From a virus: a DNA stretch of 64,000 nt. The position numbers were made by a program, and so were the translations under genes. The DNA is taken from positions 64,001 to 128,000 of the IMG/VR virus record IMGVR_UViG_3300021962_008382; one strand, 5' to 3'. The notes under the pieces were generated by a model that was given only the letters and a program-made list of their open reading frames with translations, did not search any database and was not told where the DNA came from. Position 1 is the stretch's first letter; each line of letters starts with the position of its first letter. This document shows, in pieces, positions 1-64,000 of the stretch.

Positions 1-227
1 TCGGTGTACATGAGCTTGTCACCGATAATTGGTCTATCAATAAAAGGTGTAGGTTGGTTAATGAAACCTAACTGAATACCAGGTAGGTTAGCAGCCTGGC
101 AAGTATAAGAAACTTTAGGGAGGTCTTTTATAACTAATCTAAAACCGTTAGGTCTTAGAAAGTTATGGACTGCAACAGAAGGAGATGTTACAGTCGACTT
201 TAATTCTGAAAGATTAGATGTGTACAT
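1..227 (-). CDS. gp3: tail tube terminator / tail completion protein gp3-like (5' part, runs off window start)
   Basis: Not in ORF track. Manual translation from ATG at 227: MYTSNLSELKSTVTSPSVAVHNFLRPNGFRLVIKDLPKVSYTCQAANLPGIQLG..., with the NFLxPNGF...NLPGI motif of T4-like gp3; lies downstream of gp23 behind a late promoter. Confidence 0.8.
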   Translation of the reverse strand, partial: MYTSNLSELKSTVTSPSVAVHNFLRPNGFRLVIKDLPKVSYTCQAANLPGIQLGFINQPTPFIDRPIIGDKLMYT

Positions 228-232
228 ATCAT

Positions 233-240
233 TATTTATC
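233..240 (-). promoter_or_regulatory. T4-type late promoter (GATAAATA) for gp3
   Basis: TATTTATC on + strand just upstream of the ATG at 227. Confidence 0.6.
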
Positions 241-244
241 TCAT

Positions 245-272
245 AAAAATAGGGGGAGCTTAGCTCCCCCTA
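245..272 (-). terminator. Rho-independent terminator after gp23
   Basis: Inverted repeat TAGGGGGAGCT-T-AGCTCCCCCTA (250-272) followed by a T-tract on the minus strand. Confidence 0.85.
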
Positions 273-297
273 ATACCACTCTTAATTGGTGGTTCAA

Positions 298-1629
298 TTA
301 CATCAGGTTTACAACTTTGGTACGGCGATAGTACTGGTTGCGGTTTGCTGTAAATGTATCACCATCGGCAGCAGCGCTTCCACCAGTAGTTGTAACGTAC
401 GGGTTAGCAATCATACCGTAGCGAGTCTTGAAGCCAATCTTTGGCTGGAAGCTACTTGGATCTACTGCACGAACCATCTGGAGAGGTACGTAAGGACAGT
501 AGAAGATACCTGCGTCATAAGGCGAAGTACCTTTGTAACCAACTACGTAGAACTGCGAGGCTGCACCAAGGTTTGCAGAATATGGATCTACATATACTTT
601 GAAGCGACCGTTCAGAACACCGGCAAAAGTATTACCAGTATCATCTACGTTCAGGTTGGTTGAAAGAGCGGGTGCATAGTCAAGTACACCAGCCATTGCT
701 AAGGCGCTTGCAACGTCTGCAGAACAGACGATGAAGTTACCTTTGCCACGACGGGTATCCTGACCGATGTGGTTGGCATCACGTTCGATGTTGAACAGAA
801 GACCTTTGAAGCGTTCTACCGACCAGCGACCGTTGGAGTCAACGTCAAGGTTAAAGGTACCAGCTGTTGCAGTAGCAGGCGAACCGGCTTTAGCAACTGT
901 ATAGATGGTACGAACAACTTCACGGTTAATTTCAAACATAATTTCCTGTGACAGGATGTTTGAAAGTTCCGACTCTGCATCAAGACCATGAACTGCTTTC
1001 AGGTCCTGCGCAAGTTCAAGGGTGTATTCAGCTTTCAGAGCACGGGTGCGAGCAGTAACCGTGGTCTTATCGATAGCGAATGCCATTGAACCGAAGTTAT
1101 TAGTAGAAGCGTCACCAAGAGCTTCACCCTGTGCATTGGACATACCTTTGCCAGTAGTGTAAGAACCATCTACTGGGTTATCACCAGCATGTGTTCCGTT
1201 CTTAGGTGTACCGGCGTAGTCGGCATCGAAACCAGATGACGAGAAGTCGGTATCGGCTTCGTTGAAGAGAGCTTCGGTTAAGCCTGAATCAGTACGAACG
1301 TTACCGTATACTGAACGCATTGCAAAAATAAGACCGGTAGGACCAGTCATAGGCTGAACGCCACAGATGTCGTAAGCCATCAGGTTAGGCATCGAACGAC
1401 GAACAAGACCGATAAGGATTGGATCGTAACGATCAATACCTGCGGTTGAATCGTAGTTGTTAGCTGGTGCTACTTCGGAAAGCATCTGACGCTCTTCGCG
1501 AAGTGCTTTCTCCTGGTTTTCAAGAAGAACTGCGGTTACAGACTTCTTGTAGCTGTCTTTGATTTCTGGCAGATCTGCGTGGTCTAGGACAGCGCCCCAC
1601 TTAGTCTGAAGTTGTTCTGATAAGTACAT
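298..1629 (-). CDS. gp23: major capsid protein
   Basis: T4 gp23 motifs (DICGVQPMTGPTGLIFAMR, RALKAEYTLELAQDLKAVHGLDAESEL, FQPKIGFKTRYG); strong RBS AAGGAGAAGG. Confidence 0.98.
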   Translation of the reverse strand: MYLSEQLQTKWGAVLDHADLPEIKDSYKKSVTAVLLENQEKALREERQMLSEVAPANNYDSTAGIDRYDPILIGLVRRSMPNLMAYDICGVQPMTGPTGLIFAMRSVYGNVRTDSGLTEALFNEADTDFSSSGFDADYAGTPKNGTHAGDNPVDGSYTTGKGMSNAQGEALGDASTNNFGSMAFAIDKTTVTARTRALKAEYTLELAQDLKAVHGLDAESELSNILSQEIMFEINREVVRTIYTVAKAGSPATATAGTFNLDVDSNGRWSVERFKGLLFNIERDANHIGQDTRRGKGNFIVCSADVASALAMAGVLDYAPALSTNLNVDDTGNTFAGVLNGRFKVYVDPYSANLGAASQFYVVGYKGTSPYDAGIFYCPYVPLQMVRAVDPSSFQPKIGFKTRYGMIANPYVTTTGGSAAADGDTFTANRNQYYRRTKVVNLM

Positions 1630-1657
1630 TACCTTCTCCTTTTTAGAAGTTCTAAGA

Positions 1658-1665
1658 TATTTATA
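1658..1665 (-). promoter_or_regulatory. T4-type late promoter TATAAATA for gp23
   Basis: Exact T4 late consensus ~30 nt upstream of start. Confidence 0.85.
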
Positions 1666-1667
1666 TG

Positions 1668-2768
1668 TTATCGAGTTTTGATAGCGCGCGAGAGATGTCT
1701 CACGTACTGATCAACCGTTGTGTTATTTTCAAACGAGCTAGCGCTGTTTATAGCGGTTTCTTCAACAAGAACCTGCTCTGGTGATTTACCTGTGTGAGTA
1801 GGGAAATAATTTTCCGTAATTACAGCAAGCTTTTCACGATACAGGTCTTCTGATTCAAAATCGACCCCTTCTACTAACTTTTTAAGTTTTTGTGCTTCAG
1901 TAGAAGTTAGATTTTTAGTCTGCTCTTCGAAGATACTAGCTTTTTTAACAGAACTAAGTTCTTTTGAAGTCTCGACATTCTTTTCAATTGCTTCATCAAG
2001 CTTAGCGCTTAATTCTTCGTTCTTAGCTTGAAGGTCAGCAAGTACATCATACTTCTCTTCAGGAATATCTATGTAATGTTCTTTGAAGAGTTCTTTCATA
2101 CCGGTAATGAAGTCTTCTGCAATCTCGGTACGAAGACCTGATTCAACAGCTAATGCATTCTCATCCATCCACTGTTCAACAACATAGTTGAGGTATGAAT
2201 CTACTTTTTCAACTAATGACTCAGTGTATTCTTTAAGCTGGTTTGCATTAGCTTCTTCTAATTTAGCAGTTACTTTTTCCATCTCGTGATTAACACGAGC
2301 GATAACAGCAGCTTCAAATATAGAAGTAGCTTTCGCTTTGAATTCCTCAGATAGTTCTTCTCCGAAAATTGAGTTTAGCTGAGCTGAAACATCAACGTCG
2401 TTTTCGGAAATAGCATTATCTTGTTCTTGTTTTTCTTCCATGTTTGGAACTTTTACTGACTTAGCGTCGCCTTTAGTGGCTGGGACTGGTGCTTTTGATA
2501 CTGAAGAAGAATTCTTGGCACCTAAATTAGTGTCATCTTCGTCAGATGTTGTGAAAGAAGCGTCTTGTGAGGATCCCTGCTTAGGCTGTGTGGTATCACC
2601 AGCTGTAGCTGCCTGACCTGCTTTAGAAGTATCCTTCTTAGCATTTGAAGCGGCTTTTGAGCCGGTGTCGGCCATTCCACCTGCAGCAAGGTTCTCAGTA
2701 GATTCTTCAGTCAGTTTTTGCTTATCTTTTCCAGATAGCAACTGTGCAATTTTACTTTCCACTGACAT
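1668..2768 (-). CDS. gp22: prohead core scaffold protein
   Basis: Acidic coiled coil with FKAKATSIFEAAV and VDSYLNYVVEQWM motifs; between gp21 and gp23. Confidence 0.93.
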   Translation of the reverse strand: MSVESKIAQLLSGKDKQKLTEESTENLAAGGMADTGSKAASNAKKDTSKAGQAATAGDTTQPKQGSSQDASFTTSDEDDTNLGAKNSSSVSKAPVPATKGDAKSVKVPNMEEKQEQDNAISENDVDVSAQLNSIFGEELSEEFKAKATSIFEAAVIARVNHEMEKVTAKLEEANANQLKEYTESLVEKVDSYLNYVVEQWMDENALAVESGLRTEIAEDFITGMKELFKEHYIDIPEEKYDVLADLQAKNEELSAKLDEAIEKNVETSKELSSVKKASIFEEQTKNLTSTEAQKLKKLVEGVDFESEDLYREKLAVITENYFPTHTGKSPEQVLVEETAINSASSFENNTTVDQYVRHLSRAIKTR

Positions 2769-2804
2769 CCGTATTTCTCCTAAGAGTTTTTTGTTTAACG
2801 TTAT

Positions 2805-2812
2805 TATTTATA
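2805..2812 (-). promoter_or_regulatory. T4-type late promoter TATAAATA for gp22
   Basis: Exact consensus in intergenic region. Confidence 0.8.
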
Positions 2813-2820
2813 TGGCTGAG

Positions 2821-3465
2821 TTACTTGATACTTCTCAAGAAAGAATTGAAAACCTTTAGTTTTGTTTCATTTAAACTGTGTTTTGACGCTTTCTTAATAG
2901 CTCTCTGCGCATACTCAACATCAACGGCTTTCCACACCCCGTTGTCTAAAATCCATTCAGCTGATTCCATAATGCCATTAACAAAAGCATCAGGGGCTGA
3001 TGGGTCGGCAACAATATCTACGGTTGCAAGATGAAAATCATCCTGTACTTCGTTGATACCGTCTTTTTCTTTTAAAGAGCCAAGACCACGCGAGGATACT
3101 CCCAATCTCACCCCTTCTTCAATAAAGTTCTGAGCAATCTTTCCCATTGGAGTGTCTAATACCTTGGCACGTCCAATAACATCATTGCCTGTGAACTTTA
3201 ACTCAGTAATAAGATGAGAAACATTATTTAAATTAATTTGAGGATTAGGAGGATGACCTAGCTCTCCTAATGCTCTTTTTTCTTTAATAAGATCTTGATA
3301 ACGGCTAACTTCTCTTTCCATAACTGCTTTTGGATAACGTCTGCCATTACGGTTGTCTTTATCTGCCTGCATAAAGATACCTTCAATAAAGATACCTTTC
3401 TTACCAGACTCTTTAGCTTCAGTAATATACTTAAGCTCTTGTGAAATTTCTTTAATTAGTTTCAT
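2821..3465 (-). CDS. gp21: prohead protease
   Basis: IEGIFMQA, NRNGRRYP, RALGELGHP, GVSSRGLGSL, DIVADPSAPDAFV motifs. Confidence 0.97.
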   Translation of the reverse strand: MKLIKEISQELKYITEAKESGKKGIFIEGIFMQADKDNRNGRRYPKAVMEREVSRYQDLIKEKRALGELGHPPNPQINLNNVSHLITELKFTGNDVIGRAKVLDTPMGKIAQNFIEEGVRLGVSSRGLGSLKEKDGINEVQDDFHLATVDIVADPSAPDAFVNGIMESAEWILDNGVWKAVDVEYAQRAIKKASKHSLNETKLKVFNSFLRSIK

Positions 3466-3878
3466 TAGTATGGATCCACTCCAGGGCCTTGGTGTTGAAG
3501 GTTACGATCGATATAACCATTCCCTTTTGTAAACTGAATGATCATAGTACCTTGAGCGGCACCTAAATTAACTTCTACGTTAGCGTTAGCTTGGTCACCT
3601 AGTACACAGCCAATCTTTTCGGTAAGGTTAAACTCACCGGAGCCAGATACCGCTAGAATTAAATTACCACCCCTGGTAATATTAGCAGCATTACCAACAT
3701 CGTAAGCAATATCCGTAATAGTTAAAACTACGTTTGCAGGGGTAACAATCTGAGTATCAGTTGTAGCGTTCGGGCCAGGGTGAGCTAGCTCATAAATAGA
3801 GATATTGGCGTTACCAGACCCTACAATTGCAACGGCTGCTTGACGCTTTGTAATTTTTAAAATGCGTTTATCTGCCAT
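3465..3878 (-). CDS. hypothetical head-cluster protein (beta-rich, probably virion)
   Basis: 137 aa ORF overlapping both neighbours in the head operon; no recognised motif. Confidence 0.7.
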   Translation of the reverse strand: MADKRILKITKRQAAVAIVGSGNANISIYELAHPGPNATTDTQIVTPANVVLTITDIAYDVGNAANITRGGNLILAVSGSGEFNLTEKIGCVLGDQANANVEVNLGAAQGTMIIQFTKGNGYIDRNLQHQGPGVDPY

Positions 3879-4842
3879 CGTTCATTCTCTTTTTCTTTTT
3901 GTGGTTACCGTGATATTCAGCAAGCATTATATCAAGATCCTCTGTATACACCTTATGAATACCGTCTTTGAATTCTACCATATACCATTCAACCTGACCT
4001 TCGTCATTAGGGTCAGCGTGCTGAGCTTCTAATACAACCCCGTCACCAAGAAGAGCTGAGCGAACGTGCTTAGCGCAGTAATGAACATCTTCTTTCCTGA
4101 TAATACCAGCATCTTCGAGATCTTTTTTGCGCTTTAAAGTATCTTCGATGTTTTTCTTGTACCATGCTTGTCTTTGAGCTAGGGTCTCCCCGGTCTCTTT
4201 TCTAGTTAGTTTATCCCAGCGGTCGTAGACTTTTGCTGCACCGAACAGCTTAGTTTTTTTAGCTTCTTCTATCTCACCTTCTTCTTTTTCACCTTCTTCT
4301 TTTTCATCTACATCTTGTTTGCTGTGCATTAAGAAGTCGTGAACAGAATCTAAATAATCAGAAGCCATGGTAAGCTTAGACTGTACCCAACCATCCAGCT
4401 GAGTATCATCATTCATTATTCTTGCGAGGCCAGATGCCTGATTTACCATGCGCATCAGCTGACCTTTTGCCATGGCTCCTTCATCATCAACGGCTTCTTT
4501 TACACTCGAGGTAGGTTTATTACCTACTATTCTTTCATGCGCTCTTTGAATGCCTTTTAAGCGCTGAGCGAGTTTAGTTTTAGTTTTCGGAATTCCGTAT
4601 ATAGGGTCTACAGCTTTCTTAACATAACTTGTTAGGGTCGATTTTTTTAGTTCATCAATCTGGGTTGATTCTTCAGCAACACGCTTAGCTGTCTTTGTAG
4701 CTATGGCCATCTTCATACCCATGGGCATATCTGGGTTTTCACGCTCAATAGCTTTAGCTACCTCTTCACGCTTCTTTTTTTCGGCGGAGGTAAGAGTCTT
4801 TTCTGTAATATGATTTCGAAAAGAGAAAAAATCTTTAGACAT
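3868..4842 (-). CDS. putative internal head / prohead core protein
   Basis: Charged modular protein (IDELKKSTLTSYVKKA; WVQSKLTMASDYLDSV; C-terminal HYCAKHV...QHADP...EWY); multiple (I/L/V)xE candidate gp21 sites; located between gp20 and gp21. Confidence 0.6.
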   Translation of the reverse strand: MSKDFFSFRNHITEKTLTSAEKKKREEVAKAIERENPDMPMGMKMAIATKTAKRVAEESTQIDELKKSTLTSYVKKAVDPIYGIPKTKTKLAQRLKGIQRAHERIVGNKPTSSVKEAVDDEGAMAKGQLMRMVNQASGLARIMNDDTQLDGWVQSKLTMASDYLDSVHDFLMHSKQDVDEKEEGEKEEGEIEEAKKTKLFGAAKVYDRWDKLTRKETGETLAQRQAWYKKNIEDTLKRKKDLEDAGIIRKEDVHYCAKHVRSALLGDGVVLEAQHADPNDEGQVEWYMVEFKDGIHKVYTEDLDIMLAEYHGNHKKKKRMNDGR

Positions 4843-5026
4843 GGTCGCTGGTCTCTGTATCTTCTTCTGGTGCGGAATAGACGTTTTGAGCTATTTCCAT
4901 TTTCTTATCGTTAAGCGCAGAGTCTAATTTTGATGCAAGGATTGCATAGACATCTTCCTGCGCCTCTGCATTTTCACCGTTAATAATTTTGTTAACTAAA
5001 TTGTTGACTAATTCTTTATCTGACAT
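4835..5026 (-). CDS. prohead core protein gp67-like
   Basis: 63 aa acidic helical protein right after portal, the gp67 position. Confidence 0.6.
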   Translation of the reverse strand: MSDKELVNNLVNKIINGENAEAQEDVYAILASKLDSALNDKKMEIAQNVYSAPEEDTETSDHV

Positions 5027-5043
5027 AAATCACCCATTAATAT

Positions 5044-5051
5044 TATTTATC
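5044..5051 (-). promoter_or_regulatory. late promoter GATAAATA overlapping gp20 stop
   Basis: TATTTATC on + strand. Confidence 0.55.
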
Positions 5052-6591
5052 TTACTTCTCTGCTTAGAGCAGCTACTTGTTCAGACCCCGGCATTCCTGG
5101 TTGCGATACTGGAGGCTGTTCTTCATTTTCTGCTTCTATTCTTTCTATTTCCGCGTCGGTCATTTTAAGAACATTCTTTTTAACATAACTTTGACTGAAA
5201 TATACTCCAACGTACGGAGACATTTGATTCAATACGTCAAGTCTATTTCTTAAATTCTCAGCTTCTTTCATTTCTTGATAATATTGATCTTGAGCATACT
5301 TGTAATTTATACTTTGTTTTATTTCTTCCCATTCATCTAATCTAATTACTTTTTTAAGCACCAATTGTGTCTTAAGAAGATCATCAAACAGAGCATTAAA
5401 TTTTCTACGGAGTCTAGAAATAAACTTTGCAAATTTAATTTCATCTCTAGAAATTTCAGCCTGTCTGCCGAAATTAAAACCAGATGATTCTTGAAATCTT
5501 GATGTAGGTACATTGAGCGATTGATATACTTTATTCTGAAAGTATTCAATATCTGCGATCTGACCAAGATTCTCTCCTCCAGGTAGAGTACTAATCTCAG
5601 TACCTCTTCCCCCTTCTCGTCTTGGTAACCAGAAATCTTCTAACATAGTCATGAACTTACGGTCATCTTTAATTTCACCCGTGGTGGAATCATAAACAAT
5701 CTTATTTCTATATCTGGTCATTAAATCTTTCATATATTGTTCAGCTTTCTGCTTCGGCAGATTACCAACGTCAATGTAGAAGATTCTTCTTTCTGGTGCG
5801 CGGGATAGACGATATATTACTAGCGAATCTGCCATCATCTTAAGCTGATTAACAGGCTTAATAGCTTTATGAAGGTATCCGTTTATAATATTTCTGTCAA
5901 GATCTAATAGACCGGAAGGAACAAAAGTAACTGCATCAGGGCTTATCTTTATTCCTGTGTTTGTTTGAGCAGGAGCAGCACCCGGAGTATATGACATACC
6001 TTTTTCATTATAAAGAAAATACTCGTCAACAGATTGAATAAGCTCGACGCCTGTATCGTCAACTTTATCTTTTTTAACTTCCCTTACTTTACGAATTTTC
6101 TTAGGATCAATATATCTTAATTCTAAAATTCCTGCAACAGGCTTTGAACTATTAATTAATTTTTGATAGTACAGTCTTCCGTCTACGTACCATCTTCTAA
6201 AAATGTCATGGGCTTTATCTTTAAAATCTAGAAGTTGAAGAATCTTATCAAATTCTTCTCTTATAGATTCTTTTATGGAGTCCGGGATTTCAAGATTATC
6301 AACATCGATAGTCACAGGGTTCTCGCTGTCGATAGCAGCGATTGCCTCTGTGACTATCTCTTCTATAGCGTTATCACAATCTGGATACTTTGCAATCTCT
6401 CTATATCTGGAAATTAGATCTGCTTCATTTCTAGCTGTAGCGTCTATATCGACGTAAGTGCCGTAGTAACCCCCGGCATTTACTGTAGACGCACCGTCAT
6501 CAGACACAGGCGTGATGAATTCTTGCTTCTTCGACGGCTGTGTCTGATCGGTTTCACGACCAATCGTAAATCCAAATAAGGTAATCGCCAT
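5047..6591 (-). CDS. gp20: portal protein
   Basis: IFRRWYVDGR, YRLSRAPERRIFYIDVGNLPK, EDFWLPRREGGRGTEI motifs. Confidence 0.98.
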   Translation of the reverse strand: MAITLFGFTIGRETDQTQPSKKQEFITPVSDDGASTVNAGGYYGTYVDIDATARNEADLISRYREIAKYPDCDNAIEEIVTEAIAAIDSENPVTIDVDNLEIPDSIKESIREEFDKILQLLDFKDKAHDIFRRWYVDGRLYYQKLINSSKPVAGILELRYIDPKKIRKVREVKKDKVDDTGVELIQSVDEYFLYNEKGMSYTPGAAPAQTNTGIKISPDAVTFVPSGLLDLDRNIINGYLHKAIKPVNQLKMMADSLVIYRLSRAPERRIFYIDVGNLPKQKAEQYMKDLMTRYRNKIVYDSTTGEIKDDRKFMTMLEDFWLPRREGGRGTEISTLPGGENLGQIADIEYFQNKVYQSLNVPTSRFQESSGFNFGRQAEISRDEIKFAKFISRLRRKFNALFDDLLKTQLVLKKVIRLDEWEEIKQSINYKYAQDQYYQEMKEAENLRNRLDVLNQMSPYVGVYFSQSYVKKNVLKMTDAEIERIEAENEEQPPVSQPGMPGSEQVAALSREVR

Positions 6592-6609
6592 AACTAGTTA
6601 AATACTCAC

Positions 6610-7188
6610 TTATTGATTATTAAATAAACCAGCGAAATCAACTGTACCGCCAGCTGTTGTGGTGGACGTGGTGAAGTGCTGATACTGCCAGGTAACAGTA
6701 AACTGTGAGATCTGATCGTTAGCACCAAAGTCTAATGCCACTGGCGACAGGTCTACAGGGAACGCGTTAACTAGCTTGTAAGACTTAAGTACGTTACCAT
6801 TTCTATCTAGCTGGAATACGTCTAAATCTCTTTGATACTGAGCTGGCTGTAATCTGCCGGTCTTAGTAGCATAGTCTTCCATTCCACCCATCCATTCTTC
6901 TATAGCATTTCTAATGGACATTTCTGAATCGTTTAGAACGGTAATAGTCCATGGTGCGAAGATACGATCGCCAACAAATTTAACCTCACGGCCGCGATAC
7001 TGCACGACCGCTGGGTTAACTGTCTGACCTGGTAGCTCTGCAACTGAAACTAAGAACGGTGAACGCGCTACGGCAGTTGCTTGACCAGTTACATACGTTG
7101 GGTATGATAACTGTACAGCAAACTGGTTAGGGCGAGCACCACCATTGGTAAGAGCTGATTTAAAACGCTCTACGTTAAATGTAGTCAT
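6610..7188 (-). CDS. gp19: tail tube protein
   Basis: GGARPNQF, GREVKFVGDRIFAPWTITVLND, FTVTWQY motifs. Confidence 0.95.
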   Translation of the reverse strand: MTTFNVERFKSALTNGGARPNQFAVQLSYPTYVTGQATAVARSPFLVSVAELPGQTVNPAVVQYRGREVKFVGDRIFAPWTITVLNDSEMSIRNAIEEWMGGMEDYATKTGRLQPAQYQRDLDVFQLDRNGNVLKSYKLVNAFPVDLSPVALDFGANDQISQFTVTWQYQHFTTSTTTAGGTVDFAGLFNNQ

Positions 7189-7200
7189 CTATTCTCTCCC

Positions 7201-8874
7201 TTATGCGCCAACTTCTTCGAATGCAATACCAGATCTGGTTGCAATGAAGTTCAACTTAATGAAGTTAATCGAGCGTGATGGCTTAACATAAATGTCAGCT
7301 ACAAACTCGTTTCTATCGATAACTTCACCTGTGTTGTTTGTTTCATCACACACAACCTTGTATTCTGTAACACCGCGGCGACCTTGTACATCACGAAGGA
7401 ATGGTTCTACCAGATTACGGAATTGCGCGCGAGTAAAGGCATCATTGAACTCGAACAGCTGGAATTTAGCTGCCGAAGCAATTGCTTTCTCGATCGTGAT
7501 GAACAGTCTGCGTACATTTATTCTATCGAACGCAGATGGTTTAGCAAGCAGAGTCTTATCACCATACAGAACAGTACCCTGACCAGGCATTGAAACTACC
7601 GGATTAACCCCTTTTCTGTATAAGCTATCCCGCTGAGTTTTCGATGGCGACCAGGCTAGCTTAACTGAATTTTTAATCTGACCGCGGTTTAGACCAGCTG
7701 GCGAGAACCAAGGATCAGCGGTATAATCAGTACGAACTGCTGTACCTGCTACGTCACCATTTAAAGGAATCCAGCGGTATACATCGTTATAGCGGTCGTA
7801 CTGGTATTTCCAGCCCGAATCCATTACTGCGTAGGATGAGGATGGAAGAGCATCGCGATATGCAGTAACATCTGTTACTTCTGAACCACCGTTGTTGTAC
7901 ACATCGTCTAGATCTGGGGATACGAATACTACACAATCTTTACGAGCTTCAGCTATGTTTGTAATTACATAACTCGCTACTGCATTAGAAACTGCGCCTA
8001 CCGGAATTAGCGAGATATCGTAAAGTTCATCATTCGCAAATGTTAAGAACCCTACCATGAGGTTACCATCGTTAGGGGCATCGGCAGATACACCACCGGC
8101 TAGCGATACTGTAACGTTAGCTGTTAGGTTAGCAAAGGTTACACCTTGAGCAGATGAACCCCAGTTTGAACCGGCCGATGGGTGATCCATCCACCAGATA
8201 TATTTCGACTGATTGTTTAGTACGTCTTTGTAATAAGCAGATGTACCGTCTGGTCTCTTAGCATCGGTAGCTTTCGAAAGATAAGAAAACTTCTCTAGAA
8301 CACTACCAGATACACCTGTCCACAGACCGTCTTCATCAATTACAATTACATGAAGTTCATCATGGCTTCCGCCAAGATCGCTTGCGTATGTAGACGTAGA
8401 AGGGGTTGTATCGAATTGCGAGGCATAAGCCCAAGAGCTATATGTATTAGCATCTGCTACGGAAACTTTTAATGAGTTACCTAATGCACCTGGATACTTA
8501 GCTGCAAATTCACCTACAGTTGCAGATCCATCCGAATAAGTATCTTCATATTTGGTTTCGTTTGTAATAAGTAGGGCGTTAGCTGATTGTACAACGGCGT
8601 TTTTAGCAGTAGCTTTGTTAACAACGCGGACTACCTGTAGGTTGTTTCCATATGACAGAAAGTTAGCAGCAGTAAAGAAAGATTGATAAACCGTACTGTT
8701 TGGTTTACCAAATCTTTCTACTAATTGATTTTCTGATTCTACAACAACAACTTGATCTACAGGACCCCATTGAAAAGCACCAGCAAAACCGCCAGCAGTA
8801 GTAGCAACCGCAGGAACGACAGCTGTCAGATCCTTTTCGGTAACTAGAACACCTGGTGAAAGCTGAAAGGTCAT
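7201..8874 (-). CDS. gp18: tail sheath protein
   Basis: FQLSPGVLVTEKDLT, WFSPAGLNRG, FDRINVRRLF, KPSRSINFIKLNF motifs. Confidence 0.97.
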   Translation of the reverse strand: MTFQLSPGVLVTEKDLTAVVPAVATTAGGFAGAFQWGPVDQVVVVESENQLVERFGKPNSTVYQSFFTAANFLSYGNNLQVVRVVNKATAKNAVVQSANALLITNETKYEDTYSDGSATVGEFAAKYPGALGNSLKVSVADANTYSSWAYASQFDTTPSTSTYASDLGGSHDELHVIVIDEDGLWTGVSGSVLEKFSYLSKATDAKRPDGTSAYYKDVLNNQSKYIWWMDHPSAGSNWGSSAQGVTFANLTANVTVSLAGGVSADAPNDGNLMVGFLTFANDELYDISLIPVGAVSNAVASYVITNIAEARKDCVVFVSPDLDDVYNNGGSEVTDVTAYRDALPSSSYAVMDSGWKYQYDRYNDVYRWIPLNGDVAGTAVRTDYTADPWFSPAGLNRGQIKNSVKLAWSPSKTQRDSLYRKGVNPVVSMPGQGTVLYGDKTLLAKPSAFDRINVRRLFITIEKAIASAAKFQLFEFNDAFTRAQFRNLVEPFLRDVQGRRGVTEYKVVCDETNNTGEVIDRNEFVADIYVKPSRSINFIKLNFIATRSGIAFEEVGA

Positions 8875-8924
8875 GTTCTTCTCCTTATAATGTGTAATTT
8901 TTCATAATAAAAATCTCTCGTGTA

Positions 8925-8936
8925 TATTTATAAATA
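8925..8936. promoter_or_regulatory. late promoter for gp18 within palindrome TATTTATAAATA (consensus on both strands)
   Basis: TATAAATA on minus strand at 8925-8932 and on plus strand at 8929-8936. Confidence 0.75.
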
Positions 8937-8944
8937 GCAAAATT

Positions 8945-10606
8945 TTAACGAGTATAATTTTCACGTATGAATGCTTGGAGATCTTTATTATATGAGTCTG
9001 TAAGCCAGAGATCACTGCCTGCTACTTCTACTGCATCTTCAGGTACACCATTATCAATAAAGCCGAATGGTGTTAAATCTTCTTCTATATTCTTAATTTG
9101 TTGGCTGTATAAGGCTTTACGGTTATTAGAATTCATTAGATCTTTAAATAACGGGTCGTTAGAGGCCCATGCAAAAAGAACTAAAGTCATTACTAAGTCG
9201 TCATTATATCCTTCATCTGCTTCAAACGACCCTTTATTTTCAACAAATGTTGAGATTTCGGAAATAATATCTTTATCAAAAATTAACAGTTTACTATTTT
9301 CAACCAGAGATTTTAGAGATGAACAACCTATTCTCTTAATCTGTTTGGTTGTTCTAATACCTAGGCTGGAGTTTTTACCGGATATAGATAGCGTCTGACC
9401 GTACCTTGCATCGCTCCCCACCCATATCATATTTTCATATTCTAATTCATTATATATTAAATCAGCAACTTGTTGACCTATATCATTTATCTCAACAAGA
9501 ATATAAGCGTTATTATAATCTTTAGCCAGTTTTACTATAATATCCGGGTACAACAGCGGGCTGATTGTATTATTGCGATATTTAGCTACTACAGAAAACG
9601 GATACTTTGTAGTATCAATAACGGTAAAAGCAGAGTAATCTCCTCCTACCCCTCTTGATGTATCTACTGTTATAAAATAAGAATTATTTAATTGAGGAGA
9701 TTCTAGTATATCTAGATTATCTTTTTCGTATATGTAACTCTTCGGTGAAAGATTAGAAATAACATCAGGGGAGATAAGTGTGTTAGTGGAACCTAAGAAC
9801 TTACACAACACCTCTTGATTAAACTTAACTTCACCTAGAAGTGCTTTCTGCTCTTCAGCCCACTTTAAATCTCTCTTTGGATGTTCGAAATATTCCACTT
9901 TAATTGGAATAAATCCGTTTGTACCTCTTTCTGCTTCATTCCAAAACTTCCAGAAGTGGTTATATCCTAGCGGAGTAGATGTAAGAATGATCTTGGTTGT
10001 TTGACCGGCTGATACTACGGGATATACGGATGTAAAGAATTGCTCTGCGATGTTATTTGGTACAATTGCCACCTCGTCCACATACAGTAAGTTTACTGAC
10101 TTACCACGAATACCAGACTGAGATGTTGCTGCTGTAAATACGGATGACCCGTTCTCAAGCTCTACGTCACCCTTATTCCATGTCTTTATACCCTGCTGCA
10201 TCCACAAAGGTAGGTTTTCATACATTAATTGATAACGAGATAAAATTTCCATTGCACCATCTGATTTGTGTGCAAGGATAGCAACTGTTTTGTTTCTATT
10301 AAAAAGCGTATACCAGAGAACATATGCAGCCACTACCTGGGACTTACCCATCTGTCTAGGCTGCATACTAATAACGCGTCTATTTTCTTGAATTGCATTT
10401 AGAAATCTTTCTTGATAAGGAAAGAGATCAAAAGGAATAAGCATCTCTGAGTCAAGAGATACTATCTGGCAATATTTACGAATAAAATAGATCGGGTCGT
10501 CTTTGCAAATCATTAATTCAGATACCTGTTCTGAGGTATACTGAATTACGAAACCTATTTGCTTGAGTGATCTATTACCGTTGTAGGAGTTTTTACTTTG
10601 AGTCAA
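8945..10606 (-). CDS. gp17: terminase large subunit
   Basis: Walker A PRQMGKS, Walker B LLYVDE, motif III TSTP, nuclease VDTSRG and DDLVM; no intein. Confidence 0.97.
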   Translation of the reverse strand: MTQSKNSYNGNRSLKQIGFVIQYTSEQVSELMICKDDPIYFIRKYCQIVSLDSEMLIPFDLFPYQERFLNAIQENRRVISMQPRQMGKSQVVAAYVLWYTLFNRNKTVAILAHKSDGAMEILSRYQLMYENLPLWMQQGIKTWNKGDVELENGSSVFTAATSQSGIRGKSVNLLYVDEVAIVPNNIAEQFFTSVYPVVSAGQTTKIILTSTPLGYNHFWKFWNEAERGTNGFIPIKVEYFEHPKRDLKWAEEQKALLGEVKFNQEVLCKFLGSTNTLISPDVISNLSPKSYIYEKDNLDILESPQLNNSYFITVDTSRGVGGDYSAFTVIDTTKYPFSVVAKYRNNTISPLLYPDIIVKLAKDYNNAYILVEINDIGQQVADLIYNELEYENMIWVGSDARYGQTLSISGKNSSLGIRTTKQIKRIGCSSLKSLVENSKLLIFDKDIISEISTFVENKGSFEADEGYNDDLVMTLVLFAWASNDPLFKDLMNSNNRKALYSQQIKNIEEDLTPFGFIDNGVPEDAVEVAGSDLWLTDSYNKDLQAFIRENYTR

Positions 10607-11009
10607 TTATATTAGCCTTCTGCGCACTTATTAATTTCATAAGTTCTGCTGTAGACCCTGCAAATAATATATTGTTAGTTTGATTACCTATCTTTGATGT
10701 AGGTACCTCATCACCTTTTAATTCACGATTCTGCTTTTGCACCGATAGAAGGCTCTTAGCAATTTCGGTTTGTGTCTTAATCAACTGACCGGCTACTTCG
10801 TATGCAGATCCTCTCTCAGACCTCTTAGCGTTATCTACCATGTTATTGATGAGATCGTTATTAACATCAATAAGTTTTCTAAGAGTATTTCTTGCCAGAT
10901 TAAAATCACTAGTAATCTCATCAGTATTATCTTTCTCGATAATAGGAGATATTTCTTGTATAGCAAGTTCTACATTGAAAAGATTGGAAAGATTTTGATC
11001 CATTAACAT
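10593..11009 (-). CDS. gp16: terminase small subunit
   Basis: AYEVAGQLIK and NNILFAGSTAELMK motifs; upstream of gp17. Confidence 0.88.
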   Translation of the reverse strand: MLMDQNLSNLFNVELAIQEISPIIEKDNTDEITSDFNLARNTLRKLIDVNNDLINNMVDNAKRSERGSAYEVAGQLIKTQTEIAKSLLSVQKQNRELKGDEVPTSKIGNQTNNILFAGSTAELMKLISAQKANIIDSK

Positions 11010-11758
11010 TAGAAATCCTCAAACATTTCAATGAAATCAATATCATCCCCTGGTACAGCAGTTCCTGGATCTACCGTTGCACTGTATCTTAGTATCTGTT
11101 GAGTTCTCGCTTCATCATTAAAGATATTAGCAATAGAAGTACGAATGAGACTTTGTCTGCTCGCCGGTCCAAAGAAGTTAAGCTTGAGTGTAAAATTAAG
11201 TGTCCATATAATAGATCTACGAGAAGTAAAATTACCTTCATAAGTATCTTCGTAAGCCACATTATCTAATACGATAGATAGGTCGTTCTTAATATTCATA
11301 CTCGGAACAGCATTCAATGTTAAGTTAAAATCAGGATTGAAATAAGGAAGAATCTGCTCTATTACCTGCAGACCGTCATCTTGATTTTTTGAATACAGGT
11401 ACAACGACATAGAAACATTATATGGTGTTGGTACAAATTGAACAGTACTGGTTGACGTTGAGGTATTATTTACTCTATTTTTTTGAACCAGACTTAATTT
11501 TCTATTTGGGTCGTAAGACAGACCGGTCATTTCAAACGCCATTCTAGGCAAACTTATTTGAAATTTAGCATTTGGAAGATCTGGCTCAGCTTCAACTCTT
11601 GCTAGAAATTTTTGTCTAGGTGCGTACGACAAGGGTACTTTCAACGTCTGTACAACGTTACCAGACGAATCTAATCTATCGAGGTAGATATCGTTAAATA
11701 TATTACCAAAAGCTACAACCGATTTTCGAATCGTACCCCAGTAGAATTTTTGAAGCAT
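11009..11758 (-). CDS. gp15: tail sheath stabilizer / terminator
   Basis: TIRKSVVAFGNIFN, VPLSYAPRQKF, LPRMAFE, EQILPYFNP motifs. Confidence 0.95.
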   Translation of the reverse strand: MLQKFYWGTIRKSVVAFGNIFNDIYLDRLDSSGNVVQTLKVPLSYAPRQKFLARVEAEPDLPNAKFQISLPRMAFEMTGLSYDPNRKLSLVQKNRVNNTSTSTSTVQFVPTPYNVSMSLYLYSKNQDDGLQVIEQILPYFNPDFNLTLNAVPSMNIKNDLSIVLDNVAYEDTYEGNFTSRRSIIWTLNFTLKLNFFGPASRQSLIRTSIANIFNDEARTQQILRYSATVDPGTAVPGDDIDFIEMFEDF

Positions 11759-12501
11759 TATAGAACCTCTCCAAATGGGTTAGTTTCAGAGAAATCTAGA
11801 ATACCTGATTCGTCCTCAAAGTTTTCATTTTGTGCAGAGGGGTCAATTACATTAAGCAGGAAGTTTTCTAGGATAAGCGGAACTTCGGCTTCTGCTTCAA
11901 TTAAGAATCTTGAATTATCTTCTAAATCTAAAGTATATTCTTCAGTAATAGAAATAGATTCTATATCTGCTTGATCATTTATTGAGTCGATAGTTGTGTT
12001 GAATCTTTCTGACGAGAACTGCATTAGCTCGCATTCCAGTTTGTATACGTAAAGCTTACCAACCTGGAAAAACGGGTCGCGTGTCTCGACTCTTCTAATC
12101 TCAAAGAAAGAATTTGTAAGAGGGAAGAATAGAACATCACCTTCAGCAGGTCTTGTAGTAAGCGCTGCTGTTCCTGATTTAGCTACTACATCATCCCATC
12201 TTCTTCTCGATACGATAAATGTTGCAGTATCTCTTATCTCTACCCCAAACTTAGAAAGAAGATCACCCTCGCCTTCGAAACCGGTTACGTTACTCATATA
12301 CATCTCCAACGGAAATGCATTATCGTATTTTTGTAAGGCGTCTTCTGTAAAAATCTGGTCTTTATTTACAGCTGTTTTCGGCAGATAATATACATCGAAT
12401 CCATATATTCTCAGGCATTCGATTATGATGTCCTCCATGAGCAGCTGCTCTGAGGCTCTTCCCCCGGGTATACCAGACTGAAAATAAAAGTTAGTGGGCA
12501 T
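11758..12501 (-). CDS. gp14: neck protein
   Basis: EQLLMEDIIIE, GDLLSKFG, PFFQVGK, DFSETNPFGE motifs. Confidence 0.95.
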   Translation of the reverse strand: MPTNFYFQSGIPGGRASEQLLMEDIIIECLRIYGFDVYYLPKTAVNKDQIFTEDALQKYDNAFPLEMYMSNVTGFEGEGDLLSKFGVEIRDTATFIVSRRRWDDVVAKSGTAALTTRPAEGDVLFFPLTNSFFEIRRVETRDPFFQVGKLYVYKLECELMQFSSERFNTTIDSINDQADIESISITEEYTLDLEDNSRFLIEAEAEVPLILENFLLNVIDPSAQNENFEDESGILDFSETNPFGEVL

Positions 12502-12569
12502 AGACGGTATCTTTGCGGTGGCCGTAGATTTCAGTTACTGCTATAATGCATATGTCGAACATGAGAGAA

Positions 12570-13523
12570 TCAACCTACAAACATATCAACGGGTAACTGA
12601 TATGTTTTTTCTGCTTCATCTCTAAGTTCTTTTAACTCTTCAGTAGCTTCATCAAAGATCTTTTGACCATTCAGTGTAACACCCCCGGGTAATTGAACAC
12701 CTTCAAATTTCTTTAGATTAACACCCCATTGTTGCTTTAATAATGCAGTTGCGTATCGTTTGAGAAAATGATCGTTATATACGTCAGTGAATGTACTAGG
12801 ATCAAGAATTCTATACGCTTCGATAACAACGTAGTCTCCGATTTCAACATCAGTATTCCAGTCCATATCGATGTACAAACGATTTTGATGTCTATTAAAG
12901 CGAGTAGGTTTTTGTCCTACAAGAATATCATTGATAAGATTAAGCTGCGTCTTAACCTGACTGTAATATATTATATCGGTTGATTGTAAGGAATATAGAT
13001 CGTTTAGCAGGATTTGATATCTAACATCAAACATATCGATTCCTCGAGTCTTGGAGGAAAACGGCATGATCTTTACAACACCTGTAATGTTATCATTTAA
13101 TGAAAGATATTTGTTATCAAAATTACCTAAAGTAACAGAACTAATCACCGCAGAAGTACTTGACGTACCCCCTGAAAACGTCTCACCAGGGGTAAATGTA
13201 CCGGATACATTCTTAATGGATATTCTATTAGCAGAAATATTAGATATTACAGTAGCAGTCGCACCAGAAGATACACCTGTTAGTCTTTCACCATTTAGGA
13301 AAGATGCAGCATTAACCCCGGTAATTTGAAGAGTACTTGCCGTTATCTTCTCAGAAAGATATACAAGCTCAACCGAATCATAGTGAAACTCGCGATAAAA
13401 TTGAAAAGCTTCGTCAATTCTATCTTCGATCTGGTCGTCATCAATATTAATTTCAAGTACAGGATGACCTAATTTTCTCAGACAATAATCTATAAGTTCT
13501 TGTCTAGATGAAGGATTAGCCAT
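12570..13523 (-). CDS. gp13: neck protein
   Basis: SRQELIDYCLRKLGHPVLEIN, KQQWGVNLKKF, LPGGVTLNG motifs. Confidence 0.95.
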   Translation of the reverse strand: MANPSSRQELIDYCLRKLGHPVLEINIDDDQIEDRIDEAFQFYREFHYDSVELVYLSEKITASTLQITGVNAASFLNGERLTGVSSGATATVISNISANRISIKNVSGTFTPGETFSGGTSSTSAVISSVTLGNFDNKYLSLNDNITGVVKIMPFSSKTRGIDMFDVRYQILLNDLYSLQSTDIIYYSQVKTQLNLINDILVGQKPTRFNRHQNRLYIDMDWNTDVEIGDYVVIEAYRILDPSTFTDVYNDHFLKRYATALLKQQWGVNLKKFEGVQLPGGVTLNGQKIFDEATEELKELRDEAEKTYQLPVDMFVG

Positions 13524-13546
13524 AAATTTTCCGTAAATTTAATTAA

Positions 13547-13554
13547 TATTTATT
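13547..13554 (-). promoter_or_regulatory. late promoter AATAAATA for gp13 operon
   Basis: TATTTATT on + strand in intergenic gap. Confidence 0.6.
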
Positions 13555-13562
13555 CTTTTTAC

Positions 13563-13796
13563 CTACTCATGAATAGGGACTATTTGATATCCTATCAGTT
13601 TTTTAGAGTCAAATACTTTTACGAAGTTATTCGTTTTAAAAGTTATATCACTTCTACTTTGAAATAGACTTTCAAGATGAGTTACAGCGTGATCGGGGTC
13701 GGTGAGTGTACCATTGATTGTTAAGTCAGGGGTAAATTCAATCAAGTGCATTCTGCCGTTTCTATCAATCACGTAAATCTTTTTAGTACTGTTCAT
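13563..13796 (-). CDS. hypothetical protein
   Basis: 77 aa ORF, last gene of tightly packed enzyme operon; RBS GAGGT upstream. Confidence 0.6.
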   Translation of the reverse strand: MNSTKKIYVIDRNGRMHLIEFTPDLTINGTLTDPDHAVTHLESLFQSRSDITFKTNNFVKVFDSKKLIGYQIVPIHE

Positions 13797-13798
13797 AG

Positions 13799-14722
13799 TT
13801 ACCTCTTAGTATTGATACGTCTAATCATATCTTCAATTGCTAGGTTATTTATTGCAGTATATCTGCTATCATACATCTTAGGTTCTTGAAACTCTTCAAA
13901 TACCTCATCAGTATCATCTATCCAGAATAATAAATCAGGATTTAAAATGCTGCGTTGTTCGTCGAGAGGGCAGACTGAATTAATTAGTACAATATCATCT
14001 GCGGCCGAATTACGAGCCATAGTTAAAAGTCTGTTAGTATGTCGTAACCTACCTCCTTCTGTATAGTCAATATCTTTATGTATTACTCTCTGTTCTCTAC
14101 TATTAAGTACTCTGCACTGATCAAAATGCTTTGTTAGTTCATCTACTACTAGCTTTCTACTCGAACCGGGCTTACCCATTACTAAAACTCTGAAGTGTCT
14201 ATCAGTTATTAATCTATAATATTGAACTAAATTTGAATCCAGTGTATGGAATACCCACGGTCTTATAAAAACACCTTGATTTGGTTCTAGCATTACGTTA
14301 GTGTGTAGATCCCATTCGAATAAGTTTCTGTAGTTAAATTCATAACCCTCTAAAGCAGATTTTGCATCTATTGCCCCGTTTTTATTTTTATGATGAAATA
14401 AATTTAAGGTATTTTTTTCAAGTGCTACTATGAAACACCATTCATTGAGAGAGTTAAAATCTTCGAAATGAATAATGTTGTTGAAGGGTCTACGAAATAT
14501 TCCAGATCTTTTATGATCAATTATTACGCGTTCGCCCAGTACTCTACCTAATATAGGTTCTAACCCGCTTAAAACCATATTAAAATTATCTAGCTCGTAA
14601 CCGTACTCTTTTTCGCTGAACCTAATATCTCTGACTACAGCTGCGCAGCGCTCTACATCTCCAGCTGGAAAAAATCCATCTGCATGGAGCATTTTTACCA
14701 TGGGTCTATTAGATGCTTTCAC
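13799..14722 (-). CDS. 2OG-Fe(II) oxygenase-like domain fused to degenerate adenylylsulfate (APS) kinase-like domain
   Basis: N-half has HFE and distal H (PNQGVFIRPWVFH) consistent with a DSBH oxygenase; C-half VLVMGKPGSSRK...DIDYTEGGRLR...SVCP...FQEP follows the CysC-like layout but the P-loop is non-canonical. Confidence 0.55.
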   Translation of the reverse strand: MKASNRPMVKMLHADGFFPAGDVERCAAVVRDIRFSEKEYGYELDNFNMVLSGLEPILGRVLGERVIIDHKRSGIFRRPFNNIIHFEDFNSLNEWCFIVALEKNTLNLFHHKNKNGAIDAKSALEGYEFNYRNLFEWDLHTNVMLEPNQGVFIRPWVFHTLDSNLVQYYRLITDRHFRVLVMGKPGSSRKLVVDELTKHFDQCRVLNSREQRVIHKDIDYTEGGRLRHTNRLLTMARNSAADDIVLINSVCPLDEQRSILNPDLLFWIDDTDEVFEEFQEPKMYDSRYTAINNLAIEDMIRRINTKR

Positions 14723-15470
14723 AAACTTTCTCCGCTATAGATCTGTAAATATCGCTTATTTTACCGGTATTAAAAGCTATAGGTATTCCTTGATCTGCTT
14801 TTATTCTAATTGATGTCTGAAGAGGTATCTTACCGAGAACTGGTACTGAATACTTCTCACTTAAACTATCAGCACCATTTTCCCCAAAAATATAATCGAC
14901 ATTATTACAATGGTTACACAAGTGTCCACTCATATTTTCTACAATACCCACTATCTTAATATTTCTTTGTACGAATAGCTCAATACCTTTCTTACAATCT
15001 AATAATGCTACATCTTGAGGGGTTGTTACGATTACAGCTTTAGCGTGTGGAATAATCTCACAAAGTGATATCTGAATATCACCGGTACCCGGGGGCATGT
15101 CAACTATAAGATAATCCAATTCACCCCATACCGTATTTAATAATAAGTTTTTAAGGGCAACAGTGGCCATTGGTCCTCGCCAACTTACAGCTTGATCATC
15201 TCTAATACTACTAGCTATCGACATTATTTTTAGTTGGTAAGCTTCAAACGGTAAAGTAAATTTTTTATCTTCTGTAAGATTATATGGTTGATTGTTCTCC
15301 AATCCGAACATCATAAACTGACTAGGACCGTATATGTCAGAATCAAACATACCTACTTTAAGATTTAACATAGAAAGAGAAGCTGCAAGATTAGCTGCAA
15401 CAGTACTCTTACCCACACCTCCTTTTCCAGAGGAAACTAAAATAACATTTTTTATTTGCTCTATACCCAT
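14709..15470 (-). CDS. mrp: Mrp/ApbC/NBP35-family ATPase (Fe-S cluster carrier)
   Basis: SSGKGGVGKST, DSDIYGPS, WRGPM, WGELDYLIVDMPPGTGD, VTTPQ, ENMS..CxxC; start reassigned to ATG at 15470 next to the upstream stop. Confidence 0.92.
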   Translation of the reverse strand: MGIEQIKNVILVSSGKGGVGKSTVAANLAASLSMLNLKVGMFDSDIYGPSQFMMFGLENNQPYNLTEDKKFTLPFEAYQLKIMSIASSIRDDQAVSWRGPMATVALKNLLLNTVWGELDYLIVDMPPGTGDIQISLCEIIPHAKAVIVTTPQDVALLDCKKGIELFVQRNIKIVGIVENMSGHLCNHCNNVDYIFGENGADSLSEKYSVPVLGKIPLQTSIRIKADQGIPIAFNTGKISDIYRSIAEKVCESI

Positions 15471-15471
15471 A

Positions 15472-16407
15472 TTATTCCGAATAAATGTCATGGTTAATAA
15501 TATTACACCAATGTTTCAACTCAGTTTTTGAGAAAGACATTATACCATCGTTTATTCTATCTGTAAATTCGCCGTCTACACCTCCGAGCCTGATAGGGTT
15601 ATATACAGGCTGTCTATCTTCTTTCCTAAAAATCCTGAAATGATCTGGATATGTTACATTTTTCTCGAAAGTTGAGCCCATGAATACAGCACCGGGCTTA
15701 TCAAACGCGCGCGCCATATGCTGACCAACCGAATCACACCCTACAAAATAATCACACTCACTAATTAAAGCCATAAACATTCGAAGATCAGTATTAAGAT
15801 TTTGAAAATCTACCGATATATTATCGCCCGGATGTCTAAGTTCCTTAGGACCGAAAAAGAATATTAAACTATCTTTGCTAATATTTTCTATCATATAGAG
15901 ATAGTCGTCGCAATCTAAGCTCCGATGAGAAGTATCATAAGGCCTATTATTATTAATCTGCATTGAACTGCCGTAAGGCTGAAATACAATTACTTTACTC
16001 TTATTTTTATTCGTTTTAAACTCCTGTATTATTCTTTTAACCGAATTTTTTTCGTATGTACTTAGATATAGATTAGGCTTGGTAAGATCTGAATGATCTT
16101 CGGTCTTATTTATTTCTCGATCAAAAGCTTCAGTAAGAGAAATCTTCTGATTATAATAATCATAAAGATAGTAAGGCTCTGGGCACACAACAATATTAGG
16201 CTTTACATAATTATCAAATATATCTTTCTGATGTATACCTATAGTTCGCTGTTGAAGTAGAGGATGACTCCAGTACAGACTCTCCCACCCATGAACAAGC
16301 ACCTTAAAGTTATTACCCGGGTTGAGACGATGAAATTTCTCTAAAGCGGGTATTGCCGTTATAACCCTACCTGCACCACCGTTAATTATAAAAGTTGTAT
16401 TAGTCAT
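15472..16407 (-). CDS. GT-B glycosyltransferase (GT9 / heptosyltransferase-like)
   Basis: N-terminal INGGAGRVITAIPAL; C-terminal ISECDYFVGCDSVGQHMARAFDKP..V..G typical of GT9. Confidence 0.75.
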   Translation of the reverse strand: MTNTTFIINGGAGRVITAIPALEKFHRLNPGNNFKVLVHGWESLYWSHPLLQQRTIGIHQKDIFDNYVKPNIVVCPEPYYLYDYYNQKISLTEAFDREINKTEDHSDLTKPNLYLSTYEKNSVKRIIQEFKTNKNKSKVIVFQPYGSSMQINNNRPYDTSHRSLDCDDYLYMIENISKDSLIFFFGPKELRHPGDNISVDFQNLNTDLRMFMALISECDYFVGCDSVGQHMARAFDKPGAVFMGSTFEKNVTYPDHFRIFRKEDRQPVYNPIRLGGVDGEFTDRINDGIMSFSKTELKHWCNIINHDIYSE

Positions 16408-17065
16408 TTATTAACATATTCCAGGGGGCAATGATACCCTCACAATGTATACTTTCTACTTCCATTAATTTAGATTTATCAATATACATGAACATAGCTT
16501 CTTCAATAGTTATGCCTTGAACTAAGTGTTCATAAAATGATTTGGATATTAAATTACCCATATTATCAATTAGCGTACCACATACGGACCAAAGTCTTGT
16601 GTGTAGGGATATAGCATTATAATCGTTAGTATGGCGAGTTTTAAATACATAACAGTCGTGTAGATTATTATAAAAATTAATATCGAATTGATCACTTAGT
16701 TTATATCGACCAGATATCTTAAAGATTCTCTTTGGAGCTAATTTATTTAGTATTATTAGATCTAAAGCTACTAGTAACATATATGCTTCGCCAGCACCTT
16801 TTGCACCTGAATTGTTTAGCTCTTTACAAGGTGTTCTACTTCCAATATCAATAAAGAAGGTTACATTTTTTGAAAGCTCATTATACCATTTATTTTCAAG
16901 AGGAAAAGAAGAATTATCTATTAAGATAATTATTGCAGCTGGATCTTTTTTCTTTATAGAATCTATAGTTTCGAGTGTTTGTAGATACCGATCACTTATC
17001 GAAATATGTCCCCATGGTGTGTTTATAGTAGATGTGATAATAAAGATATTATTTAGTATACTCAT
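16400..17065 (-). CDS. hypothetical, possible GT-A-like glycosyltransferase
   Basis: IITSTIN, RYLQTLETI, ILIDNS and FKISGRY motifs; start reassigned to MSILNN at 17065; embedded in GT cluster. Confidence 0.45.
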   Translation of the reverse strand: MSILNNIFIITSTINTPWGHISISDRYLQTLETIDSIKKKDPAAIIILIDNSSFPLENKWYNELSKNVTFFIDIGSRTPCKELNNSGAKGAGEAYMLLVALDLIILNKLAPKRIFKISGRYKLSDQFDINFYNNLHDCYVFKTRHTNDYNAISLHTRLWSVCGTLIDNMGNLISKSFYEHLVQGITIEEAMFMYIDKSKLMEVESIHCEGIIAPWNMLIND

Positions 17066-17831
17066 CCCACCAGGTTTCCCATTTAATAAAAGGGTCTTTC
17101 TGCTGATCAAACTGTAAATGTAATGCTAGACTTGGTATAGGATTAAATCTTATCGCTCGATTATCTAACCAAATATTCCATATGGTGTTTGATTCTTCAT
17201 AATGTTCTGTTCTAGGTTTAAGATAATTCCCGTTATATTTAAGTGCCAAGGTCTCAAACAGCCCCCAGTTAGATTTAAATATCTGAGGTGTAGTGAATAA
17301 GACATTTGTAGTAAAAACACCGGTACGCCAATGCCTGTTAGAGCCATGTACAATAAAATCCGTTCTACTTGGGGGATTATATTCACTTGGTTCATCAAAA
17401 GGGTACAATACTATATCATCTCGCTTTAATCTATCAGAGAAGGTATAAAAACTATCAATCATTTCTTGAATAGCAGAAGGCTGGTGCAGATAGTCATCTT
17501 CAACGGAGTATACTAAATCTGCATGACTATCTCTACATAGCAACCATTGTTGATGCGCTGAATAATTGTACCCCTGCTCCGGTAAAGATATAAACTCACC
17601 GTTAACTTCTTCTATTATTTGTTTTATCTTACTAACAGTTTCCTCAGAGGAACTATCATCTAATACTGTTAATTTGATAAGTACATCGCGTACATTTTTT
17701 ATACTATTTACAAGCGATCTAGTACAGCCTACAACAATATCATTTTTTGGAATATCACAGTATCTTACTCTCCAATCTACGTGAACGTTAGTTCTGTCAC
17801 AGGTTCTTAAGATAATATCTAATGTTTTCAT
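17049..17831 (-). CDS. GT-A glycosyltransferase (GT2-like)
   Basis: VLDDSS, DxD-like YSVEDDYLH, PIPSLALH. Confidence 0.72.
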   Translation of the reverse strand: MKTLDIILRTCDRTNVHVDWRVRYCDIPKNDIVVGCTRSLVNSIKNVRDVLIKLTVLDDSSSEETVSKIKQIIEEVNGEFISLPEQGYNYSAHQQWLLCRDSHADLVYSVEDDYLHQPSAIQEMIDSFYTFSDRLKRDDIVLYPFDEPSEYNPPSRTDFIVHGSNRHWRTGVFTTNVLFTTPQIFKSNWGLFETLALKYNGNYLKPRTEHYEESNTIWNIWLDNRAIRFNPIPSLALHLQFDQQKDPFIKWETWWDEYTK

Positions 17832-17849
17832 GACTTTATTATTTCAACA

Positions 17850-18620
17850 TTATTTACGCCAAACTTCTAAACCATGATACTTATTTAAAATGTCCGGGGG
17901 TAGGATAAAATCCCTAGCCTTGAATTCTACTCGCTTTCTTACATCATGTAGCTTTATACCGATTTCCTGATCATACTCATCCCAACTTGCTTCTACATTG
18001 TTAAAATCATGCTGAAAATAAGGCTCATCAATAAAATTATACAGGGCTTTTAACATTTGCTCAGGTTGTTTAGCTAGTTGCTCATACTCTAAGATAAAAA
18101 GTAAATTTTTTTCTAGACCGGTTATTGCTTGCTTAATACCCACATAAGGAAAACCTACTACACCGGCTTCTGAAAAAAGGGATTCTGCTCTGGAATAAAC
18201 CGAACCTGAAAGACCCCCGGTTACTGTATTAGTTGAGAAAGGATTGCGTCTGTGCGCTAGTTCAAAACTATCCAAGACCCAGTTAATATCTCTAACACAT
18301 ACAATAAATTTAGATTTAGGGTAAAGATCTTTTATAACACCCGTTAAATATGTCCAAGCGCGATTAGTATTAAAAATAATCGGCTTATCAACATCTTGAT
18401 AGAAACCGTCAAACAACCCGGCAACTATATTTTTTCTTCGCTGTACAGGAACCTCTGCTTTCGACCCGGGGCTATCTTGTGTAGCCTCAATTACCCCTTT
18501 TACTAAATTAGCTAAAGGGTCGGTGATAGAGGAATGAAAGCGGGGGTTCTGTCTTAGTATTGAGGTAAGAAGGGTTGACCCTGATCGCGGTAAGCCAGTT
18601 ATAAAATGATATTGTTTCAT
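17850..18620 (-). CDS. PAPS-dependent sulfotransferase (Sulfotransfer_3-like)
   Basis: 5'-PSB loop ITGLPRSGSTLL, 3'-PB motif VCVRD...SF, YEQL. Confidence 0.88.
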   Translation of the reverse strand: MKQYHFITGLPRSGSTLLTSILRQNPRFHSSITDPLANLVKGVIEATQDSPGSKAEVPVQRRKNIVAGLFDGFYQDVDKPIIFNTNRAWTYLTGVIKDLYPKSKFIVCVRDINWVLDSFELAHRRNPFSTNTVTGGLSGSVYSRAESLFSEAGVVGFPYVGIKQAITGLEKNLLFILEYEQLAKQPEQMLKALYNFIDEPYFQHDFNNVEASWDEYDQEIGIKLHDVRKRVEFKARDFILPPDILNKYHGLEVWRK

Positions 18621-19972
18621 AATTTACTCATTAATTTAAGTACTTCTTGTTTAACATTATTAAGCGGTGTGTGCCAATCTCTCACTTTAGTTTGTTTGTG
18701 AACTTGAAAATTGTCACCATACCAAGGGGTAGTGGTACCTTTATGCGAAGTGGACCAGATATAGTATTCAGCAATAGGTACAACAACAAAGCATGTCTTT
18801 CCTATCGCTCCTGCTGCATGTACTAAACTGGTGCAGCTGCTTACAATACAATCCATTTGATCAATAAAATCTAAAGTATCCTCCCAAGTATCAATTCTAC
18901 TGCCTAAGTCAATACAACCTGGGTGACCATCTTCTTTATCAATGTAATAAACCTCTGCACCCTCAGGTATATAGCTGAGCAACAACTCAAGAGGTATCTT
19001 GCGGTATTCATCTTGGGAAAAATATGGATTACCGGAACATTTAATACCTATCTTAAATTTGTCACTATTGATTTTATTTTTAGGATTCCTTACCGGGATA
19101 AGATAAGGTTTTCGCCAAAGCTTATCCTCAGTTAAATTAAGATACCCAGGCAAGCTCATCATAGGAGTCCATAGCTGTCTTCTATCTATAGAGTATGTTT
19201 CAGTTATTACTTCATATCCGTTGCGACGAAACAGACTAACTGTATCCTCTCTATACTTTGACCAAGTAGAATATAATATTGGTCTCATACCTAGATCTTT
19301 AATATGATCAAAGAATCTTATGTTAATTATCTCGTCACCAATACCTCCCTCACCATCAACGTAAATAATTCTGCCTGGTTGAATTGTACCGGACCATTTA
19401 GTCATACCTAAAGCATCTTCAAATCTTCCGTTCTTAGGTTTAATAGAGCCCATGAACGCCAGTACACCTTCAGCGATCCTTCCTTCTCTTAATACCTTTC
19501 CGCTTAAAGCATTCTTCATATCATCAGCTTTTTCAGGGTGTTTTTCAGCCAAAGAAAGTAACAAATCTTCGGAAGTTTTTCTATCACCCATTAAAGCTAT
19601 ATTAAATGCTCTTTGTGTTTGAGTTTCAAAATCATCTGGGGTTAATTTTAAATTAAGATCGATATAGAAAAGAGCTTTTTCCGGCTGATTCAATGCATTA
19701 TAGGCTTTATATAAATTAGCGCGAGCAATGTAAAGTTGATCGGCGTTTTCAGCTCTAGAGTAAGCAGCCTCTGCACATTTCAAGTAAAGAGGTCTATGCT
19801 CTGCTTTTAGGGAAAGATATCCAAGTGTATCAAAATCTTCTACTGAATCTGCACGCTTAAAGTAATGTTCAAGCATTTCAAAAACGATTTTTCGTTTTTC
19901 ATTACCAAGCAAATCCATTACAACAGTAGTTAAATCTTGGATCTTAAATTCTTTATTCTTTAATGACGACAA
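18617..19972 (-). CDS. TPR-repeat glycosyltransferase (GT9-like catalytic domain)
   Basis: Helical TPR-like N-half; GEGGIGDEIINIRF; PMMSLP; WEDTLDFIDQMDCIVSSCTSLVHAAGAIGK. Confidence 0.8.
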   Translation of the reverse strand: MSSLKNKEFKIQDLTTVVMDLLGNEKRKIVFEMLEHYFKRADSVEDFDTLGYLSLKAEHRPLYLKCAEAAYSRAENADQLYIARANLYKAYNALNQPEKALFYIDLNLKLTPDDFETQTQRAFNIALMGDRKTSEDLLLSLAEKHPEKADDMKNALSGKVLREGRIAEGVLAFMGSIKPKNGRFEDALGMTKWSGTIQPGRIIYVDGEGGIGDEIINIRFFDHIKDLGMRPILYSTWSKYREDTVSLFRRNGYEVITETYSIDRRQLWTPMMSLPGYLNLTEDKLWRKPYLIPVRNPKNKINSDKFKIGIKCSGNPYFSQDEYRKIPLELLLSYIPEGAEVYYIDKEDGHPGCIDLGSRIDTWEDTLDFIDQMDCIVSSCTSLVHAAGAIGKTCFVVVPIAEYYIWSTSHKGTTTPWYGDNFQVHKQTKVRDWHTPLNNVKQEVLKLMSKL

Positions 19973-20498
19973 GTTTCACCCACAATTCTTCAATAATATT
20001 ATTATGTTGTTTTAAATAAGCTTCTACTTCATTTCGCGGCATGCCTACAAACTGATCTTTAAATTCTTTAGAAGGTATGTAATTCCAGTCTAAAATCTCA
20101 AAATCAACACCAAAATAAAAACCTAATCTCGAAGAAGCAGCGCCCTGCTCTTCGCACAGTCTGTTGTGTTTTTTACTAAATAAAAGCAGACCACCAACAG
20201 TTACTGGTCTACGATGAGTGGGATCGTCGTAGAAGTAATCGTGTCGATGATGGGGTACACGTATATCGATAGTAGCACCGTGCTTGCAGACTCGATACAG
20301 TTCTTGCAAGCAATGGAAGTAGCCCTCTCCTAGATGCTCTAATACATGATGGGCTACAACTACTTCGACGGAATTGTCCGGGAAGGGGAAAGGATCTTTT
20401 TCTAAATTAAAACAATAATCTGGATTTTCTCTAGCATCATAATCACAGGTTACGAAACCTTCAATTTTTGTTGACCCTGCACCAATATTAATCTTCAT
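19953..20498 (-). CDS. SAM-dependent methyltransferase (class I)
   Basis: Motif I KINIGAG, FPFPDNSV, HVLEHL, ELYRVCK; start placed at MKINIG. Confidence 0.85.
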   Translation of the reverse strand: MKINIGAGSTKIEGFVTCDYDARENPDYCFNLEKDPFPFPDNSVEVVVAHHVLEHLGEGYFHCLQELYRVCKHGATIDIRVPHHRHDYFYDDPTHRRPVTVGGLLLFSKKHNRLCEEQGAASSRLGFYFGVDFEILDWNYIPSKEFKDQFVGMPRNEVEAYLKQHNNIIEELWVKLVVIKE

Positions 20499-20528
20499 AA
20501 TTTTATCCAAGTAAAAATAACAAATTAA

Positions 20529-20557
20529 ATTATATAGTATATTTTATTAAAAATCAA
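20529..20557 (-). promoter_or_regulatory. sigma70-like promoter TTGATT-N17-TATAAT heading the enzyme operon
   Basis: Minus strand -35 at 20552-20557 and -10 at 20529-20534, 17-nt spacer; AT-rich context lowers specificity. Confidence 0.5.
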
Positions 20558-21903
20558 TACTTTTGAATACCAAGTGAGTGTAATCTTCCAGCACTTACTT
20601 CGTACCAGCCAACAGAACCCCCTACGACAGAAACGGGCGATGATCTTGATGATGACTGGTTTTCCCCTAACATACCGTCGGCGTTATTACCCCAAGCCCA
20701 AGCTGTTCCATTTCGTCTTACTGCTAACGAATGACCGTATTTACCTGCGCTTATTTGACACCAGTCAGTAAATCCTCCTACCACGGAAACCGGTGATGTT
20801 CTATCAGTAGCACTATTATCCCCTAACTGACCATTGGCATTACGACCCCAGGCCAGTAGGCTACTATTACCTACAATACCTAGCGAATGACAATACCCAG
20901 CACTTACTTGACTCCAATTACTAAAGCCTCCTATGATAGATACAGGTGATGAGCGGCTAGTAGTTGTATTATCGCCTATCTGTCCGCAGTTATTCCTTCC
21001 CCACCCCCATGCTGTACCGTTCTGTCTTACGGCTAATGAATGACCACCGCCAGCACTTATTTGACACCAGTCGGTGAAGCCACCCACAACTGATACAGGC
21101 GAGGATTTGCTAACAGTAGTATTATCACCTAGTTGACCGTCAGTAGCACAACCCCAACTCCACACCGTACCATTAGTTCTTAGTGCAAGGGAAAACTTAA
21201 ATCCGGCACTTACTTGACACCAGTCAGTAAACCCTCCTACCACAGAAACCGGGGATGATCGTGGTATATTAGTACTGTTATTACCTAACACACCATAATT
21301 ACCAAACCCCCATGCCCAAAGAGTACCATTCTCTCTTAAACCTAAGGAATGACAGAATGCAGATACCTGACACCAATCGGTAAAACCTCCTACTACGGAG
21401 ACTGGGGAGGATCTATGTAAATTACAATTATCACCTAAATTTCCGCTACCATACTGCCCCCAACTCCATGCGGTGCCGTTATTTCTAACTGCCAATGAAT
21501 GATTAACACCGGCGCTTATATCATACCAGTCAGTAAAACCACCTGCAACCGAAACGGGGGAGGATCTATCATTAACATCGCCCAACCCGAGTTTGCCTCG
21601 ATAATTGTCACCCCACCCCCACGCTTGACCTGACGTACAGTCCTGTCGTAAAATACGGTTGTCTAGAGACATCCAACAACCAGCACCGGCTACTACCGGT
21701 ATACAGAGAGATTGTACAAATATTACTGTACCTACTGAAATACTATTAGTAGCTTGATCAGGTAAATCACCCGTATCAGACACTACTATTGAACGATTAG
21801 TAGTAGCATTGCTAGTTTCAGCAGCGAGTACAACCATCTCGGTTACTTCAGAGTTGGCTGTTAAATTTGTTATACAAGTTTGAATTTCACTGAGTGTTGG
21901 CAT
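20554..21903 (-). CDS. RCC1/BLIP-II-like 7-repeat beta-propeller protein (paralog 6)
   Basis: ~90 aa N-terminal domain plus 7 repeats of ~51 aa: WxWGxNxxGQLGDN..SSPVSVVGGFTDWCQVSAG..HSLAVR.NGT. Confidence 0.9.
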   Translation of the reverse strand: MPTLSEIQTCITNLTANSEVTEMVVLAAETSNATTNRSIVVSDTGDLPDQATNSISVGTVIFVQSLCIPVVAGAGCWMSLDNRILRQDCTSGQAWGWGDNYRGKLGLGDVNDRSSPVSVAGGFTDWYDISAGVNHSLAVRNNGTAWSWGQYGSGNLGDNCNLHRSSPVSVVGGFTDWCQVSAFCHSLGLRENGTLWAWGFGNYGVLGNNSTNIPRSSPVSVVGGFTDWCQVSAGFKFSLALRTNGTVWSWGCATDGQLGDNTTVSKSSPVSVVGGFTDWCQISAGGGHSLAVRQNGTAWGWGRNNCGQIGDNTTTSRSSPVSIIGGFSNWSQVSAGYCHSLGIVGNSSLLAWGRNANGQLGDNSATDRTSPVSVVGGFTDWCQISAGKYGHSLAVRRNGTAWAWGNNADGMLGENQSSSRSSPVSVVGGSVGWYEVSAGRLHSLGIQKY

Positions 21904-21904
21904 T

Positions 21905-23260
21905 TTATATACTCTGCAGTGGGACTGTTGCTATTGTTCTGCCTAGTGAGAATCTTCGACCCGCACTAACTTGGGCCCAGTTAGTAAAACCACCTACAAC
22001 AGAAACAGGAGATGATAAATCTCCTGTAGCATTATTCCCCAACTGACCGTAATTATTATCCCCCCAAGCCCAAGCTGTACCATTGGTTCGAACCCCCAGG
22101 GAATGCCGAAAGCCTGCTGAAGCCCGACACCAATCGGTGAAACCACCTACTATTGAAGCAGGGGTAATACAACAATAATTACCCCCTTTATTAACACCTA
22201 TCTGACCGTAACGCGTGGATCCCCATCCCCAGGCAGTCCCGTTTGATCTTACCCCTAACGTAAAATTATTACCCGCGCTAACCTGAATCCAATCAGTATA
22301 TGTTGACACCTGGGTAGGAGATGAGGCACTAGTGTTACCCCCGTTACCTATCTGCCAGTAATTATTACGCCCCCAGGCAAAGGCAGTCCCATTTGTTCTT
22401 ACTGCTGCTGAATGCGTATGGCCAGCGCTAATATTACACCAGTCAGTAAATCCTCCTACCACAGAAACCGGTGATGATCTATTAGTAGCACTATTATCAC
22501 CTAATCGACCCGAACCGTTATACCCCCAAGCCCAGAGGGTCCCGCCTGATCTTAATGCTAAAGAATACTTGTAACCAGAACTTATTTGACACCAGTCGGT
22601 GAAGCCACCCACAACTGATACAGGCGAGGATTTGCTAACAGTAGTATTATCACCTAGTTGACCACTTTCGTTACTACCCCAAGCCCAAGCCGAACCATTA
22701 GTTCTTACTGCTAAAGTAGAATTTCTCCCGGCGGCCGCTTGACACCAGTCAGTAAATCCTACAACAGAAACCGGTGATGATCTGTTAGTAGTACAATTAT
22801 CACCTAATCGCCCCTGGCCATTGCATCCCCAAGCATACAACACACCATTAGTTCTTAACCCTAAAGAGTGTTGATAACCGGCTGACACCTGACGCCAATC
22901 GGTAAAGCCTCCTAATACGGAAATTGGCGAAGATTTATTTACAGTAGTATTATCTCCTAACACACCATTATAGTTACGTCCCCATACATATGCCTGACAG
23001 CTTACCGCATGCGAAAAGGTTGAAAAATCGCTGTTCCACGCCCCTTGAACAGCGTAGTAATATTTGTTTTCATCATCCACATATACCATTCTACCATTAT
23101 AAGTAGTAGCGTTAGGTAGATTGGTGCAAGTAGAAACTTTAAAAACTGGCTGGCACAGAATAGTAAGTGCGTTTTCTGCTTGGCAGCACTGCAAAGAGGT
23201 TAAGCCTCCTGCGCATAGCAGGCTGCATATTTTATCTATAAGCGGTTGAGTATTAATCAT
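21905..23260 (-). CDS. RCC1-like beta-propeller protein (paralog 5)
   Basis: 7 RCC1-type repeats; Cys-rich N-terminus. Confidence 0.9.
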   Translation of the reverse strand: MINTQPLIDKICSLLCAGGLTSLQCCQAENALTILCQPVFKVSTCTNLPNATTYNGRMVYVDDENKYYYAVQGAWNSDFSTFSHAVSCQAYVWGRNYNGVLGDNTTVNKSSPISVLGGFTDWRQVSAGYQHSLGLRTNGVLYAWGCNGQGRLGDNCTTNRSSPVSVVGFTDWCQAAAGRNSTLAVRTNGSAWAWGSNESGQLGDNTTVSKSSPVSVVGGFTDWCQISSGYKYSLALRSGGTLWAWGYNGSGRLGDNSATNRSSPVSVVGGFTDWCNISAGHTHSAAVRTNGTAFAWGRNNYWQIGNGGNTSASSPTQVSTYTDWIQVSAGNNFTLGVRSNGTAWGWGSTRYGQIGVNKGGNYCCITPASIVGGFTDWCRASAGFRHSLGVRTNGTAWAWGDNNYGQLGNNATGDLSSPVSVVGGFTNWAQVSAGRRFSLGRTIATVPLQSI

Positions 23261-23262
23261 AT

Positions 23263-24666
23263 TTAATCGAATGTAATTCCTACGCTAAGTCTACCACCGG
23301 TGGTTACTTGAAACCAGTTATTGATACCTACAACTGATACAGGTGAGGACCTGCTGGTATTATTGTTTGTACCGAGTTGGCCGTAGTCATTATTTCCCCA
23401 CGCCCAGGCAGTCCCCCCTTGTTGTACAGCTATATTATATCGGCAGCCGGCAGATACCTGACCCCAGTTAGTAAATCCCCCTACCACGGAAACCGGGGAT
23501 GAGCGATTCGTCCCGTATGGACTGCAATTATTTCCTAACTGACCCGAACCACTTGCTCCCCATGTCCAAAGGGTACCGTTAGTTCTCACTGCTGCTGAAT
23601 GATCATAGCCAGCGCTAATATTACACCAGTCAGTAAAACCACCTACCACTGTAACAGGGGATAAGCAACTTACTGTGTTATTATTACCCAGCCTACCTGA
23701 ACTCCCATACCCCCATGCATAAAGGACCCCGGTTTGAATTAAACCTAAAGAATGCTGGGCACCTGCTGATACCTGACACCAGTTAAAAATCCCCCCTGTT
23801 ACGGAAACAGGGGATCGACGACTAGTTGTCGTACCATCGCCTAACTGCCCTCGATCGTTTAACCCCCACCCCCATGCTGTACCGTTCTGTCTTACGGCTA
23901 ATGTGGTGTTTCTGTTGGAGGTACCGGTTCTGTTACCTGAAATTTGACACCAATCGGTAAACCCACCTACTACTGAAACTGGCGATGATTTATTAGCATT
24001 AGTATTGTCCCCCAATGCCCCCTGATAGTTATACCCCCATCCCCAAGCAGTACCGTTCTGCCGTATACCAACAGAAAATCTATGCCCTGCACTAATATTA
24101 CACCAGTCAGTGAATCCTCCTACTACAGATACAGGAGAGGATCTACTAGTAGTACAATTGTTACCTAATCTACCAGCTTCTCCAGACCCCCAAGCATAAA
24201 GGACCCCATTATTACGTAAACCAAGCGTATGCTGACAACCTGCGCTCACTTGACCCCAATCGGTAAATCCTCCTATTGTGGAAACAGGTGACGACCTCGA
24301 TTCTGTACAATTATCTCCGAACTGCCCTACACTATTACAACCCCACGCCCAAACTGCATTATTGTATTGCGCGTCTGTTCTTAAAACTGTACCATCCAGC
24401 GCAAGCCAAGTATTACCTGAACTTACAGCAATAATACCTAACGATTCAACATAATATACCATTCCATCGGGTAATATATTACTACCATAATAAAGATACG
24501 GTAAACTATACTTATTTTCAGCAGTGATAATACTGATGTCGTTTAAGTTGTTACCAGACAAAGCATACGCTAGAATATCGTCAGGGGTATAATCCACCAG
24601 ATTATACGGTCTGCATAATTGAGTATTTAATTTAGATAATATACAGCTAGCATTTACCGTTGGCAT
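23263..24666 (-). CDS. RCC1-like beta-propeller protein (paralog 4)
   Basis: 7 RCC1-type repeats. Confidence 0.9.
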   Translation of the reverse strand: MPTVNASCILSKLNTQLCRPYNLVDYTPDDILAYALSGNNLNDISIITAENKYSLPYLYYGSNILPDGMVYYVESLGIIAVSSGNTWLALDGTVLRTDAQYNNAVWAWGCNSVGQFGDNCTESRSSPVSTIGGFTDWGQVSAGCQHTLGLRNNGVLYAWGSGEAGRLGNNCTTSRSSPVSVVGGFTDWCNISAGHRFSVGIRQNGTAWGWGYNYQGALGDNTNANKSSPVSVVGGFTDWCQISGNRTGTSNRNTTLAVRQNGTAWGWGLNDRGQLGDGTTTSRRSPVSVTGGIFNWCQVSAGAQHSLGLIQTGVLYAWGYGSSGRLGNNNTVSCLSPVTVVGGFTDWCNISAGYDHSAAVRTNGTLWTWGASGSGQLGNNCSPYGTNRSSPVSVVGGFTNWGQVSAGCRYNIAVQQGGTAWAWGNNDYGQLGTNNNTSRSSPVSVVGINNWFQVTTGGRLSVGITFD

Positions 24667-24668
24667 AA

Positions 24669-25292
24669 TTACTCAACTATGGTGATGGCCAACAATTCTT
24701 CTTTAGTATCAGCAGTATCTATTTGATCTGAGATATTTAACTCCCAATCAAAGCAAGATTGAATATACTGATTACCTGCTTGTACAACTAATCCTAGCTC
24801 TTGCTTGGTCAAAGTTAGCCAACCTTCAGGAAATTTCCAATTTACAGTATCACTATTAGCCATTAGTAAGTATTTTTGAACAAAGATATCACGCGCCCCT
24901 CGATTGGTATCAATAGTCACTGTCTTATCTTGAATTGTTGCTGTTGTACCTAAAACTTCTCTTTTATATCTTTCTTGAGCTGCAACTTGTTTTAAATTGT
25001 ATCTCATAGAATCAATCGGTGAGTCATGAACTTCGTAATTAGCTATGACCACATCATCAGTAATGTTCCAAAGCGGGCCATAGTAGTATTCTACAAGCGG
25101 ATTCATTTCCGGTCTAACTTCATCTACACTCATGATTTTAGCATGATCATTAATTATTAATGGTAGGGTATCTGGGGCAGTTCTTGGTAGGGGGTACTGT
25201 ATACCTTGACGCTCTAATGTACCTTGAAACATGCCGCGATTCCAATTCATTGGACCCACCAGCACTCTATTGTCATAAATTACCGCATACAT
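24669..25292 (-). CDS. DUF4376-like putative fibre assembly / adaptor protein
   Basis: C-terminal LKQVAAQERYKRE..G...IDT.R...VNWK..W..LT..EL..V...IQSCF resembles DUF4376 proteins found beside tail-fibre genes; RBS AGGAG. Confidence 0.6.
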   Translation of the reverse strand: MYAVIYDNRVLVGPMNWNRGMFQGTLERQGIQYPLPRTAPDTLPLIINDHAKIMSVDEVRPEMNPLVEYYYGPLWNITDDVVIANYEVHDSPIDSMRYNLKQVAAQERYKREVLGTTATIQDKTVTIDTNRGARDIFVQKYLLMANSDTVNWKFPEGWLTLTKQELGLVVQAGNQYIQSCFDWELNISDQIDTADTKEELLAITIVE

Positions 25293-25310
25293 GTTTTTAT
25301 CTCCTGATAT

Positions 25311-25318
25311 TATTTATT
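25311..25318 (-). promoter_or_regulatory. late promoter AATAAATA in the middle of the propeller array
   Basis: TATTTATT on + strand upstream of the 25292 start. Confidence 0.55.
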
Positions 25319-25327
25319 TAGTGTTTA

Positions 25328-26704
25328 TTATGATATTCGTGTGCTTCTTATTGCTAGCGCATGGTAGTAATGTTGGGGGTCGCTGATGATCGCCCAGTCA
25401 GTAAAACCACCTACAACAGAGACTGGCGAGGATTGGTTGCTAGTACCATTATCTCCTAGACTACCATTATATGACTCCCCCCATGACCATACAGTACCGT
25501 TTTGTCTTAACCCCATACTTTTTCTATAGCCAGCGGAAACTTGACACCAATCGGTAAAGCCCCCTACTACGGAAACAGGGGATGATCTATTAGTAGTACA
25601 ATTATTACCTAGCCTACCTGAGGTTCCGCAACCCCATGACCATGCTGTTCCATTAGTTCTCACCGCTAAAGCATGCGTACTGGCGCTGACTTGACACCAA
25701 TCAGTAAAACCACCTACAACAGACACGGGCGATCTCTTACTTACTATTGTATTATCACCTAATCTACCAGCCGTATTATCTCCCCATGCATAAAGAGTAC
25801 CGTCTTGTCTTACAGCGGCAGTAAAATAACCTGTGCTCACCTGACACCAATTAGTAAATCCCCCTACTACTGATACCGGCGATGATTTATTAACATTAGT
25901 ATTGTCCCCTAATTGACCCTGACCGTTATATCCCCACGACCAAAGTGTACCATCTTGTTTTACACCATGACCTCTTCCGGGTCCGCTCGGTGTCGCGGCA
26001 ACTTGACACCAATCGGTAAAGCCCCCTACAACGGAAACAGGGGATAAAACAACAGCACCGGAACCGGTATTATTACCTAAACCCCCATTATCACGATAAC
26101 CCCATCCCCAAGCAGTACCGTTAGATCTTACACCTAGACTGGTAAAATTACCAGCAGAAACCTGACACCAGTCTGTAAACCCCCCGACCACTGATACGGG
26201 CGAGGATTTAGCTACTTCAGTATTATCCCCTAGTCTACCTCCGACACCGTTACCCCATCCCCATGCTGTACCGTTAGTTCTGACTGCTAGCGTGTGGTTA
26301 TAACCAGCGCTTACTTGACACCAGCTAGTAACTCCTCCCACTACTGATACCGGTGATGATTTACTAACAACAGTATTATCTCCTAACTGACCGCAATTAT
26401 TTCTACCCCAAGCATATGCAACATTATTATAAACAGGATCAGGTGAAACTTGTGACCAAACATTACCGTTACTAAAATATAAACGATCTACATTCTGCAC
26501 AAAGTACAGCCAACCTTCATGTACTGAAACGTTGGGTAAATTGCAGGTTTGATCTATTGTTCTAATTTGACCCATGTTGAAAGTTTGAGCTGCCTTAGCA
26601 AGCTCAATATAGTACATGGTAGAATTAACGTTATCCGCTGCAGCCAATGTATTGGCACTCTCAACAGCAGATTGAAACTGTACTTGTAGGTTGTTTATGT
26701 TCAT
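25328..26704 (-). CDS. RCC1-like beta-propeller protein (paralog 3)
   Basis: 7 RCC1-type repeats. Confidence 0.9.
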   Translation of the reverse strand: MNINNLQVQFQSAVESANTLAAADNVNSTMYYIELAKAAQTFNMGQIRTIDQTCNLPNVSVHEGWLYFVQNVDRLYFSNGNVWSQVSPDPVYNNVAYAWGRNNCGQLGDNTVVSKSSPVSVVGGVTSWCQVSAGYNHTLAVRTNGTAWGWGNGVGGRLGDNTEVAKSSPVSVVGGFTDWCQVSAGNFTSLGVRSNGTAWGWGYRDNGGLGNNTGSGAVVLSPVSVVGGFTDWCQVAATPSGPGRGHGVKQDGTLWSWGYNGQGQLGDNTNVNKSSPVSVVGGFTNWCQVSTGYFTAAVRQDGTLYAWGDNTAGRLGDNTIVSKRSPVSVVGGFTDWCQVSASTHALAVRTNGTAWSWGCGTSGRLGNNCTTNRSSPVSVVGGFTDWCQVSAGYRKSMGLRQNGTVWSWGESYNGSLGDNGTSNQSSPVSVVGGFTDWAIISDPQHYYHALAIRSTRIS

Positions 26705-28059
26705 GAGTCTAAATTATACCTTATACCTAGCACATGGCCAAAACCTGCTGAAACTTGACACCAATTAGTTAATCCCCCTATTACTGATACAGGGGATGAT
26801 CTACTGAAGGCTTGAAGCCCTTCACCTAATTGACCGTAGTTGTTTTGACCCCATCCCCAAATTGTACCGTTAGTTCTTACAGCCGCAGCATTACCAACAC
26901 CTGCATCTGCCTGACACCAATCTGTAAACCCACCTACTACAGAAACAGGTGATGAACTGTCAGTAGTACTATTATTACCTAATCGACCCGAACCGTTATA
27001 CCCCCAAGCCCAGAGGGTCCCGCCTGATCTTAATCCAATACTAAAACTATTTCCACCTGATACTTGACACCAATCTGTAAATCCCCCTACAACAGATACG
27101 GGGGAGGATTTAGAAACAGTAGAATTATCACCTAATCTTCCGTTACTACCGTTACCCCAAGCCCATGCAGTACCATTTTGTCTTACCCCTAGGGAATGTT
27201 GGGACTGACTGAGTGCAGCGCTTACCTGACACCAATCAGTAAACCCTCCTACAACAGATACAGGAGAGGTTCTAGTAGTAGTACTATTATCACCTAAGTT
27301 ACCATTACTATTATTTCCCCAACCCCAAGCAGTACCGTTTTGTCTTACAGCTAAAGCAAAATCGGACCCCCCTGATACCTGACACCAGTTAGTAAATCCC
27401 CCTACTACAGAAACAGGGGATGATTTACTTACTGTAGTACTATCACCTATTTGACCTTGAGCGTTGTAACCCCAAGCCCAAAGAGTTCCGTTTTGTCTTA
27501 CACCTAAAGAGAATCTTATATTATTACCAAAAAACCCCCCGGCACTTATCTGACACCAATCTGTAAAACCACCTACAACCGATACAGGAGATGATCTAGA
27601 TGTTGTAGAATTATCACCTAAACTACCGTAAAAGTTTTGACCCCAGCCCCAAGCAGTACCATTGGTACGCACGGCAAGTGAATTACGTGTTCCTGCTGAA
27701 ACTTGACACCAATCTATAAAATTACCAACAACTGACACTGGAGAAGTTCTTTGTGTAACTGTATTATCACCCAATTGACCGGCATTATTAAACCCCCAAG
27801 CATACATAAATCCTTGAGGTATTTGATTGATAGTATCTATTGATACCCAATTAGTACTATTACTATAATAAATTCCCAACCCTCTAACATAATACATTTT
27901 ACCAGTAGATGCAGATGCCGCAGGTAAATCCACTATAGCATTTACGTGATTTACTTGACCTGCTTTCATTAAGTCAACTGACTTAGTTACAGCTAACTGA
28001 TTATAGGTATTATCGCTAACTTTAGATTGAAGCTTTAAAATTAAATTAGTAATATCCAT
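26701..28059 (-). CDS. RCC1-like beta-propeller protein (paralog 2)
   Basis: 7 RCC1-type repeats, all with WCQ. Confidence 0.9.
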   Translation of the reverse strand: MDITNLILKLQSKVSDNTYNQLAVTKSVDLMKAGQVNHVNAIVDLPAASASTGKMYYVRGLGIYYSNSTNWVSIDTINQIPQGFMYAWGFNNAGQLGDNTVTQRTSPVSVVGNFIDWCQVSAGTRNSLAVRTNGTAWGWGQNFYGSLGDNSTTSRSSPVSVVGGFTDWCQISAGGFFGNNIRFSLGVRQNGTLWAWGYNAQGQIGDSTTVSKSSPVSVVGGFTNWCQVSGGSDFALAVRQNGTAWGWGNNSNGNLGDNSTTTRTSPVSVVGGFTDWCQVSAALSQSQHSLGVRQNGTAWAWGNGSNGRLGDNSTVSKSSPVSVVGGFTDWCQVSGGNSFSIGLRSGGTLWAWGYNGSGRLGNNSTTDSSSPVSVVGGFTDWCQADAGVGNAAAVRTNGTIWGWGQNNYGQLGEGLQAFSRSSPVSVIGGLTNWCQVSAGFGHVLGIRYNLDS

Positions 28060-28062
28060 AGT

Positions 28063-29406
28063 TTAAAATCCGCAACTCTTTCTTATAGCCAAGCTAGAAT
28101 TTCCCCCGCCTGATACATCCCACCAATCTGTATACCCGCCTACCACAGATACCGGTGACGACCGATTAGTAGTACAATTATTACCTAAGGAGTCGCCGTT
28201 CCCCCAACTCCAAAGCGTACCATTTTGTCTTAATCCTAGCGAATGTGTAGAACCAGCACTTATTTTACACCAATCGGTAAATCCCCCTACTACCGATACT
28301 GGTGAAGGTTGACTACCAATGGCACTATTATTACCTAATTGTCCGCTTGCACCTCGTCCCCAACCCCAAGCCGTTCCGTTTTGTCGTACACCTAATGAAA
28401 ACATGTACCCGCCGGATAATTGACACCAATTTGTAAATCCTCCTATTACTGATACAGGGGACGATCTAGTATATCCTGCGCCGCTGTAGCCATCGCCTAA
28501 TTGACCGTAATAATTGTTGCCCCATGCCCAAGCTGTGCCTCCTGTTCTTATCGCTAAAGAATGTTTAAACCCGGTCGATAGCTGGCACCAATCGGTAAAC
28601 CCTCCTACTACGGAGACTGGTGAACTTGTAGATGATGTACTATTATTCCCCAACTGACCACAGTCATTAAACCCCCAAGCCCAAATTGTTCCATTAGTTC
28701 TTAAACCTAGGGAATGAAATCCTCCTGCAGATACACGAGACCAGTCAGAAAATGCAATGATAGAAACAGGAGATGTTCTATTAGTAGTACTATTATTTCC
28801 TAATCTTCCGCTGCCACCGCAACCCCAAGCCCAAGCCGTGCTATTGGTTCGTACCCCCAGGGAATGTTCTCTTCCTGCTGAAACCTGACACCAATCTGTA
28901 AACCCACCTACTACCGAAACAGGTGATGATTTATTTTCCGTTGTATTATCCCCTAATCTACCACACGTATTATTTCCCCACGCCCTTGCAGTACCGTTAG
29001 AACGAACGGCTAATGAATGACAAAGACCGGATGAAACTTGACACCAATCTGTAAAGATTCCTACAACAGATACGGGTGAAGATTTATTTACCGTAGTATT
29101 GTCTCCTAACTGCCCATCGCTATTATTTCCCCACGACCAAACAGCGCTCGTTATACCGCTTACATCGCTTGTCCAAGCAGCCCCGGTGCTAAAATAGTAC
29201 TTAGATTCATTTGTAACGTATACAAATCTACCAGTATTACAAGAAGCGGTAGGCAATGAGGCTTGACATGCAACACTAAAAACAGTACATTTATCATTAA
29301 GCTGACATTCAGAACCAGTTAACTGAAGTATCTCTAATGCAGTTAAATTAGATCGAGTAGCTGCTTGATTTATACAGTTGATTAAATCATTAACACCAAA
29401 AGTCAT
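28063..29406 (-). CDS. RCC1-like beta-propeller protein (paralog 1)
   Basis: 7 RCC1-type repeats; Cys-rich N-terminus. Confidence 0.9.
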   Translation of the reverse strand: MTFGVNDLINCINQAATRSNLTALEILQLTGSECQLNDKCTVFSVACQASLPTASCNTGRFVYVTNESKYYFSTGAAWTSDVSGITSAVWSWGNNSDGQLGDNTTVNKSSPVSVVGIFTDWCQVSSGLCHSLAVRSNGTARAWGNNTCGRLGDNTTENKSSPVSVVGGFTDWCQVSAGREHSLGVRTNSTAWAWGCGGSGRLGNNSTTNRTSPVSIIAFSDWSRVSAGGFHSLGLRTNGTIWAWGFNDCGQLGNNSTSSTSSPVSVVGGFTDWCQLSTGFKHSLAIRTGGTAWAWGNNYYGQLGDGYSGAGYTRSSPVSVIGGFTNWCQLSGGYMFSLGVRQNGTAWGWGRGASGQLGNNSAIGSQPSPVSVVGGFTDWCKISAGSTHSLGLRQNGTLWSWGNGDSLGNNCTTNRSSPVSVVGGYTDWWDVSGGGNSSLAIRKSCGF

Positions 29407-29409
29407 TGT

Positions 29410-30045
29410 TTACCCCAGTGCTAATATAGATAACGTTCTCGCGTATTGATCGGTAACTCCTTCTGCCCCACCACCAGTTGCTGTGGAGTTAATTCTACCA
29501 TTAGCGTCGATAGTTATACTTTGTCCGGCTGTTAGAGCTGCTACAACTCTAGTATTAGTAAAATATAGATTACCGGATTCAGCTATGTTAGCCGTTGAAA
29601 GAACAACTGTACCGGTAAGACCGTTAACGGAATCGACTGCACCACCACCAGTTGCTGTGGAGTTAATTCTTCCATTGGCATCGATAGTGATACTCTGGCC
29701 AGCTGATAGCGCAGCAATAGACCTAGCATTGGTAAAATATAAATTACCGGACTCGGCTATGTTAGCAGTAGTTAAGGTGACTGTACCAGTAAGATCGTTA
29801 ACGGAAACGACATTAGCTGTAGAGCTAAAGACACCGGTACCGCTTGAATAGCTTAAACTTCCGCTAGCGCTAAATTTATTTCTTATATTAGCAGTATCAA
29901 CTTCAAGATTAATTCTGGCGTTGGCAGCATCTTCTGCACCTGTACCACCGTAAGATACCGAGACAACATCCCCGGATAAAAATTCCCCTAAAGCGGTTAC
30001 ATTTGAACCGTCATAAATTGCTTTTACCGGAATACGGGTAGTCAT
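29410..30045 (-). CDS. fibre/virion protein with TANIAESGNLYFTN repeats
   Basis: GGTGA..A.NARINL fibre motif; two ~58 aa repeats shared with the neighbour gene. Confidence 0.7.
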   Translation of the reverse strand: MTTRIPVKAIYDGSNVTALGEFLSGDVVSVSYGGTGAEDAANARINLEVDTANIRNKFSASGSLSYSSGTGVFSSTANVVSVNDLTGTVTLTTANIAESGNLYFTNARSIAALSAGQSITIDANGRINSTATGGGAVDSVNGLTGTVVLSTANIAESGNLYFTNTRVVAALTAGQSITIDANGRINSTATGGGAEGVTDQYARTLSILALG

Positions 30046-31250
30046 TAGTTAATCCTTAATGTGGTTACGCTTGAACCATCACTCTTAGTAAATGGTAGAT
30101 ATACATTAGCTAGAGATTGATTCAGAATAGTATCTGAAATCCTCAGTTGAATCGACTTATAAACGTTAGTATTATCATAAAATGGGAATACTTTATTAGT
30201 TGACCCAATAGTGACAGTATTTGTAACGTTGTTAGTTGTAACATCTAATAATCCGGCAGCAGCAATAGTTAATGTTGATTCACCGTTTGCATATAAACTA
30301 CTCTGACCGGTAACACTTATTGTGGTAAAAGAGTTTGATACTGTACCAGTGCCGGTTGCTGTAGAGGTAATCAAACCATTAGCATCGATATTTATGCCGG
30401 CTCCTTCAGTGAAGGCGTTTATGGCTCTTGCATTAGTAAAGTATAAATTACCCGATTCAGCTATATTAGCGGTAGTTAAGGTAACTGTACCGGTAAGACC
30501 GTTAACTGAAACGACATCTCCAGTTACTGTCGAAGATATTAACCCGTTAGAATCGATATTAATACCAGTACCTTCCGTGAAGGCATTAATTGCTCTGGTA
30601 TTAGTAAAATAAAGATTAGTTAATTCAGTAACGTTAGCAGTTGTTAGACTAGCTGTATTAGCTTTGGTAGCTAATGAATTAATAATACTTGTTGAAAAGC
30701 TAGCGTCATTTCCTAGAGCATTTGCCAGTTCGTTCAACGTATCTAGGGTCGCAGGGGCTGAATTAACAAGGTTTGCAATCTCATTACTTACATGCGATAC
30801 AGTTGCATATCCGATACTAACTACATTGGAATATACTCTAGCATTAGTAAAATACAGATTGCTTGATTCAGCTATATTAGCGGTAGTTAAGGTAACTGTA
30901 CCGGTAAGACCGTTAACGGAATCGACCGCGCCCCCGCCAGTTGCGGTAGAGTTAATTCTACCATTAGCATCAATAGTAATACTTTGACCGGCTGTTAGAG
31001 CTGCTACAACTCTAGCGTTAGTAAAGTATAAATTACCCGATTCGGCTATGTTAGCAGTTGTTAATACAGATATGTTACTGTTAAGGTTAGCAACATCTGT
31101 CTTTAAAGCTAAAGGAAATCCCCCTGCAGTTGACCCGTCATGAACAACTACAGTCTTTTTAGAAGTATCTACTGTAACTTCTGCTGCAGCACCAGTAAAT
31201 GTGCTGTGAGCAAGAGTATTACCTTTTCTTAATTGAAGTTGAATGGCCAA
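30045..31250 (-). CDS. tail fibre protein with Mtd_N-like N-terminus and NLYFTN repeats (TTG start)
   Basis: MAIQLQLRKGNT..HSTFTGAAAEVTVDT.K.TVVVHDGSTAGGFPLA; APATLDTLNELANALGND fibre motif; four NLYFTN repeats. Confidence 0.75.
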   Translation of the reverse strand: MAIQLQLRKGNTLAHSTFTGAAAEVTVDTSKKTVVVHDGSTAGGFPLALKTDVANLNSNISVLTTANIAESGNLYFTNARVVAALTAGQSITIDANGRINSTATGGGAVDSVNGLTGTVTLTTANIAESSNLYFTNARVYSNVVSIGYATVSHVSNEIANLVNSAPATLDTLNELANALGNDASFSTSIINSLATKANTASLTTANVTELTNLYFTNTRAINAFTEGTGINIDSNGLISSTVTGDVVSVNGLTGTVTLTTANIAESGNLYFTNARAINAFTEGAGINIDANGLITSTATGTGTVSNSFTTISVTGQSSLYANGESTLTIAAAGLLDVTTNNVTNTVTIGSTNKVFPFYDNTNVYKSIQLRISDTILNQSLANVYLPFTKSDGSSVTTLRIN

Positions 31251-31745
31251 TCAAAGATCCCCATAATCGACTGTAGCGCTACTAAACGGTTCATACACAA
31301 AACCATAATCAAAGGCTCCGCTTGAAGTAGCAATATCTACAGTTACCTGACTACCAACAGCCGAAGCTGTTATTCCTGTTCCAGTAAAGTTAATCGATGA
31401 TACTGAATTTGTTATGTAAGTGCCTTGATTAAGTACTGATAGGTTTGACTGAACCGCACTTACTTGTACTTTAGCTATACCATTAGCTCTATCAATAATA
31501 TCAAAACCCGATTCATTAAACTGTAAGATTCTTACATCGGAAACGGATTTTGAGACTGTATTGCTTGTATCAGCTAGTTGAATGGTAAGATTAGAACCAA
31601 CGACGATAACATTACCTGAACCGTCTTTGGTGTAGAGGATACGATCGACAAGGTTTACAACGGGTTCGCCGACTTGTACGTTAGCAGCGTCTGGTATTTT
31701 ACCCGACACTGATGATCGTTTTAATTGTATACTATTGCCAGCCAT
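31251..31745 (-). CDS. short tail-fibre connector-like protein
   Basis: IQLKRSSVSGKIP....GE..VN..D..LYTKD resembles T4 long-tail-fibre subunit N-termini; ends DYG. Confidence 0.6.
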   Translation of the reverse strand: MAGNSIQLKRSSVSGKIPDAANVQVGEPVVNLVDRILYTKDGSGNVIVVGSNLTIQLADTSNTVSKSVSDVRILQFNESGFDIIDRANGIAKVQVSAVQSNLSVLNQGTYITNSVSSINFTGTGITASAVGSQVTVDIATSSGAFDYGFVYEPFSSATVDYGDL

Positions 31746-31796
31746 TGACGGCTTTTTCCTTTGCTATATAGCGAATTCTAGACTATGTAGTCTAGA

Positions 31797-31979
31797 TTAA
31801 TATTCTGAAGGTTTTTCTTTTTTCTTCTGCTTATCAATCTGCTCGTTAAGTTTACTATTTATCTCTACTGCTAACTGCAATTGAGATTCTAAAACTATTA
31901 CCTGGGCTTGTAAATCATTTAATTTTTTATTAGTTTTTTCCATAACTAAATTCATAAATTTAGCGTTATCAATCTGCAT
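31797..31979 (-). CDS. small coiled-coil protein (possible fibre chaperone)
   Basis: 60 aa heptad-rich ORF with RBS GAGG. Confidence 0.55.
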   Translation of the reverse strand: MQIDNAKFMNLVMEKTNKKLNDLQAQVIVLESQLQLAVEINSKLNEQIDKQKKKEKPSEY

Positions 31980-31990
31980 AAAACCTCATA

Positions 31991-32009
31991 AGGGGGGACA
32001 AGCCCCCCT
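31991..32009 (-). terminator. GC-rich hairpin after the long fibre gene (weak terminator or processing site)
   Basis: AGGGGGG-ACAAG-CCCCCCT; short U tail. Confidence 0.45.
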
Positions 32010-32022
32010 ATTTCAAAATTAA

Positions 32023-33969
32023 TTAATATGTACCACCATCAATACCCCCAAACACCGGAACACCAGAAGCATTTAGCTGAAGAACTTGATACGCTGTACC
32101 GGTAACAAGACCTACTGCTGATGTACCTTGACCATACAGGATAGCATTTGTTGTTAAAGTACCTCTTCCTGTACCACCATCACCCACTGTAATATTGGCT
32201 GACAGACCAGATACGGTTCCTCCGGTTAAATTTGCTACCAGGGTAGCGATAGAATAACCATTACCAGAAATATTTACGGTAGTAGTTAGGTTACCACTAC
32301 CTTGCAGACCTTGGAATAATCTGAAATTACCATCAGATGCATCTCGGAATAAACCAGCGTGCTCGTGTTCACCCCCATCAGTGTTGTAGCTGCCGTAGAA
32401 ACCAATATCAACAACATCAGAAGATGTATTGTTATTAGCAAGCTGAATTAAAGAGTCATTAATAATTAAATTATCAGCACTATGAGTAATTACATTACCG
32501 GTAACATTTAAGTTGCCGAGAACGTTTAAGTCTCTCGTTATAGTTACATCATCTGGTAAACCGACCGTGATAGAACCGTTTGCTGCAGATACAGTAATTT
32601 CATTTGTTGTACCAGCTAAACTTGTTACCCCGGTATTAACAATCGTAAAGGCGTTGCTTGCAACGCTTGTACCAATACCTGTACCACCTTTAATGGCAAG
32701 TGTCTCAGATGCAAGTGATAACGTATCAGAACCTGAATCACCTACTAGGCTTAGATCGGTTGAGATAGATACGTTAGCAGCTGATGTTAAGCGACCCTGG
32801 GCATCAACTACAAAGGTTGGGATCTGGGTAGTACCACCGTACGAACCGGCTGTTACTGCTGTGCTTGCCAGACTAATAGTTGGTGTGGCACCTTCAGTTC
32901 CGAAGTTAGAGCCTGTTAAGCCAGTGCCTGGTACAACGTTAGCAAGATAATTACCGGTAGTATCTGTACCAAGTCGAACAGAATTTTCTTGAATCGATGC
33001 AGAGAATGAACCACCATCAGCAGTTGAAATGGTAAATGTATTACCAGATGCTGAGAAGTTAGTTACACCTGCTACAGCTACGTTAGCTGCAGATGTAATT
33101 CTACCATATTGATCAACGGTTATTACAGGAATCTTCGATGCGCTGCCGTATGTGTTAGCAACTACACCGGATGTTTCGAGAGCAACGGTAATAGTATTAT
33201 CAGTTAGAGAAGTATCGATACCTGCACCACCAGATACTCTAAATACATCCCCGTTGTTAATGGTATCACCAGCGCCAGAATCAGCTGCTAATGTAAATGA
33301 TACGGAAACACTTGTATTGGTAGCAGATGTTATTCTGCCTTGAGCATCAACCACCAATGTTGGGATTTGAGTTGCACCACCGTAATGACCAGCAGAAACA
33401 CCAGTGTTAGTTAGAGCAACAGTTGGTGTAGCTGTCTCACCGCCTTGGCCAGTTACGGTAATACCTGTACCAGCTAAGACGTTAGAAACATAATCACCGG
33501 TAGTGTCTGTACCTAATGCAACAGAGTTAGATTTAACGTTTGCATTGATAGTAACATCACCCGTACCATCAAAATAGACATTACCTTCTAAGTCACCTGC
33601 AAGGGTAATGTTTCTAGCAGTCTGTAGTTTGGCTGCTGAATTAGCAACCCCGTCAATTACACCCTGTACGTTACCTACAAAAGTTGCAGCTGTAATAACG
33701 TTTGCGCTAAAACTACCTAGGCTGTCTCTTAACACCAGGCTGTTTGCTGATGTACTGCTAGATGCATTATCAATCTTGTCGGTATAATACTTACCACCAA
33801 GAGTGTGTATTACAGGGCTGCTACCCGAGTCTAATACTTCAATATAAAGTTTGGCGTTTGCACCATTATTACTTTGATCATACGAGTAAGCTAATTCACC
33901 TTCTTCCAATACTGAAGTAGAAGGCGCTGCAATATTAGCAGAACGTTTTATCTGAATTAATGTTGACAT
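32023..33969 (-). CDS. long tail fibre protein
   Basis: IQIKRS..GELAYS N-terminus; repeated YG....IP...VD..GRITSA and LGTDTTG.Y fibre units; ends IDGGTY. Confidence 0.8.
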   Translation of the reverse strand: MSTLIQIKRSANIAAPSTSVLEEGELAYSYDQSNNGANAKLYIEVLDSGSSPVIHTLGGKYYTDKIDNASSSTSANSLVLRDSLGSFSANVITAATFVGNVQGVIDGVANSAAKLQTARNITLAGDLEGNVYFDGTGDVTINANVKSNSVALGTDTTGDYVSNVLAGTGITVTGQGGETATPTVALTNTGVSAGHYGGATQIPTLVVDAQGRITSATNTSVSVSFTLAADSGAGDTINNGDVFRVSGGAGIDTSLTDNTITVALETSGVVANTYGSASKIPVITVDQYGRITSAANVAVAGVTNFSASGNTFTISTADGGSFSASIQENSVRLGTDTTGNYLANVVPGTGLTGSNFGTEGATPTISLASTAVTAGSYGGTTQIPTFVVDAQGRLTSAANVSISTDLSLVGDSGSDTLSLASETLAIKGGTGIGTSVASNAFTIVNTGVTSLAGTTNEITVSAANGSITVGLPDDVTITRDLNVLGNLNVTGNVITHSADNLIINDSLIQLANNNTSSDVVDIGFYGSYNTDGGEHEHAGLFRDASDGNFRLFQGLQGSGNLTTTVNISGNGYSIATLVANLTGGTVSGLSANITVGDGGTGRGTLTTNAILYGQGTSAVGLVTGTAYQVLQLNASGVPVFGGIDGGTY

Positions 33970-33985
33970 TTATTACTCTCTCTCT

Positions 33986-34210
33986 TTAGTATGTGCCGCC
34001 GTCAGCAATTAGCTGCTTAGTCTTAAATTTTTTAGCCTCTTCATCATATGTTAAAATATAACCGTCTTCTAGTAAAGAAGTATCTACGTCTGTAAGACTC
34101 GTAAGAGTTATATCTCCAGCGCGTCTCACTACAATTGAGCTTGTGGAGCTTGTTCCTTGAACCACGGAAACCGGGTTTCTAGTACCTTGTATAACTCTTA
34201 CGGCAGTCAT
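33986..34210 (-). CDS. small virion protein
   Basis: LTDVD..LEDGYILTYD motif; ends ADGGTY like the adjacent fibre. Confidence 0.65.
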   Translation of the reverse strand: MTAVRVIQGTRNPVSVVQGTSSTSSIVVRRAGDITLTSLTDVDTSLLEDGYILTYDEEAKKFKTKQLIADGGTY

Positions 34211-34536
34211 TTGGTTACCTCGGGATAGACTGTTATTATTCCTTCTACAACTCTTTCAACGTAGTTGGTGGTTACAATTTCTACGTCATAGACATATCTA
34301 CCAGCTTTCAAAGCAGACGTCTGTGTATCGGTTAATGAAAGGTCTATCTCACCTTCGGTCGGATTATCAATAGTAACGGTAAAAGCTGTATTAGTATTTG
34401 TGTAGTATGACCTCTTCAATTGAGCTCGACCAGTAAAACCTGTAAGATTTTTAGCGGTACCAGTATCATCAACTACCGAAATGGTAGCATTAAATGTTGT
34501 ACCTTGGTCGATTGTAAGATTAGAAATAGAAGCCAT
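34207..34536 (-). CDS. virion structural protein (Ig/BppU_N-like fibre adaptor)
   Basis: NLTIDQGTTF...LKAGRYVYDVEI...RVVEG motif common upstream of fibre genes. Confidence 0.7.
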   Translation of the reverse strand: MASISNLTIDQGTTFNATISVVDDTGTAKNLTGFTGRAQLKRSYYTNTNTAFTVTIDNPTEGEIDLSLTDTQTSALKAGRYVYDVEIVTTNYVERVVEGIITVYPEVTK

Positions 34537-34553
34537 ATTAACCCTCGTACCAT

Positions 34554-34561
34554 TATTTATA
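34554..34561 (-). promoter_or_regulatory. late promoter TATAAATA
   Basis: Exact consensus upstream of 34536. Confidence 0.8.
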
Positions 34562-34703
34562 TTTTTAGAATTTGGATTAAGTAAATTTCTAAGTTACAAC
34601 CCAAATATAGTTGTAACTAATAGAATTCTTATAAAATATAATATATTGGAAACAAAGAACTTCTAGAAAAGTATAGTTAATCAGACTATCTTTTTACAGC
34701 ATA

Positions 34704-35438
34704 TTACGGTTCTTTTCGATTTAACTTGAATATCTTTTTTACTGCATATAATTTTCGATAGAACTGCGGTGTGTCTCCATATGCTTCATTTTTTGTATAG
34801 TCAACTTGAGCGTCTGTACCGGGCCCGTATCCGGCAACAATATCTTTACCGTAGAAAGGTATAATATGCAGTAATGGTTCGCCTGCTTTAATATGAACAT
34901 TGCATTTTCGTTTTGGCGAACATATAAAGTTCGTTACTGAGAATTTTTCATAATCAACAGAACCACTCCAAAGATGTAAATCATCTAGCCAGGTAGCATG
35001 ATATAGCGGGGGTAAACATAATGCAGAAATATTTTTCGAAGTACGTATATACCATGGGCACTCAAACTTTATAACCGTTAGTGGAACCCCATCCTCAGGT
35101 GTAAAGAACCCATCAACAATAGAAGCATCCATGTTTATAGGCGGTCTAAAGCCTCTATCCCCCCTGATTGCTGAACCTATTTCACCAATAACACCTGCTT
35201 TATTTGCAAAAATTTTCATGTCAACCCAAGCTGGTATTATATAACCTAATCGACTATAGTCGATAATGCCAGGGCAATGAGGGAACTTAAACACACCGTA
35301 TTTTTCTATTTGATTCGCTTTAGATTTAGGGGTAACATCCTGTGCTCGTTGTACGGGTAACCGATGATATGTCTGTCTCGATACATCAATAAACTCAAAT
35401 TCAGGTGTTTTTTTCTTCAAAAAATTAAATAATTTCAC
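34704..35438 (-). CDS. hypothetical protein (DUF6065-like), paralog B
   Basis: CPGIIDYSRLGYIIP..D; KFECPW; G.VD; GEPLLHIIPF; paralogous to the upstream gene. Confidence 0.6.
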   Translation of the reverse strand: MKLFNFLKKKTPEFEFIDVSRQTYHRLPVQRAQDVTPKSKANQIEKYGVFKFPHCPGIIDYSRLGYIIPAWVDMKIFANKAGVIGEIGSAIRGDRGFRPPINMDASIVDGFFTPEDGVPLTVIKFECPWYIRTSKNISALCLPPLYHATWLDDLHLWSGSVDYEKFSVTNFICSPKRKCNVHIKAGEPLLHIIPFYGKDIVAGYGPGTDAQVDYTKNEAYGDTPQFYRKLYAVKKIFKLNRKEP

Positions 35439-36166
35439 TTGCGAGATTCTCTCAGTTCATTTGTATAAACCCCGTGTCTCGTACTTTGAGCTATTCGTAT
35501 ACGCTCTATCTCTCGGAATTCTTTTTTACTCATACTACGAATAATAGGTTCTTTAGATATTTTATAAATTTCTCGATGAATTGGTATAGCTACCACTATA
35601 GGTGTACCAGCATTAAGAACACCGTCAAAGTTAGCAGTGTGCCAAATTGCTGGGAAGTTGACTTCTTTTACATATGTATCTGTGTCTACTAAACCAGCTA
35701 GACATGTGAAGTGAGCTTGCTCTACGTCATTAATAATGGGCAGAAATAACGTCGACCACCCGGGCGCGGTCTTTACTACCCACCAGTTAAGAAATTTAAT
35801 TGGTGGTGCCGGGTACCCGGGCGCAGCAGAGCCTCCAATCTGATCAACATTATGAAACTCTACTGACTTGACGGTCGGTCCGTTTTTAGCTTCAATAATA
35901 GCACAAGTAGAGCTAGATCGTATACCAACATCAGCTTGTAACGGAATAACAAAACCGATTGACATTGCGTCAAGTAGCGGCATGCATTTTTTTGCAGTTA
36001 ACCCAGGTCGTCCAATACTATCGATACTATCTGGTAACGTAGGTTTTATCCTCTTAAACCAATCTGGAATGCACTTCGCAGCTGGCTTAGGAGGAAGTAA
36101 TGATCCTTCAAATTCTGGGTGACACGTAAACTCGATTATAGGGGATTTGCGCCATAAATTAAACAA
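35435..36166 (-). CDS. hypothetical protein (DUF6065-like), paralog A
   Basis: IPDWFK, KKCMPLLDAMSIGFVIP, KTAPGWSTLF, GLVDTD, GTPIVVAIP. Confidence 0.6.
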   Translation of the reverse strand: MFNLWRKSPIIEFTCHPEFEGSLLPPKPAAKCIPDWFKRIKPTLPDSIDSIGRPGLTAKKCMPLLDAMSIGFVIPLQADVGIRSSSTCAIIEAKNGPTVKSVEFHNVDQIGGSAAPGYPAPPIKFLNWWVVKTAPGWSTLFLPIINDVEQAHFTCLAGLVDTDTYVKEVNFPAIWHTANFDGVLNAGTPIVVAIPIHREIYKISKEPIIRSMSKKEFREIERIRIAQSTRHGVYTNELRESRK

Positions 36167-36860
36167 AAGACCTCTCCACGAAGGTTATACCTTTCTTTTC
36201 AAAAAAATCATAATCAGCTTTGTAGAACGCTTTAATTCGAGCCGCCTGTTCTGTAGTTACAGTATCATAATAGTCTGCTGCATCAGTGCTGTTCTGTCTA
36301 CCTGCAGAATTATAAGACGGTAAATCTAACAGCGGGACTAATTTGTTATATTCAGCTTCATAATCATGGTAATTAAGTAATACTGTATTATCATTGATAT
36401 ATTCAGTTTGTAGCGAAAGAAGATCTACAGTTGTAAAAAACGCTCTAGATTCTAGAGCAGTTAGATATTCATCTAGAGTAACATTATTTAGTGTGGGTTT
36501 TTCATCGATATTAAATTTCTTTCCCCAAATTAAATGAAATAGCGCAGCGCCTCTTGAATATACTTCAAAGCTTAGTTTAGGGTCGGTACGAGCTTTTTCC
36601 CATTGCGAAATAGAATATCGCCAACCAGATACAAGTCTTTCTATAGGGTCTCTGTAGAATGCGTAGTGGGTTAGTTTACTATAATCTATTTCTGAAAAAA
36701 ACTCTCCCATAACACGCTGTAGCTGATCTTTCTTAATATGTGTCCAGACGCTAGCGTATTTAGATCGACCGTGTTTCGCCTGATATGCTAGCCGAACAGT
36801 AGTAGATCCTGTTTTAGGGATTTCTAAAAATAAACAACCTGTTGATTCGTTAATTATCAT
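36159..36860 (-). CDS. sulfotransferase (Sulfotransfer_2-like)
   Basis: FLEIPKTGSTTV (5'-PSB), RDPIERLVSGW (3'-PB), C-terminal FYKADYDFF. Confidence 0.82.
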   Translation of the reverse strand: MIINESTGCLFLEIPKTGSTTVRLAYQAKHGRSKYASVWTHIKKDQLQRVMGEFFSEIDYSKLTHYAFYRDPIERLVSGWRYSISQWEKARTDPKLSFEVYSRGAALFHLIWGKKFNIDEKPTLNNVTLDEYLTALESRAFFTTVDLLSLQTEYINDNTVLLNYHDYEAEYNKLVPLLDLPSYNSAGRQNSTDAADYYDTVTTEQAARIKAFYKADYDFFEKKGITFVERSFV

Positions 36861-37447
36861 TAAGCTATCCTCTCTCCTAATGCCCAGCTAACCAGTGTAA
36901 CCCGCTTTCCTGATGTAACAGGTCTTACACGGTGTGGCATGAACGATGAAAAAAATACACAGTCCCCTCGTTTAGGCTTAAGGACTCTTGGGGCTTCTAT
37001 ATTACCTGTTGTAACTATTTCGAGCTCACCACCTTCGTATTCTTCTGGATCGCTTAAAAATAATACACTGGATATCTTACGTTGATACTTTTCCCACCCA
37101 AATGCAGCATCCCAATGCCAAGAATAGTGTTGATCAGGGTTGTATATAGTATACTGAAAACTATCAAAACCCTCAATATCTAACATAAAATGATCATGAT
37201 TTACTTTTGCAAGGATTATCCCATGAAGATAAAAAAGCCATTCAGAGTTATTATCACGATGTATCCAGGTAATATCGGAATTGCGAATTTTCGGGTCAGC
37301 ATCAGTAGCTTGATTGCCAACCCCCCCTTTACGAAACTCTTGCAACTCTGCAAGAAATTTAATTTTATCTAACTCTTCTGCTGTATAGCCGTTTTCCCAT
37401 ACTGCAAAACACTCAAATCCCCCGCGGTATTTAGGTATCTGATACAT
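36860..37447 (-). CDS. 2OG-Fe(II) oxygenase (prolyl-4-hydroxylase/PKHD-type)
   Basis: HWD, RKISSVLFLSDPEEYEGGEL, HRVRPVTSGKRVTLVSW (HxD...H...R). Confidence 0.9.
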   Translation of the reverse strand: MYQIPKYRGGFECFAVWENGYTAEELDKIKFLAELQEFRKGGVGNQATDADPKIRNSDITWIHRDNNSEWLFYLHGIILAKVNHDHFMLDIEGFDSFQYTIYNPDQHYSWHWDAAFGWEKYQRKISSVLFLSDPEEYEGGELEIVTTGNIEAPRVLKPKRGDCVFFSSFMPHRVRPVTSGKRVTLVSWALGERIA

Positions 37448-37468
37448 TATCTAATTCACCTCATGTTG

Positions 37469-38545
37469 TTAATTACTTTTAATAGTTACATAGCCCCCGG
37501 GCGGTACACTGACCGGGTATGTCTGTGAGTCAGGGACGTTGCTAGGATTTACTTTCGTTGCCGCAACTACAGATGCAGGTGTTCCTCCTACGTTAGAACC
37601 GGGGAGGGTAATACCTAAAGCGGTACTAGGGTTACCTGCTGCCCCGGGGTTACCTGGTGTATATGATGCCGGATAAGGGTTTCCTGGATTACCTGGTGTA
37701 TATGATGCCGGATAAGGGTTTCCTGGATTACCTGGTGTATATGATGCCGGGAAAGGGTTCCCAGGATTACCCGGAGTATACGAACCTGGGTTCGGAGGAT
37801 TAGAATTACCTGGTGTGTACGAACCTGGGTTCGGAGGATTAGGATTACCCGGTGTATACGAACCTGGGTTCGGGGGATTAGGATTACCCGGTGTATACGA
37901 ACCTGGGTTCGGGGGATTAGGATTACCCGGTGTATACGAACCTGGGTTCGGGGGATTAGCTGTAGGGTTATTCGGGTCTGTCGGGTTGCCTGGGTAGTAC
38001 TGAGGTGGTATATAAAAACCACCGTAGTTATATCCAGGGTAATATGTCCCAGGGTTCGGGGGATTAGCATTACCTGGAGTAGAAGGTGTCGGATTACCTG
38101 GTGTGTATGAGCCCGCATTAGGTGGTGTTGGATTACCCGGTGTAAATGCGCCTGCATTAGGTGGTGTTGGATTACCCGGTGTAAATGCACCTGCATTAGG
38201 TGGTGTTGGATTACCCGGTGTAAATGCACCTGCATTAGGTGGTGTTGGATTACCCGGTGTAAAATTACCCGGATTAGGGGGATTAGTACCGCCTGGTGTA
38301 AAATTACCCGGGTTCGGGGGATTAGTACCGCCTGGTGTAAAATTACCCGGATTAGGGGGATTAGTACCGCCTGGTGTAAAATTACCCGGGTTTGCAGCGT
38401 TTCCCGTACCTCCACGACCTTCTACTGTAATATCATAACGACCGTATGGTATTACATAATTACCTGGAGAGTTAAACGTTGTGGTACCCGTACCAGACGC
38501 ACGCCACGTTTTTTCTAATCCAAATATAGGTGTTTTTCTAGTCAC
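37469..38545 (-). CDS. Pro/Asn/Gly-rich repeat protein, probable fibre-tip/adhesin (GTG start)
   Basis: 14 copies of a 13-aa repeat between Gly-rich flanks (TTFNSPGNYVIPYG..ITVEGRGGTG ... VPPGGYVTI); RBS GAGGT. Confidence 0.8.
   Translation of the reverse strand: MTRKTPIFGLEKTWRASGTGTTTFNSPGNYVIPYGRYDITVEGRGGTGNAANPGNFTPGGTNPPNPGNFTPGGTNPPNPGNFTPGGTNPPNPGNFTPGNPTPPNAGAFTPGNPTPPNAGAFTPGNPTPPNAGAFTPGNPTPPNAGSYTPGNPTPSTPGNANPPNPGTYYPGYNYGGFYIPPQYYPGNPTDPNNPTANPPNPGSYTPGNPNPPNPGSYTPGNPNPPNPGSYTPGNPNPPNPGSYTPGNSNPPNPGSYTPGNPGNPFPASYTPGNPGNPYPASYTPGNPGNPYPASYTPGNPGAAGNPSTALGITLPGSNVGGTPASVVAATKVNPSNVPDSQTYPVSVPPGGYVTIKSN
37658..38374 (-). repeat. 39-nt tandem coding repeats in four blocks (3+4, spacer, 4+3)
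   Basis: PGGTNPPNPGNFT x3, PGNPTPPNAG(AF/SY)T x4, 57-aa spacer, PGN(P/S)NPPNPGSYT x4, PGNPGNP(F/Y)PASYT x3. Confidence 0.95.
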
Positions 38546-38557
38546 TAGAAGACCTCG

Positions 38558-39112
38558 TTACTTCGCGTCTTTCATTGCCAGAGAAACGTATACAGTAGTA
38601 CCACCATCTACGGTAAATAGAGACCAAATATCTACGGCGTTAGCTGTAGTTGTTGCAGGAGGAACAACACCACCAGGGTAGTCAGATGAAGATGGCCAGG
38701 AGTATGTTCTACCTCCAGTTCCATCTTGTACAACTATAGCTGTAACAGCTGCAATTGTATTTGCGCCTGGTACACTTGTAAATGCAAAAGTAGTATTACC
38801 TGTTAGCCGCGTACGTACAACACCTTTTGTAAAATCGATATTAACATTACCGGATACGTTACCGAGATCGACATAATCACTGTTTGCGCCTGCGATGGTT
38901 ATGTTACCCGAACCATTGGTAACTACAATACCTGAACCAGCAGTAAGAGTAGCCTTGTTGAGAGTATTGCCAGTCGAGTTGCCGATTAAAAGCTGACCGT
39001 CAGTATACGTTGTCTGACCGGTGCCGCCTTGCGTAACTGTAAGTGCTGAGCCTAGGTTAGATAGATTTCTACTATTATCAATGACGGTTGTACCGCCAAC
39101 TTGAATTGCCAT
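38558..39112 (-). CDS. tail fibre / adaptor protein
   Basis: MAIQVGGTTVID; GGTGQTTYTDGQLLIGN fibre motif; C-terminal VQDGTGGRT..WP..YPGG..P..T..ANAVD beta domain. Confidence 0.7.
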   Translation of the reverse strand: MAIQVGGTTVIDNSRNLSNLGSALTVTQGGTGQTTYTDGQLLIGNSTGNTLNKATLTAGSGIVVTNGSGNITIAGANSDYVDLGNVSGNVNIDFTKGVVRTRLTGNTTFAFTSVPGANTIAAVTAIVVQDGTGGRTYSWPSSSDYPGGVVPPATTTANAVDIWSLFTVDGGTTVYVSLAMKDAK

Positions 39113-39146
39113 CTTCGCTCTCCTTTAGAACTCGGCATTTTTTTTT

Positions 39147-39773
39147 TTATTTTTTATCTTTTAACATTTGAACTTCCTGTTTCAAATGTTTAATACTCTC
39201 AATCAAAATAGCGATAAAGTTAAGATAGTTTATACCCTTTGTACCATCAGGCCTGTTTTTTACGACCTCAGGCAGTATTTTTTCAACTTCTTGAGCAGAT
39301 AAACCTAAAGATTTTTCCCCCGAGTCTTTCCAGGTAAAGCTATAACCTGTAATTTGAGATAAGATATCAAGGGGGTTAGTTATCGGCTCAATATTGTCTT
39401 TGAGAGTCACATCGGAGGAAGAATTATAATCAGTAGAGGTTAAAAGACCCGTAGAAGGATTGAAAGTTAATTTAGTGCTGGTAATTTTTACCGCTGCATT
39501 CCCTGAGGAGGCTGCTACGAAGGTAGGAAATACCGTTGAGTTAGATGATGTATCATCTACTACTTTAATGTCTAAAGTTACATTTGAAACAGTGCCATTT
39601 GAAACAGAACTAGATGTAGCAAGTTCATTAATAGCAGCTACTAGATTAGCTTTAGCGGTAGTTGAAAGATTACTAACAACACCTAGTTCGTTATTAATAT
39701 TTGAAAAGTTATTATCCACTTCTGTATTAGTAAGTGGAGAACCTTTTACGTTTCGTAAGACTAGAGTAGCCAT
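39147..39773 (-). CDS. short fibre protein with C-terminal intramolecular chaperone (peptidase S74-like)
   Basis: KGSPLTNTEVDNNF N-terminus; SSDVTLKDNI cleavage motif, G.SAQEVEKILPEVV, C-terminal coiled coil. Confidence 0.82.
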   Translation of the reverse strand: MATLVLRNVKGSPLTNTEVDNNFSNINNELGVVSNLSTTAKANLVAAINELATSSSVSNGTVSNVTLDIKVVDDTSSNSTVFPTFVAASSGNAAVKITSTKLTFNPSTGLLTSTDYNSSSDVTLKDNIEPITNPLDILSQITGYSFTWKDSGEKSLGLSAQEVEKILPEVVKNRPDGTKGINYLNFIAILIESIKHLKQEVQMLKDKK

Positions 39774-39784
39774 TTAATTTCTCG

Positions 39785-39991
39785 TTACACTATATTACTA
39801 TTTATAAGTAATGCATTAATCTTTTTGACTTCATTTTCAAGCAACTCAATTCGTTGCTGTTGTTTTAAGACTGTTTCAAAAAGTTTCTTCTTTTCTAAGT
39901 AAGTATTCAGACCTGCTTGATCAGTATTTATGATCGCTTTCGAGGCTGAGTCTCTTACTAAATTTGGTTTACCTTCTACTTTTAATTTCAT
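39785..39991 (-). CDS. small conserved protein after the large virion protein
   Basis: KVEGKPNLVRDSASKAIINTD plus coiled coil; coupled to upstream stop. Confidence 0.7.
   Translation of the reverse strand: MKLKVEGKPNLVRDSASKAIINTDQAGLNTYLEKKKLFETVLKQQQRIELLENEVKKINALLINSNIV
39799..39806 (-). promoter_or_regulatory. late promoter TATAAATA for the 39773 fibre / cassette-2 operon
   Basis: Exact consensus 26 nt upstream of ATG 39773. Confidence 0.7.
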
Positions 39992-42900
39992 TATGCGAGA
40001 GCAACTAACCTCAGATTTTTACACTTAGGGGGCTTAGCGCTATTTGTAGATAGTAATACAATCTTTAGAACTATGCCAGTAAATGGGGTTAAATTATCTA
40101 TCTGTTTTTCAACTTCATAATATTCACCACCTATAGAGTTAGGAATAGTTAAACCAGTAAGCTCGGTATATTCCTTATCTTTAATTGTAGTATCACTTGG
40201 TAGTTTAAGCTTGTAGTAGATCTTTAAATCTCCGTCAGATGGTTTAGCGATATCTAAACGCAGATTGAGAGATGTGGACGGATTTAAGAAATCTACCTGC
40301 TTAGTAATGTACTTAGCGAGAGCTGACCCCCCGGTAACCGCTTCTTCAGCTACAAAAGCAATACCGTTCGTTACTGTGATTACGTTAGCTGCAGCAGCAT
40401 TGGTTATTGTACCATAAACTTTAATGTTTGCCCCGTCATCAAGAACATCGAGTACTCTAAAAGTATTAGAATTAACGTTTGAATTAGATACTGTGACAGT
40501 TGTACCTTTGGTAATAGTAGCGGCATTTGCTTTATCTAGGGCATCAGGTATAGTTATGTATCCAGTTGTTGTAGATATATTTGTAAAATAAATGTTTGCT
40601 GATCTTGCAACTGTAACGATTTCAGATGAGAGATTTTCATTTGCATATGTTGGAGAATTCACTATATTATTTACAAATACTGCACCAAGAGATTGTATAT
40701 CAATAACCGGAGAGAGTGTAGAAGAATCGGAGGACATTTCAAGACGAAGAGTTAACGGTCTTTGACCTGACATGCTCGCGCTTATATTTGTATTTCCTGC
40801 TAAAACTTTAGTAGCTGACAACTCTGTGTCATCTTTTGTTAGAGTAGTAAAGCTAGAATCAATTGTATATCCTACAGATGTACCTTTAAGCTTGTACACT
40901 ACGTCTGTACCAGCTGGAGTTAAAGTAGATATAGCAGGGTATATCGTGTCGTACTTAACATCCTGAGTAGCAAACAGTCCTGCGCCACCACCACGAGTTA
41001 CAGAGGTAACGCTAGGTGTTGACGGTAAGTTGATGGTGTATGAGTTAGGCTTAACGTTAGAGACTGCAAACTGAACTCCGCTTACTGTATCAACGTTAAT
41101 TCCAAATATATTACCTATGGCAACATTAGCACGCATACCATCTAAATCAAAACCACTTAATACTACATACGAGCCGTTGGTAAGACCGTGATCACTGTGA
41201 AGTACTTTCATTGTAGTCTTGTTAGGATAAACTTCTAACGGGTCGCTACCTAATTTTTTATTAGAGTATTCTGCTGGGTTAACCACAAGATCCAGGGTAC
41301 CGCTAGTGCTAGTAAACTCCGCGTTATATAATTTAAACTTAAGATCTTGCAGTTGATCTGGGGTCCAAGAAACAGCATTTTGAGACTTATATAGAACACC
41401 TACGAACGGTTGCTCTGATATAACACGATTAGTATATACATCAGTTTCACCTATCTGAGAGATCCAGACGCTGTAGTTAATAGAGCTGGTTAACAATACA
41501 ATTGAATATTGTCCCGGTTCGAGATAAACTAGACCATCAAAATAAATTGTAGTTGCTGTCTGACCATCGGTCGATGTAGTAATTTGACTTGGCTGTACTA
41601 CAACGCGCGAGAATGGAACTACTGTTTGCGATGGAATACCTGCAACTAGAGGTCTAATCTCTACAAACATAGGTAGGACTTCATCCTTCGAGTAGAAGAA
41701 TAAATCTACCTTACTGAGATAAACCGGGGATCCGGATATTGCGAATGTTTGCGCTAACGGGTCTGTACCGTAGCACACTCTACCAGTAGATATTGATGGT
41801 GCTGCTGTGGCAGCTATGTTATCTGTATCTGCATCACTATTATTAACGATAGAAAGAACAAAATCTTTATATCCAGCCCCATCAGGGATTGAGTCTCTGG
41901 CAATTAACGCAGCAGTTATCTCAATAGAAGCTGCACGTATGGCAGCAGCTTCATCCAATCCTCTATTAATCCAAGATTGAACACCGCCCTGCGATTGTTC
42001 GGTACCGTGCTGTTGTAATCCGCGGGCCCAGCCATCTGATACCATCTCATGAACCGCATTAAATGCAGCTAATGTTTCTGCTGACGGTACATATGCACCA
42101 GTTCTAAGATCGTCATCAATACTGTAGACGTCTATACCGCCACCTGAATCGATATAGCTAGCCGCGACGGCTTTTTCAGCAGTAGCAGCTACTGTATTAG
42201 TATTATCTAAAATTGTTGTTAATGTGCCTTTTTCTTCCCACTTAGTAGCTGTTTCTTGATCTACGGGTATTCTAAATGCATAGCTTACAATACCATCAGA
42301 AATTGTAGGCGGTGGGGTAGAAGCAGGTTCTACTATGTTCTCACCCCCGGGGCGTACAGTAACATCTGGTACGTCTCTTCTATCATACACTGTTTCAGCT
42401 GCTGTAGGTGCAAGTCGAATTAATTCACCTGAGGACTTAAATATAGCTTCTGCTTGAGTCTCGCTATCATTCCCGTTCGTGGTAGAATCAGATAATCTAA
42501 AGATTTTATCCCCGGTAGGTAATTGTAAGAACGCGCTATCATAATAAAAAGCACCGGTAACTACCCCTTGATAATTCGTGTATAGATTACCTTTATTGAT
42601 TGCCATGTCAGCGAATACGTTACCGCTTACAGCAACATTACCTCTGCAGAATTGAGTAACATTATAATTATCAAAGTAAGCATTAAGTTTAGTGTTAGGC
42701 TTTAACCCCCTGCCAACAAAATTAATTACAATACTTCTCATTTTTGGAATAACAACTTTCGATATTACAACATCATTAGTTGATGTATTATCTACTGTTT
42801 CAGCAACTGTATATCTCGTACCAGTTCTCTCTTCGACACGATCATTACCGTACCATACTTCGCGCCAGTCACCCCATATAGTTTCAAACGATGCATTACT

Positions 42901-45900
42901 ATTAGTTAGAGTAGAAAGATTTTCATTTTGATCTTTATATACTGCAGGAGCACGAACAGTATCAAACCAGATGTCAGAAGGAGGGTTTAATTCAATAGAA
43001 CCAGTGAAGTTAACGACGCTAAATGGATTGATATTTTCGCGTCTACTTGCTGCATTATTCTGAGCTATGACATTACTTGTATACGGGAATGTAATTACAT
43101 TGCCAGTAAGTGCATAATTATTAGAAGTTCTTTGGCTTGTAGATGTATTAAGTTCTTTTAATCTTAAAGTTTTTTGAGAGAACTTAGGGCGAATTTCCCT
43201 CTTATTAAAGTCCATGGCAATCTTATAATCAGGGTTTGTGGTATCCCCGACTCTATGACCTTCAAAGTTATCGACTAAGAACCCGTTTTTAAATCTATCA
43301 AAACCTAGACTATCTTGAATTTGGAAAGACTCTGTATCTTTTTCAAGAAGAGATAAAGTTGTATAGTATTCTAGATTTTTAACCCGATTTTCTATACGAC
43401 CGATATCTCTCATCGTATAGCGTTTGTTATCAATTATTGTAATATCAATATCTTGTTGCAGATCAAAGACATAAGGCTTCTGCTTAAGAACATAAAGAAG
43501 CATTGAGTTGTCAGGGGTCTTAGGTTCTTTAGGGTCTAACGAACTTGTTCCAGCTATGTATTTAAGCGACCCAGTGCTATCTAAAACTATCTTATCTGTT
43601 CTAGCTAGATAATAAGAATAATCTGTGAAGAGAGTGTCGTTAGGTTCGGGAATTTCAGATGGGGTAACGAATGTAGCACCATCGGTATTTATTCTAGGTC
43701 TAAAATCTAAGCAATCTCTTAGCTGATAAGTAACATCCCCAGATGTAAAAGATGGTATATCTTTATAATCAATACCCGCATAAGATGATACCGAGAAGTA
43801 ATCGCCTGCTGAGTGGGTAAAGTAGCTATATGTAACTCTTACTGGGCCGGTTGGTTTTGGCTGACCAGGCTTTAGACTTATGGATCCAAGATCATAATGT
43901 GTAAGTCTTTGACCGCTGTCTAGTGTGTATCGATCAGTAATATCTGTAGCATTAGAAGATGAATATGCTGTTCCAAAAGCGTTAGCGGACATGCTAACGC
44001 TTGTTAGTTCGAAGATATCTGCCTGACCAAGAGAAAGTGTAGACAAAGCTGCGGTATTGCTAGTTGTAAAGTCTACAGTAGTTCCGGTAACTAAAGTCTT
44101 TACTTTCTTGTCAGCAGCAGAGTTAGTCTTATCTACTGTAGCCATTACTGTGATAGTGTCCGAGCCAAAGCTCGCACCTAATGTAATAGTTAGTGTTGTA
44201 CCTCCGCCCCCTATAGTAATGTTAGAGGAATAAAGCGGGGGAATTGCGCCTGTCGTTCTATCAATAATAAGATAATTTTGAGTAGAAAATCCTGCAAAAG
44301 TTTCATCTGTACCAGCGGTAATAGTAACAGAGCCGGTTGTCAGGGTTCTGTTATAGTATCTTTTCGTGGTATATACAGTTTCAATGTTTGTAGGATCGAC
44401 TTCTTTAATAGACTCATACGGGAACGGATAAATGAAAGTATCGTATTGAGTATCACTTACAGTTGCCTGCTCAACAAATCCCGCCACACCAGAGAGATTG
44501 CCTACTACTGCTGCGCTAGCAACTAATGCTACATCACTGGTAATCGAAGATACAAGTATGGTGTTGCCGTTAACTCTTAAATAGTCCCCGGTACTAAGCT
44601 CGGTAGTGAAGCGAGTACCGGTACCAGTGACAGTTGTTGAGCCATTAGTAGTATTAATTGAACCGGTAAGCAACACAGTAGACGCAGAAACGTTTGCGGT
44701 AAAGTCTGCTCCAGAAGAATTATCAAAAAATAGTTGCCTAACATCCTGCTCGAACACATAACCAGTGCTCATGGATATATCGAATAAGTAGCATTTGTAA
44801 ATAGCGGATGAACCTGATCCAGAAACATACTCGATATGTCTAACTCTTGCTGTACCTACTTGTGTACCGGAAGCAGTACCATTAGCTGCAGTGTAGGTAT
44901 TATAGAGTTTTACGCGACTTAAAGTTGTAAAATCTGGTGCTGAATACATCCCCGTAATTAGAATATAGTTTCCGACAGTAAGCGATACTGGAGAGTTGTT
45001 TAGGGATATGAAATCTCGTGCCTTCGTTGCATTAAGATAACGGGTCTTTAGATTATCTATTTCATACCCTTGCACATACGCTTTACCTGGGGTTATAACG
45101 TTAACAAATAATTGACTATTGCCGTTAACGTTTGCGGTAAGTAAACCATCTCGTACGCTGGTATTGCTTGTTCTTAGATGTTCGATAAGCTCTAAGCCAT
45201 AAGGTCTAACAACATAATTACCTGACTCATCATATGTTCTTCTAGCTAGTGTATCACCTAGAACGTTGTAATCTGTGTTTATTTTTTGATTTACAACAAA
45301 ACCATCTTCTATTCTAAGAAGTTCTATAAAATTAACATCGTCTGCGGCAGTTGCAGTTAAATCTCTAGCTTCTAAAGTAAGAGTAATTGAATAGCGATCG
45401 GCTCCAGGGGCAAAATAATTTGAAGATCCTAAAGCTGGGTCTAATAGATCAATATCATCTTGACTTGTTATAAAAGATTCTGTTATTACAAAGCCAGCCA
45501 CTTTATTAAGACCGGCTGATTCACCACCGGTATATTTTGAGATTAAAACAGTTTGTTCGTCAAAATAAACAAGATTATTCTTTGTAAATATAACCCCGGA
45601 ACGAATAGTTAAGGCTGTACCTACACCCGTAGCGCTAGATGATGCAACTGTTAGTGTGGTTGTAGAATCAGCGACTTGAAGTGTTTCGCTCGCTGTAAAC
45701 CCGGTAGCTGTTCTACTTGTACCTGAATCAAGATACTTTACATAGATAGTGGGAGGATCGTTATTTTCTGATTTAACTGCTTTCAGAATAATAGCGTTAA
45801 CACCTGATGTTTGACCGGTTATCTTACTACCTACCAAACTTTCGATAATTCCGTTATCTGCTGCTGTAAGTTTAACAAACTTATAGTAGTAGTCAATTTG

Positions 45901-46098
45901 CTGCTGTCCGTTTAATACAAGCGAACCTTCTTTAAAAAAGTGCTTACCCAAATAACCAATTTGAGTCTGTATTTGAGTTTGAAGCTGAGTTAATTCTCTA
46001 GCCTGGACTGCACGACCAGGTCTAAAAAGAATACGATAGAAGCCTTTAGATTCGCTAAAATCATCATAGTATGGGGCGGCATTAAATTCCAGCGTCAT
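39991..46098 (-). CDS. large baseplate-associated virion protein (DUF4815 / VrlC-like)
   Basis: PYYDDF...FRPGRAVQARELTQLQ; APGADR; LARRTYDESGNY; YTMRDIG.IE.RV.NLEYYT.LSLLE; DPLAQTF. Confidence 0.88.
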   Translation of the reverse strand: MTLEFNAAPYYDDFSESKGFYRILFRPGRAVQARELTQLQTQIQTQIGYLGKHFFKEGSLVLNGQQQIDYYYKFVKLTAADNGIIESLVGSKITGQTSGVNAIILKAVKSENNDPPTIYVKYLDSGTSRTATGFTASETLQVADSTTTLTVASSSATGVGTALTIRSGVIFTKNNLVYFDEQTVLISKYTGGESAGLNKVAGFVITESFITSQDDIDLLDPALGSSNYFAPGADRYSITLTLEARDLTATAADDVNFIELLRIEDGFVVNQKINTDYNVLGDTLARRTYDESGNYVVRPYGLELIEHLRTSNTSVRDGLLTANVNGNSQLFVNVITPGKAYVQGYEIDNLKTRYLNATKARDFISLNNSPVSLTVGNYILITGMYSAPDFTTLSRVKLYNTYTAANGTASGTQVGTARVRHIEYVSGSGSSAIYKCYLFDISMSTGYVFEQDVRQLFFDNSSGADFTANVSASTVLLTGSINTTNGSTTVTGTGTRFTTELSTGDYLRVNGNTILVSSITSDVALVASAAVVGNLSGVAGFVEQATVSDTQYDTFIYPFPYESIKEVDPTNIETVYTTKRYYNRTLTTGSVTITAGTDETFAGFSTQNYLIIDRTTGAIPPLYSSNITIGGGGTTLTITLGASFGSDTITVMATVDKTNSAADKKVKTLVTGTTVDFTTSNTAALSTLSLGQADIFELTSVSMSANAFGTAYSSSNATDITDRYTLDSGQRLTHYDLGSISLKPGQPKPTGPVRVTYSYFTHSAGDYFSVSSYAGIDYKDIPSFTSGDVTYQLRDCLDFRPRINTDGATFVTPSEIPEPNDTLFTDYSYYLARTDKIVLDSTGSLKYIAGTSSLDPKEPKTPDNSMLLYVLKQKPYVFDLQQDIDITIIDNKRYTMRDIGRIENRVKNLEYYTTLSLLEKDTESFQIQDSLGFDRFKNGFLVDNFEGHRVGDTTNPDYKIAMDFNKREIRPKFSQKTLRLKELNTSTSQRTSNNYALTGNVITFPYTSNVIAQNNAASRRENINPFSVVNFTGSIELNPPSDIWFDTVRAPAVYKDQNENLSTLTNSNASFETIWGDWREVWYGNDRVEERTGTRYTVAETVDNTSTNDVVISKVVIPKMRSIVINFVGRGLKPNTKLNAYFDNYNVTQFCRGNVAVSGNVFADMAINKGNLYTNYQGVVTGAFYYDSAFLQLPTGDKIFRLSDSTTNGNDSETQAEAIFKSSGELIRLAPTAAETVYDRRDVPDVTVRPGGENIVEPASTPPPTISDGIVSYAFRIPVDQETATKWEEKGTLTTILDNTNTVAATAEKAVAASYIDSGGGIDVYSIDDDLRTGAYVPSAETLAAFNAVHEMVSDGWARGLQQHGTEQSQGGVQSWINRGLDEAAAIRAASIEITAALIARDSIPDGAGYKDFVLSIVNNSDADTDNIAATAAPSISTGRVCYGTDPLAQTFAISGSPVYLSKVDLFFYSKDEVLPMFVEIRPLVAGIPSQTVVPFSRVVVQPSQITTSTDGQTATTIYFDGLVYLEPGQYSIVLLTSSINYSVWISQIGETDVYTNRVISEQPFVGVLYKSQNAVSWTPDQLQDLKFKLYNAEFTSTSGTLDLVVNPAEYSNKKLGSDPLEVYPNKTTMKVLHSDHGLTNGSYVVLSGFDLDGMRANVAIGNIFGINVDTVSGVQFAVSNVKPNSYTINLPSTPSVTSVTRGGGAGLFATQDVKYDTIYPAISTLTPAGTDVVYKLKGTSVGYTIDSSFTTLTKDDTELSATKVLAGNTNISASMSGQRPLTLRLEMSSDSSTLSPVIDIQSLGAVFVNNIVNSPTYANENLSSEIVTVARSANIYFTNISTTTGYITIPDALDKANAATITKGTTVTVSNSNVNSNTFRVLDVLDDGANIKVYGTITNAAAANVITVTNGIAFVAEEAVTGGSALAKYITKQVDFLNPSTSLNLRLDIAKPSDGDLKIYYKLKLPSDTTIKDKEYTELTGLTIPNSIGGEYYEVEKQIDNLTPFTGIVLKIVLLSTNSAKPPKCKNLRLVALA

Positions 46099-46107
46099 GA
46101 CCTACCT

Positions 46108-48699
46108 TTAATAAGTGAATACGGATTTTATTGATATTGATTGATTTTCAGTGGGTGTAAATGCAAGGCGATTATCTATATAAATTATCTTGCCAGAATA
46201 TTTATCAACATCTGGAGTAGTTATATCAGTAGCGAACACCGTATTACCTAAGTAAGTAAACGTATCGTTAGCTGCTGGGGCTTTATCTTCTAACGGTGTA
46301 AGCAGCATAGCATTATTTTCTGAGGTAATAATTTTAAATGTTGCACCATCGGACACTCTGCTTATAATTGCATCTTCCGTGAATACAGATGTGTTAACGT
46401 TACCAGAAACTAACCAGCAAGCTGAGCCGGTAATGTTATTAAAAAATCCAGTATCGCCGTAGCGACGCATATCTTTAATAAGACCAATTTGTCGAAAATC
46501 GTTCGTTACAACTAAACCCTGATTTTTATCAGTACCTATTGTTGTATAGAAAGCAAGCGATCTCGCGTGGAGTTCTGATACTGGATCTCTACCGTGACCG
46601 TAGTATGGGGCAATTATAGGTCTTGCCGCAGCGCCTGCACCTGTAGTATTAGAGGTAATAACTACATCTGCTTCAGTGTAGTTTTGCCCTTCAGTCAGTA
46701 CATTTATTTTAGTTACCCTTCCGTTGATTACTGTTGCATTTGCGGTACATCCCGTACCATTACCATTCACTGTAACAGTTACGTTACCCGGGTAGTTATA
46801 TCCTTGTGATACAACTTTAATAGCATGAATAGCACCCGGTACGGCTAATATTTCGCTCGTTGCTTGTACGGAATCAACATCACCTTCAACAAAGGATACC
46901 TCGAATTCAGCGTTATCACCATCCCCTTCTGCAGTTACTGATGCGTAAGTATAACCTATACCACCATCTTGTATCTGAAAATTAACTATTTTACCCCCAT
47001 CAACAACAGGGTAAATAATAGCTTCTGATTTTTCTCCTCTCAACACCGCTGTTGCGTTAGAGCCAGCTCCGGTGATGGTAACGTTTGGTATACGATTGTA
47101 TCCTGAGCCGTACTTTAAAGTGGCTGTTGCGGTTGCTCTAAACCCAGCATACGCTAAGTTAGCTGTTCCGAATGTCTGAGTACCTGTAGTATGTGTTGGC
47201 GGGGTTGCATTAGCAGTTCCCCCTGCTGTGCAGGTGTACAACCTTGTGTTGTAATATACCTGTGTGTTTATATCTAAGTTAGCATTAGCTACCCAACCGC
47301 TTCCTATCACAACTGTAGGTGCAGTAGTAAAATCTTTACCGCTGCTAACCATTACAACTCTGCCTACAGAATTACCATTCAACGTAGTAATAGCAGATGC
47401 CCCGGTACCTCCTCCCCCTGATATAGTAACATTAGGAGCATCAAGATACCCCGATCCACCTTCGCTTAGAGTAATATAACTAACAGCCCCGTTTAAATCT
47501 TTAAGTGTATCGATAGTACCAGCAGCTGTAACGTTAGCATTAGCAGTGAATGTTGTAGCTCTGTATTTTAATCCTACGGTTCCATTGCTTGTTGTACCAC
47601 GAGTATGTACGGGGCCAGATGCACCTGATATGCCAGATTTTACAACTTCGTAAATGTTGTTTTGAAAATTTAAATACTGACCTGTAAAGTATGTATTTGA
47701 TGATAACCAGTTTGTTGTACCTGAAATAGGGGGTTCTATAGTTACTGTAGTATTACCAGAGTAATACCCACTACCAGCATTCTCGACAACGGCTTGAATA
47801 ATAACACATGGATTATCTTCCTGATAACCATCACCTACAACTACCAGGGAAGCATATGTATAGTTATCCCCGGAATTAATTATATTAATTTTTCTAATTT
47901 CCCCGCTAGAATAAAATTGATCGCTAAGCGATGTTTTAACCGGCATTTTTGTTGCGGATAAAAACTTACTCTGTAAGGACAGGGGAATCGTACCTATAAA
48001 TTTCCATTTGTACCCGTCGCTGAGTGTAAACGGTTCAGGTTGAGTGGAGATAGGCTTAACTGTTGACAGTGAATCATTGTTGTTGTTTAGACATTTGTAG
48101 ATATGATAATCTTCAGTTAATACATAGAAGTTTGCGTCTTGTATAGTATTAGCGCCAGAGTAAGAATACCCTAAAACCGCGTTAGCTAGAGCACCGGACC
48201 CGTAAGTATCTGTTATGTTAATACTAATATTAGCAACATTATTTGTATAACCATATCCATTATTAAGCATCGTTATCGCAGTTATCACACCGTCTGTAAT
48301 CGTAAGATTAGCAGTCGCACCTATACCGTTGCCCCCGGTAATAGATATAGCAGTATTAGCGCTATAATTTGATCCACCGTTTATTAAATTAATACCTATA
48401 ATTTGATCTGAGCATTGATCATCATACATATCATAAACAGTATTAGCGGTCCAATTAACCCGGTCAACGACATAGCTAACATCCCCCGGTTGCACCTGCT
48501 TTACTGAAACTATTCTTCGGCGAACGTATTGTTCGTATGAAGGTGAATCAACCGGGGTAGGGGGATTATCTGGATCATCCCACTCAACTACTTGACCAAT
48601 AAAATAGAAGTACTTACCTGCTCTCGAGGTAACTTCGTCATAAACAGCATCTGCTACTGTTGTAAATAGCAGTGGTTTAGTTAGAGTGGTAGATGACAT
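46108..48699 (-). CDS. gp8: baseplate wedge subunit gp8-like with inserted beta-repeat domains
   Basis: NWTANTVYDMYDD, FYVLT..YKCL.N, DGYKWKF, GHG.DPV.EL, NDFRQIGL, YSGKIIYIDNR. Confidence 0.8.
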   Translation of the reverse strand: MSSTTLTKPLLFTTVADAVYDEVTSRAGKYFYFIGQVVEWDDPDNPPTPVDSPSYEQYVRRRIVSVKQVQPGDVSYVVDRVNWTANTVYDMYDDQCSDQIIGINLINGGSNYSANTAISITGGNGIGATANLTITDGVITAITMLNNGYGYTNNVANISINITDTYGSGALANAVLGYSYSGANTIQDANFYVLTEDYHIYKCLNNNNDSLSTVKPISTQPEPFTLSDGYKWKFIGTIPLSLQSKFLSATKMPVKTSLSDQFYSSGEIRKINIINSGDNYTYASLVVVGDGYQEDNPCVIIQAVVENAGSGYYSGNTTVTIEPPISGTTNWLSSNTYFTGQYLNFQNNIYEVVKSGISGASGPVHTRGTTSNGTVGLKYRATTFTANANVTAAGTIDTLKDLNGAVSYITLSEGGSGYLDAPNVTISGGGGTGASAITTLNGNSVGRVVMVSSGKDFTTAPTVVIGSGWVANANLDINTQVYYNTRLYTCTAGGTANATPPTHTTGTQTFGTANLAYAGFRATATATLKYGSGYNRIPNVTITGAGSNATAVLRGEKSEAIIYPVVDGGKIVNFQIQDGGIGYTYASVTAEGDGDNAEFEVSFVEGDVDSVQATSEILAVPGAIHAIKVVSQGYNYPGNVTVTVNGNGTGCTANATVINGRVTKINVLTEGQNYTEADVVITSNTTGAGAAARPIIAPYYGHGRDPVSELHARSLAFYTTIGTDKNQGLVVTNDFRQIGLIKDMRRYGDTGFFNNITGSACWLVSGNVNTSVFTEDAIISRVSDGATFKIITSENNAMLLTPLEDKAPAANDTFTYLGNTVFATDITTPDVDKYSGKIIYIDNRLAFTPTENQSISIKSVFTY

Positions 48700-48700
48700 G

Positions 48701-49165
48701 TTATACTATCGAGATCGTCCAGGTAATCGTAATAGCATCACTTGCAGATTTATTAATTACGGGGAACACAGTTCTACACAACATTGAACCCGTGGTACCA
48801 TTGTTAAAAATGCCAGCCTCAGCAAGCGCACCTGTACCTGTACCTGCAGGATAAGATGCAGAATACGAAATAGTATTTGATGATGGGGAACCACCCGCAA
48901 CCGTTAGTGCCACTCTAGCAAGCTCAGTTTCTAGAGTTGTATTGCCAACTACAGGTGATGTATTACCAGTTCCTACTGCCATATGGCTCATAACAGCAGC
49001 GGTATTACCTGCTAGGCGAGCGGCAATTACCGACTTACCTGCAGTAACCACAAGATTCTTGTGATGGTACTCTTCTCTCGCACCATCAACTTCTGATGTC
49101 TTTACAACAATTAAATCGCCAACAACTTTTAGATTGTTGGAAATATCTTCATTAAAGGTTAGCAT
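48701..49165 (-). CDS. virion structural protein
   Basis: NLVVTAGK...MAVGTG...L.TELAR...EAGIFN...R.VF.VINK tail-associated motif. Confidence 0.7.
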   Translation of the reverse strand: MLTFNEDISNNLKVVGDLIVVKTSEVDGAREEYHHKNLVVTAGKSVIAARLAGNTAAVMSHMAVGTGNTSPVVGNTTLETELARVALTVAGGSPSSNTISYSASYPAGTGTGALAEAGIFNNGTTGSMLCRTVFPVINKSASDAITITWTISIV

Positions 49166-49190
49166 TAGTTTCTCCTACGGGATATTCTAT

Positions 49191-49198
49191 TATTTATA
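49191..49198 (-). promoter_or_regulatory. late promoter TATAAATA
   Basis: Exact consensus upstream of RBS AGGAG and ATG 49165. Confidence 0.8.
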
Positions 49199-49203
49199 AT
49201 AAA

Positions 49204-50880
49204 CTACGATACAGTTATATCTATTTCATCGCTGAAAGATATAAAGCTTGCACTTAGATTTTCAACATAGTCTTCTAAGAAATACTCTGAAGCATACGGT
49301 GCTTCAGTTGTAATGAAATTTAACGATATATCCAACGATAACGAATCAGTAATAGAAATATTGCTTTCTATATTACTAGAGATTTCTAAAACATGAAAAT
49401 CGGATACGGTTGTGTTACTGGCTTGAACTGCCCCGTACAGATAGGTAAAGTTATCATTTGGTGTAGTATTGTCCGATAAGATCTTAGACATACTATATTG
49501 AAGAGAGTCAACAGCAGAATAAGAGTCTGTAAGTATACTTCTTAAGAAGTTAACAGTTGACGCTATTTCAGTAATAACGTTGAAATTAGATTCAAGGACT
49601 AACTCACCAAACATTCGTGTACCTGCAGGATGAATAATATCCATCACTGCTTTTTTGTATTTTTCTAACCGTTCGTCTATACGGAGAACATAAGAATACG
49701 GTTGATAATAGGCATCGTCCTCAAGATACATAACATCACTTAAGAAGCCATCTGTAGTATCATAATGACCTGGATAATTAATTACTGAGCCAAGCTCTAC
49801 GAATATGGAAGCGTCAGATAATGAGCCAAGAGATGTTGATCCTAGATCTGATATGGCTGTAGAAGTTACAAAGTCTCTTAATAAAGTACCAGTAAAATCT
49901 TCAGCGAAATAACTTAGAGCATAATTACCTTCTAGTGATACTGTACCACGATCTACAAAACCTCTAGTGCTATCTGTAATAGTAGCTGCACCACCAATGA
50001 AGGTAAAGGTTGTAGATGCGGGCGCACGCGTAGAAGAGGTAAAGAAATTATAAAAATCACTAGTGTATCCTATACCAGAACTTACTAGCTGTACGTTTAC
50101 AATACCCCCACCAGTAGATATTTTAGTTACTTTAATTCTTGTGGTATTACCTGCACCGGCTTCTAAAGTAAAAACATCGCCCACTCTGAAGCCTGTCCCG
50201 GGGTTTGAAATTGTAAACTTATTAGGTACAGCGATTACAATCCCTTTATAATTAGGGGCTTCAACTCTATCCCCTACATTAATTGGAACGTTCTGTCTAT
50301 TATCAATAAAAAATTCAAATATATCTTCACTTATACCGGCAAGAGAAGAGCATATATCTTTTTCTTGAACAAATAAAGTATACTGAGATGTATCCGATGT
50401 AATTAGTACGTTTTTATCTAAGATTGTATCAGGATTACCGTATACAGTTTGGAGAAAAATTGAACTTCTTTGAATCCATTTGCCGTCAGATGCTCTAAGT
50501 ATTTGATTAGACGGGTAATAAACTTCTACCTCTTTATCAAATAATAATCTAAAAAGTAAATGAAAACCTTTTTCGGTACCTTTACTTGTATACAGATCTT
50601 TTATTTTTTTAACTAAAACTTTCTTATCTAAGGAGGCAATTCTAGGTATATCGTCGCAGTACTGTCTTTGAAAATTCTCTATAAAGCTAGTTATAGTTCT
50701 ATCAACATCATTATATGAAAGAGCGTTTTGTAAAACTTCTTGTGCACCGCTATCTTGCTCTAAAAACTTATAGTATGCTTCTACGAAAGCAACAAATGTA
50801 GGAAAGTCGCTCTGTACAAACTCAGGTACTTGATTGCTAACTATCGCTGATAGTTTTTCTGTTATTCTAGTCGTGGTCAT
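49204..50880 (-). CDS. gp7: baseplate wedge initiator gp7-like
   Basis: QVPEFV..FVEAYYKFLE; LYTSKGTE..F.LLF; SDGKW; YYQPYSYV; HPAGTRMFG. Confidence 0.8.
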   Translation of the reverse strand: MTTTRITEKLSAIVSNQVPEFVQSDFPTFVAFVEAYYKFLEQDSGAQEVLQNALSYNDVDRTITSFIENFQRQYCDDIPRIASLDKKVLVKKIKDLYTSKGTEKGFHLLFRLLFDKEVEVYYPSNQILRASDGKWIQRSSIFLQTVYGNPDTILDKNVLITSDTSQYTLFVQEKDICSSLAGISEDIFEFFIDNRQNVPINVGDRVEAPNYKGIVIAVPNKFTISNPGTGFRVGDVFTLEAGAGNTTRIKVTKISTGGGIVNVQLVSSGIGYTSDFYNFFTSSTRAPASTTFTFIGGAATITDSTRGFVDRGTVSLEGNYALSYFAEDFTGTLLRDFVTSTAISDLGSTSLGSLSDASIFVELGSVINYPGHYDTTDGFLSDVMYLEDDAYYQPYSYVLRIDERLEKYKKAVMDIIHPAGTRMFGELVLESNFNVITEIASTVNFLRSILTDSYSAVDSLQYSMSKILSDNTTPNDNFTYLYGAVQASNTTVSDFHVLEISSNIESNISITDSLSLDISLNFITTEAPYASEYFLEDYVENLSASFISFSDEIDITVS

Positions 50881-52721
50881 GAAATAGCAGTAATGTTAAT
50901 AGTTAGACCGGCAGTTCTATTAGCTGGGATACTCTTTGTACTATTATCATAAGTTACGATTTGATTACGAGTAGCGATAATATTATAACTATCTTTCTGA
51001 AGATCTACGTTAAATCTTACATCAAATTGACCGGCTGGATAACCTATAGGTATAATATCATTTATAACAATTTCACCCAGTCTATAATTGATTGTACCTA
51101 CAGCACCAAGATCTACATCTGTAAGGAAGTTATATAATCGAAGAGTACCGGTGCCATTAAGATCTGGCGGCATTGAGTCTGGCAGGTCTCTTATAATTAC
51201 CCCAACACTTTCGCCCAGATAAGATACGTAGAATAGAGTTGACGTGAGCGTACCAGGTTGTAGTTTGTTACTGAATTTAAGTTTAGAATCACTTAGGTAG
51301 GAGTTGGAAACGTTGAGAACTGGTTGTATTCTTTTTTGTAACTCTATTTGAGCAACTGCACTAATTATTGATGTATTAACAGCCAAAACTTTATTAATAA
51401 GCTGAGAATAGTAGAACGGTGTTTCAAACTCTTGAAGTGTATTTGTAAAATAATTTATTACAGCTGTATTTACTAAGCTACTTATCTGAGCAGCTGTTGA
51501 TGTTGTTCTATTCTTGTTATAAGAAACATCGACGGTCAAACCAACGTACGTGTAATCTGGATCTACAAATTCTGGAAATACTGTAAGAACTTGTCTTTCT
51601 TTTAATAAGGTATTTTTAATAGACTGCTTAGTAGCTTCATTAATTACATACCCTTCGTACGGTTTAAGAGATATAAAAACTTTGCCGTAAATAGGAGGGT
51701 CGTTATCTTCACCGCCCCAGACCGATACAGCTTCTACCTGCGGATAAGAGGCTTTAATTATCGAAGAATAGTCATTTTTAGTTACAGCTCTATCCATAGA
51801 CAGATAGGCTCTTGGTGCATTAAACTTAATCGAGGTAATGCTCTCTTTAGCAGATCCGTTAGTAGAATTGCTTACAGTTGTAATAGCGATATCGTTTGAT
51901 CCCCCTATCGCACCACCTGACTGAAACGTCTGGGCAATATTACCTGATACATTAGTTTCTGCACCAACTGAAACTAGATATTTAATTGTTATAATATTAC
52001 CCGCAGTTAGTTTCTTACCTATTATTCCATCACCAAAATAAATCTGATACTTACCTAATGGGTTTTCTTCTAGGAAATATACCGTTGAAGCGCTATCTAC
52101 ATCTACGATTGTATTTGAATTAGTATACGTGGTAGTTGTAGTATCTGAAGTAGAAGTCTGTACGGTAACTAACATTGTAGTTGTATCGACGTCAACGTTA
52201 GGTATTTCATACTTCTCGTCTGGACCCGGCGCAACGACCGTAAAGGAATACTGAAGTAACGTTCCCTGCTTAACAGTAATATTATCAAACAAATAAACCC
52301 CGTTTGATGGGGTTATTGTATACGCTTGAGTTGTTAAGAATGTATATTGCGAGCTATTAATCGTCGTAGTAAACGGTGAGTAGATAGGTAATGTTAAAGA
52401 TGTAGGTAGGTTAACTGGATTATTAACTGTGACGTCTAGAACGGCAGTTGAGCCTACGATTGATCTAGGTGTATACCCGAGATGCTTAGCTATTGAAACA
52501 GCAGATGATCTTTTAACAGCTGAATCTAAAAACATCTCATTAACTAACATATTAGCTAAGTATGCGTTATAATGAGTATTATAAGCAAGCAGATCGATAA
52601 GAACCGATAGACCAGACCCTTCAAAATCGTAATCTGTAAATTCATTTTGAGCATTCAGAAATGTCTTTAAATTAGTTTTGATTGTATCAAAATCTAACTC
52701 TGTAATTCTCAGATTAGCCAT
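50877..52721 (-). CDS. gp6: baseplate wedge subunit
   Basis: LDFDTIK, DYDFEGSGL, LAYNTHYNA, FGDGIIGK, RAVT..DY, WGGEDN.PP.YGKVFI. Confidence 0.95.
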   Translation of the reverse strand: MANLRITELDFDTIKTNLKTFLNAQNEFTDYDFEGSGLSVLIDLLAYNTHYNAYLANMLVNEMFLDSAVKRSSAVSIAKHLGYTPRSIVGSTAVLDVTVNNPVNLPTSLTLPIYSPFTTTINSSQYTFLTTQAYTITPSNGVYLFDNITVKQGTLLQYSFTVVAPGPDEKYEIPNVDVDTTTMLVTVQTSTSDTTTTTYTNSNTIVDVDSASTVYFLEENPLGKYQIYFGDGIIGKKLTAGNIITIKYLVSVGAETNVSGNIAQTFQSGGAIGGSNDIAITTVSNSTNGSAKESITSIKFNAPRAYLSMDRAVTKNDYSSIIKASYPQVEAVSVWGGEDNDPPIYGKVFISLKPYEGYVINEATKQSIKNTLLKERQVLTVFPEFVDPDYTYVGLTVDVSYNKNRTTSTAAQISSLVNTAVINYFTNTLQEFETPFYYSQLINKVLAVNTSIISAVAQIELQKRIQPVLNVSNSYLSDSKLKFSNKLQPGTLTSTLFYVSYLGESVGVIIRDLPDSMPPDLNGTGTLRLYNFLTDVDLGAVGTINYRLGEIVINDIIPIGYPAGQFDVRFNVDLQKDSYNIIATRNQIVTYDNSTKSIPANRTAGLTINITAIS

Positions 52722-53114
52722 TTATCGGATTCTCGTTAATGCAGTCTTTACGGTTATCGGTCTTTCATTATTTACTGTTCGAAATACTACCTCTACCTCT
52801 ATACCATTTTCATCTACCTGCTCATCTATATTAACTTCTAGAACTATAACTCTAGGTTCGAATTTTGCAAGCACATCGAATATAGTTCTTCTCATAACAG
52901 AAACAGTAATCGGTGAGAAGTTTTCAAAGAGAAGAGAATATATTTGACAACCTATCTCTGGATGAAACGGTCTTTCATAATGCTGAGTCGATATCAAGTT
53001 TCGTACCGACTGTTTTATAGCTTCTTCATCATACTTTAAAACAACATCTCCTGTCGAAGGATGTTGTGTAAAGCTTAATCCTAAATCAGAAAATTGTCTG
53101 GATGATCTTGCCAT
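52722..53114 (-). CDS. gp25: baseplate wedge subunit / sheath initiator
   Basis: AIKQSVRNL, ERPFHPEIG, FEPRV motifs. Confidence 0.93.
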   Translation of the reverse strand: MARSSRQFSDLGLSFTQHPSTGDVVLKYDEEAIKQSVRNLISTQHYERPFHPEIGCQIYSLLFENFSPITVSVMRRTIFDVLAKFEPRVIVLEVNIDEQVDENGIEVEVVFRTVNNERPITVKTALTRIR

Positions 53115-53128
53115 ATGCTTTTCTATAG

Positions 53129-53136
53129 TATTTATG
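53129..53136 (-). promoter_or_regulatory. late promoter CATAAATA for gp25
   Basis: TATTTATG on + strand overlapping upstream stop. Confidence 0.5.
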
Positions 53137-55366
53137 CCAGTTTGGATAGACCATCACTGTGTTTTCTATTGTTCCAGAACGTCATAACTTGCTTTCGATT
53201 GTTTTCCCCTTTATAGGAGATATGAATCCAAGGGGTATTCGAATAGCTGGTATATTCCAATATTAACTGATCGTAGTTTAATACTCGTGCTAGGCGTTTA
53301 GCTATATTAAAATAATCAGATGGTTTATAACCTAAGAATTGAATATCTACACATGAACCGAATGGGTGTTCTGAGTTGATAGAACTTATGTCTTTAGACC
53401 GATAACCAGAAGCTATAATAAGACTAGGGAATAAACTAGCCGCTGGTTCCAAGATATTAAGTGCTACCTGTTGCAGATTATAATAAATCTGACCAGAATT
53501 TTCTGATTGAGGTATTCTGCTTCTAACAAGGGACGCTTTAGCAGATAACATATCAACTGTAAAGCTAGATGACAAGAAGAAGTTACCTGGTAGGGGATTT
53601 TTTGAGAGCAGGGATTCAGATGCAGTAATCAATTTACTCTGCTGGCTTTGTATTGAGGCAGTCTCAATAACTTTAGGCTGCCTTTCAAAGTCAACTATCG
53701 AGGATAGTCCTGAGAGTACAATAAGACTCTTATGATTATCATATTCACCTTCTGCGGCTAAATCTTCCTCTAATCTTAAAGCGTAAGGATCTGCTATTGT
53801 GGGAACAACGGGATCATCAATTTCTACCGGATCAATATCTTTTCTACCATCAAGTACACCAAACTTTGATCTTCCAGCGGTAGCTGCGATAGGGCCCTGA
53901 GGTTTTATCGAGGTACCTACGTTTTCGTTTATTAATGGTGAATCAATATTAAATGTTTGAGCTGCTGTAAAATAAAAATTACCAGCTGTATTACCATACC
54001 TGTCGTTACCAATTTGCTCATGTAAATCAAGTACAGTACGAATGTAGTTGTACACACTATATGTGTACATATAAAAGGACTTAATGTTTAAATTCTCATC
54101 TGCGAGCATATTCAAGTCTTTATTTGAATATAAATTCAACGCAACATTAGCTTCTATATTAACATTGCTGCTAGAAATATTAAACTCTTCTGCTGCTGAA
54201 AGATTAAACTTACCCCCTGCAGCTGCTGATATATCATTATGACAAGTAATGCTTGTATTACCTTCTACTTCAATATTAGCATCGGTACCTACGTAGATAT
54301 TACATCCTCCGTTAACTGAAATATCAGCTTTACCAGAGATAGCAATCTTACCGTTGCGATCAATAATTTCATAAGAAGAACCTGTAGTGCGCTTAGTTAC
54401 TGAGCCACTTGCATCAATTTCGACAAAGGTACCTGATCTATGGTAGATATGAAGTCGTTCAGAACCAGGAGTATCATCCATTTCAATAATATGACCCCTT
54501 TCAGTCTGTATTACTTTATTGAAAGGATACTCACCCACGAATGGAGAAAGAGGTTGACTCCAAGATTCTTCACCAGGTAGTTTAGCACCTTGCATTCTAT
54601 TTAAATTTTTCTTTTGAACTATAGTACCTCTAATATCACCAACAGCTAGCTTATTAACATCAGTTAAGCCTTGGTATTCTTTAGTAGGATAGGTACCTGT
54701 AGGGTCCACAAAGCCTAAAGAGGTGGTTGAGACAATGTTTGTATTTTCTACGTTGTCAGTATTATACGTCTCAGATTTAGAAAGTTCATTATTTACGGTT
54801 TGATCAGAATAATTTTGTGTAGCTGTCTCTACAAGATTATCACGATCTTGCTCTGCTGCTTCTGCTGCGGATGTCTCGACCGCGTCTTTAACTTTTTTTG
54901 GTTTAAATAATCCGGATATAGCCGAGAATAGCGAAGAGACTATAGAAGACTTAACTGAGCTACTTAAACTACCAGCAAGAGCTTCAATATTAAGTATTGA
55001 AGCTTTATCTGTAGGTAACGCGTTAATCAACTCACCTTGCAGCTTATTTGCAAATTTAGATGTGATATCATCAACTAGTTGATTTTGTATCTCGGTTTTA
55101 AGGGTATTAGTTAATTCACTGGATGAAAAGTTACCAGCTACAATGTCTACTGGATTCGAAGTTCCTATTAGATTATTTTTTACATCATTAATTGTCTGGT
55201 TAGTAGACCTATTAACACTCTGTACAAGTTCATTAGAAATTTCTTGCGAAACTTTGCCCGCGATATTATTAGCATTTGTATTATCAAGACCTGTTGCATC
55301 TATAATCGCTTGTGATGCAGATGTCTTAAGCTCTTCGTTTACTTGTGATTGTATATTAGTCGTCAT
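53132..55366 (-). CDS. gp5 C-terminal part (beta-helix spike) with C-terminal M15-like peptidase
   Basis: YPFNKV..TERGHIIEMDDTPGSERLHIYHRSGTFVEI plus beta-helix repeats; C-terminal SGYRS..SEH..G..VDI..DQLILE..WIHISY. Confidence 0.8.
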   Translation of the reverse strand: MTTNIQSQVNEELKTSASQAIIDATGLDNTNANNIAGKVSQEISNELVQSVNRSTNQTINDVKNNLIGTSNPVDIVAGNFSSSELTNTLKTEIQNQLVDDITSKFANKLQGELINALPTDKASILNIEALAGSLSSSVKSSIVSSLFSAISGLFKPKKVKDAVETSAAEAAEQDRDNLVETATQNYSDQTVNNELSKSETYNTDNVENTNIVSTTSLGFVDPTGTYPTKEYQGLTDVNKLAVGDIRGTIVQKKNLNRMQGAKLPGEESWSQPLSPFVGEYPFNKVIQTERGHIIEMDDTPGSERLHIYHRSGTFVEIDASGSVTKRTTGSSYEIIDRNGKIAISGKADISVNGGCNIYVGTDANIEVEGNTSITCHNDISAAAGGKFNLSAAEEFNISSSNVNIEANVALNLYSNKDLNMLADENLNIKSFYMYTYSVYNYIRTVLDLHEQIGNDRYGNTAGNFYFTAAQTFNIDSPLINENVGTSIKPQGPIAATAGRSKFGVLDGRKDIDPVEIDDPVVPTIADPYALRLEEDLAAEGEYDNHKSLIVLSGLSSIVDFERQPKVIETASIQSQQSKLITASESLLSKNPLPGNFFLSSSFTVDMLSAKASLVRSRIPQSENSGQIYYNLQQVALNILEPAASLFPSLIIASGYRSKDISSINSEHPFGSCVDIQFLGYKPSDYFNIAKRLARVLNYDQLILEYTSYSNTPWIHISYKGENNRKQVMTFWNNRKHSDGLSKLA

Positions 55367-55367
55367 G

Positions 55368-56477
55368 TTACGCTGTTGTTACCAAGTTTAATAGACTGCT
55401 TTCTTCAGAACTAAATCGATTTTTAACACTATTTCTTAAATCAGCGGAACTAGACGCAAAGTGCGTAGATACTGACGACACTTTATATGCACTTACCAAT
55501 CTAATTATATCTGAATCTGAAAGATTTGTTTTATTTTTAAGCGGATTTAAAAAAATACTTACAGCGCTAGAACCGGGACCATACTGAACTGCAGTCGACC
55601 AGATCAGATCTTGTACGCCGGGACCACGCCTAGAAAGATCACAACCCTGTCTTTGTAAATTAGAAAGCAGAACTGAATAGTAAGTTTCTTTTATAAAGTT
55701 ATACTGTTCAGTTTCAAACTGTGTACCATATTCAGCTGCAATTTCTCTCCACTTAGCATCGAATGCCGGGGTACCAGGGGCAAGAGATTTAAATTTATCT
55801 TTAAATGAACTCCAATTAAGAAATTGAACAACAGGCGGGAAGTGAGCTGTTCTTCTTGATTTTCCGCTTTTCATTATAGCGGGTTGATACGAAACCAGCT
55901 GATATGTACCATATGATGCACCGCCTGGGTCATTTCCTGCACCTCCTCTATAATCATTAATAGCAGAAGGACCTCTATTACCCGACTCATATTGCTTAGA
56001 AGTTTGACCAAGTACCCATCCGTCTACCGGTGTAGTAGCTGCAGGCACAGGTACATCATCTTCATCCGTTACTGCTTCATTGGTGTTCTCATCGATAAGT
56101 ACCCCTGTATCAGCATTACTGACCTGCTGACGTGATGCTGGGGCTGGGAATGCGACCGCTGTACCAGGTATCTTAGAAGCAATTGTACCAAACATTGCTG
56201 GTTGCTGACCATCGGCACCGTCGAGAAAGAAGCCGACAACCCAGGTACCTTCTACAGGACCAAGAGGAGAAATACCTATACCTGAAATAGCAGCAGACGT
56301 TATTGGTTGGATAGGTATACACCAGGGGAGGTCGTATGTAGGTAGTAAGGTCTTATTCTCGGTATGGTAACCGAATATTCTTACCTTACAGCGACCTAAT
56401 TTTTCCGGGTCGTATCTGTCCTCTACGACCCCAACCCACCACACAAAACCGTCTTTATTAAAAATATTTTGTATCAT
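55368..56477 (-). CDS. gp5: gp5 N-terminal OB-fold part with lysozyme-like domain
   Basis: WWVGVVEDRYDP..LGRCKVRIFGYH, LPW, GTWVVGFFLDG; second domain YESG...DPGGASYGTYQL...WSTAVQYG. Confidence 0.82.
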   Translation of the reverse strand: MIQNIFNKDGFVWWVGVVEDRYDPEKLGRCKVRIFGYHTENKTLLPTYDLPWCIPIQPITSAAISGIGISPLGPVEGTWVVGFFLDGADGQQPAMFGTIASKIPGTAVAFPAPASRQQVSNADTGVLIDENTNEAVTDEDDVPVPAATTPVDGWVLGQTSKQYESGNRGPSAINDYRGGAGNDPGGASYGTYQLVSYQPAIMKSGKSRRTAHFPPVVQFLNWSSFKDKFKSLAPGTPAFDAKWREIAAEYGTQFETEQYNFIKETYYSVLLSNLQRQGCDLSRRGPGVQDLIWSTAVQYGPGSSAVSIFLNPLKNKTNLSDSDIIRLVSAYKVSSVSTHFASSSADLRNSVKNRFSSEESSLLNLVTTA

Positions 56478-57814
56478 AATACACCTAAGGAATCTTTAAC
56501 AATTTCCATTGTCATATAATGAGATTTTAAAGTGACGGTATGGTGTATAGCAGTAATAAGATAGTATCCAGAATAAATTACATCCTCTGTAACCCCGTTA
56601 TTAGTTCTATCGCCTCCACCGAGAACCGGGTAAGAAAGATACAACGATGTACCTACCTCAACGTCAGTTCGACCCGGTACTACCAAATTTGCTTTTATAT
56701 TATCTATATCTAATAAACTAGATCTTCTATTACCATGAATAGCGGTAATAACATCACTAAAATTTTCTGTTGTATTATCGTATAGGCGAGGATTAACTGG
56801 GTAAAAAGATGTTTTAGCAGCAGGGTTTCTCATTATATTTGAAGAGAACACCGGTATACTCTTATTGTTCTCCCCTGTAGTATGGAACTGTTTTTTATAT
56901 TCTGAAACGTAATCATAGTCTGTTACAGTATATTTTTTATTATGAAAATCAAGGGTTATAAGTCTATTTGCTAGATACCCATTACTTATGTTCTTAACAT
57001 TATCTACGTTTTCTATTATTTTAAAATTTTTGGCAAGAAAATATTCTCGGTTAATACTAGAGGCATCAGGATTAGACGAATCTACCGCTATATTAGATGC
57101 ACCAACAGTATACTTACCTATGGAAAGTTGTTTTATATTTTTAAGCAAAGCTTCTACACAGGCAAAACAAAATCTTTGGCTGGTTTCGAAAAATAAAAAA
57201 CTCTTAGCAACATAATCTTTAGGTATAGCTTTTGTAGCAAGCCAGTTTATGCATTTCGAAGGAAGCCACCCAGGAGAAACAAATTTTACTTTATTAGAGG
57301 TCTCCCCAATAAATGATATAGTTGATTTATTTGTTCCTGTTAAGTAAGAACCTTCTTCCGCAGTATATTCTCTTTCTGTTGAAATAAAATTATTAAAAAT
57401 ATTAGTTACTATATTTTTAATATCCCCCTCAAAAGGAAGAAAAAGAGGTAGGGTAATGTCGTATATAAATTCCAGAGATGTAAAATGCATTACAAAAATT
57501 TGAGTACTAGTATCTAAAGCTATAGATCGATCGCTTATTCGGTATACTCTAAATGCTTTAGATATACTGGTTGGAAAAGAAGGGGTCTTAAATTTAACGA
57601 GTAATATCTCTTCACCTTTTAGATTAAGAAGTTCTACAAGATTCCTACTATCTGTAAGGGCTATATTACCCGTGATGAAATTAGAAAAAATATCCTCATA
57701 TAAATTTAATTCAACAAGAAAGTCTTTTAGACTTATTAAACCACCACTACTGCTTATAACAGCAATATCTTCAATTAGCACCGCACCAGCGTGTGTGATA
57801 AATTCGTTAGACAT
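56474..57814 (-). CDS. baseplate hub gp27-like
   Basis: LYEDIF..ITG.I.LTD, GEE, FLFFET, VPG...VG, SGYYLITAIHH; sits between gp53 and gp5. Confidence 0.7.
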   Translation of the reverse strand: MSNEFITHAGAVLIEDIAVISSSGGLISLKDFLVELNLYEDIFSNFITGNIALTDSRNLVELLNLKGEEILLVKFKTPSFPTSISKAFRVYRISDRSIALDTSTQIFVMHFTSLEFIYDITLPLFLPFEGDIKNIVTNIFNNFISTEREYTAEEGSYLTGTNKSTISFIGETSNKVKFVSPGWLPSKCINWLATKAIPKDYVAKSFLFFETSQRFCFACVEALLKNIKQLSIGKYTVGASNIAVDSSNPDASSINREYFLAKNFKIIENVDNVKNISNGYLANRLITLDFHNKKYTVTDYDYVSEYKKQFHTTGENNKSIPVFSSNIMRNPAAKTSFYPVNPRLYDNTTENFSDVITAIHGNRRSSLLDIDNIKANLVVPGRTDVEVGTSLYLSYPVLGGGDRTNNGVTEDVIYSGYYLITAIHHTVTLKSHYMTMEIVKDSLGVL

Positions 57815-58302
57815 TATAGTTTAATCTTTCTATTAAACTCGTTAACTATAGCTGCTACGAATAACGGCTTAATAACTTTAATTCTTCTTTTAGTTTCATT
57901 AAGATCTTCTTCGTACTGGTAGTTTGAGACTGGCGTTGCGCCCGAGGCAGATGAATTTACAATATAGCCGTCTGTATCTACGTAGTGATGTGTGCCAGCT
58001 GGGTTATTGTATTTAGAACTTACATAGTCGCTAAGCTGTTTATTAGAAAGCACCCATTCAAATCTTGGATCTAAAATATCATTAGTGTGAAGTATTAACC
58101 AATGATACTCTGTAGTTCCGTAGAGATTAAAGGAAACTATTTCTGGGGTTTCACCTTCCTTAATATCATACTCATCGTAGATTGCTAGTTTATTTTTTAT
58201 ATCTTCCGAAAAAGATATTCTTAGAAAAATATTGCGAACATACTGAGCTGACGCTTTATCATCAAGTGTGTATAAAGTAACAGGAAATTGAGAAAAATAC
58301 AT
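57814..58302 (-). CDS. gp53: baseplate wedge subunit
   Basis: MYFSQFP, GETPEIVS..LYG...YHWLIL..N, YEEDLNETKRRI. Confidence 0.9.
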   Translation of the reverse strand: MYFSQFPVTLYTLDDKASAQYVRNIFLRISFSEDIKNKLAIYDEYDIKEGETPEIVSFNLYGTTEYHWLILHTNDILDPRFEWVLSNKQLSDYVSSKYNNPAGTHHYVDTDGYIVNSSASGATPVSNYQYEEDLNETKRRIKVIKPLFVAAIVNEFNRKIKL

Positions 58303-58304
58303 TT

Positions 58305-58934
58305 TTATTTTCCTCTAAACAAGGTATCAATAATCGGTATACCTGGTGTGGTAAGGATTCTAGAAATAGCTGTTATAGCTTTGGCTGTAGAAGAATTATA
58401 TCCTTTACTGGTATCTACCCAATATTTAAAGCTAAAATTAACATTAAGTCTGTGTGTCTGGTTACTCGATAAGTTACTAACATCCATCTGACCAACTAAA
58501 ACTGGAAACGCTTCTATGAATTCAATTTCATACGTTACATTATCTTTTTCGTCAAGCTGTCGTAAAAAAATACTAGACGCATAATCTCTCTGATAATTAA
58601 CGGTAAAATTAGTAGGGGAAATAACTGTATGTACCCAGTTGTCAAAATACTCTTTAACCTTCATATCTCTATCAACATGAAATACGAATTGTACTGCACT
58701 GCTATATTCAGATGTGATCGGCCTTATTCTAGGAGGACCGAAAATTTTTTGTGTACGAGTAGGTACAGATAAAGCAGGAAACTGTGCTTGCTCACACATT
58801 AAACTTACAAAATTAGGCTTAGCCTTGCTACCAGGCTTAGATGGTAATATTACCTCAAAGCGATTAGTTCTAGCTAAGCTGTCATTCCGTACAGCAGATA
58901 CGAAATCACTTAAAGAAAAATTAGATTTAGCCAT
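58305..58934 (-). CDS. tail tube initiator gp54-like (gp19 fold)
   Basis: LARTNRFEV, YFDNW, QLD, EAFP, L.V.FSF motifs. Confidence 0.7.
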   Translation of the reverse strand: MAKSNFSLSDFVSAVRNDSLARTNRFEVILPSKPGSKAKPNFVSLMCEQAQFPALSVPTRTQKIFGPPRIRPITSEYSSAVQFVFHVDRDMKVKEYFDNWVHTVISPTNFTVNYQRDYASSIFLRQLDEKDNVTYEIEFIEAFPVLVGQMDVSNLSSNQTHRLNVNFSFKYWVDTSKGYNSSTAKAITAISRILTTPGIPIIDTLFRGK

Positions 58935-58936
58935 TC

Positions 58937-59500
58937 TTATCTCTTATTAGTCTGCTTCCAGACATCCTGTTTTGTTTTACCGATAAATTTTTCAACTGGG
59001 AGCATTGCAGCAGTTGTCCAATCCGGGTACTTTATATTTAAAAATTTTGTTTCAAGCTGACTATAAAGATAATGTTTTACCGTTTTCTGCACTGGGGCTA
59101 CTCTAGTCATGTTTTGCAGTAGATTCCAGCTTAGTTTCAATCTTGTTTTCTCACTAATCTTTTCAGATGTAGTATATTCTTGTAATGCACCGAGTAATTT
59201 AAATCTAAGCAAATATGGTAAATAGTGTAAATTAATACCATAGAAGCCGTCCGATACTTTTCTAAATGGTAAGACTAGCGGAAATCTATCGTATACAGGT
59301 AGAGTTTCTTTATGTTTAGGATCATAAAGAAACATATACATCATACCAGGTAATATAACTGTAGTTAAATCTGGTGTGTTTCTCATTAACTGAGTGGAAC
59401 TTAATGCACGTAGATTACTAACTTGTTGTCTGTACCAGTTAAATGATTTCTCAGTATCCCCGGCTTTGACTCTTATATTTTGAAATAGATTTTCTGCCAT
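58937..59500 (-). CDS. gp2: DNA end protector protein
   Basis: YDPKHKETLP.YDRFPLV, GINLHYLP, KHYL, LPVEKF. Confidence 0.92.
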   Translation of the reverse strand: MAENLFQNIRVKAGDTEKSFNWYRQQVSNLRALSSTQLMRNTPDLTTVILPGMMYMFLYDPKHKETLPVYDRFPLVLPFRKVSDGFYGINLHYLPYLLRFKLLGALQEYTTSEKISEKTRLKLSWNLLQNMTRVAPVQKTVKHYLYSQLETKFLNIKYPDWTTAAMLPVEKFIGKTKQDVWKQTNKR

Positions 59501-59505
59501 AGGAA

Positions 59506-59513
59506 TATTTATT
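59506..59513 (-). promoter_or_regulatory. late promoter AATAAATA for gp2
   Basis: TATTTATT on + strand in the gap. Confidence 0.5.
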
Positions 59514-59961
59514 ACAGGGGTACACCCAGATCTTTTTCGGTTAGTACTAAAAACTTCAGATTATTCTTATTACAGTAGCTATCAGCTGCTTTCCATTTAG
59601 CCTGATTTGTACCATATTGAAACACTTCTTCTATAAACTTACGCGTCTTACGTTTAGGTATCTCTGGCGGCTTTGTAAACTTCTCAGGCTTAATTTCTAT
59701 AAGATACTTCTGAACACTTCCGTTCTTATCTTTAATCTTTACATAGAAGTCTACAAAATAACGATGTACTTTGTTGTCAACTGGTGATTTATAAGGTATT
59801 ACAGCAATCTCTGAGCCCCATTCTAAAACGGATTCGTTTTGATCGCACCATTTCATAAACTGAAGTTCCCAGGATGATCTATAAACTACATCTCCAGAAT
59901 CACCTTTATACTTGGTAGTATTTTTAACTTTATACCGACCTTTATAAACACTGTTGTACAT
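59512..59961 (-). CDS. gp4: head completion nuclease (TnsA-like)
   Basis: YRSSWE, WGSE, HRYFVDF, IEIKP, NQAKW, LTEKDL. Confidence 0.93.
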   Translation of the reverse strand: MYNSVYKGRYKVKNTTKYKGDSGDVVYRSSWELQFMKWCDQNESVLEWGSEIAVIPYKSPVDNKVHRYFVDFYVKIKDKNGSVQKYLIEIKPEKFTKPPEIPKRKTRKFIEEVFQYGTNQAKWKAADSYCNKNNLKFLVLTEKDLGVPL

Positions 59962-59997
59962 GGATAAATATTACATAACCTTTAACAGTATTTATCC
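59962..59997. promoter_or_regulatory. face-to-face late promoters for divergent gp4 and gp48
   Basis: GATAAATA on + at 59963-59970 and on - at 59989-59996. Confidence 0.7.
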
Positions 59998-59998
59998 T

Positions 59999-61195
59999 AT
60001 GTCTTACCTAAAAGATCAACTTAAAAGACGCTTTAAAGAAACTTTAAGTAATGTTGTTGAAGATACTATTGGTTCTGCAATACGTAAGATCTTTAATATT
60101 GGTTTGTACACTTACCCGGCTGATCTTACAAGTCAGGACTCACTACACTATGTCGAATTTACTATTGTTGAGCGGGGTAAGTCTATTAGAGCGTCTCCAA
60201 ATAGATCTAAGATAAAAGAAGGAGATGCTCCAAGCCAAGGAGCTGTTGATAATCCTACTGAAGAAGAGTTAGCTAACGTAGCTACAACAACAGCAGCAGT
60301 AGCAGGGGGTATCGGTCTAAGCCGGTTAGTCTCAAGCACCGGTGCAGGCGGTCAGTTTGTCGCTGGCGTCGTGGGTGCGGTAGCCGTAGATTTTTTAATC
60401 GAAGATTTTAGTTTAATTGAACCTGACACCAAATACATACTTACAGATGTAATAACGTTACATGTTGATGGACCTCCTTCAGTTAAATACAATGTTAATT
60501 ATTCTAATAAAGATATCGGAATGTTAGCGGGTCTAGTCGGTCCAGGTAGTGCAATAGTAGATGCTATTAGTAGTAGAAATATGGATAATTTTAAATCGGC
60601 TGTAACCGGAGCTGGAGCAGCAGTCGGTACCGCTGTACTTTCAAAACTTGTAAGTATACCTTCTTTTTTAGGTATCGGGGATATAGGGGCTGCATTAAGC
60701 GCTGGTACCGGTCGTACTTTAAACCCTTTTAGAGAAGTTATTTTTGAATCAATGGATCCTAGATCCTTCACTTTTAAGTATAAATTCTTACCTAAGAGTA
60801 AAACTGAAACGAACATGGTTCGTGATATTATTAATTTGTTTAAATATCACATGCATCCAAATATAACTAATGACAAGCTTTTCTTTATTTACCCTTCAGA
60901 GTTTGATATTAAATACTATTTTAGAGGTCGTGAAAACGAATACATACACAAATTTGCACGTTGCGTATTAACATCGATGGATGTTACATATGGTGGGGAT
61001 CAATTTTCTTCTTTCAACGATGGCTCGCCCACCGAAGTAAACGTGTCGCTCAGCTTCCAGGAAGTTGATATCCTCACTAAGAAATCCCCACAAATTGACA
61101 TTGGAGGCAGATTCCTTGAAGAAGCAGCAGATACCGGTGCGAGATCATATCCAGCAGATTTTGGACCGCCTCTTGTCAGAAGACCATTACCATAA
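59999..61195 (+). CDS. gp48: baseplate tail-tube cap
   Basis: YPADL, LNPFREVIF...RSFTF.YKF.PKS..E, IYPSEFDI, CVLTSMDVTY, LSFQE; start moved to ATG 59999. Confidence 0.85.
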   Translation: MSYLKDQLKRRFKETLSNVVEDTIGSAIRKIFNIGLYTYPADLTSQDSLHYVEFTIVERGKSIRASPNRSKIKEGDAPSQGAVDNPTEEELANVATTTAAVAGGIGLSRLVSSTGAGGQFVAGVVGAVAVDFLIEDFSLIEPDTKYILTDVITLHVDGPPSVKYNVNYSNKDIGMLAGLVGPGSAIVDAISSRNMDNFKSAVTGAGAAVGTAVLSKLVSIPSFLGIGDIGAALSAGTGRTLNPFREVIFESMDPRSFTFKYKFLPKSKTETNMVRDIINLFKYHMHPNITNDKLFFIYPSEFDIKYYFRGRENEYIHKFARCVLTSMDVTYGGDQFSSFNDGSPTEVNVSLSFQEVDILTKKSPQIDIGGRFLEEAADTGARSYPADFGPPLVRRPLP

Positions 61196-61214
61196 TATAT
61201 TGAGAAAATAACAT

Positions 61215-61925
61215 ATGTCATTACCAGTACTTCAGACTCCCGTCTATGAGTTGAATATACCATCCACAAACGAAACAATTAAATACAGACCTTTTCTTGT
61301 TAAAGAATATAAAGTTCTTTTAACAATGATTGAAGCTAGCAACGACGAGATTTCGAGAATTATTAAAGAAGTTATTTCTACATGTACTTTTAATAAACTG
61401 AATACAAAAGATCTAACTCATTTTGATATAGAGTATATTTTTCTAATGCTTAGATCAAGATCAATCGGTGAGATAGTAGAGGTACAGGTAACTTGCGATT
61501 GTGGTAATAAGATACCAACAAAATACAACATCGATGATGTTAAGATTGTAAAAGACCCAGAACATACGAATATGATAGATCTTAATAATGATTACGGTAT
61601 AGAAATGATGTACCCAAAAATTGAAGATGTTTTTAACGTATATGGTAATAAAAAAACTAAGGTTGTAGATGGTATTATAAATCTTATTTGTAACAATATA
61701 AAAGGCATATACAAGAAAGATGGATCCTCGTACTGGGGTGGAGAAGATATTACTAAGAAAGAAAAAGAAGAATTTGTTCTTTCTTTAAATCAAAATCAAT
61801 TTAAAAAACTCGAATTATTTTTTAAATCATCACCTAGGGTAGTGCAAGAAATACATGTACAATGCGGAGTTTGTAATAAGCCAATTAATAAAAAAATAGA
61901 AGGTATTGGAAATTTTTTCGTCTAA
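61215..61925 (+). CDS. gp26: baseplate hub assembly protein (annotated gp26 in T4-like phages)
   Basis: LP....YEL.IPS..IKYRPFLVKE, FDIEYIFL.LRSRSIGE, CxC and CxxC, ends IEGIGNFF. Confidence 0.88.
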   Translation: MSLPVLQTPVYELNIPSTNETIKYRPFLVKEYKVLLTMIEASNDEISRIIKEVISTCTFNKLNTKDLTHFDIEYIFLMLRSRSIGEIVEVQVTCDCGNKIPTKYNIDDVKIVKDPEHTNMIDLNNDYGIEMMYPKIEDVFNVYGNKKTKVVDGIINLICNNIKGIYKKDGSSYWGGEDITKKEKEEFVLSLNQNQFKKLELFFKSSPRVVQEIHVQCGVCNKPINKKIEGIGNFFV

Positions 61926-61945
61926 GCCTTTCTCATAGTAATTTA

Positions 61946-62119
61946 ATGAATTATTACGTGTTGAATTTTTCGTTAATGCAGCATCACAAATATTCATTAA
62001 CAGAACTAGAAGATATGATACCGTGGGAAAGGGAAATTTACGTAGCTATGCTAACCGACTTTATAAAAAAAGAAAACGAAAAGATTAAGGCCCTAAATCA
62101 AAACCTAAAGAATAGCTAA
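61946..62119 (+). CDS. gp51: baseplate hub assembly catalyst gp51-like (57 aa; possibly made as a -1 frameshift extension of gp26)
   Basis: Not in ORF track. Manual translation MNYYVLNFSLMQHHKYSLTELEDMIPWEREIYVAML... Confidence 0.8.
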   Translation: MNYYVLNFSLMQHHKYSLTELEDMIPWEREIYVAMLTDFIKKENEKIKALNQNLKNS

Positions 62120-63599
62120 TGGAAACTTTACAAGATATTATCGACGACTTCAAACAACAGAATTCTGAAGACCCCTCCGATCATTCGCTGGGAGATGGCT
62201 TCGATAGCACTGTTATTCTCAGAGAGATAGCGGATTCTTTTATATCACAGAACGCTAGTTAGAAAATATTTCTTTAAACGTACAATCTATTACTGACGGT
62301 ATATTGGAAAAAGAAAATTTAGATGAACAAAATATATCTAATTTACTTACTAGTTTTCTTGATTCTGAACTAATAAGAACAGCATTCGAGAAGTTAGGAA
62401 ATGTATATGATGTTGTACAAGAATGGGCAGTAGACGCACTTAACGTTATTGAGGACTGGTATAGATCCACTTTAGATATATTTAATAATATTAAAGAGCT
62501 TTTTGATAGTAGAAACGCAATACTCACTGCAAACCCTAATGCTGCTGCTAACCCGGAAGCAGATAATGTAGTTTCTGCTGATGAAGAGCAAGCAGAAGGT
62601 ATTACTAAGTTAGTAGGATTAATTGAAACAAGTAATCAGCTTCTTACCGGTATACTGAATGGTTCTTTAGATAATACCGAAGCAGATATTAGTAGAGAAG
62701 ATGAAGATAAAAAACAAAGTAAAAAGAAAGAAAATACTGATTCAAGTTTATTTGGTGTACTGGGTGGGATTTTAGGAAGTTTTCTAGATTCTGAATTAGT
62801 AAAATCAGCATTCGAGAAGTTAGGAAAGGCATATGATGTTATTAAAGGATGGGCTACAGATGTTTTAGATTTTTTTAGAGAAGTATTTGGTGGTATTGCA
62901 GATTTTTTTAGAGGAGGCGCAGAAGCCCGAGATCAAGCTGCTGTAGATCAAGCTCGCATTCAAAGTTACGGTTATTTTAATAATGCAATACAGGATATAA
63001 AGGGTGATATTCCGAATAATCTTAATAATTTATTGCCTGATGACCGGGCTGAGATTCAGAATCGTGTTAATCAAATTAGATATGAAGCTCAAGAATATAA
63101 GAAAAGACCTGAAATGCAGGACCCTGTACAGCAAGAGGAGTTTGATAAATTTATCGAAACCTCTCTTCAAGGCATACCGCAAGAATTCTTAAATACAGAT
63201 TTAAGTACGTATACACCCAAAGAAAAAATAGGACTACCCTCCTGGCTTGATTTTAAAATTGGGGGTCCTTCAGATAGTTCAGCTATGACCCCTCTCCCGA
63301 GTACTCCACCGACATCGGGTATAGAGAACAGTGCAGAGCCGGGCGTGGTATATGGTGTACCAGGTCAAAGGGTTTATTCAGGGCAGGTAATTCGAGCTGC
63401 TCCTGAAACTACCTCCAATCAGCTACTAGAACAGATGGATCAAAATAATAATTACAATCTCGCGAATAAGACGTCTAGTATTAATCAGATTAATATGCCA
63501 GTGATTAATAATAACACTAATGTAAATAACAGTTCTTATAGCGGTGGGTCATCCTCGACCCCTAGAAACAATATCTCACCTCTTGTCGGTATCCTATAA
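62119..63599 (+). CDS. gp29-like baseplate hub / tape-measure-like protein with a frame break at ~62259
   Basis: ATG 62119 is coupled to the gp51 stop; frame stops at 62260-62262 while the -1 frame is open from 62259 to 63599; helical internal repeat; N/S-rich C-terminus (PVINNNTNVNNSS); gp29 position. Confidence 0.55.
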
Positions 63600-63626
63600 A
63601 AAACGGGGCTCTAGGCCCCGTTCTTA
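63598..63626. terminator. terminator between convergent gp29-like and gp32 genes
   Basis: AACGGGGC-TCTAG-GCCCCGTT with A-tract on the left and TTCTT on the right. Confidence 0.8.
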
Positions 63627-64000
63627 TCAATCATCGTTTGCTAATTTAGCAAAATAACTTAATGACGAATCATCGTCATCAATGTCAATATTTGCCTTAG
63701 GTTTAGATACTTTAACAGTAGGTTTATCAAACGGGATTGTATCATTATCATCCAGTGAAACATCAACAGCGGACTTAGCCGGCTGACTAGTCGCAGTAAG
63801 AACCTGTTCAAGCTTCTTCTTAAGCTCATCATAGGTCTTGAAGTTTTTAGGATCCAAAAACTCACTCAACGAATGCTGGTTGTTCCAGATGCTTTCCATC
63901 TTATTATCTTCTGCTAGCGCTGATGAAGTTTCGAACTCCGACTTATCGTAGTTACGATACCCCTCAACGTTACGTGCTTTCAGTTTAAAGTTTGCCCCAG
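63627..64000 (-). CDS. gp32: single-stranded DNA-binding protein (3' part)
   Basis: Frame open to window end: GANFKLKARNVEGYRNYDKSEF...FKTYDELKKKL...acidic tail SLSYFAKLANDD. Confidence 0.93.
   Translation of the reverse strand, partial: GANFKLKARNVEGYRNYDKSEFETSSALAEDNKMESIWNNQHSLSEFLDPKNFKTYDELKKKLEQVLTATSQPAKSAVDVSLDDNDTIPFDKPTVKVSKPKANIDIDDDDSSLSYFAKLANDD

Follow-up and report, generated by a model that had tools for sequence, protein, structure and literature searches.

The window analysed here is a 64,000-nucleotide stretch of the genome of a T4-like phage of 159 kb (positions 64,001 to 128,000 of the IMG/VR record IMGVR_UViG_3300021962_008382). Between positions 34704 and 38545, the minus strand carries five ORFs, with the neighbouring ones overlapping or abutting. 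As originally predicted, a gene for a Pro-rich repeat protein (REP; 37469..38545) is followed in one operon by those for an oxygenase (OX; 36860..37447), a sulfotransferase (ST; 36159..36860), and two proteins previously described as paralogous unknowns (U1, 35435..36166, and U2, 34704..35438). REP has a GTG start codon and a ribosome-binding site, and the counts of promoters and terminators at the locus are not above those in shuffled sequence. The module extends upstream to a short fibre protein gene on the same strand (38558..39112), which has PHROG tail-fibre matches and encodes, in its C-terminal ~110 amino acids (38561-38890), a conserved fibre-end domain denoted TFc. The module is composed of the fibre C-terminal domain, REP, OX, and two DUF6065 (dUTPase-fold) proteins; OX, U1, and U2 are core genes, and ST is an accessory one.

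The REP-OX cassette is known from dozens of uncultured phages. REP lies ahead of OX in 62 of the 63 scorable clusters and, given this identical order, the linkage of the genes is not due to chance. Most of the cassette loci were sampled via U1, and relatives of the cassette were reached through OX and U1; scans with REP alone or U2 alone as the query returned zero relatives. A tblastn search against cultured phages detected no REP homologue, and literature searches found no paper on such a cassette, on fold-back fibres, or on hydroxyproline in phage fibres.

REP consists of 358 amino acids, including 90 Pro, 58 Gly, and 56 Asn, and its gene contains tandem arrays with a 39 bp unit; the previously reported PGSYT and PASYT motifs are indeed present, in five and three copies, respectively. 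The protein starts with an N-cap (residues 1-48; 38402..38545), which is conserved in homologues and includes a putative docking peptide and one half of a predicted jelly-roll domain. Next come arm A (residues 49-168; 38042..38401), consisting of 13-residue repeats with nine [FY][TY]PG motifs, a tip (residues 169-182; 38000..38041) that is aromatic, non-repetitive, and hypervariable in the family, and arm B (residues 183-302; 37640..37999), which mirrors arm A and also carries nine motifs. The C-cap (residues 303-358; 37469..37639) contributes the remaining half of the jelly-roll. The initial view of REP as collagen- or extensin-like had to be abandoned: the longest Gly-X-Y run comprises three triplets, PF01391 shows no match, the plant extensin motif SPPPP is absent, and Pro runs do not exceed two residues. 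Extensin_1 matches in 2 of 35 homologues are probably compositional. Judging by its sequence, REP is neither a collagen nor an extensin, and its repeats constitute two mirror-matched arms. Nor is proline the defining residue of the family: the arms, which range in length from 41 to 348 amino acids, contain 1-36% Pro and always at least 10% Asn, and one subclade has nearly Pro-free arms. X-Pro-Gly was considered as a universal target and rejected because the arms of 11 homologues contain only 0-1 copies. At least two Cys residues are present in 17 of 38 tips.

Across 66 REP homologues, the lengths of the two arms are tightly correlated (rho 0.98), and the non-repeat tip is central in 38 of 40 homologues; the tip finder missed two proteins (L112 and L152). 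All nine pairs of homologues with 80-97% identical caps shift both arm lengths in the same direction. Four near-identical pairs differ mostly in the length of one arm, which shows that the matching can be broken or mis-assembled. In the AF2 model, bridges near the base of the stalk (49/302, 52/299, 55-56/295-296) define the register i+j=351, the centre of which is the Gly175/Gly176 turn. In this register, the aromatic motifs lie opposite each other in 9 of 9 cases (7 of 9 in the next-best registers), and an irregular 21-residue gap is mirrored between the arms. The mirror centre predicted from the caps falls inside the tip in 22 of 22 family members. Cap-anchored pair information amounts to 0.102, compared to a mean of 0.050 and a maximum of 0.084 in 200 swapped-partner controls; more than ~20 residues away from the caps, it is at the background level, probably due to bulges that shift the register. 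Beyond ~12 residues from the caps, the arms are unresolved in the AF2 model (pLDDT 39-48). From the matching seen in the sequences, we infer that the arms most likely form a two-stranded antiparallel stalk. The chain would run out along arm A, turn at the tip, and return along arm B, with Gly-Pro, Asn-Asn, and aromatic-aromatic pairing, and, with extended arms, would hold the hypervariable tip at a distance of ~35-40 nm. The adhesin looks like an apparently undescribed fibre design, a single chain with a pair of matched arms, a tunable length, and a tip that varies.

The conserved N- and C-caps are predicted to co-fold as a single domain (pLDDT 86-97 over residues 21-50 of the N-cap region and 88-97 in the C-cap). 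Immediately ahead of the REP gene, TFc closes fibres of widely varying length, up to 1365 amino acids. The ESMFold2 complex of three TFc chains and one REP chain scored 0.64 (best control, 0.00), a mark that 58 of 80 solved pairs attained, as did 2 of 110 mismatched ones, although these counts transfer to the present case only roughly. The contact agreement in this model is at least 37% and the partner pLDDT is at least 58; the predicted REP interface involves residues 5-19 and 34-38 of the N-cap and residues 331-340 of the C-cap. Accordingly modelled, TFc is a predicted trimeric docking platform, and it appears likely that REP docks 1:3 on the fibre trimer encoded upstream, with one chain capping the trimer via the joined caps, like gp38 on gp37. 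The gene order, the predicted docking, and the cap fold matches jointly make the earlier assignment of the repeat protein to the fibre tip a probable one.

In Salmonella phage S16, gp38 (PDB 6F45) is a monomer on the end of the gp37 trimer (PMC6851490). REP resembles gp38 as a single adhesin predicted to sit on a trimeric fibre end and in its putative axial extensions, which carry hypervariable distal loops in gp38 and a hypervariable tip in REP. However, gp38 attaches by a three-Trp helical bundle and contains a 10-helix polyglycine sandwich, whereas REP, with its two long Pro/Asn/aromatic arms, is predicted to attach by the jelly-roll and the N-terminal peptide; the REP N-cap includes no helix, and the protein, with 16% Gly, lacks polyglycine motifs. 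We know of no enzymes that modify gp38. Structure matches of the REP caps are middling (Z 5-6), and gp38 is not among the best 50 in VIA-align, which does not exclude it. The predicted topology, a discontinuous TNF-like cap, matches 7ypx, 7nx3, and 9d93 (Z 4.8-5.5), but unrelated sandwiches score equally well. The first of these is the fibre protein gp24 of cyanophage Pam3 (PDB 7YPX; PMC9608196), in which N- and C-terminal segments form a TNF-like jelly-roll around an insert, as is predicted for REP (Z 5.3, rmsd 3.1, 79 aligned residues, 20% identity); the ALK extracellular domain (7NX3) has the same discontinuous topology (Z 4.8). REP shares an N-terminal motif with the Pam3 gp24/ALK/Gly_rich_2 group (HHalign probability 92, 12 columns). 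In that group, a glycine-rich helix bundle forms the insert, in contrast to the two-arm stalk of REP, and Pam3 gp24 is trimeric whereas REP is predicted to be monomeric. The Gly_rich_2 profile (PF21722) matched none of 35 REP members, Foldseek found nothing with the REP model, the TFc profile had no match among PDB sequences, and the ESM Atlas yielded only leads below 0.9, Gly_rich_2 among them.

OX belongs to PF13640 (E 1e-19) and contains the HxD..H signature of 2OG oxygenases noticed originally, with the DSBH-type triad H111-x-D113...H172 and the 2OG-binding R182 invariant. In all 63 cassette OX, R55, Y108, R123, and W188 are invariant as well; these correspond to the four residues that surround the target proline in PHD2 (R252, Y310, R322, W389) and CrP4H (PMC2847220, PMC4396695), an equivalence derived from the 5c5t alignment, the triad spacing, and these two papers rather than from structural superposition. 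OX shares the fold, the metal triad, and the four proline-binding residues with these enzymes and with the P4H of chlorovirus PBCV-1 (PDB 5C5T) but is a bacteriophage protein without a signal peptide, and its gene is linked to one for a putative fibre-tip protein. The PBCV-1 enzyme acts on viral Pro-rich repeats. The best PDB sequence scores for OX come from PiuC/YbiX PKHD-type hydroxylases (E 2e-17); the score against the NCBIfam PiuC/YbiX equivalog is 64.1 bits, below the cut-off of 143, and PiuC has Phe and Thr at the positions of Y108 and R123. The cassette OX form one clade (SH-aLRT 98 in a quick tree without bootstrap). Outside the cassette, 52-53 of 53 homologues retain the P4H signature, which speaks to the chemistry of the family and not to REP as the substrate. 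The retention of the four proline-binding residues along with the separate OX clade makes hydroxylation of REP plausible, and OX is probably a prolyl 4-hydroxylase that would modify REP prolines. The prolyl-4-hydroxylase assignment made initially is thus upheld by the residue signature and by the clade tied to the REP gene, and is weakened by the one subclade in which the REP arms are nearly Pro-free.

ST is a member of Sulfotransfer_2 (PF03567; E 5e-10, 40.4 bits against a gathering threshold of 22), with both PAPS-binding motifs intact (P15, K16, G18; F68-R70, P72, and S78 invariant) and no match among PDB sequences. This family assignment agrees with the original prediction, as does the placement of the sulfotransferase from the other cassette (17850-18620) in a different family, Sulfotransfer_3. 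What failed is the notion of ST as a dedicated core enzyme: ST is found in 8 of 53 cassettes, and the usual second enzyme, present in 35 of 53, is a PF11397/GT60 GlcNAc transferase, which is absent from the genome studied here. Furthermore, the ST family occurs at 14 distinct loci without a REP gene; together with the 8 of 53 cassettes, this is, for ST, the lack of linkage to repeat genes that the original prediction had itself named as its refutation. Along with Ser/Thr peptide transferases, GT60 includes the Skp1 hydroxyproline GlcNAc transferase (PMC8724618). The pairing of a P4H-type enzyme with a PF11397 transferase in most cassettes resembles the protist Skp1 pathway (PhyA P4H, then Gnt1 GT60), except that the modified protein would be a structural repeat protein of a phage and that the genome analysed here has ST in place of GT60. 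The second enzyme, in most cases the GlcNAc transferase and here ST, would decorate the hydroxylated product. Any action of ST on REP is a tentative proposal, and direct sulfation of hydroxyproline by ST seems unlikely.

U1 and U2 both match phrog_7084 (E 2e-45 and 5e-18, respectively) and are 27% identical over 91 amino acids, so the paralogy recognized earlier stands; they are no longer unknowns, being assignable as DUF6065/dUTPase-fold proteins related to Syn9 gp43. U1 itself scores 16.2 against Pfam DUF6065 (PF19541), below the cut-off of 26.6, and this domain is present in most of the 120 best U1 homologues. The U1 fold is dUTPase-like (Foldseek E 3e-4; 1dun Z 10.2, rmsd 4.0, 119 aligned residues), with dUTPases in all of the top 11 structure matches and no Pfam dUTPase match. 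Trimeric dUTPases have five catalytic motifs, including a motif 2 with Arg-Ser, a motif 4 with Gln, and a motif 5 rich in Gly. In an alignment of U1 read by eye, only a motif-3-like stretch was recognizable, and the motif 2 Arg-Ser, the motif 4 Gln, and motif 5 were missing; Cys61 and Asp66 are invariant. Our guess is that U1 and U2 are not dUTPases and that their most likely role would be in the maturation of the adhesin, as a Cys-dependent chaperone or partner. A literature search on DUF6065 found no paper. The same Cys-bearing dUTPase-fold family is represented, by gp43, in the dioxygenase/halogenase cluster of Syn9. Iyer et al. 2010 predicted hydroxylation followed by sulfation of collagen-like or tail-collar proteins (PMC2938197). 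Unlike the Syn9 cluster and the bacterial hydroxylase-sulfotransferase operons, the present cassette combines one oxygenase with one candidate substrate.

We estimate at roughly 0.52 the probability that the genes of this locus produce and modify an adhesin of the tail-fibre tip, through docking, fold-back, hydroxylation, decoration, and U1/U2-dependent maturation. The likely purpose would be a stalk that is stiffer, protease-resistant, or surface-tuned. With respect to the arms, it is quite improbable that they are disordered tethers or a solenoid, with the equal lengths and shared periods produced by inter-arm gene conversion: low arm pLDDT, modest mirror correlations of composition (|r| ~0.2), and the single period often common to both arms fit such an origin, but the arms are often unlike in sequence while equal in length (e.g., L135, L212, L300), conversion would not yield an irregular gap mirrored in reverse order, and the mirror centre falls on a Gly-Gly turn. 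If REP is the OX substrate, the target might still be Asn or aromatic residues, or no more than one or two of the cap or tip prolines, instead of the arm prolines. Asn alone reaches at least 5% in all 40 arm sets, Tyr-Asn is the most frequent arm dipeptide in 37 of the 40, Cys-Pro is present in 14 of 38 tips, and the Pro-poor L165, L310, and L320 retain OX, with W61 replaced; L165 keeps both OX and GT60 with 3 Pro per 356 arm residues. Such a target is nevertheless unlikely given that OX retains all four proline-positioning residues and that Asn hydroxylases fall into different structural families; the conservation of Asn in the arms would follow from Asn-Asn pairing across them.

The scheme proposed at the outset, an extensin/collagen-like pathway with OX hydroxylating prolines of the repeats and a dedicated ST sulfating the resulting hydroxyproline, draws on the ST gene being flanked by OX and U1 in this cassette and in three other clusters, on the intact PAPS motifs and an APS-kinase-like gene in the genome, and on the hydroxylate-then-sulfate precedent proposed for other bacterial operons (PMC2938197). 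GT60 is missing from 4 of the 8 ST cassettes, so ST does not depend on the GT60 sugar. We nonetheless consider this pathway doubtful, in view of the lack of a collagen or extensin pattern in REP and the sporadic, often REP-less occurrence of ST. Moreover, characterised Sulfotransfer_2 enzymes act on sugars, the PHROG label of ST is galactose-3-O-sulfotransferase, and the genome encodes several glycosyltransferases. Finally, OX, U1, U2, and ST could act elsewhere, on a host protein, a small molecule, a surface glycan, or a nucleotide, with their genes hitch-hiking in a hypervariable tail region. Auxiliary genes of phages often encode related oxygenases, in a variety of contexts, no oxygenase is annotated next to the halovirus U1 homologues, and Iyer et al. 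read the Syn9 cluster, including its dUTPase-fold protein, as one for secondary-metabolite synthesis (PMC2938197). Yet one OX clade is linked strictly 1:1 with REP across phages that differ in flanking genes, Gly-rich adhesin-like genes lie beside 19 of 38 distant OX clusters, and Syn9 gp43 and the halovirus homologues have Gly-rich adhesin-type genes no more than a few genes away, which renders independent action of the four proteins improbable compared with the tailoring of the adhesin.

Among the genes of aquatic phages that still lack an explanation, those for 2OG oxygenases rank with the most common, and they are mostly filed as auxiliary metabolic genes. Possibly, the cassette represents a widespread phage class of single-chain, length-tunable, fold-back fibre tips equipped with a prolyl hydroxylase and interchangeable GlcNAcylation/sulfation enzymes. 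If so, bacteriophage virions would contain a hydroxyproline system, with a stalk of ~13-110 nm when extended and a Gly-Pro/Asn-Asn/aromatic pairing code, which would provide a role for fibre-linked phage oxygenases and DUF6065. The cassette is a minimal case, in which a single oxygenase and a single candidate substrate are accompanied by two conserved partners and by a second enzyme that can be swapped, such that hydroxylation by phages of their own fibres is testable with five genes in E. coli. One of the conserved-order clusters (L374) is a prophage-like region in an Undibacterium genome, and Undibacterium sp. Rencai35W is thus a possible cultured lysogen for study.

The 158,915-bp virus record, of which the window spans positions 64001-128000, carries T4-like head, neck, sheath and baseplate genes, and the five-gene cassette is located on the minus strand in the tail-fibre region. 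All five ORFs of the original prediction are present at the locus. The repeat protein (REP; 37469-38545) is followed by a 2OG oxygenase (OX; 36860-37447) and a sulfotransferase (ST; 36159-36860), identities that are borne out by matches to PF13640 and PF03567, respectively, and by two DUF6065 proteins, U1 (35435-36166) and U2 (34704-35438), each of which matches phrog_7084 and which are indeed paralogous (27% identity over 91 residues). The gene just upstream of REP (38558-39112) encodes a fibre C-terminal domain (TFc), and directly upstream of it, a short protein (39147-39773) contains a Peptidase_S74 intramolecular chaperone domain. The interpretation put on this arrangement, a pathway that hydroxylates and sulfates the repeat, stands in part: a dedicated enzyme of the prolyl 4-hydroxylase (P4H) type is retained, whereas sulfation is an optional extra. 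The cassette is best read as encoding a tip adhesin that folds back on itself, together with its own enzyme of the P4H type and two DUF6065 partners.

Scans with OX, U1 and U2 yielded about 330 loci that form 69 clusters at 90% U1 identity, 6 of them too incomplete for scoring. The predicted linkage of the repeat gene to the oxygenase held, with the same order in 62 of the 63 scorable clusters, where a REP homologue lies upstream of OX; in the remaining one, it follows U1. The conserved TFc domain (110 residues; here, 38561-38890) is nearly always located before REP. Because this order and the preceding TFc recur across the clusters, we consider TFc, REP, OX, U1 and U2 to be the core of the module. 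T4-like marker genes were found near 38 of the 69 clusters, and in an Undibacterium genome, the module lies in a prophage-like region, adjoining SU10-type adaptor genes. Of the 53 clusters whose downstream DNA is long enough, a PF11397/GT60 GlcNAc transferase is encoded in 35 and the sulfotransferase in 8, with both present in 4 of these 8; no GT60 was found in this genome. Arms are longer in the cassettes that encode GT60 (both arms together, median 400 residues vs 253; 42 cassettes, uncorrected for kinship). At one locus (L088:286-5200, in its own coordinates, as for all relatives), four REP paralogues whose tips differ are arranged in tandem and share a single OX-U1-U2 set, and several other loci carry two paralogues. 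In one subclade, an unassigned family of 200-250 aa without a Pfam match lies between REP and ST/OX (L003:4550-5293, L084:3909-4664, L001:381-980).

REP contains 90 prolines among 358 residues and is arranged as 13-residue units. It had been likened to collagen and extensin; by sequence, it is neither, because Gly-X-Y runs do not exceed three triplets and Ser-Pro4 is absent. What the REP homologues have in common is an N-cap and a C-cap, each about 50 residues long; between these, they diverge freely. In the AlphaFold2 model, the two caps form a single beta-sandwich (pLDDT about 90-97), and most of the middle is unresolved. The discontinuous TNF-like topology of the cap domain resembles those of the Pam3 fibre protein gp24 and ALK, with middling Z scores (5.3 and 4.8, respectively). 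The plan of the middle is fixed, namely, a repeat arm, a non-repetitive aromatic tip and another repeat arm, with the tip central in 38 of 40 proteins. The arms range from about 40 to 350 residues, and their lengths correlate (rho 0.98; 66 distinct proteins). In pairs with 80-97% identical caps, both arms shift in the same direction (9/9, although two of the nine may represent one event). In four near-identical pairs, the length change is mostly in one arm, which may reflect assembly collapse or transient variants.

At the stalk base of the model, beta-bridges join residues 49/302, 52/299 and 55-56/295-296, which sets the register at i+j=351. Extending this register, which comes from the base alone, along the full chain places every one of the nine aromatic-Thr/Tyr-Pro-Gly motifs in arm A opposite one of the nine in arm B, compared with 7/9 in the next-best registers, and an irregular 21-residue gap is mirrored in both arms. 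The mirror centre falls between Gly175 and Gly176, and the commonest facing pairs are Gly-Pro (19), Asn-Asn (18), Pro-Pro (14) and Pro-Gly (13). Across the family, in 22 of 22 proteins the centre predicted from the caps lies inside the tip. Among cross-arm pairs, Asn-Asn shows the strongest enrichment, and none of the 200 swapped-partner controls reaches the observed pair information; the signal weakens once the distance to the caps passes about 20 residues, and mirror correlations at the composition level are modest. Arm A and arm B match, and from this matching, we infer a two-stranded fold-back stalk. With 3.1-3.4 A per residue, such a stalk would here measure about 35-40 nm. An 870-aa REP (L112:2737-5349) shows an apparent internal duplication of tip-like segments, which seems to imply either additional turns or branching of the stalk; in another (L152:80-1465), no unique tip is detectable and the start of the C-cap is duplicated. 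At L006, L007, L008 and L013, a protein whose core is glycine-rich and whose caps resemble those of REP adjoins a sister oxygenase; such proteins may be intermediate between REP and the Gly_rich_2 adhesins.

Against 0.00 for the best control, ESMFold2 modelling of three TFc chains with one REP gave 0.64 (median of three runs). In calibration, 58 of the 80 solved pairs and 2 of the 110 mismatched ones attained this mark, counts that are only rough for this job. Contact agreement between runs was at least 37% and partner pLDDT at least 58. The predicted interface on REP comprises residues 5-19, 34-38 and 331-340, so both caps would be involved in docking. The model supports binding of REP to a TFc trimer; it shares the 3:1 stoichiometry of the S16 gp37-gp38 arrangement (PMC6851490) but consists of different domains. 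TFc has no sequence match in the PDB.

The best PDB scores of OX are to PiuC, followed by chlorovirus and algal P4Hs, and OX scores under the PiuC cut-offs. In PHD2 and CrP4H, four residues surround the proline to be hydroxylated (PMC2847220, PMC4396695); their equivalents in OX, R55, Y108, R123 and W188, are invariant in 63/63 cassette enzymes, whereas PiuC lacks two of them. The cassette enzymes form a single clade (SH-aLRT 98, quick tree). When OX alone was used in the scan, the cassette was present in the three best clusters and absent from the other 40; 19 of 38 examined non-cassette clusters adjoin glycine-rich adhesin-like genes instead. Non-cassette homologues carry the four-residue signature too, which therefore marks chemistry rather than substrate. 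In one subclade, OX and GT60 are kept and arm proline is nearly gone (3 in 356 residues in L165); Asn is universal in the arms. We assign hydroxylation of REP prolines by OX a probability of about 0.6.

Sulfation of the repeat fares less well. ST keeps both PAPS motifs, and an APS-kinase-like gene above the Pfam cut-off (G000:C1:43510-43962 in whole-record coordinates, outside the window) could be the PAPS source for both sulfotransferases. The expected linkage of ST to the repeat gene was not upheld: its family occurs without REP at 14 distinct loci, mostly amid other fibre genes, and ST is therefore a mobile accessory gene. Characterised Sulfotransfer_2-family members sulfate sugars. ST may act on REP, although this is less likely than not, and direct sulfation of hydroxyproline is unlikely. 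At L356, L359 and L338, a cluster of three Sulfotransfer_2-family paralogues lies among small fibre genes, immediately ahead of the neck genes.

U1 is modelled with a dUTPase-like fold; most of the catalytic motifs are missing, and a Cys and an Asp are invariant. U2 matches Syn9 gp43, a protein consistent with the Cys-bearing member of the dUTPase fold that Iyer et al. 2010 pointed out. Homologues in haloarchaeal viruses are three genes away from the glycine-rich adhesin and have no annotated oxygenase as a neighbour, and Gly_rich_2 genes occur close to Syn9 gp43; on the basis of these neighbourhoods, a role of U1 and U2 in adhesin maturation is proposed with low confidence. The DUF6065 homologue of Hafunaviridae haloviruses (L372:5905-6738), convergent with the adhesin operon and represented in 49 cultured records, offers a tractable knockout system. 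For each part of the cassette there is a precedent: adhesins of the gp38 type, a viral P4H, the P4H-GT60 pathway of Skp1 and, from Iyer et al., the prediction that hydroxylation is followed by sulfation. Among the open-access papers searched, none on the REP family, DUF6065 or hydroxyproline in phage fibres was found.

In the first cassette (13799-26704), five RCC1-repeat propeller genes (20554-29406), accompanied by a DUF4376 gene, are followed by genes for a methyltransferase, a TPR-type protein, a Sulfotransfer_3 enzyme, GT2-like and GT9-like proteins and a NUBPL/Mrp-type ATPase. Because its sulfotransferase (17850-18620) is of the Sulfotransfer_3 family, vs PF03567 in ST, the two cassettes use different families, as originally stated. 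The C-terminal half of the 13799-14722 product, which has no match in Pfam or NCBIfam, resembles by eye a degenerate APS-kinase/P-loop domain. Outside the window, inspection by eye revealed another cluster of glycosyltransferase-like and sugar-pathway genes amid replication genes (G000:C1:7015-15986) and a QueC, QueD, QueE, FolE and QueF-like set for 7-deazaguanine DNA modification (G000:C1:51837-59797).
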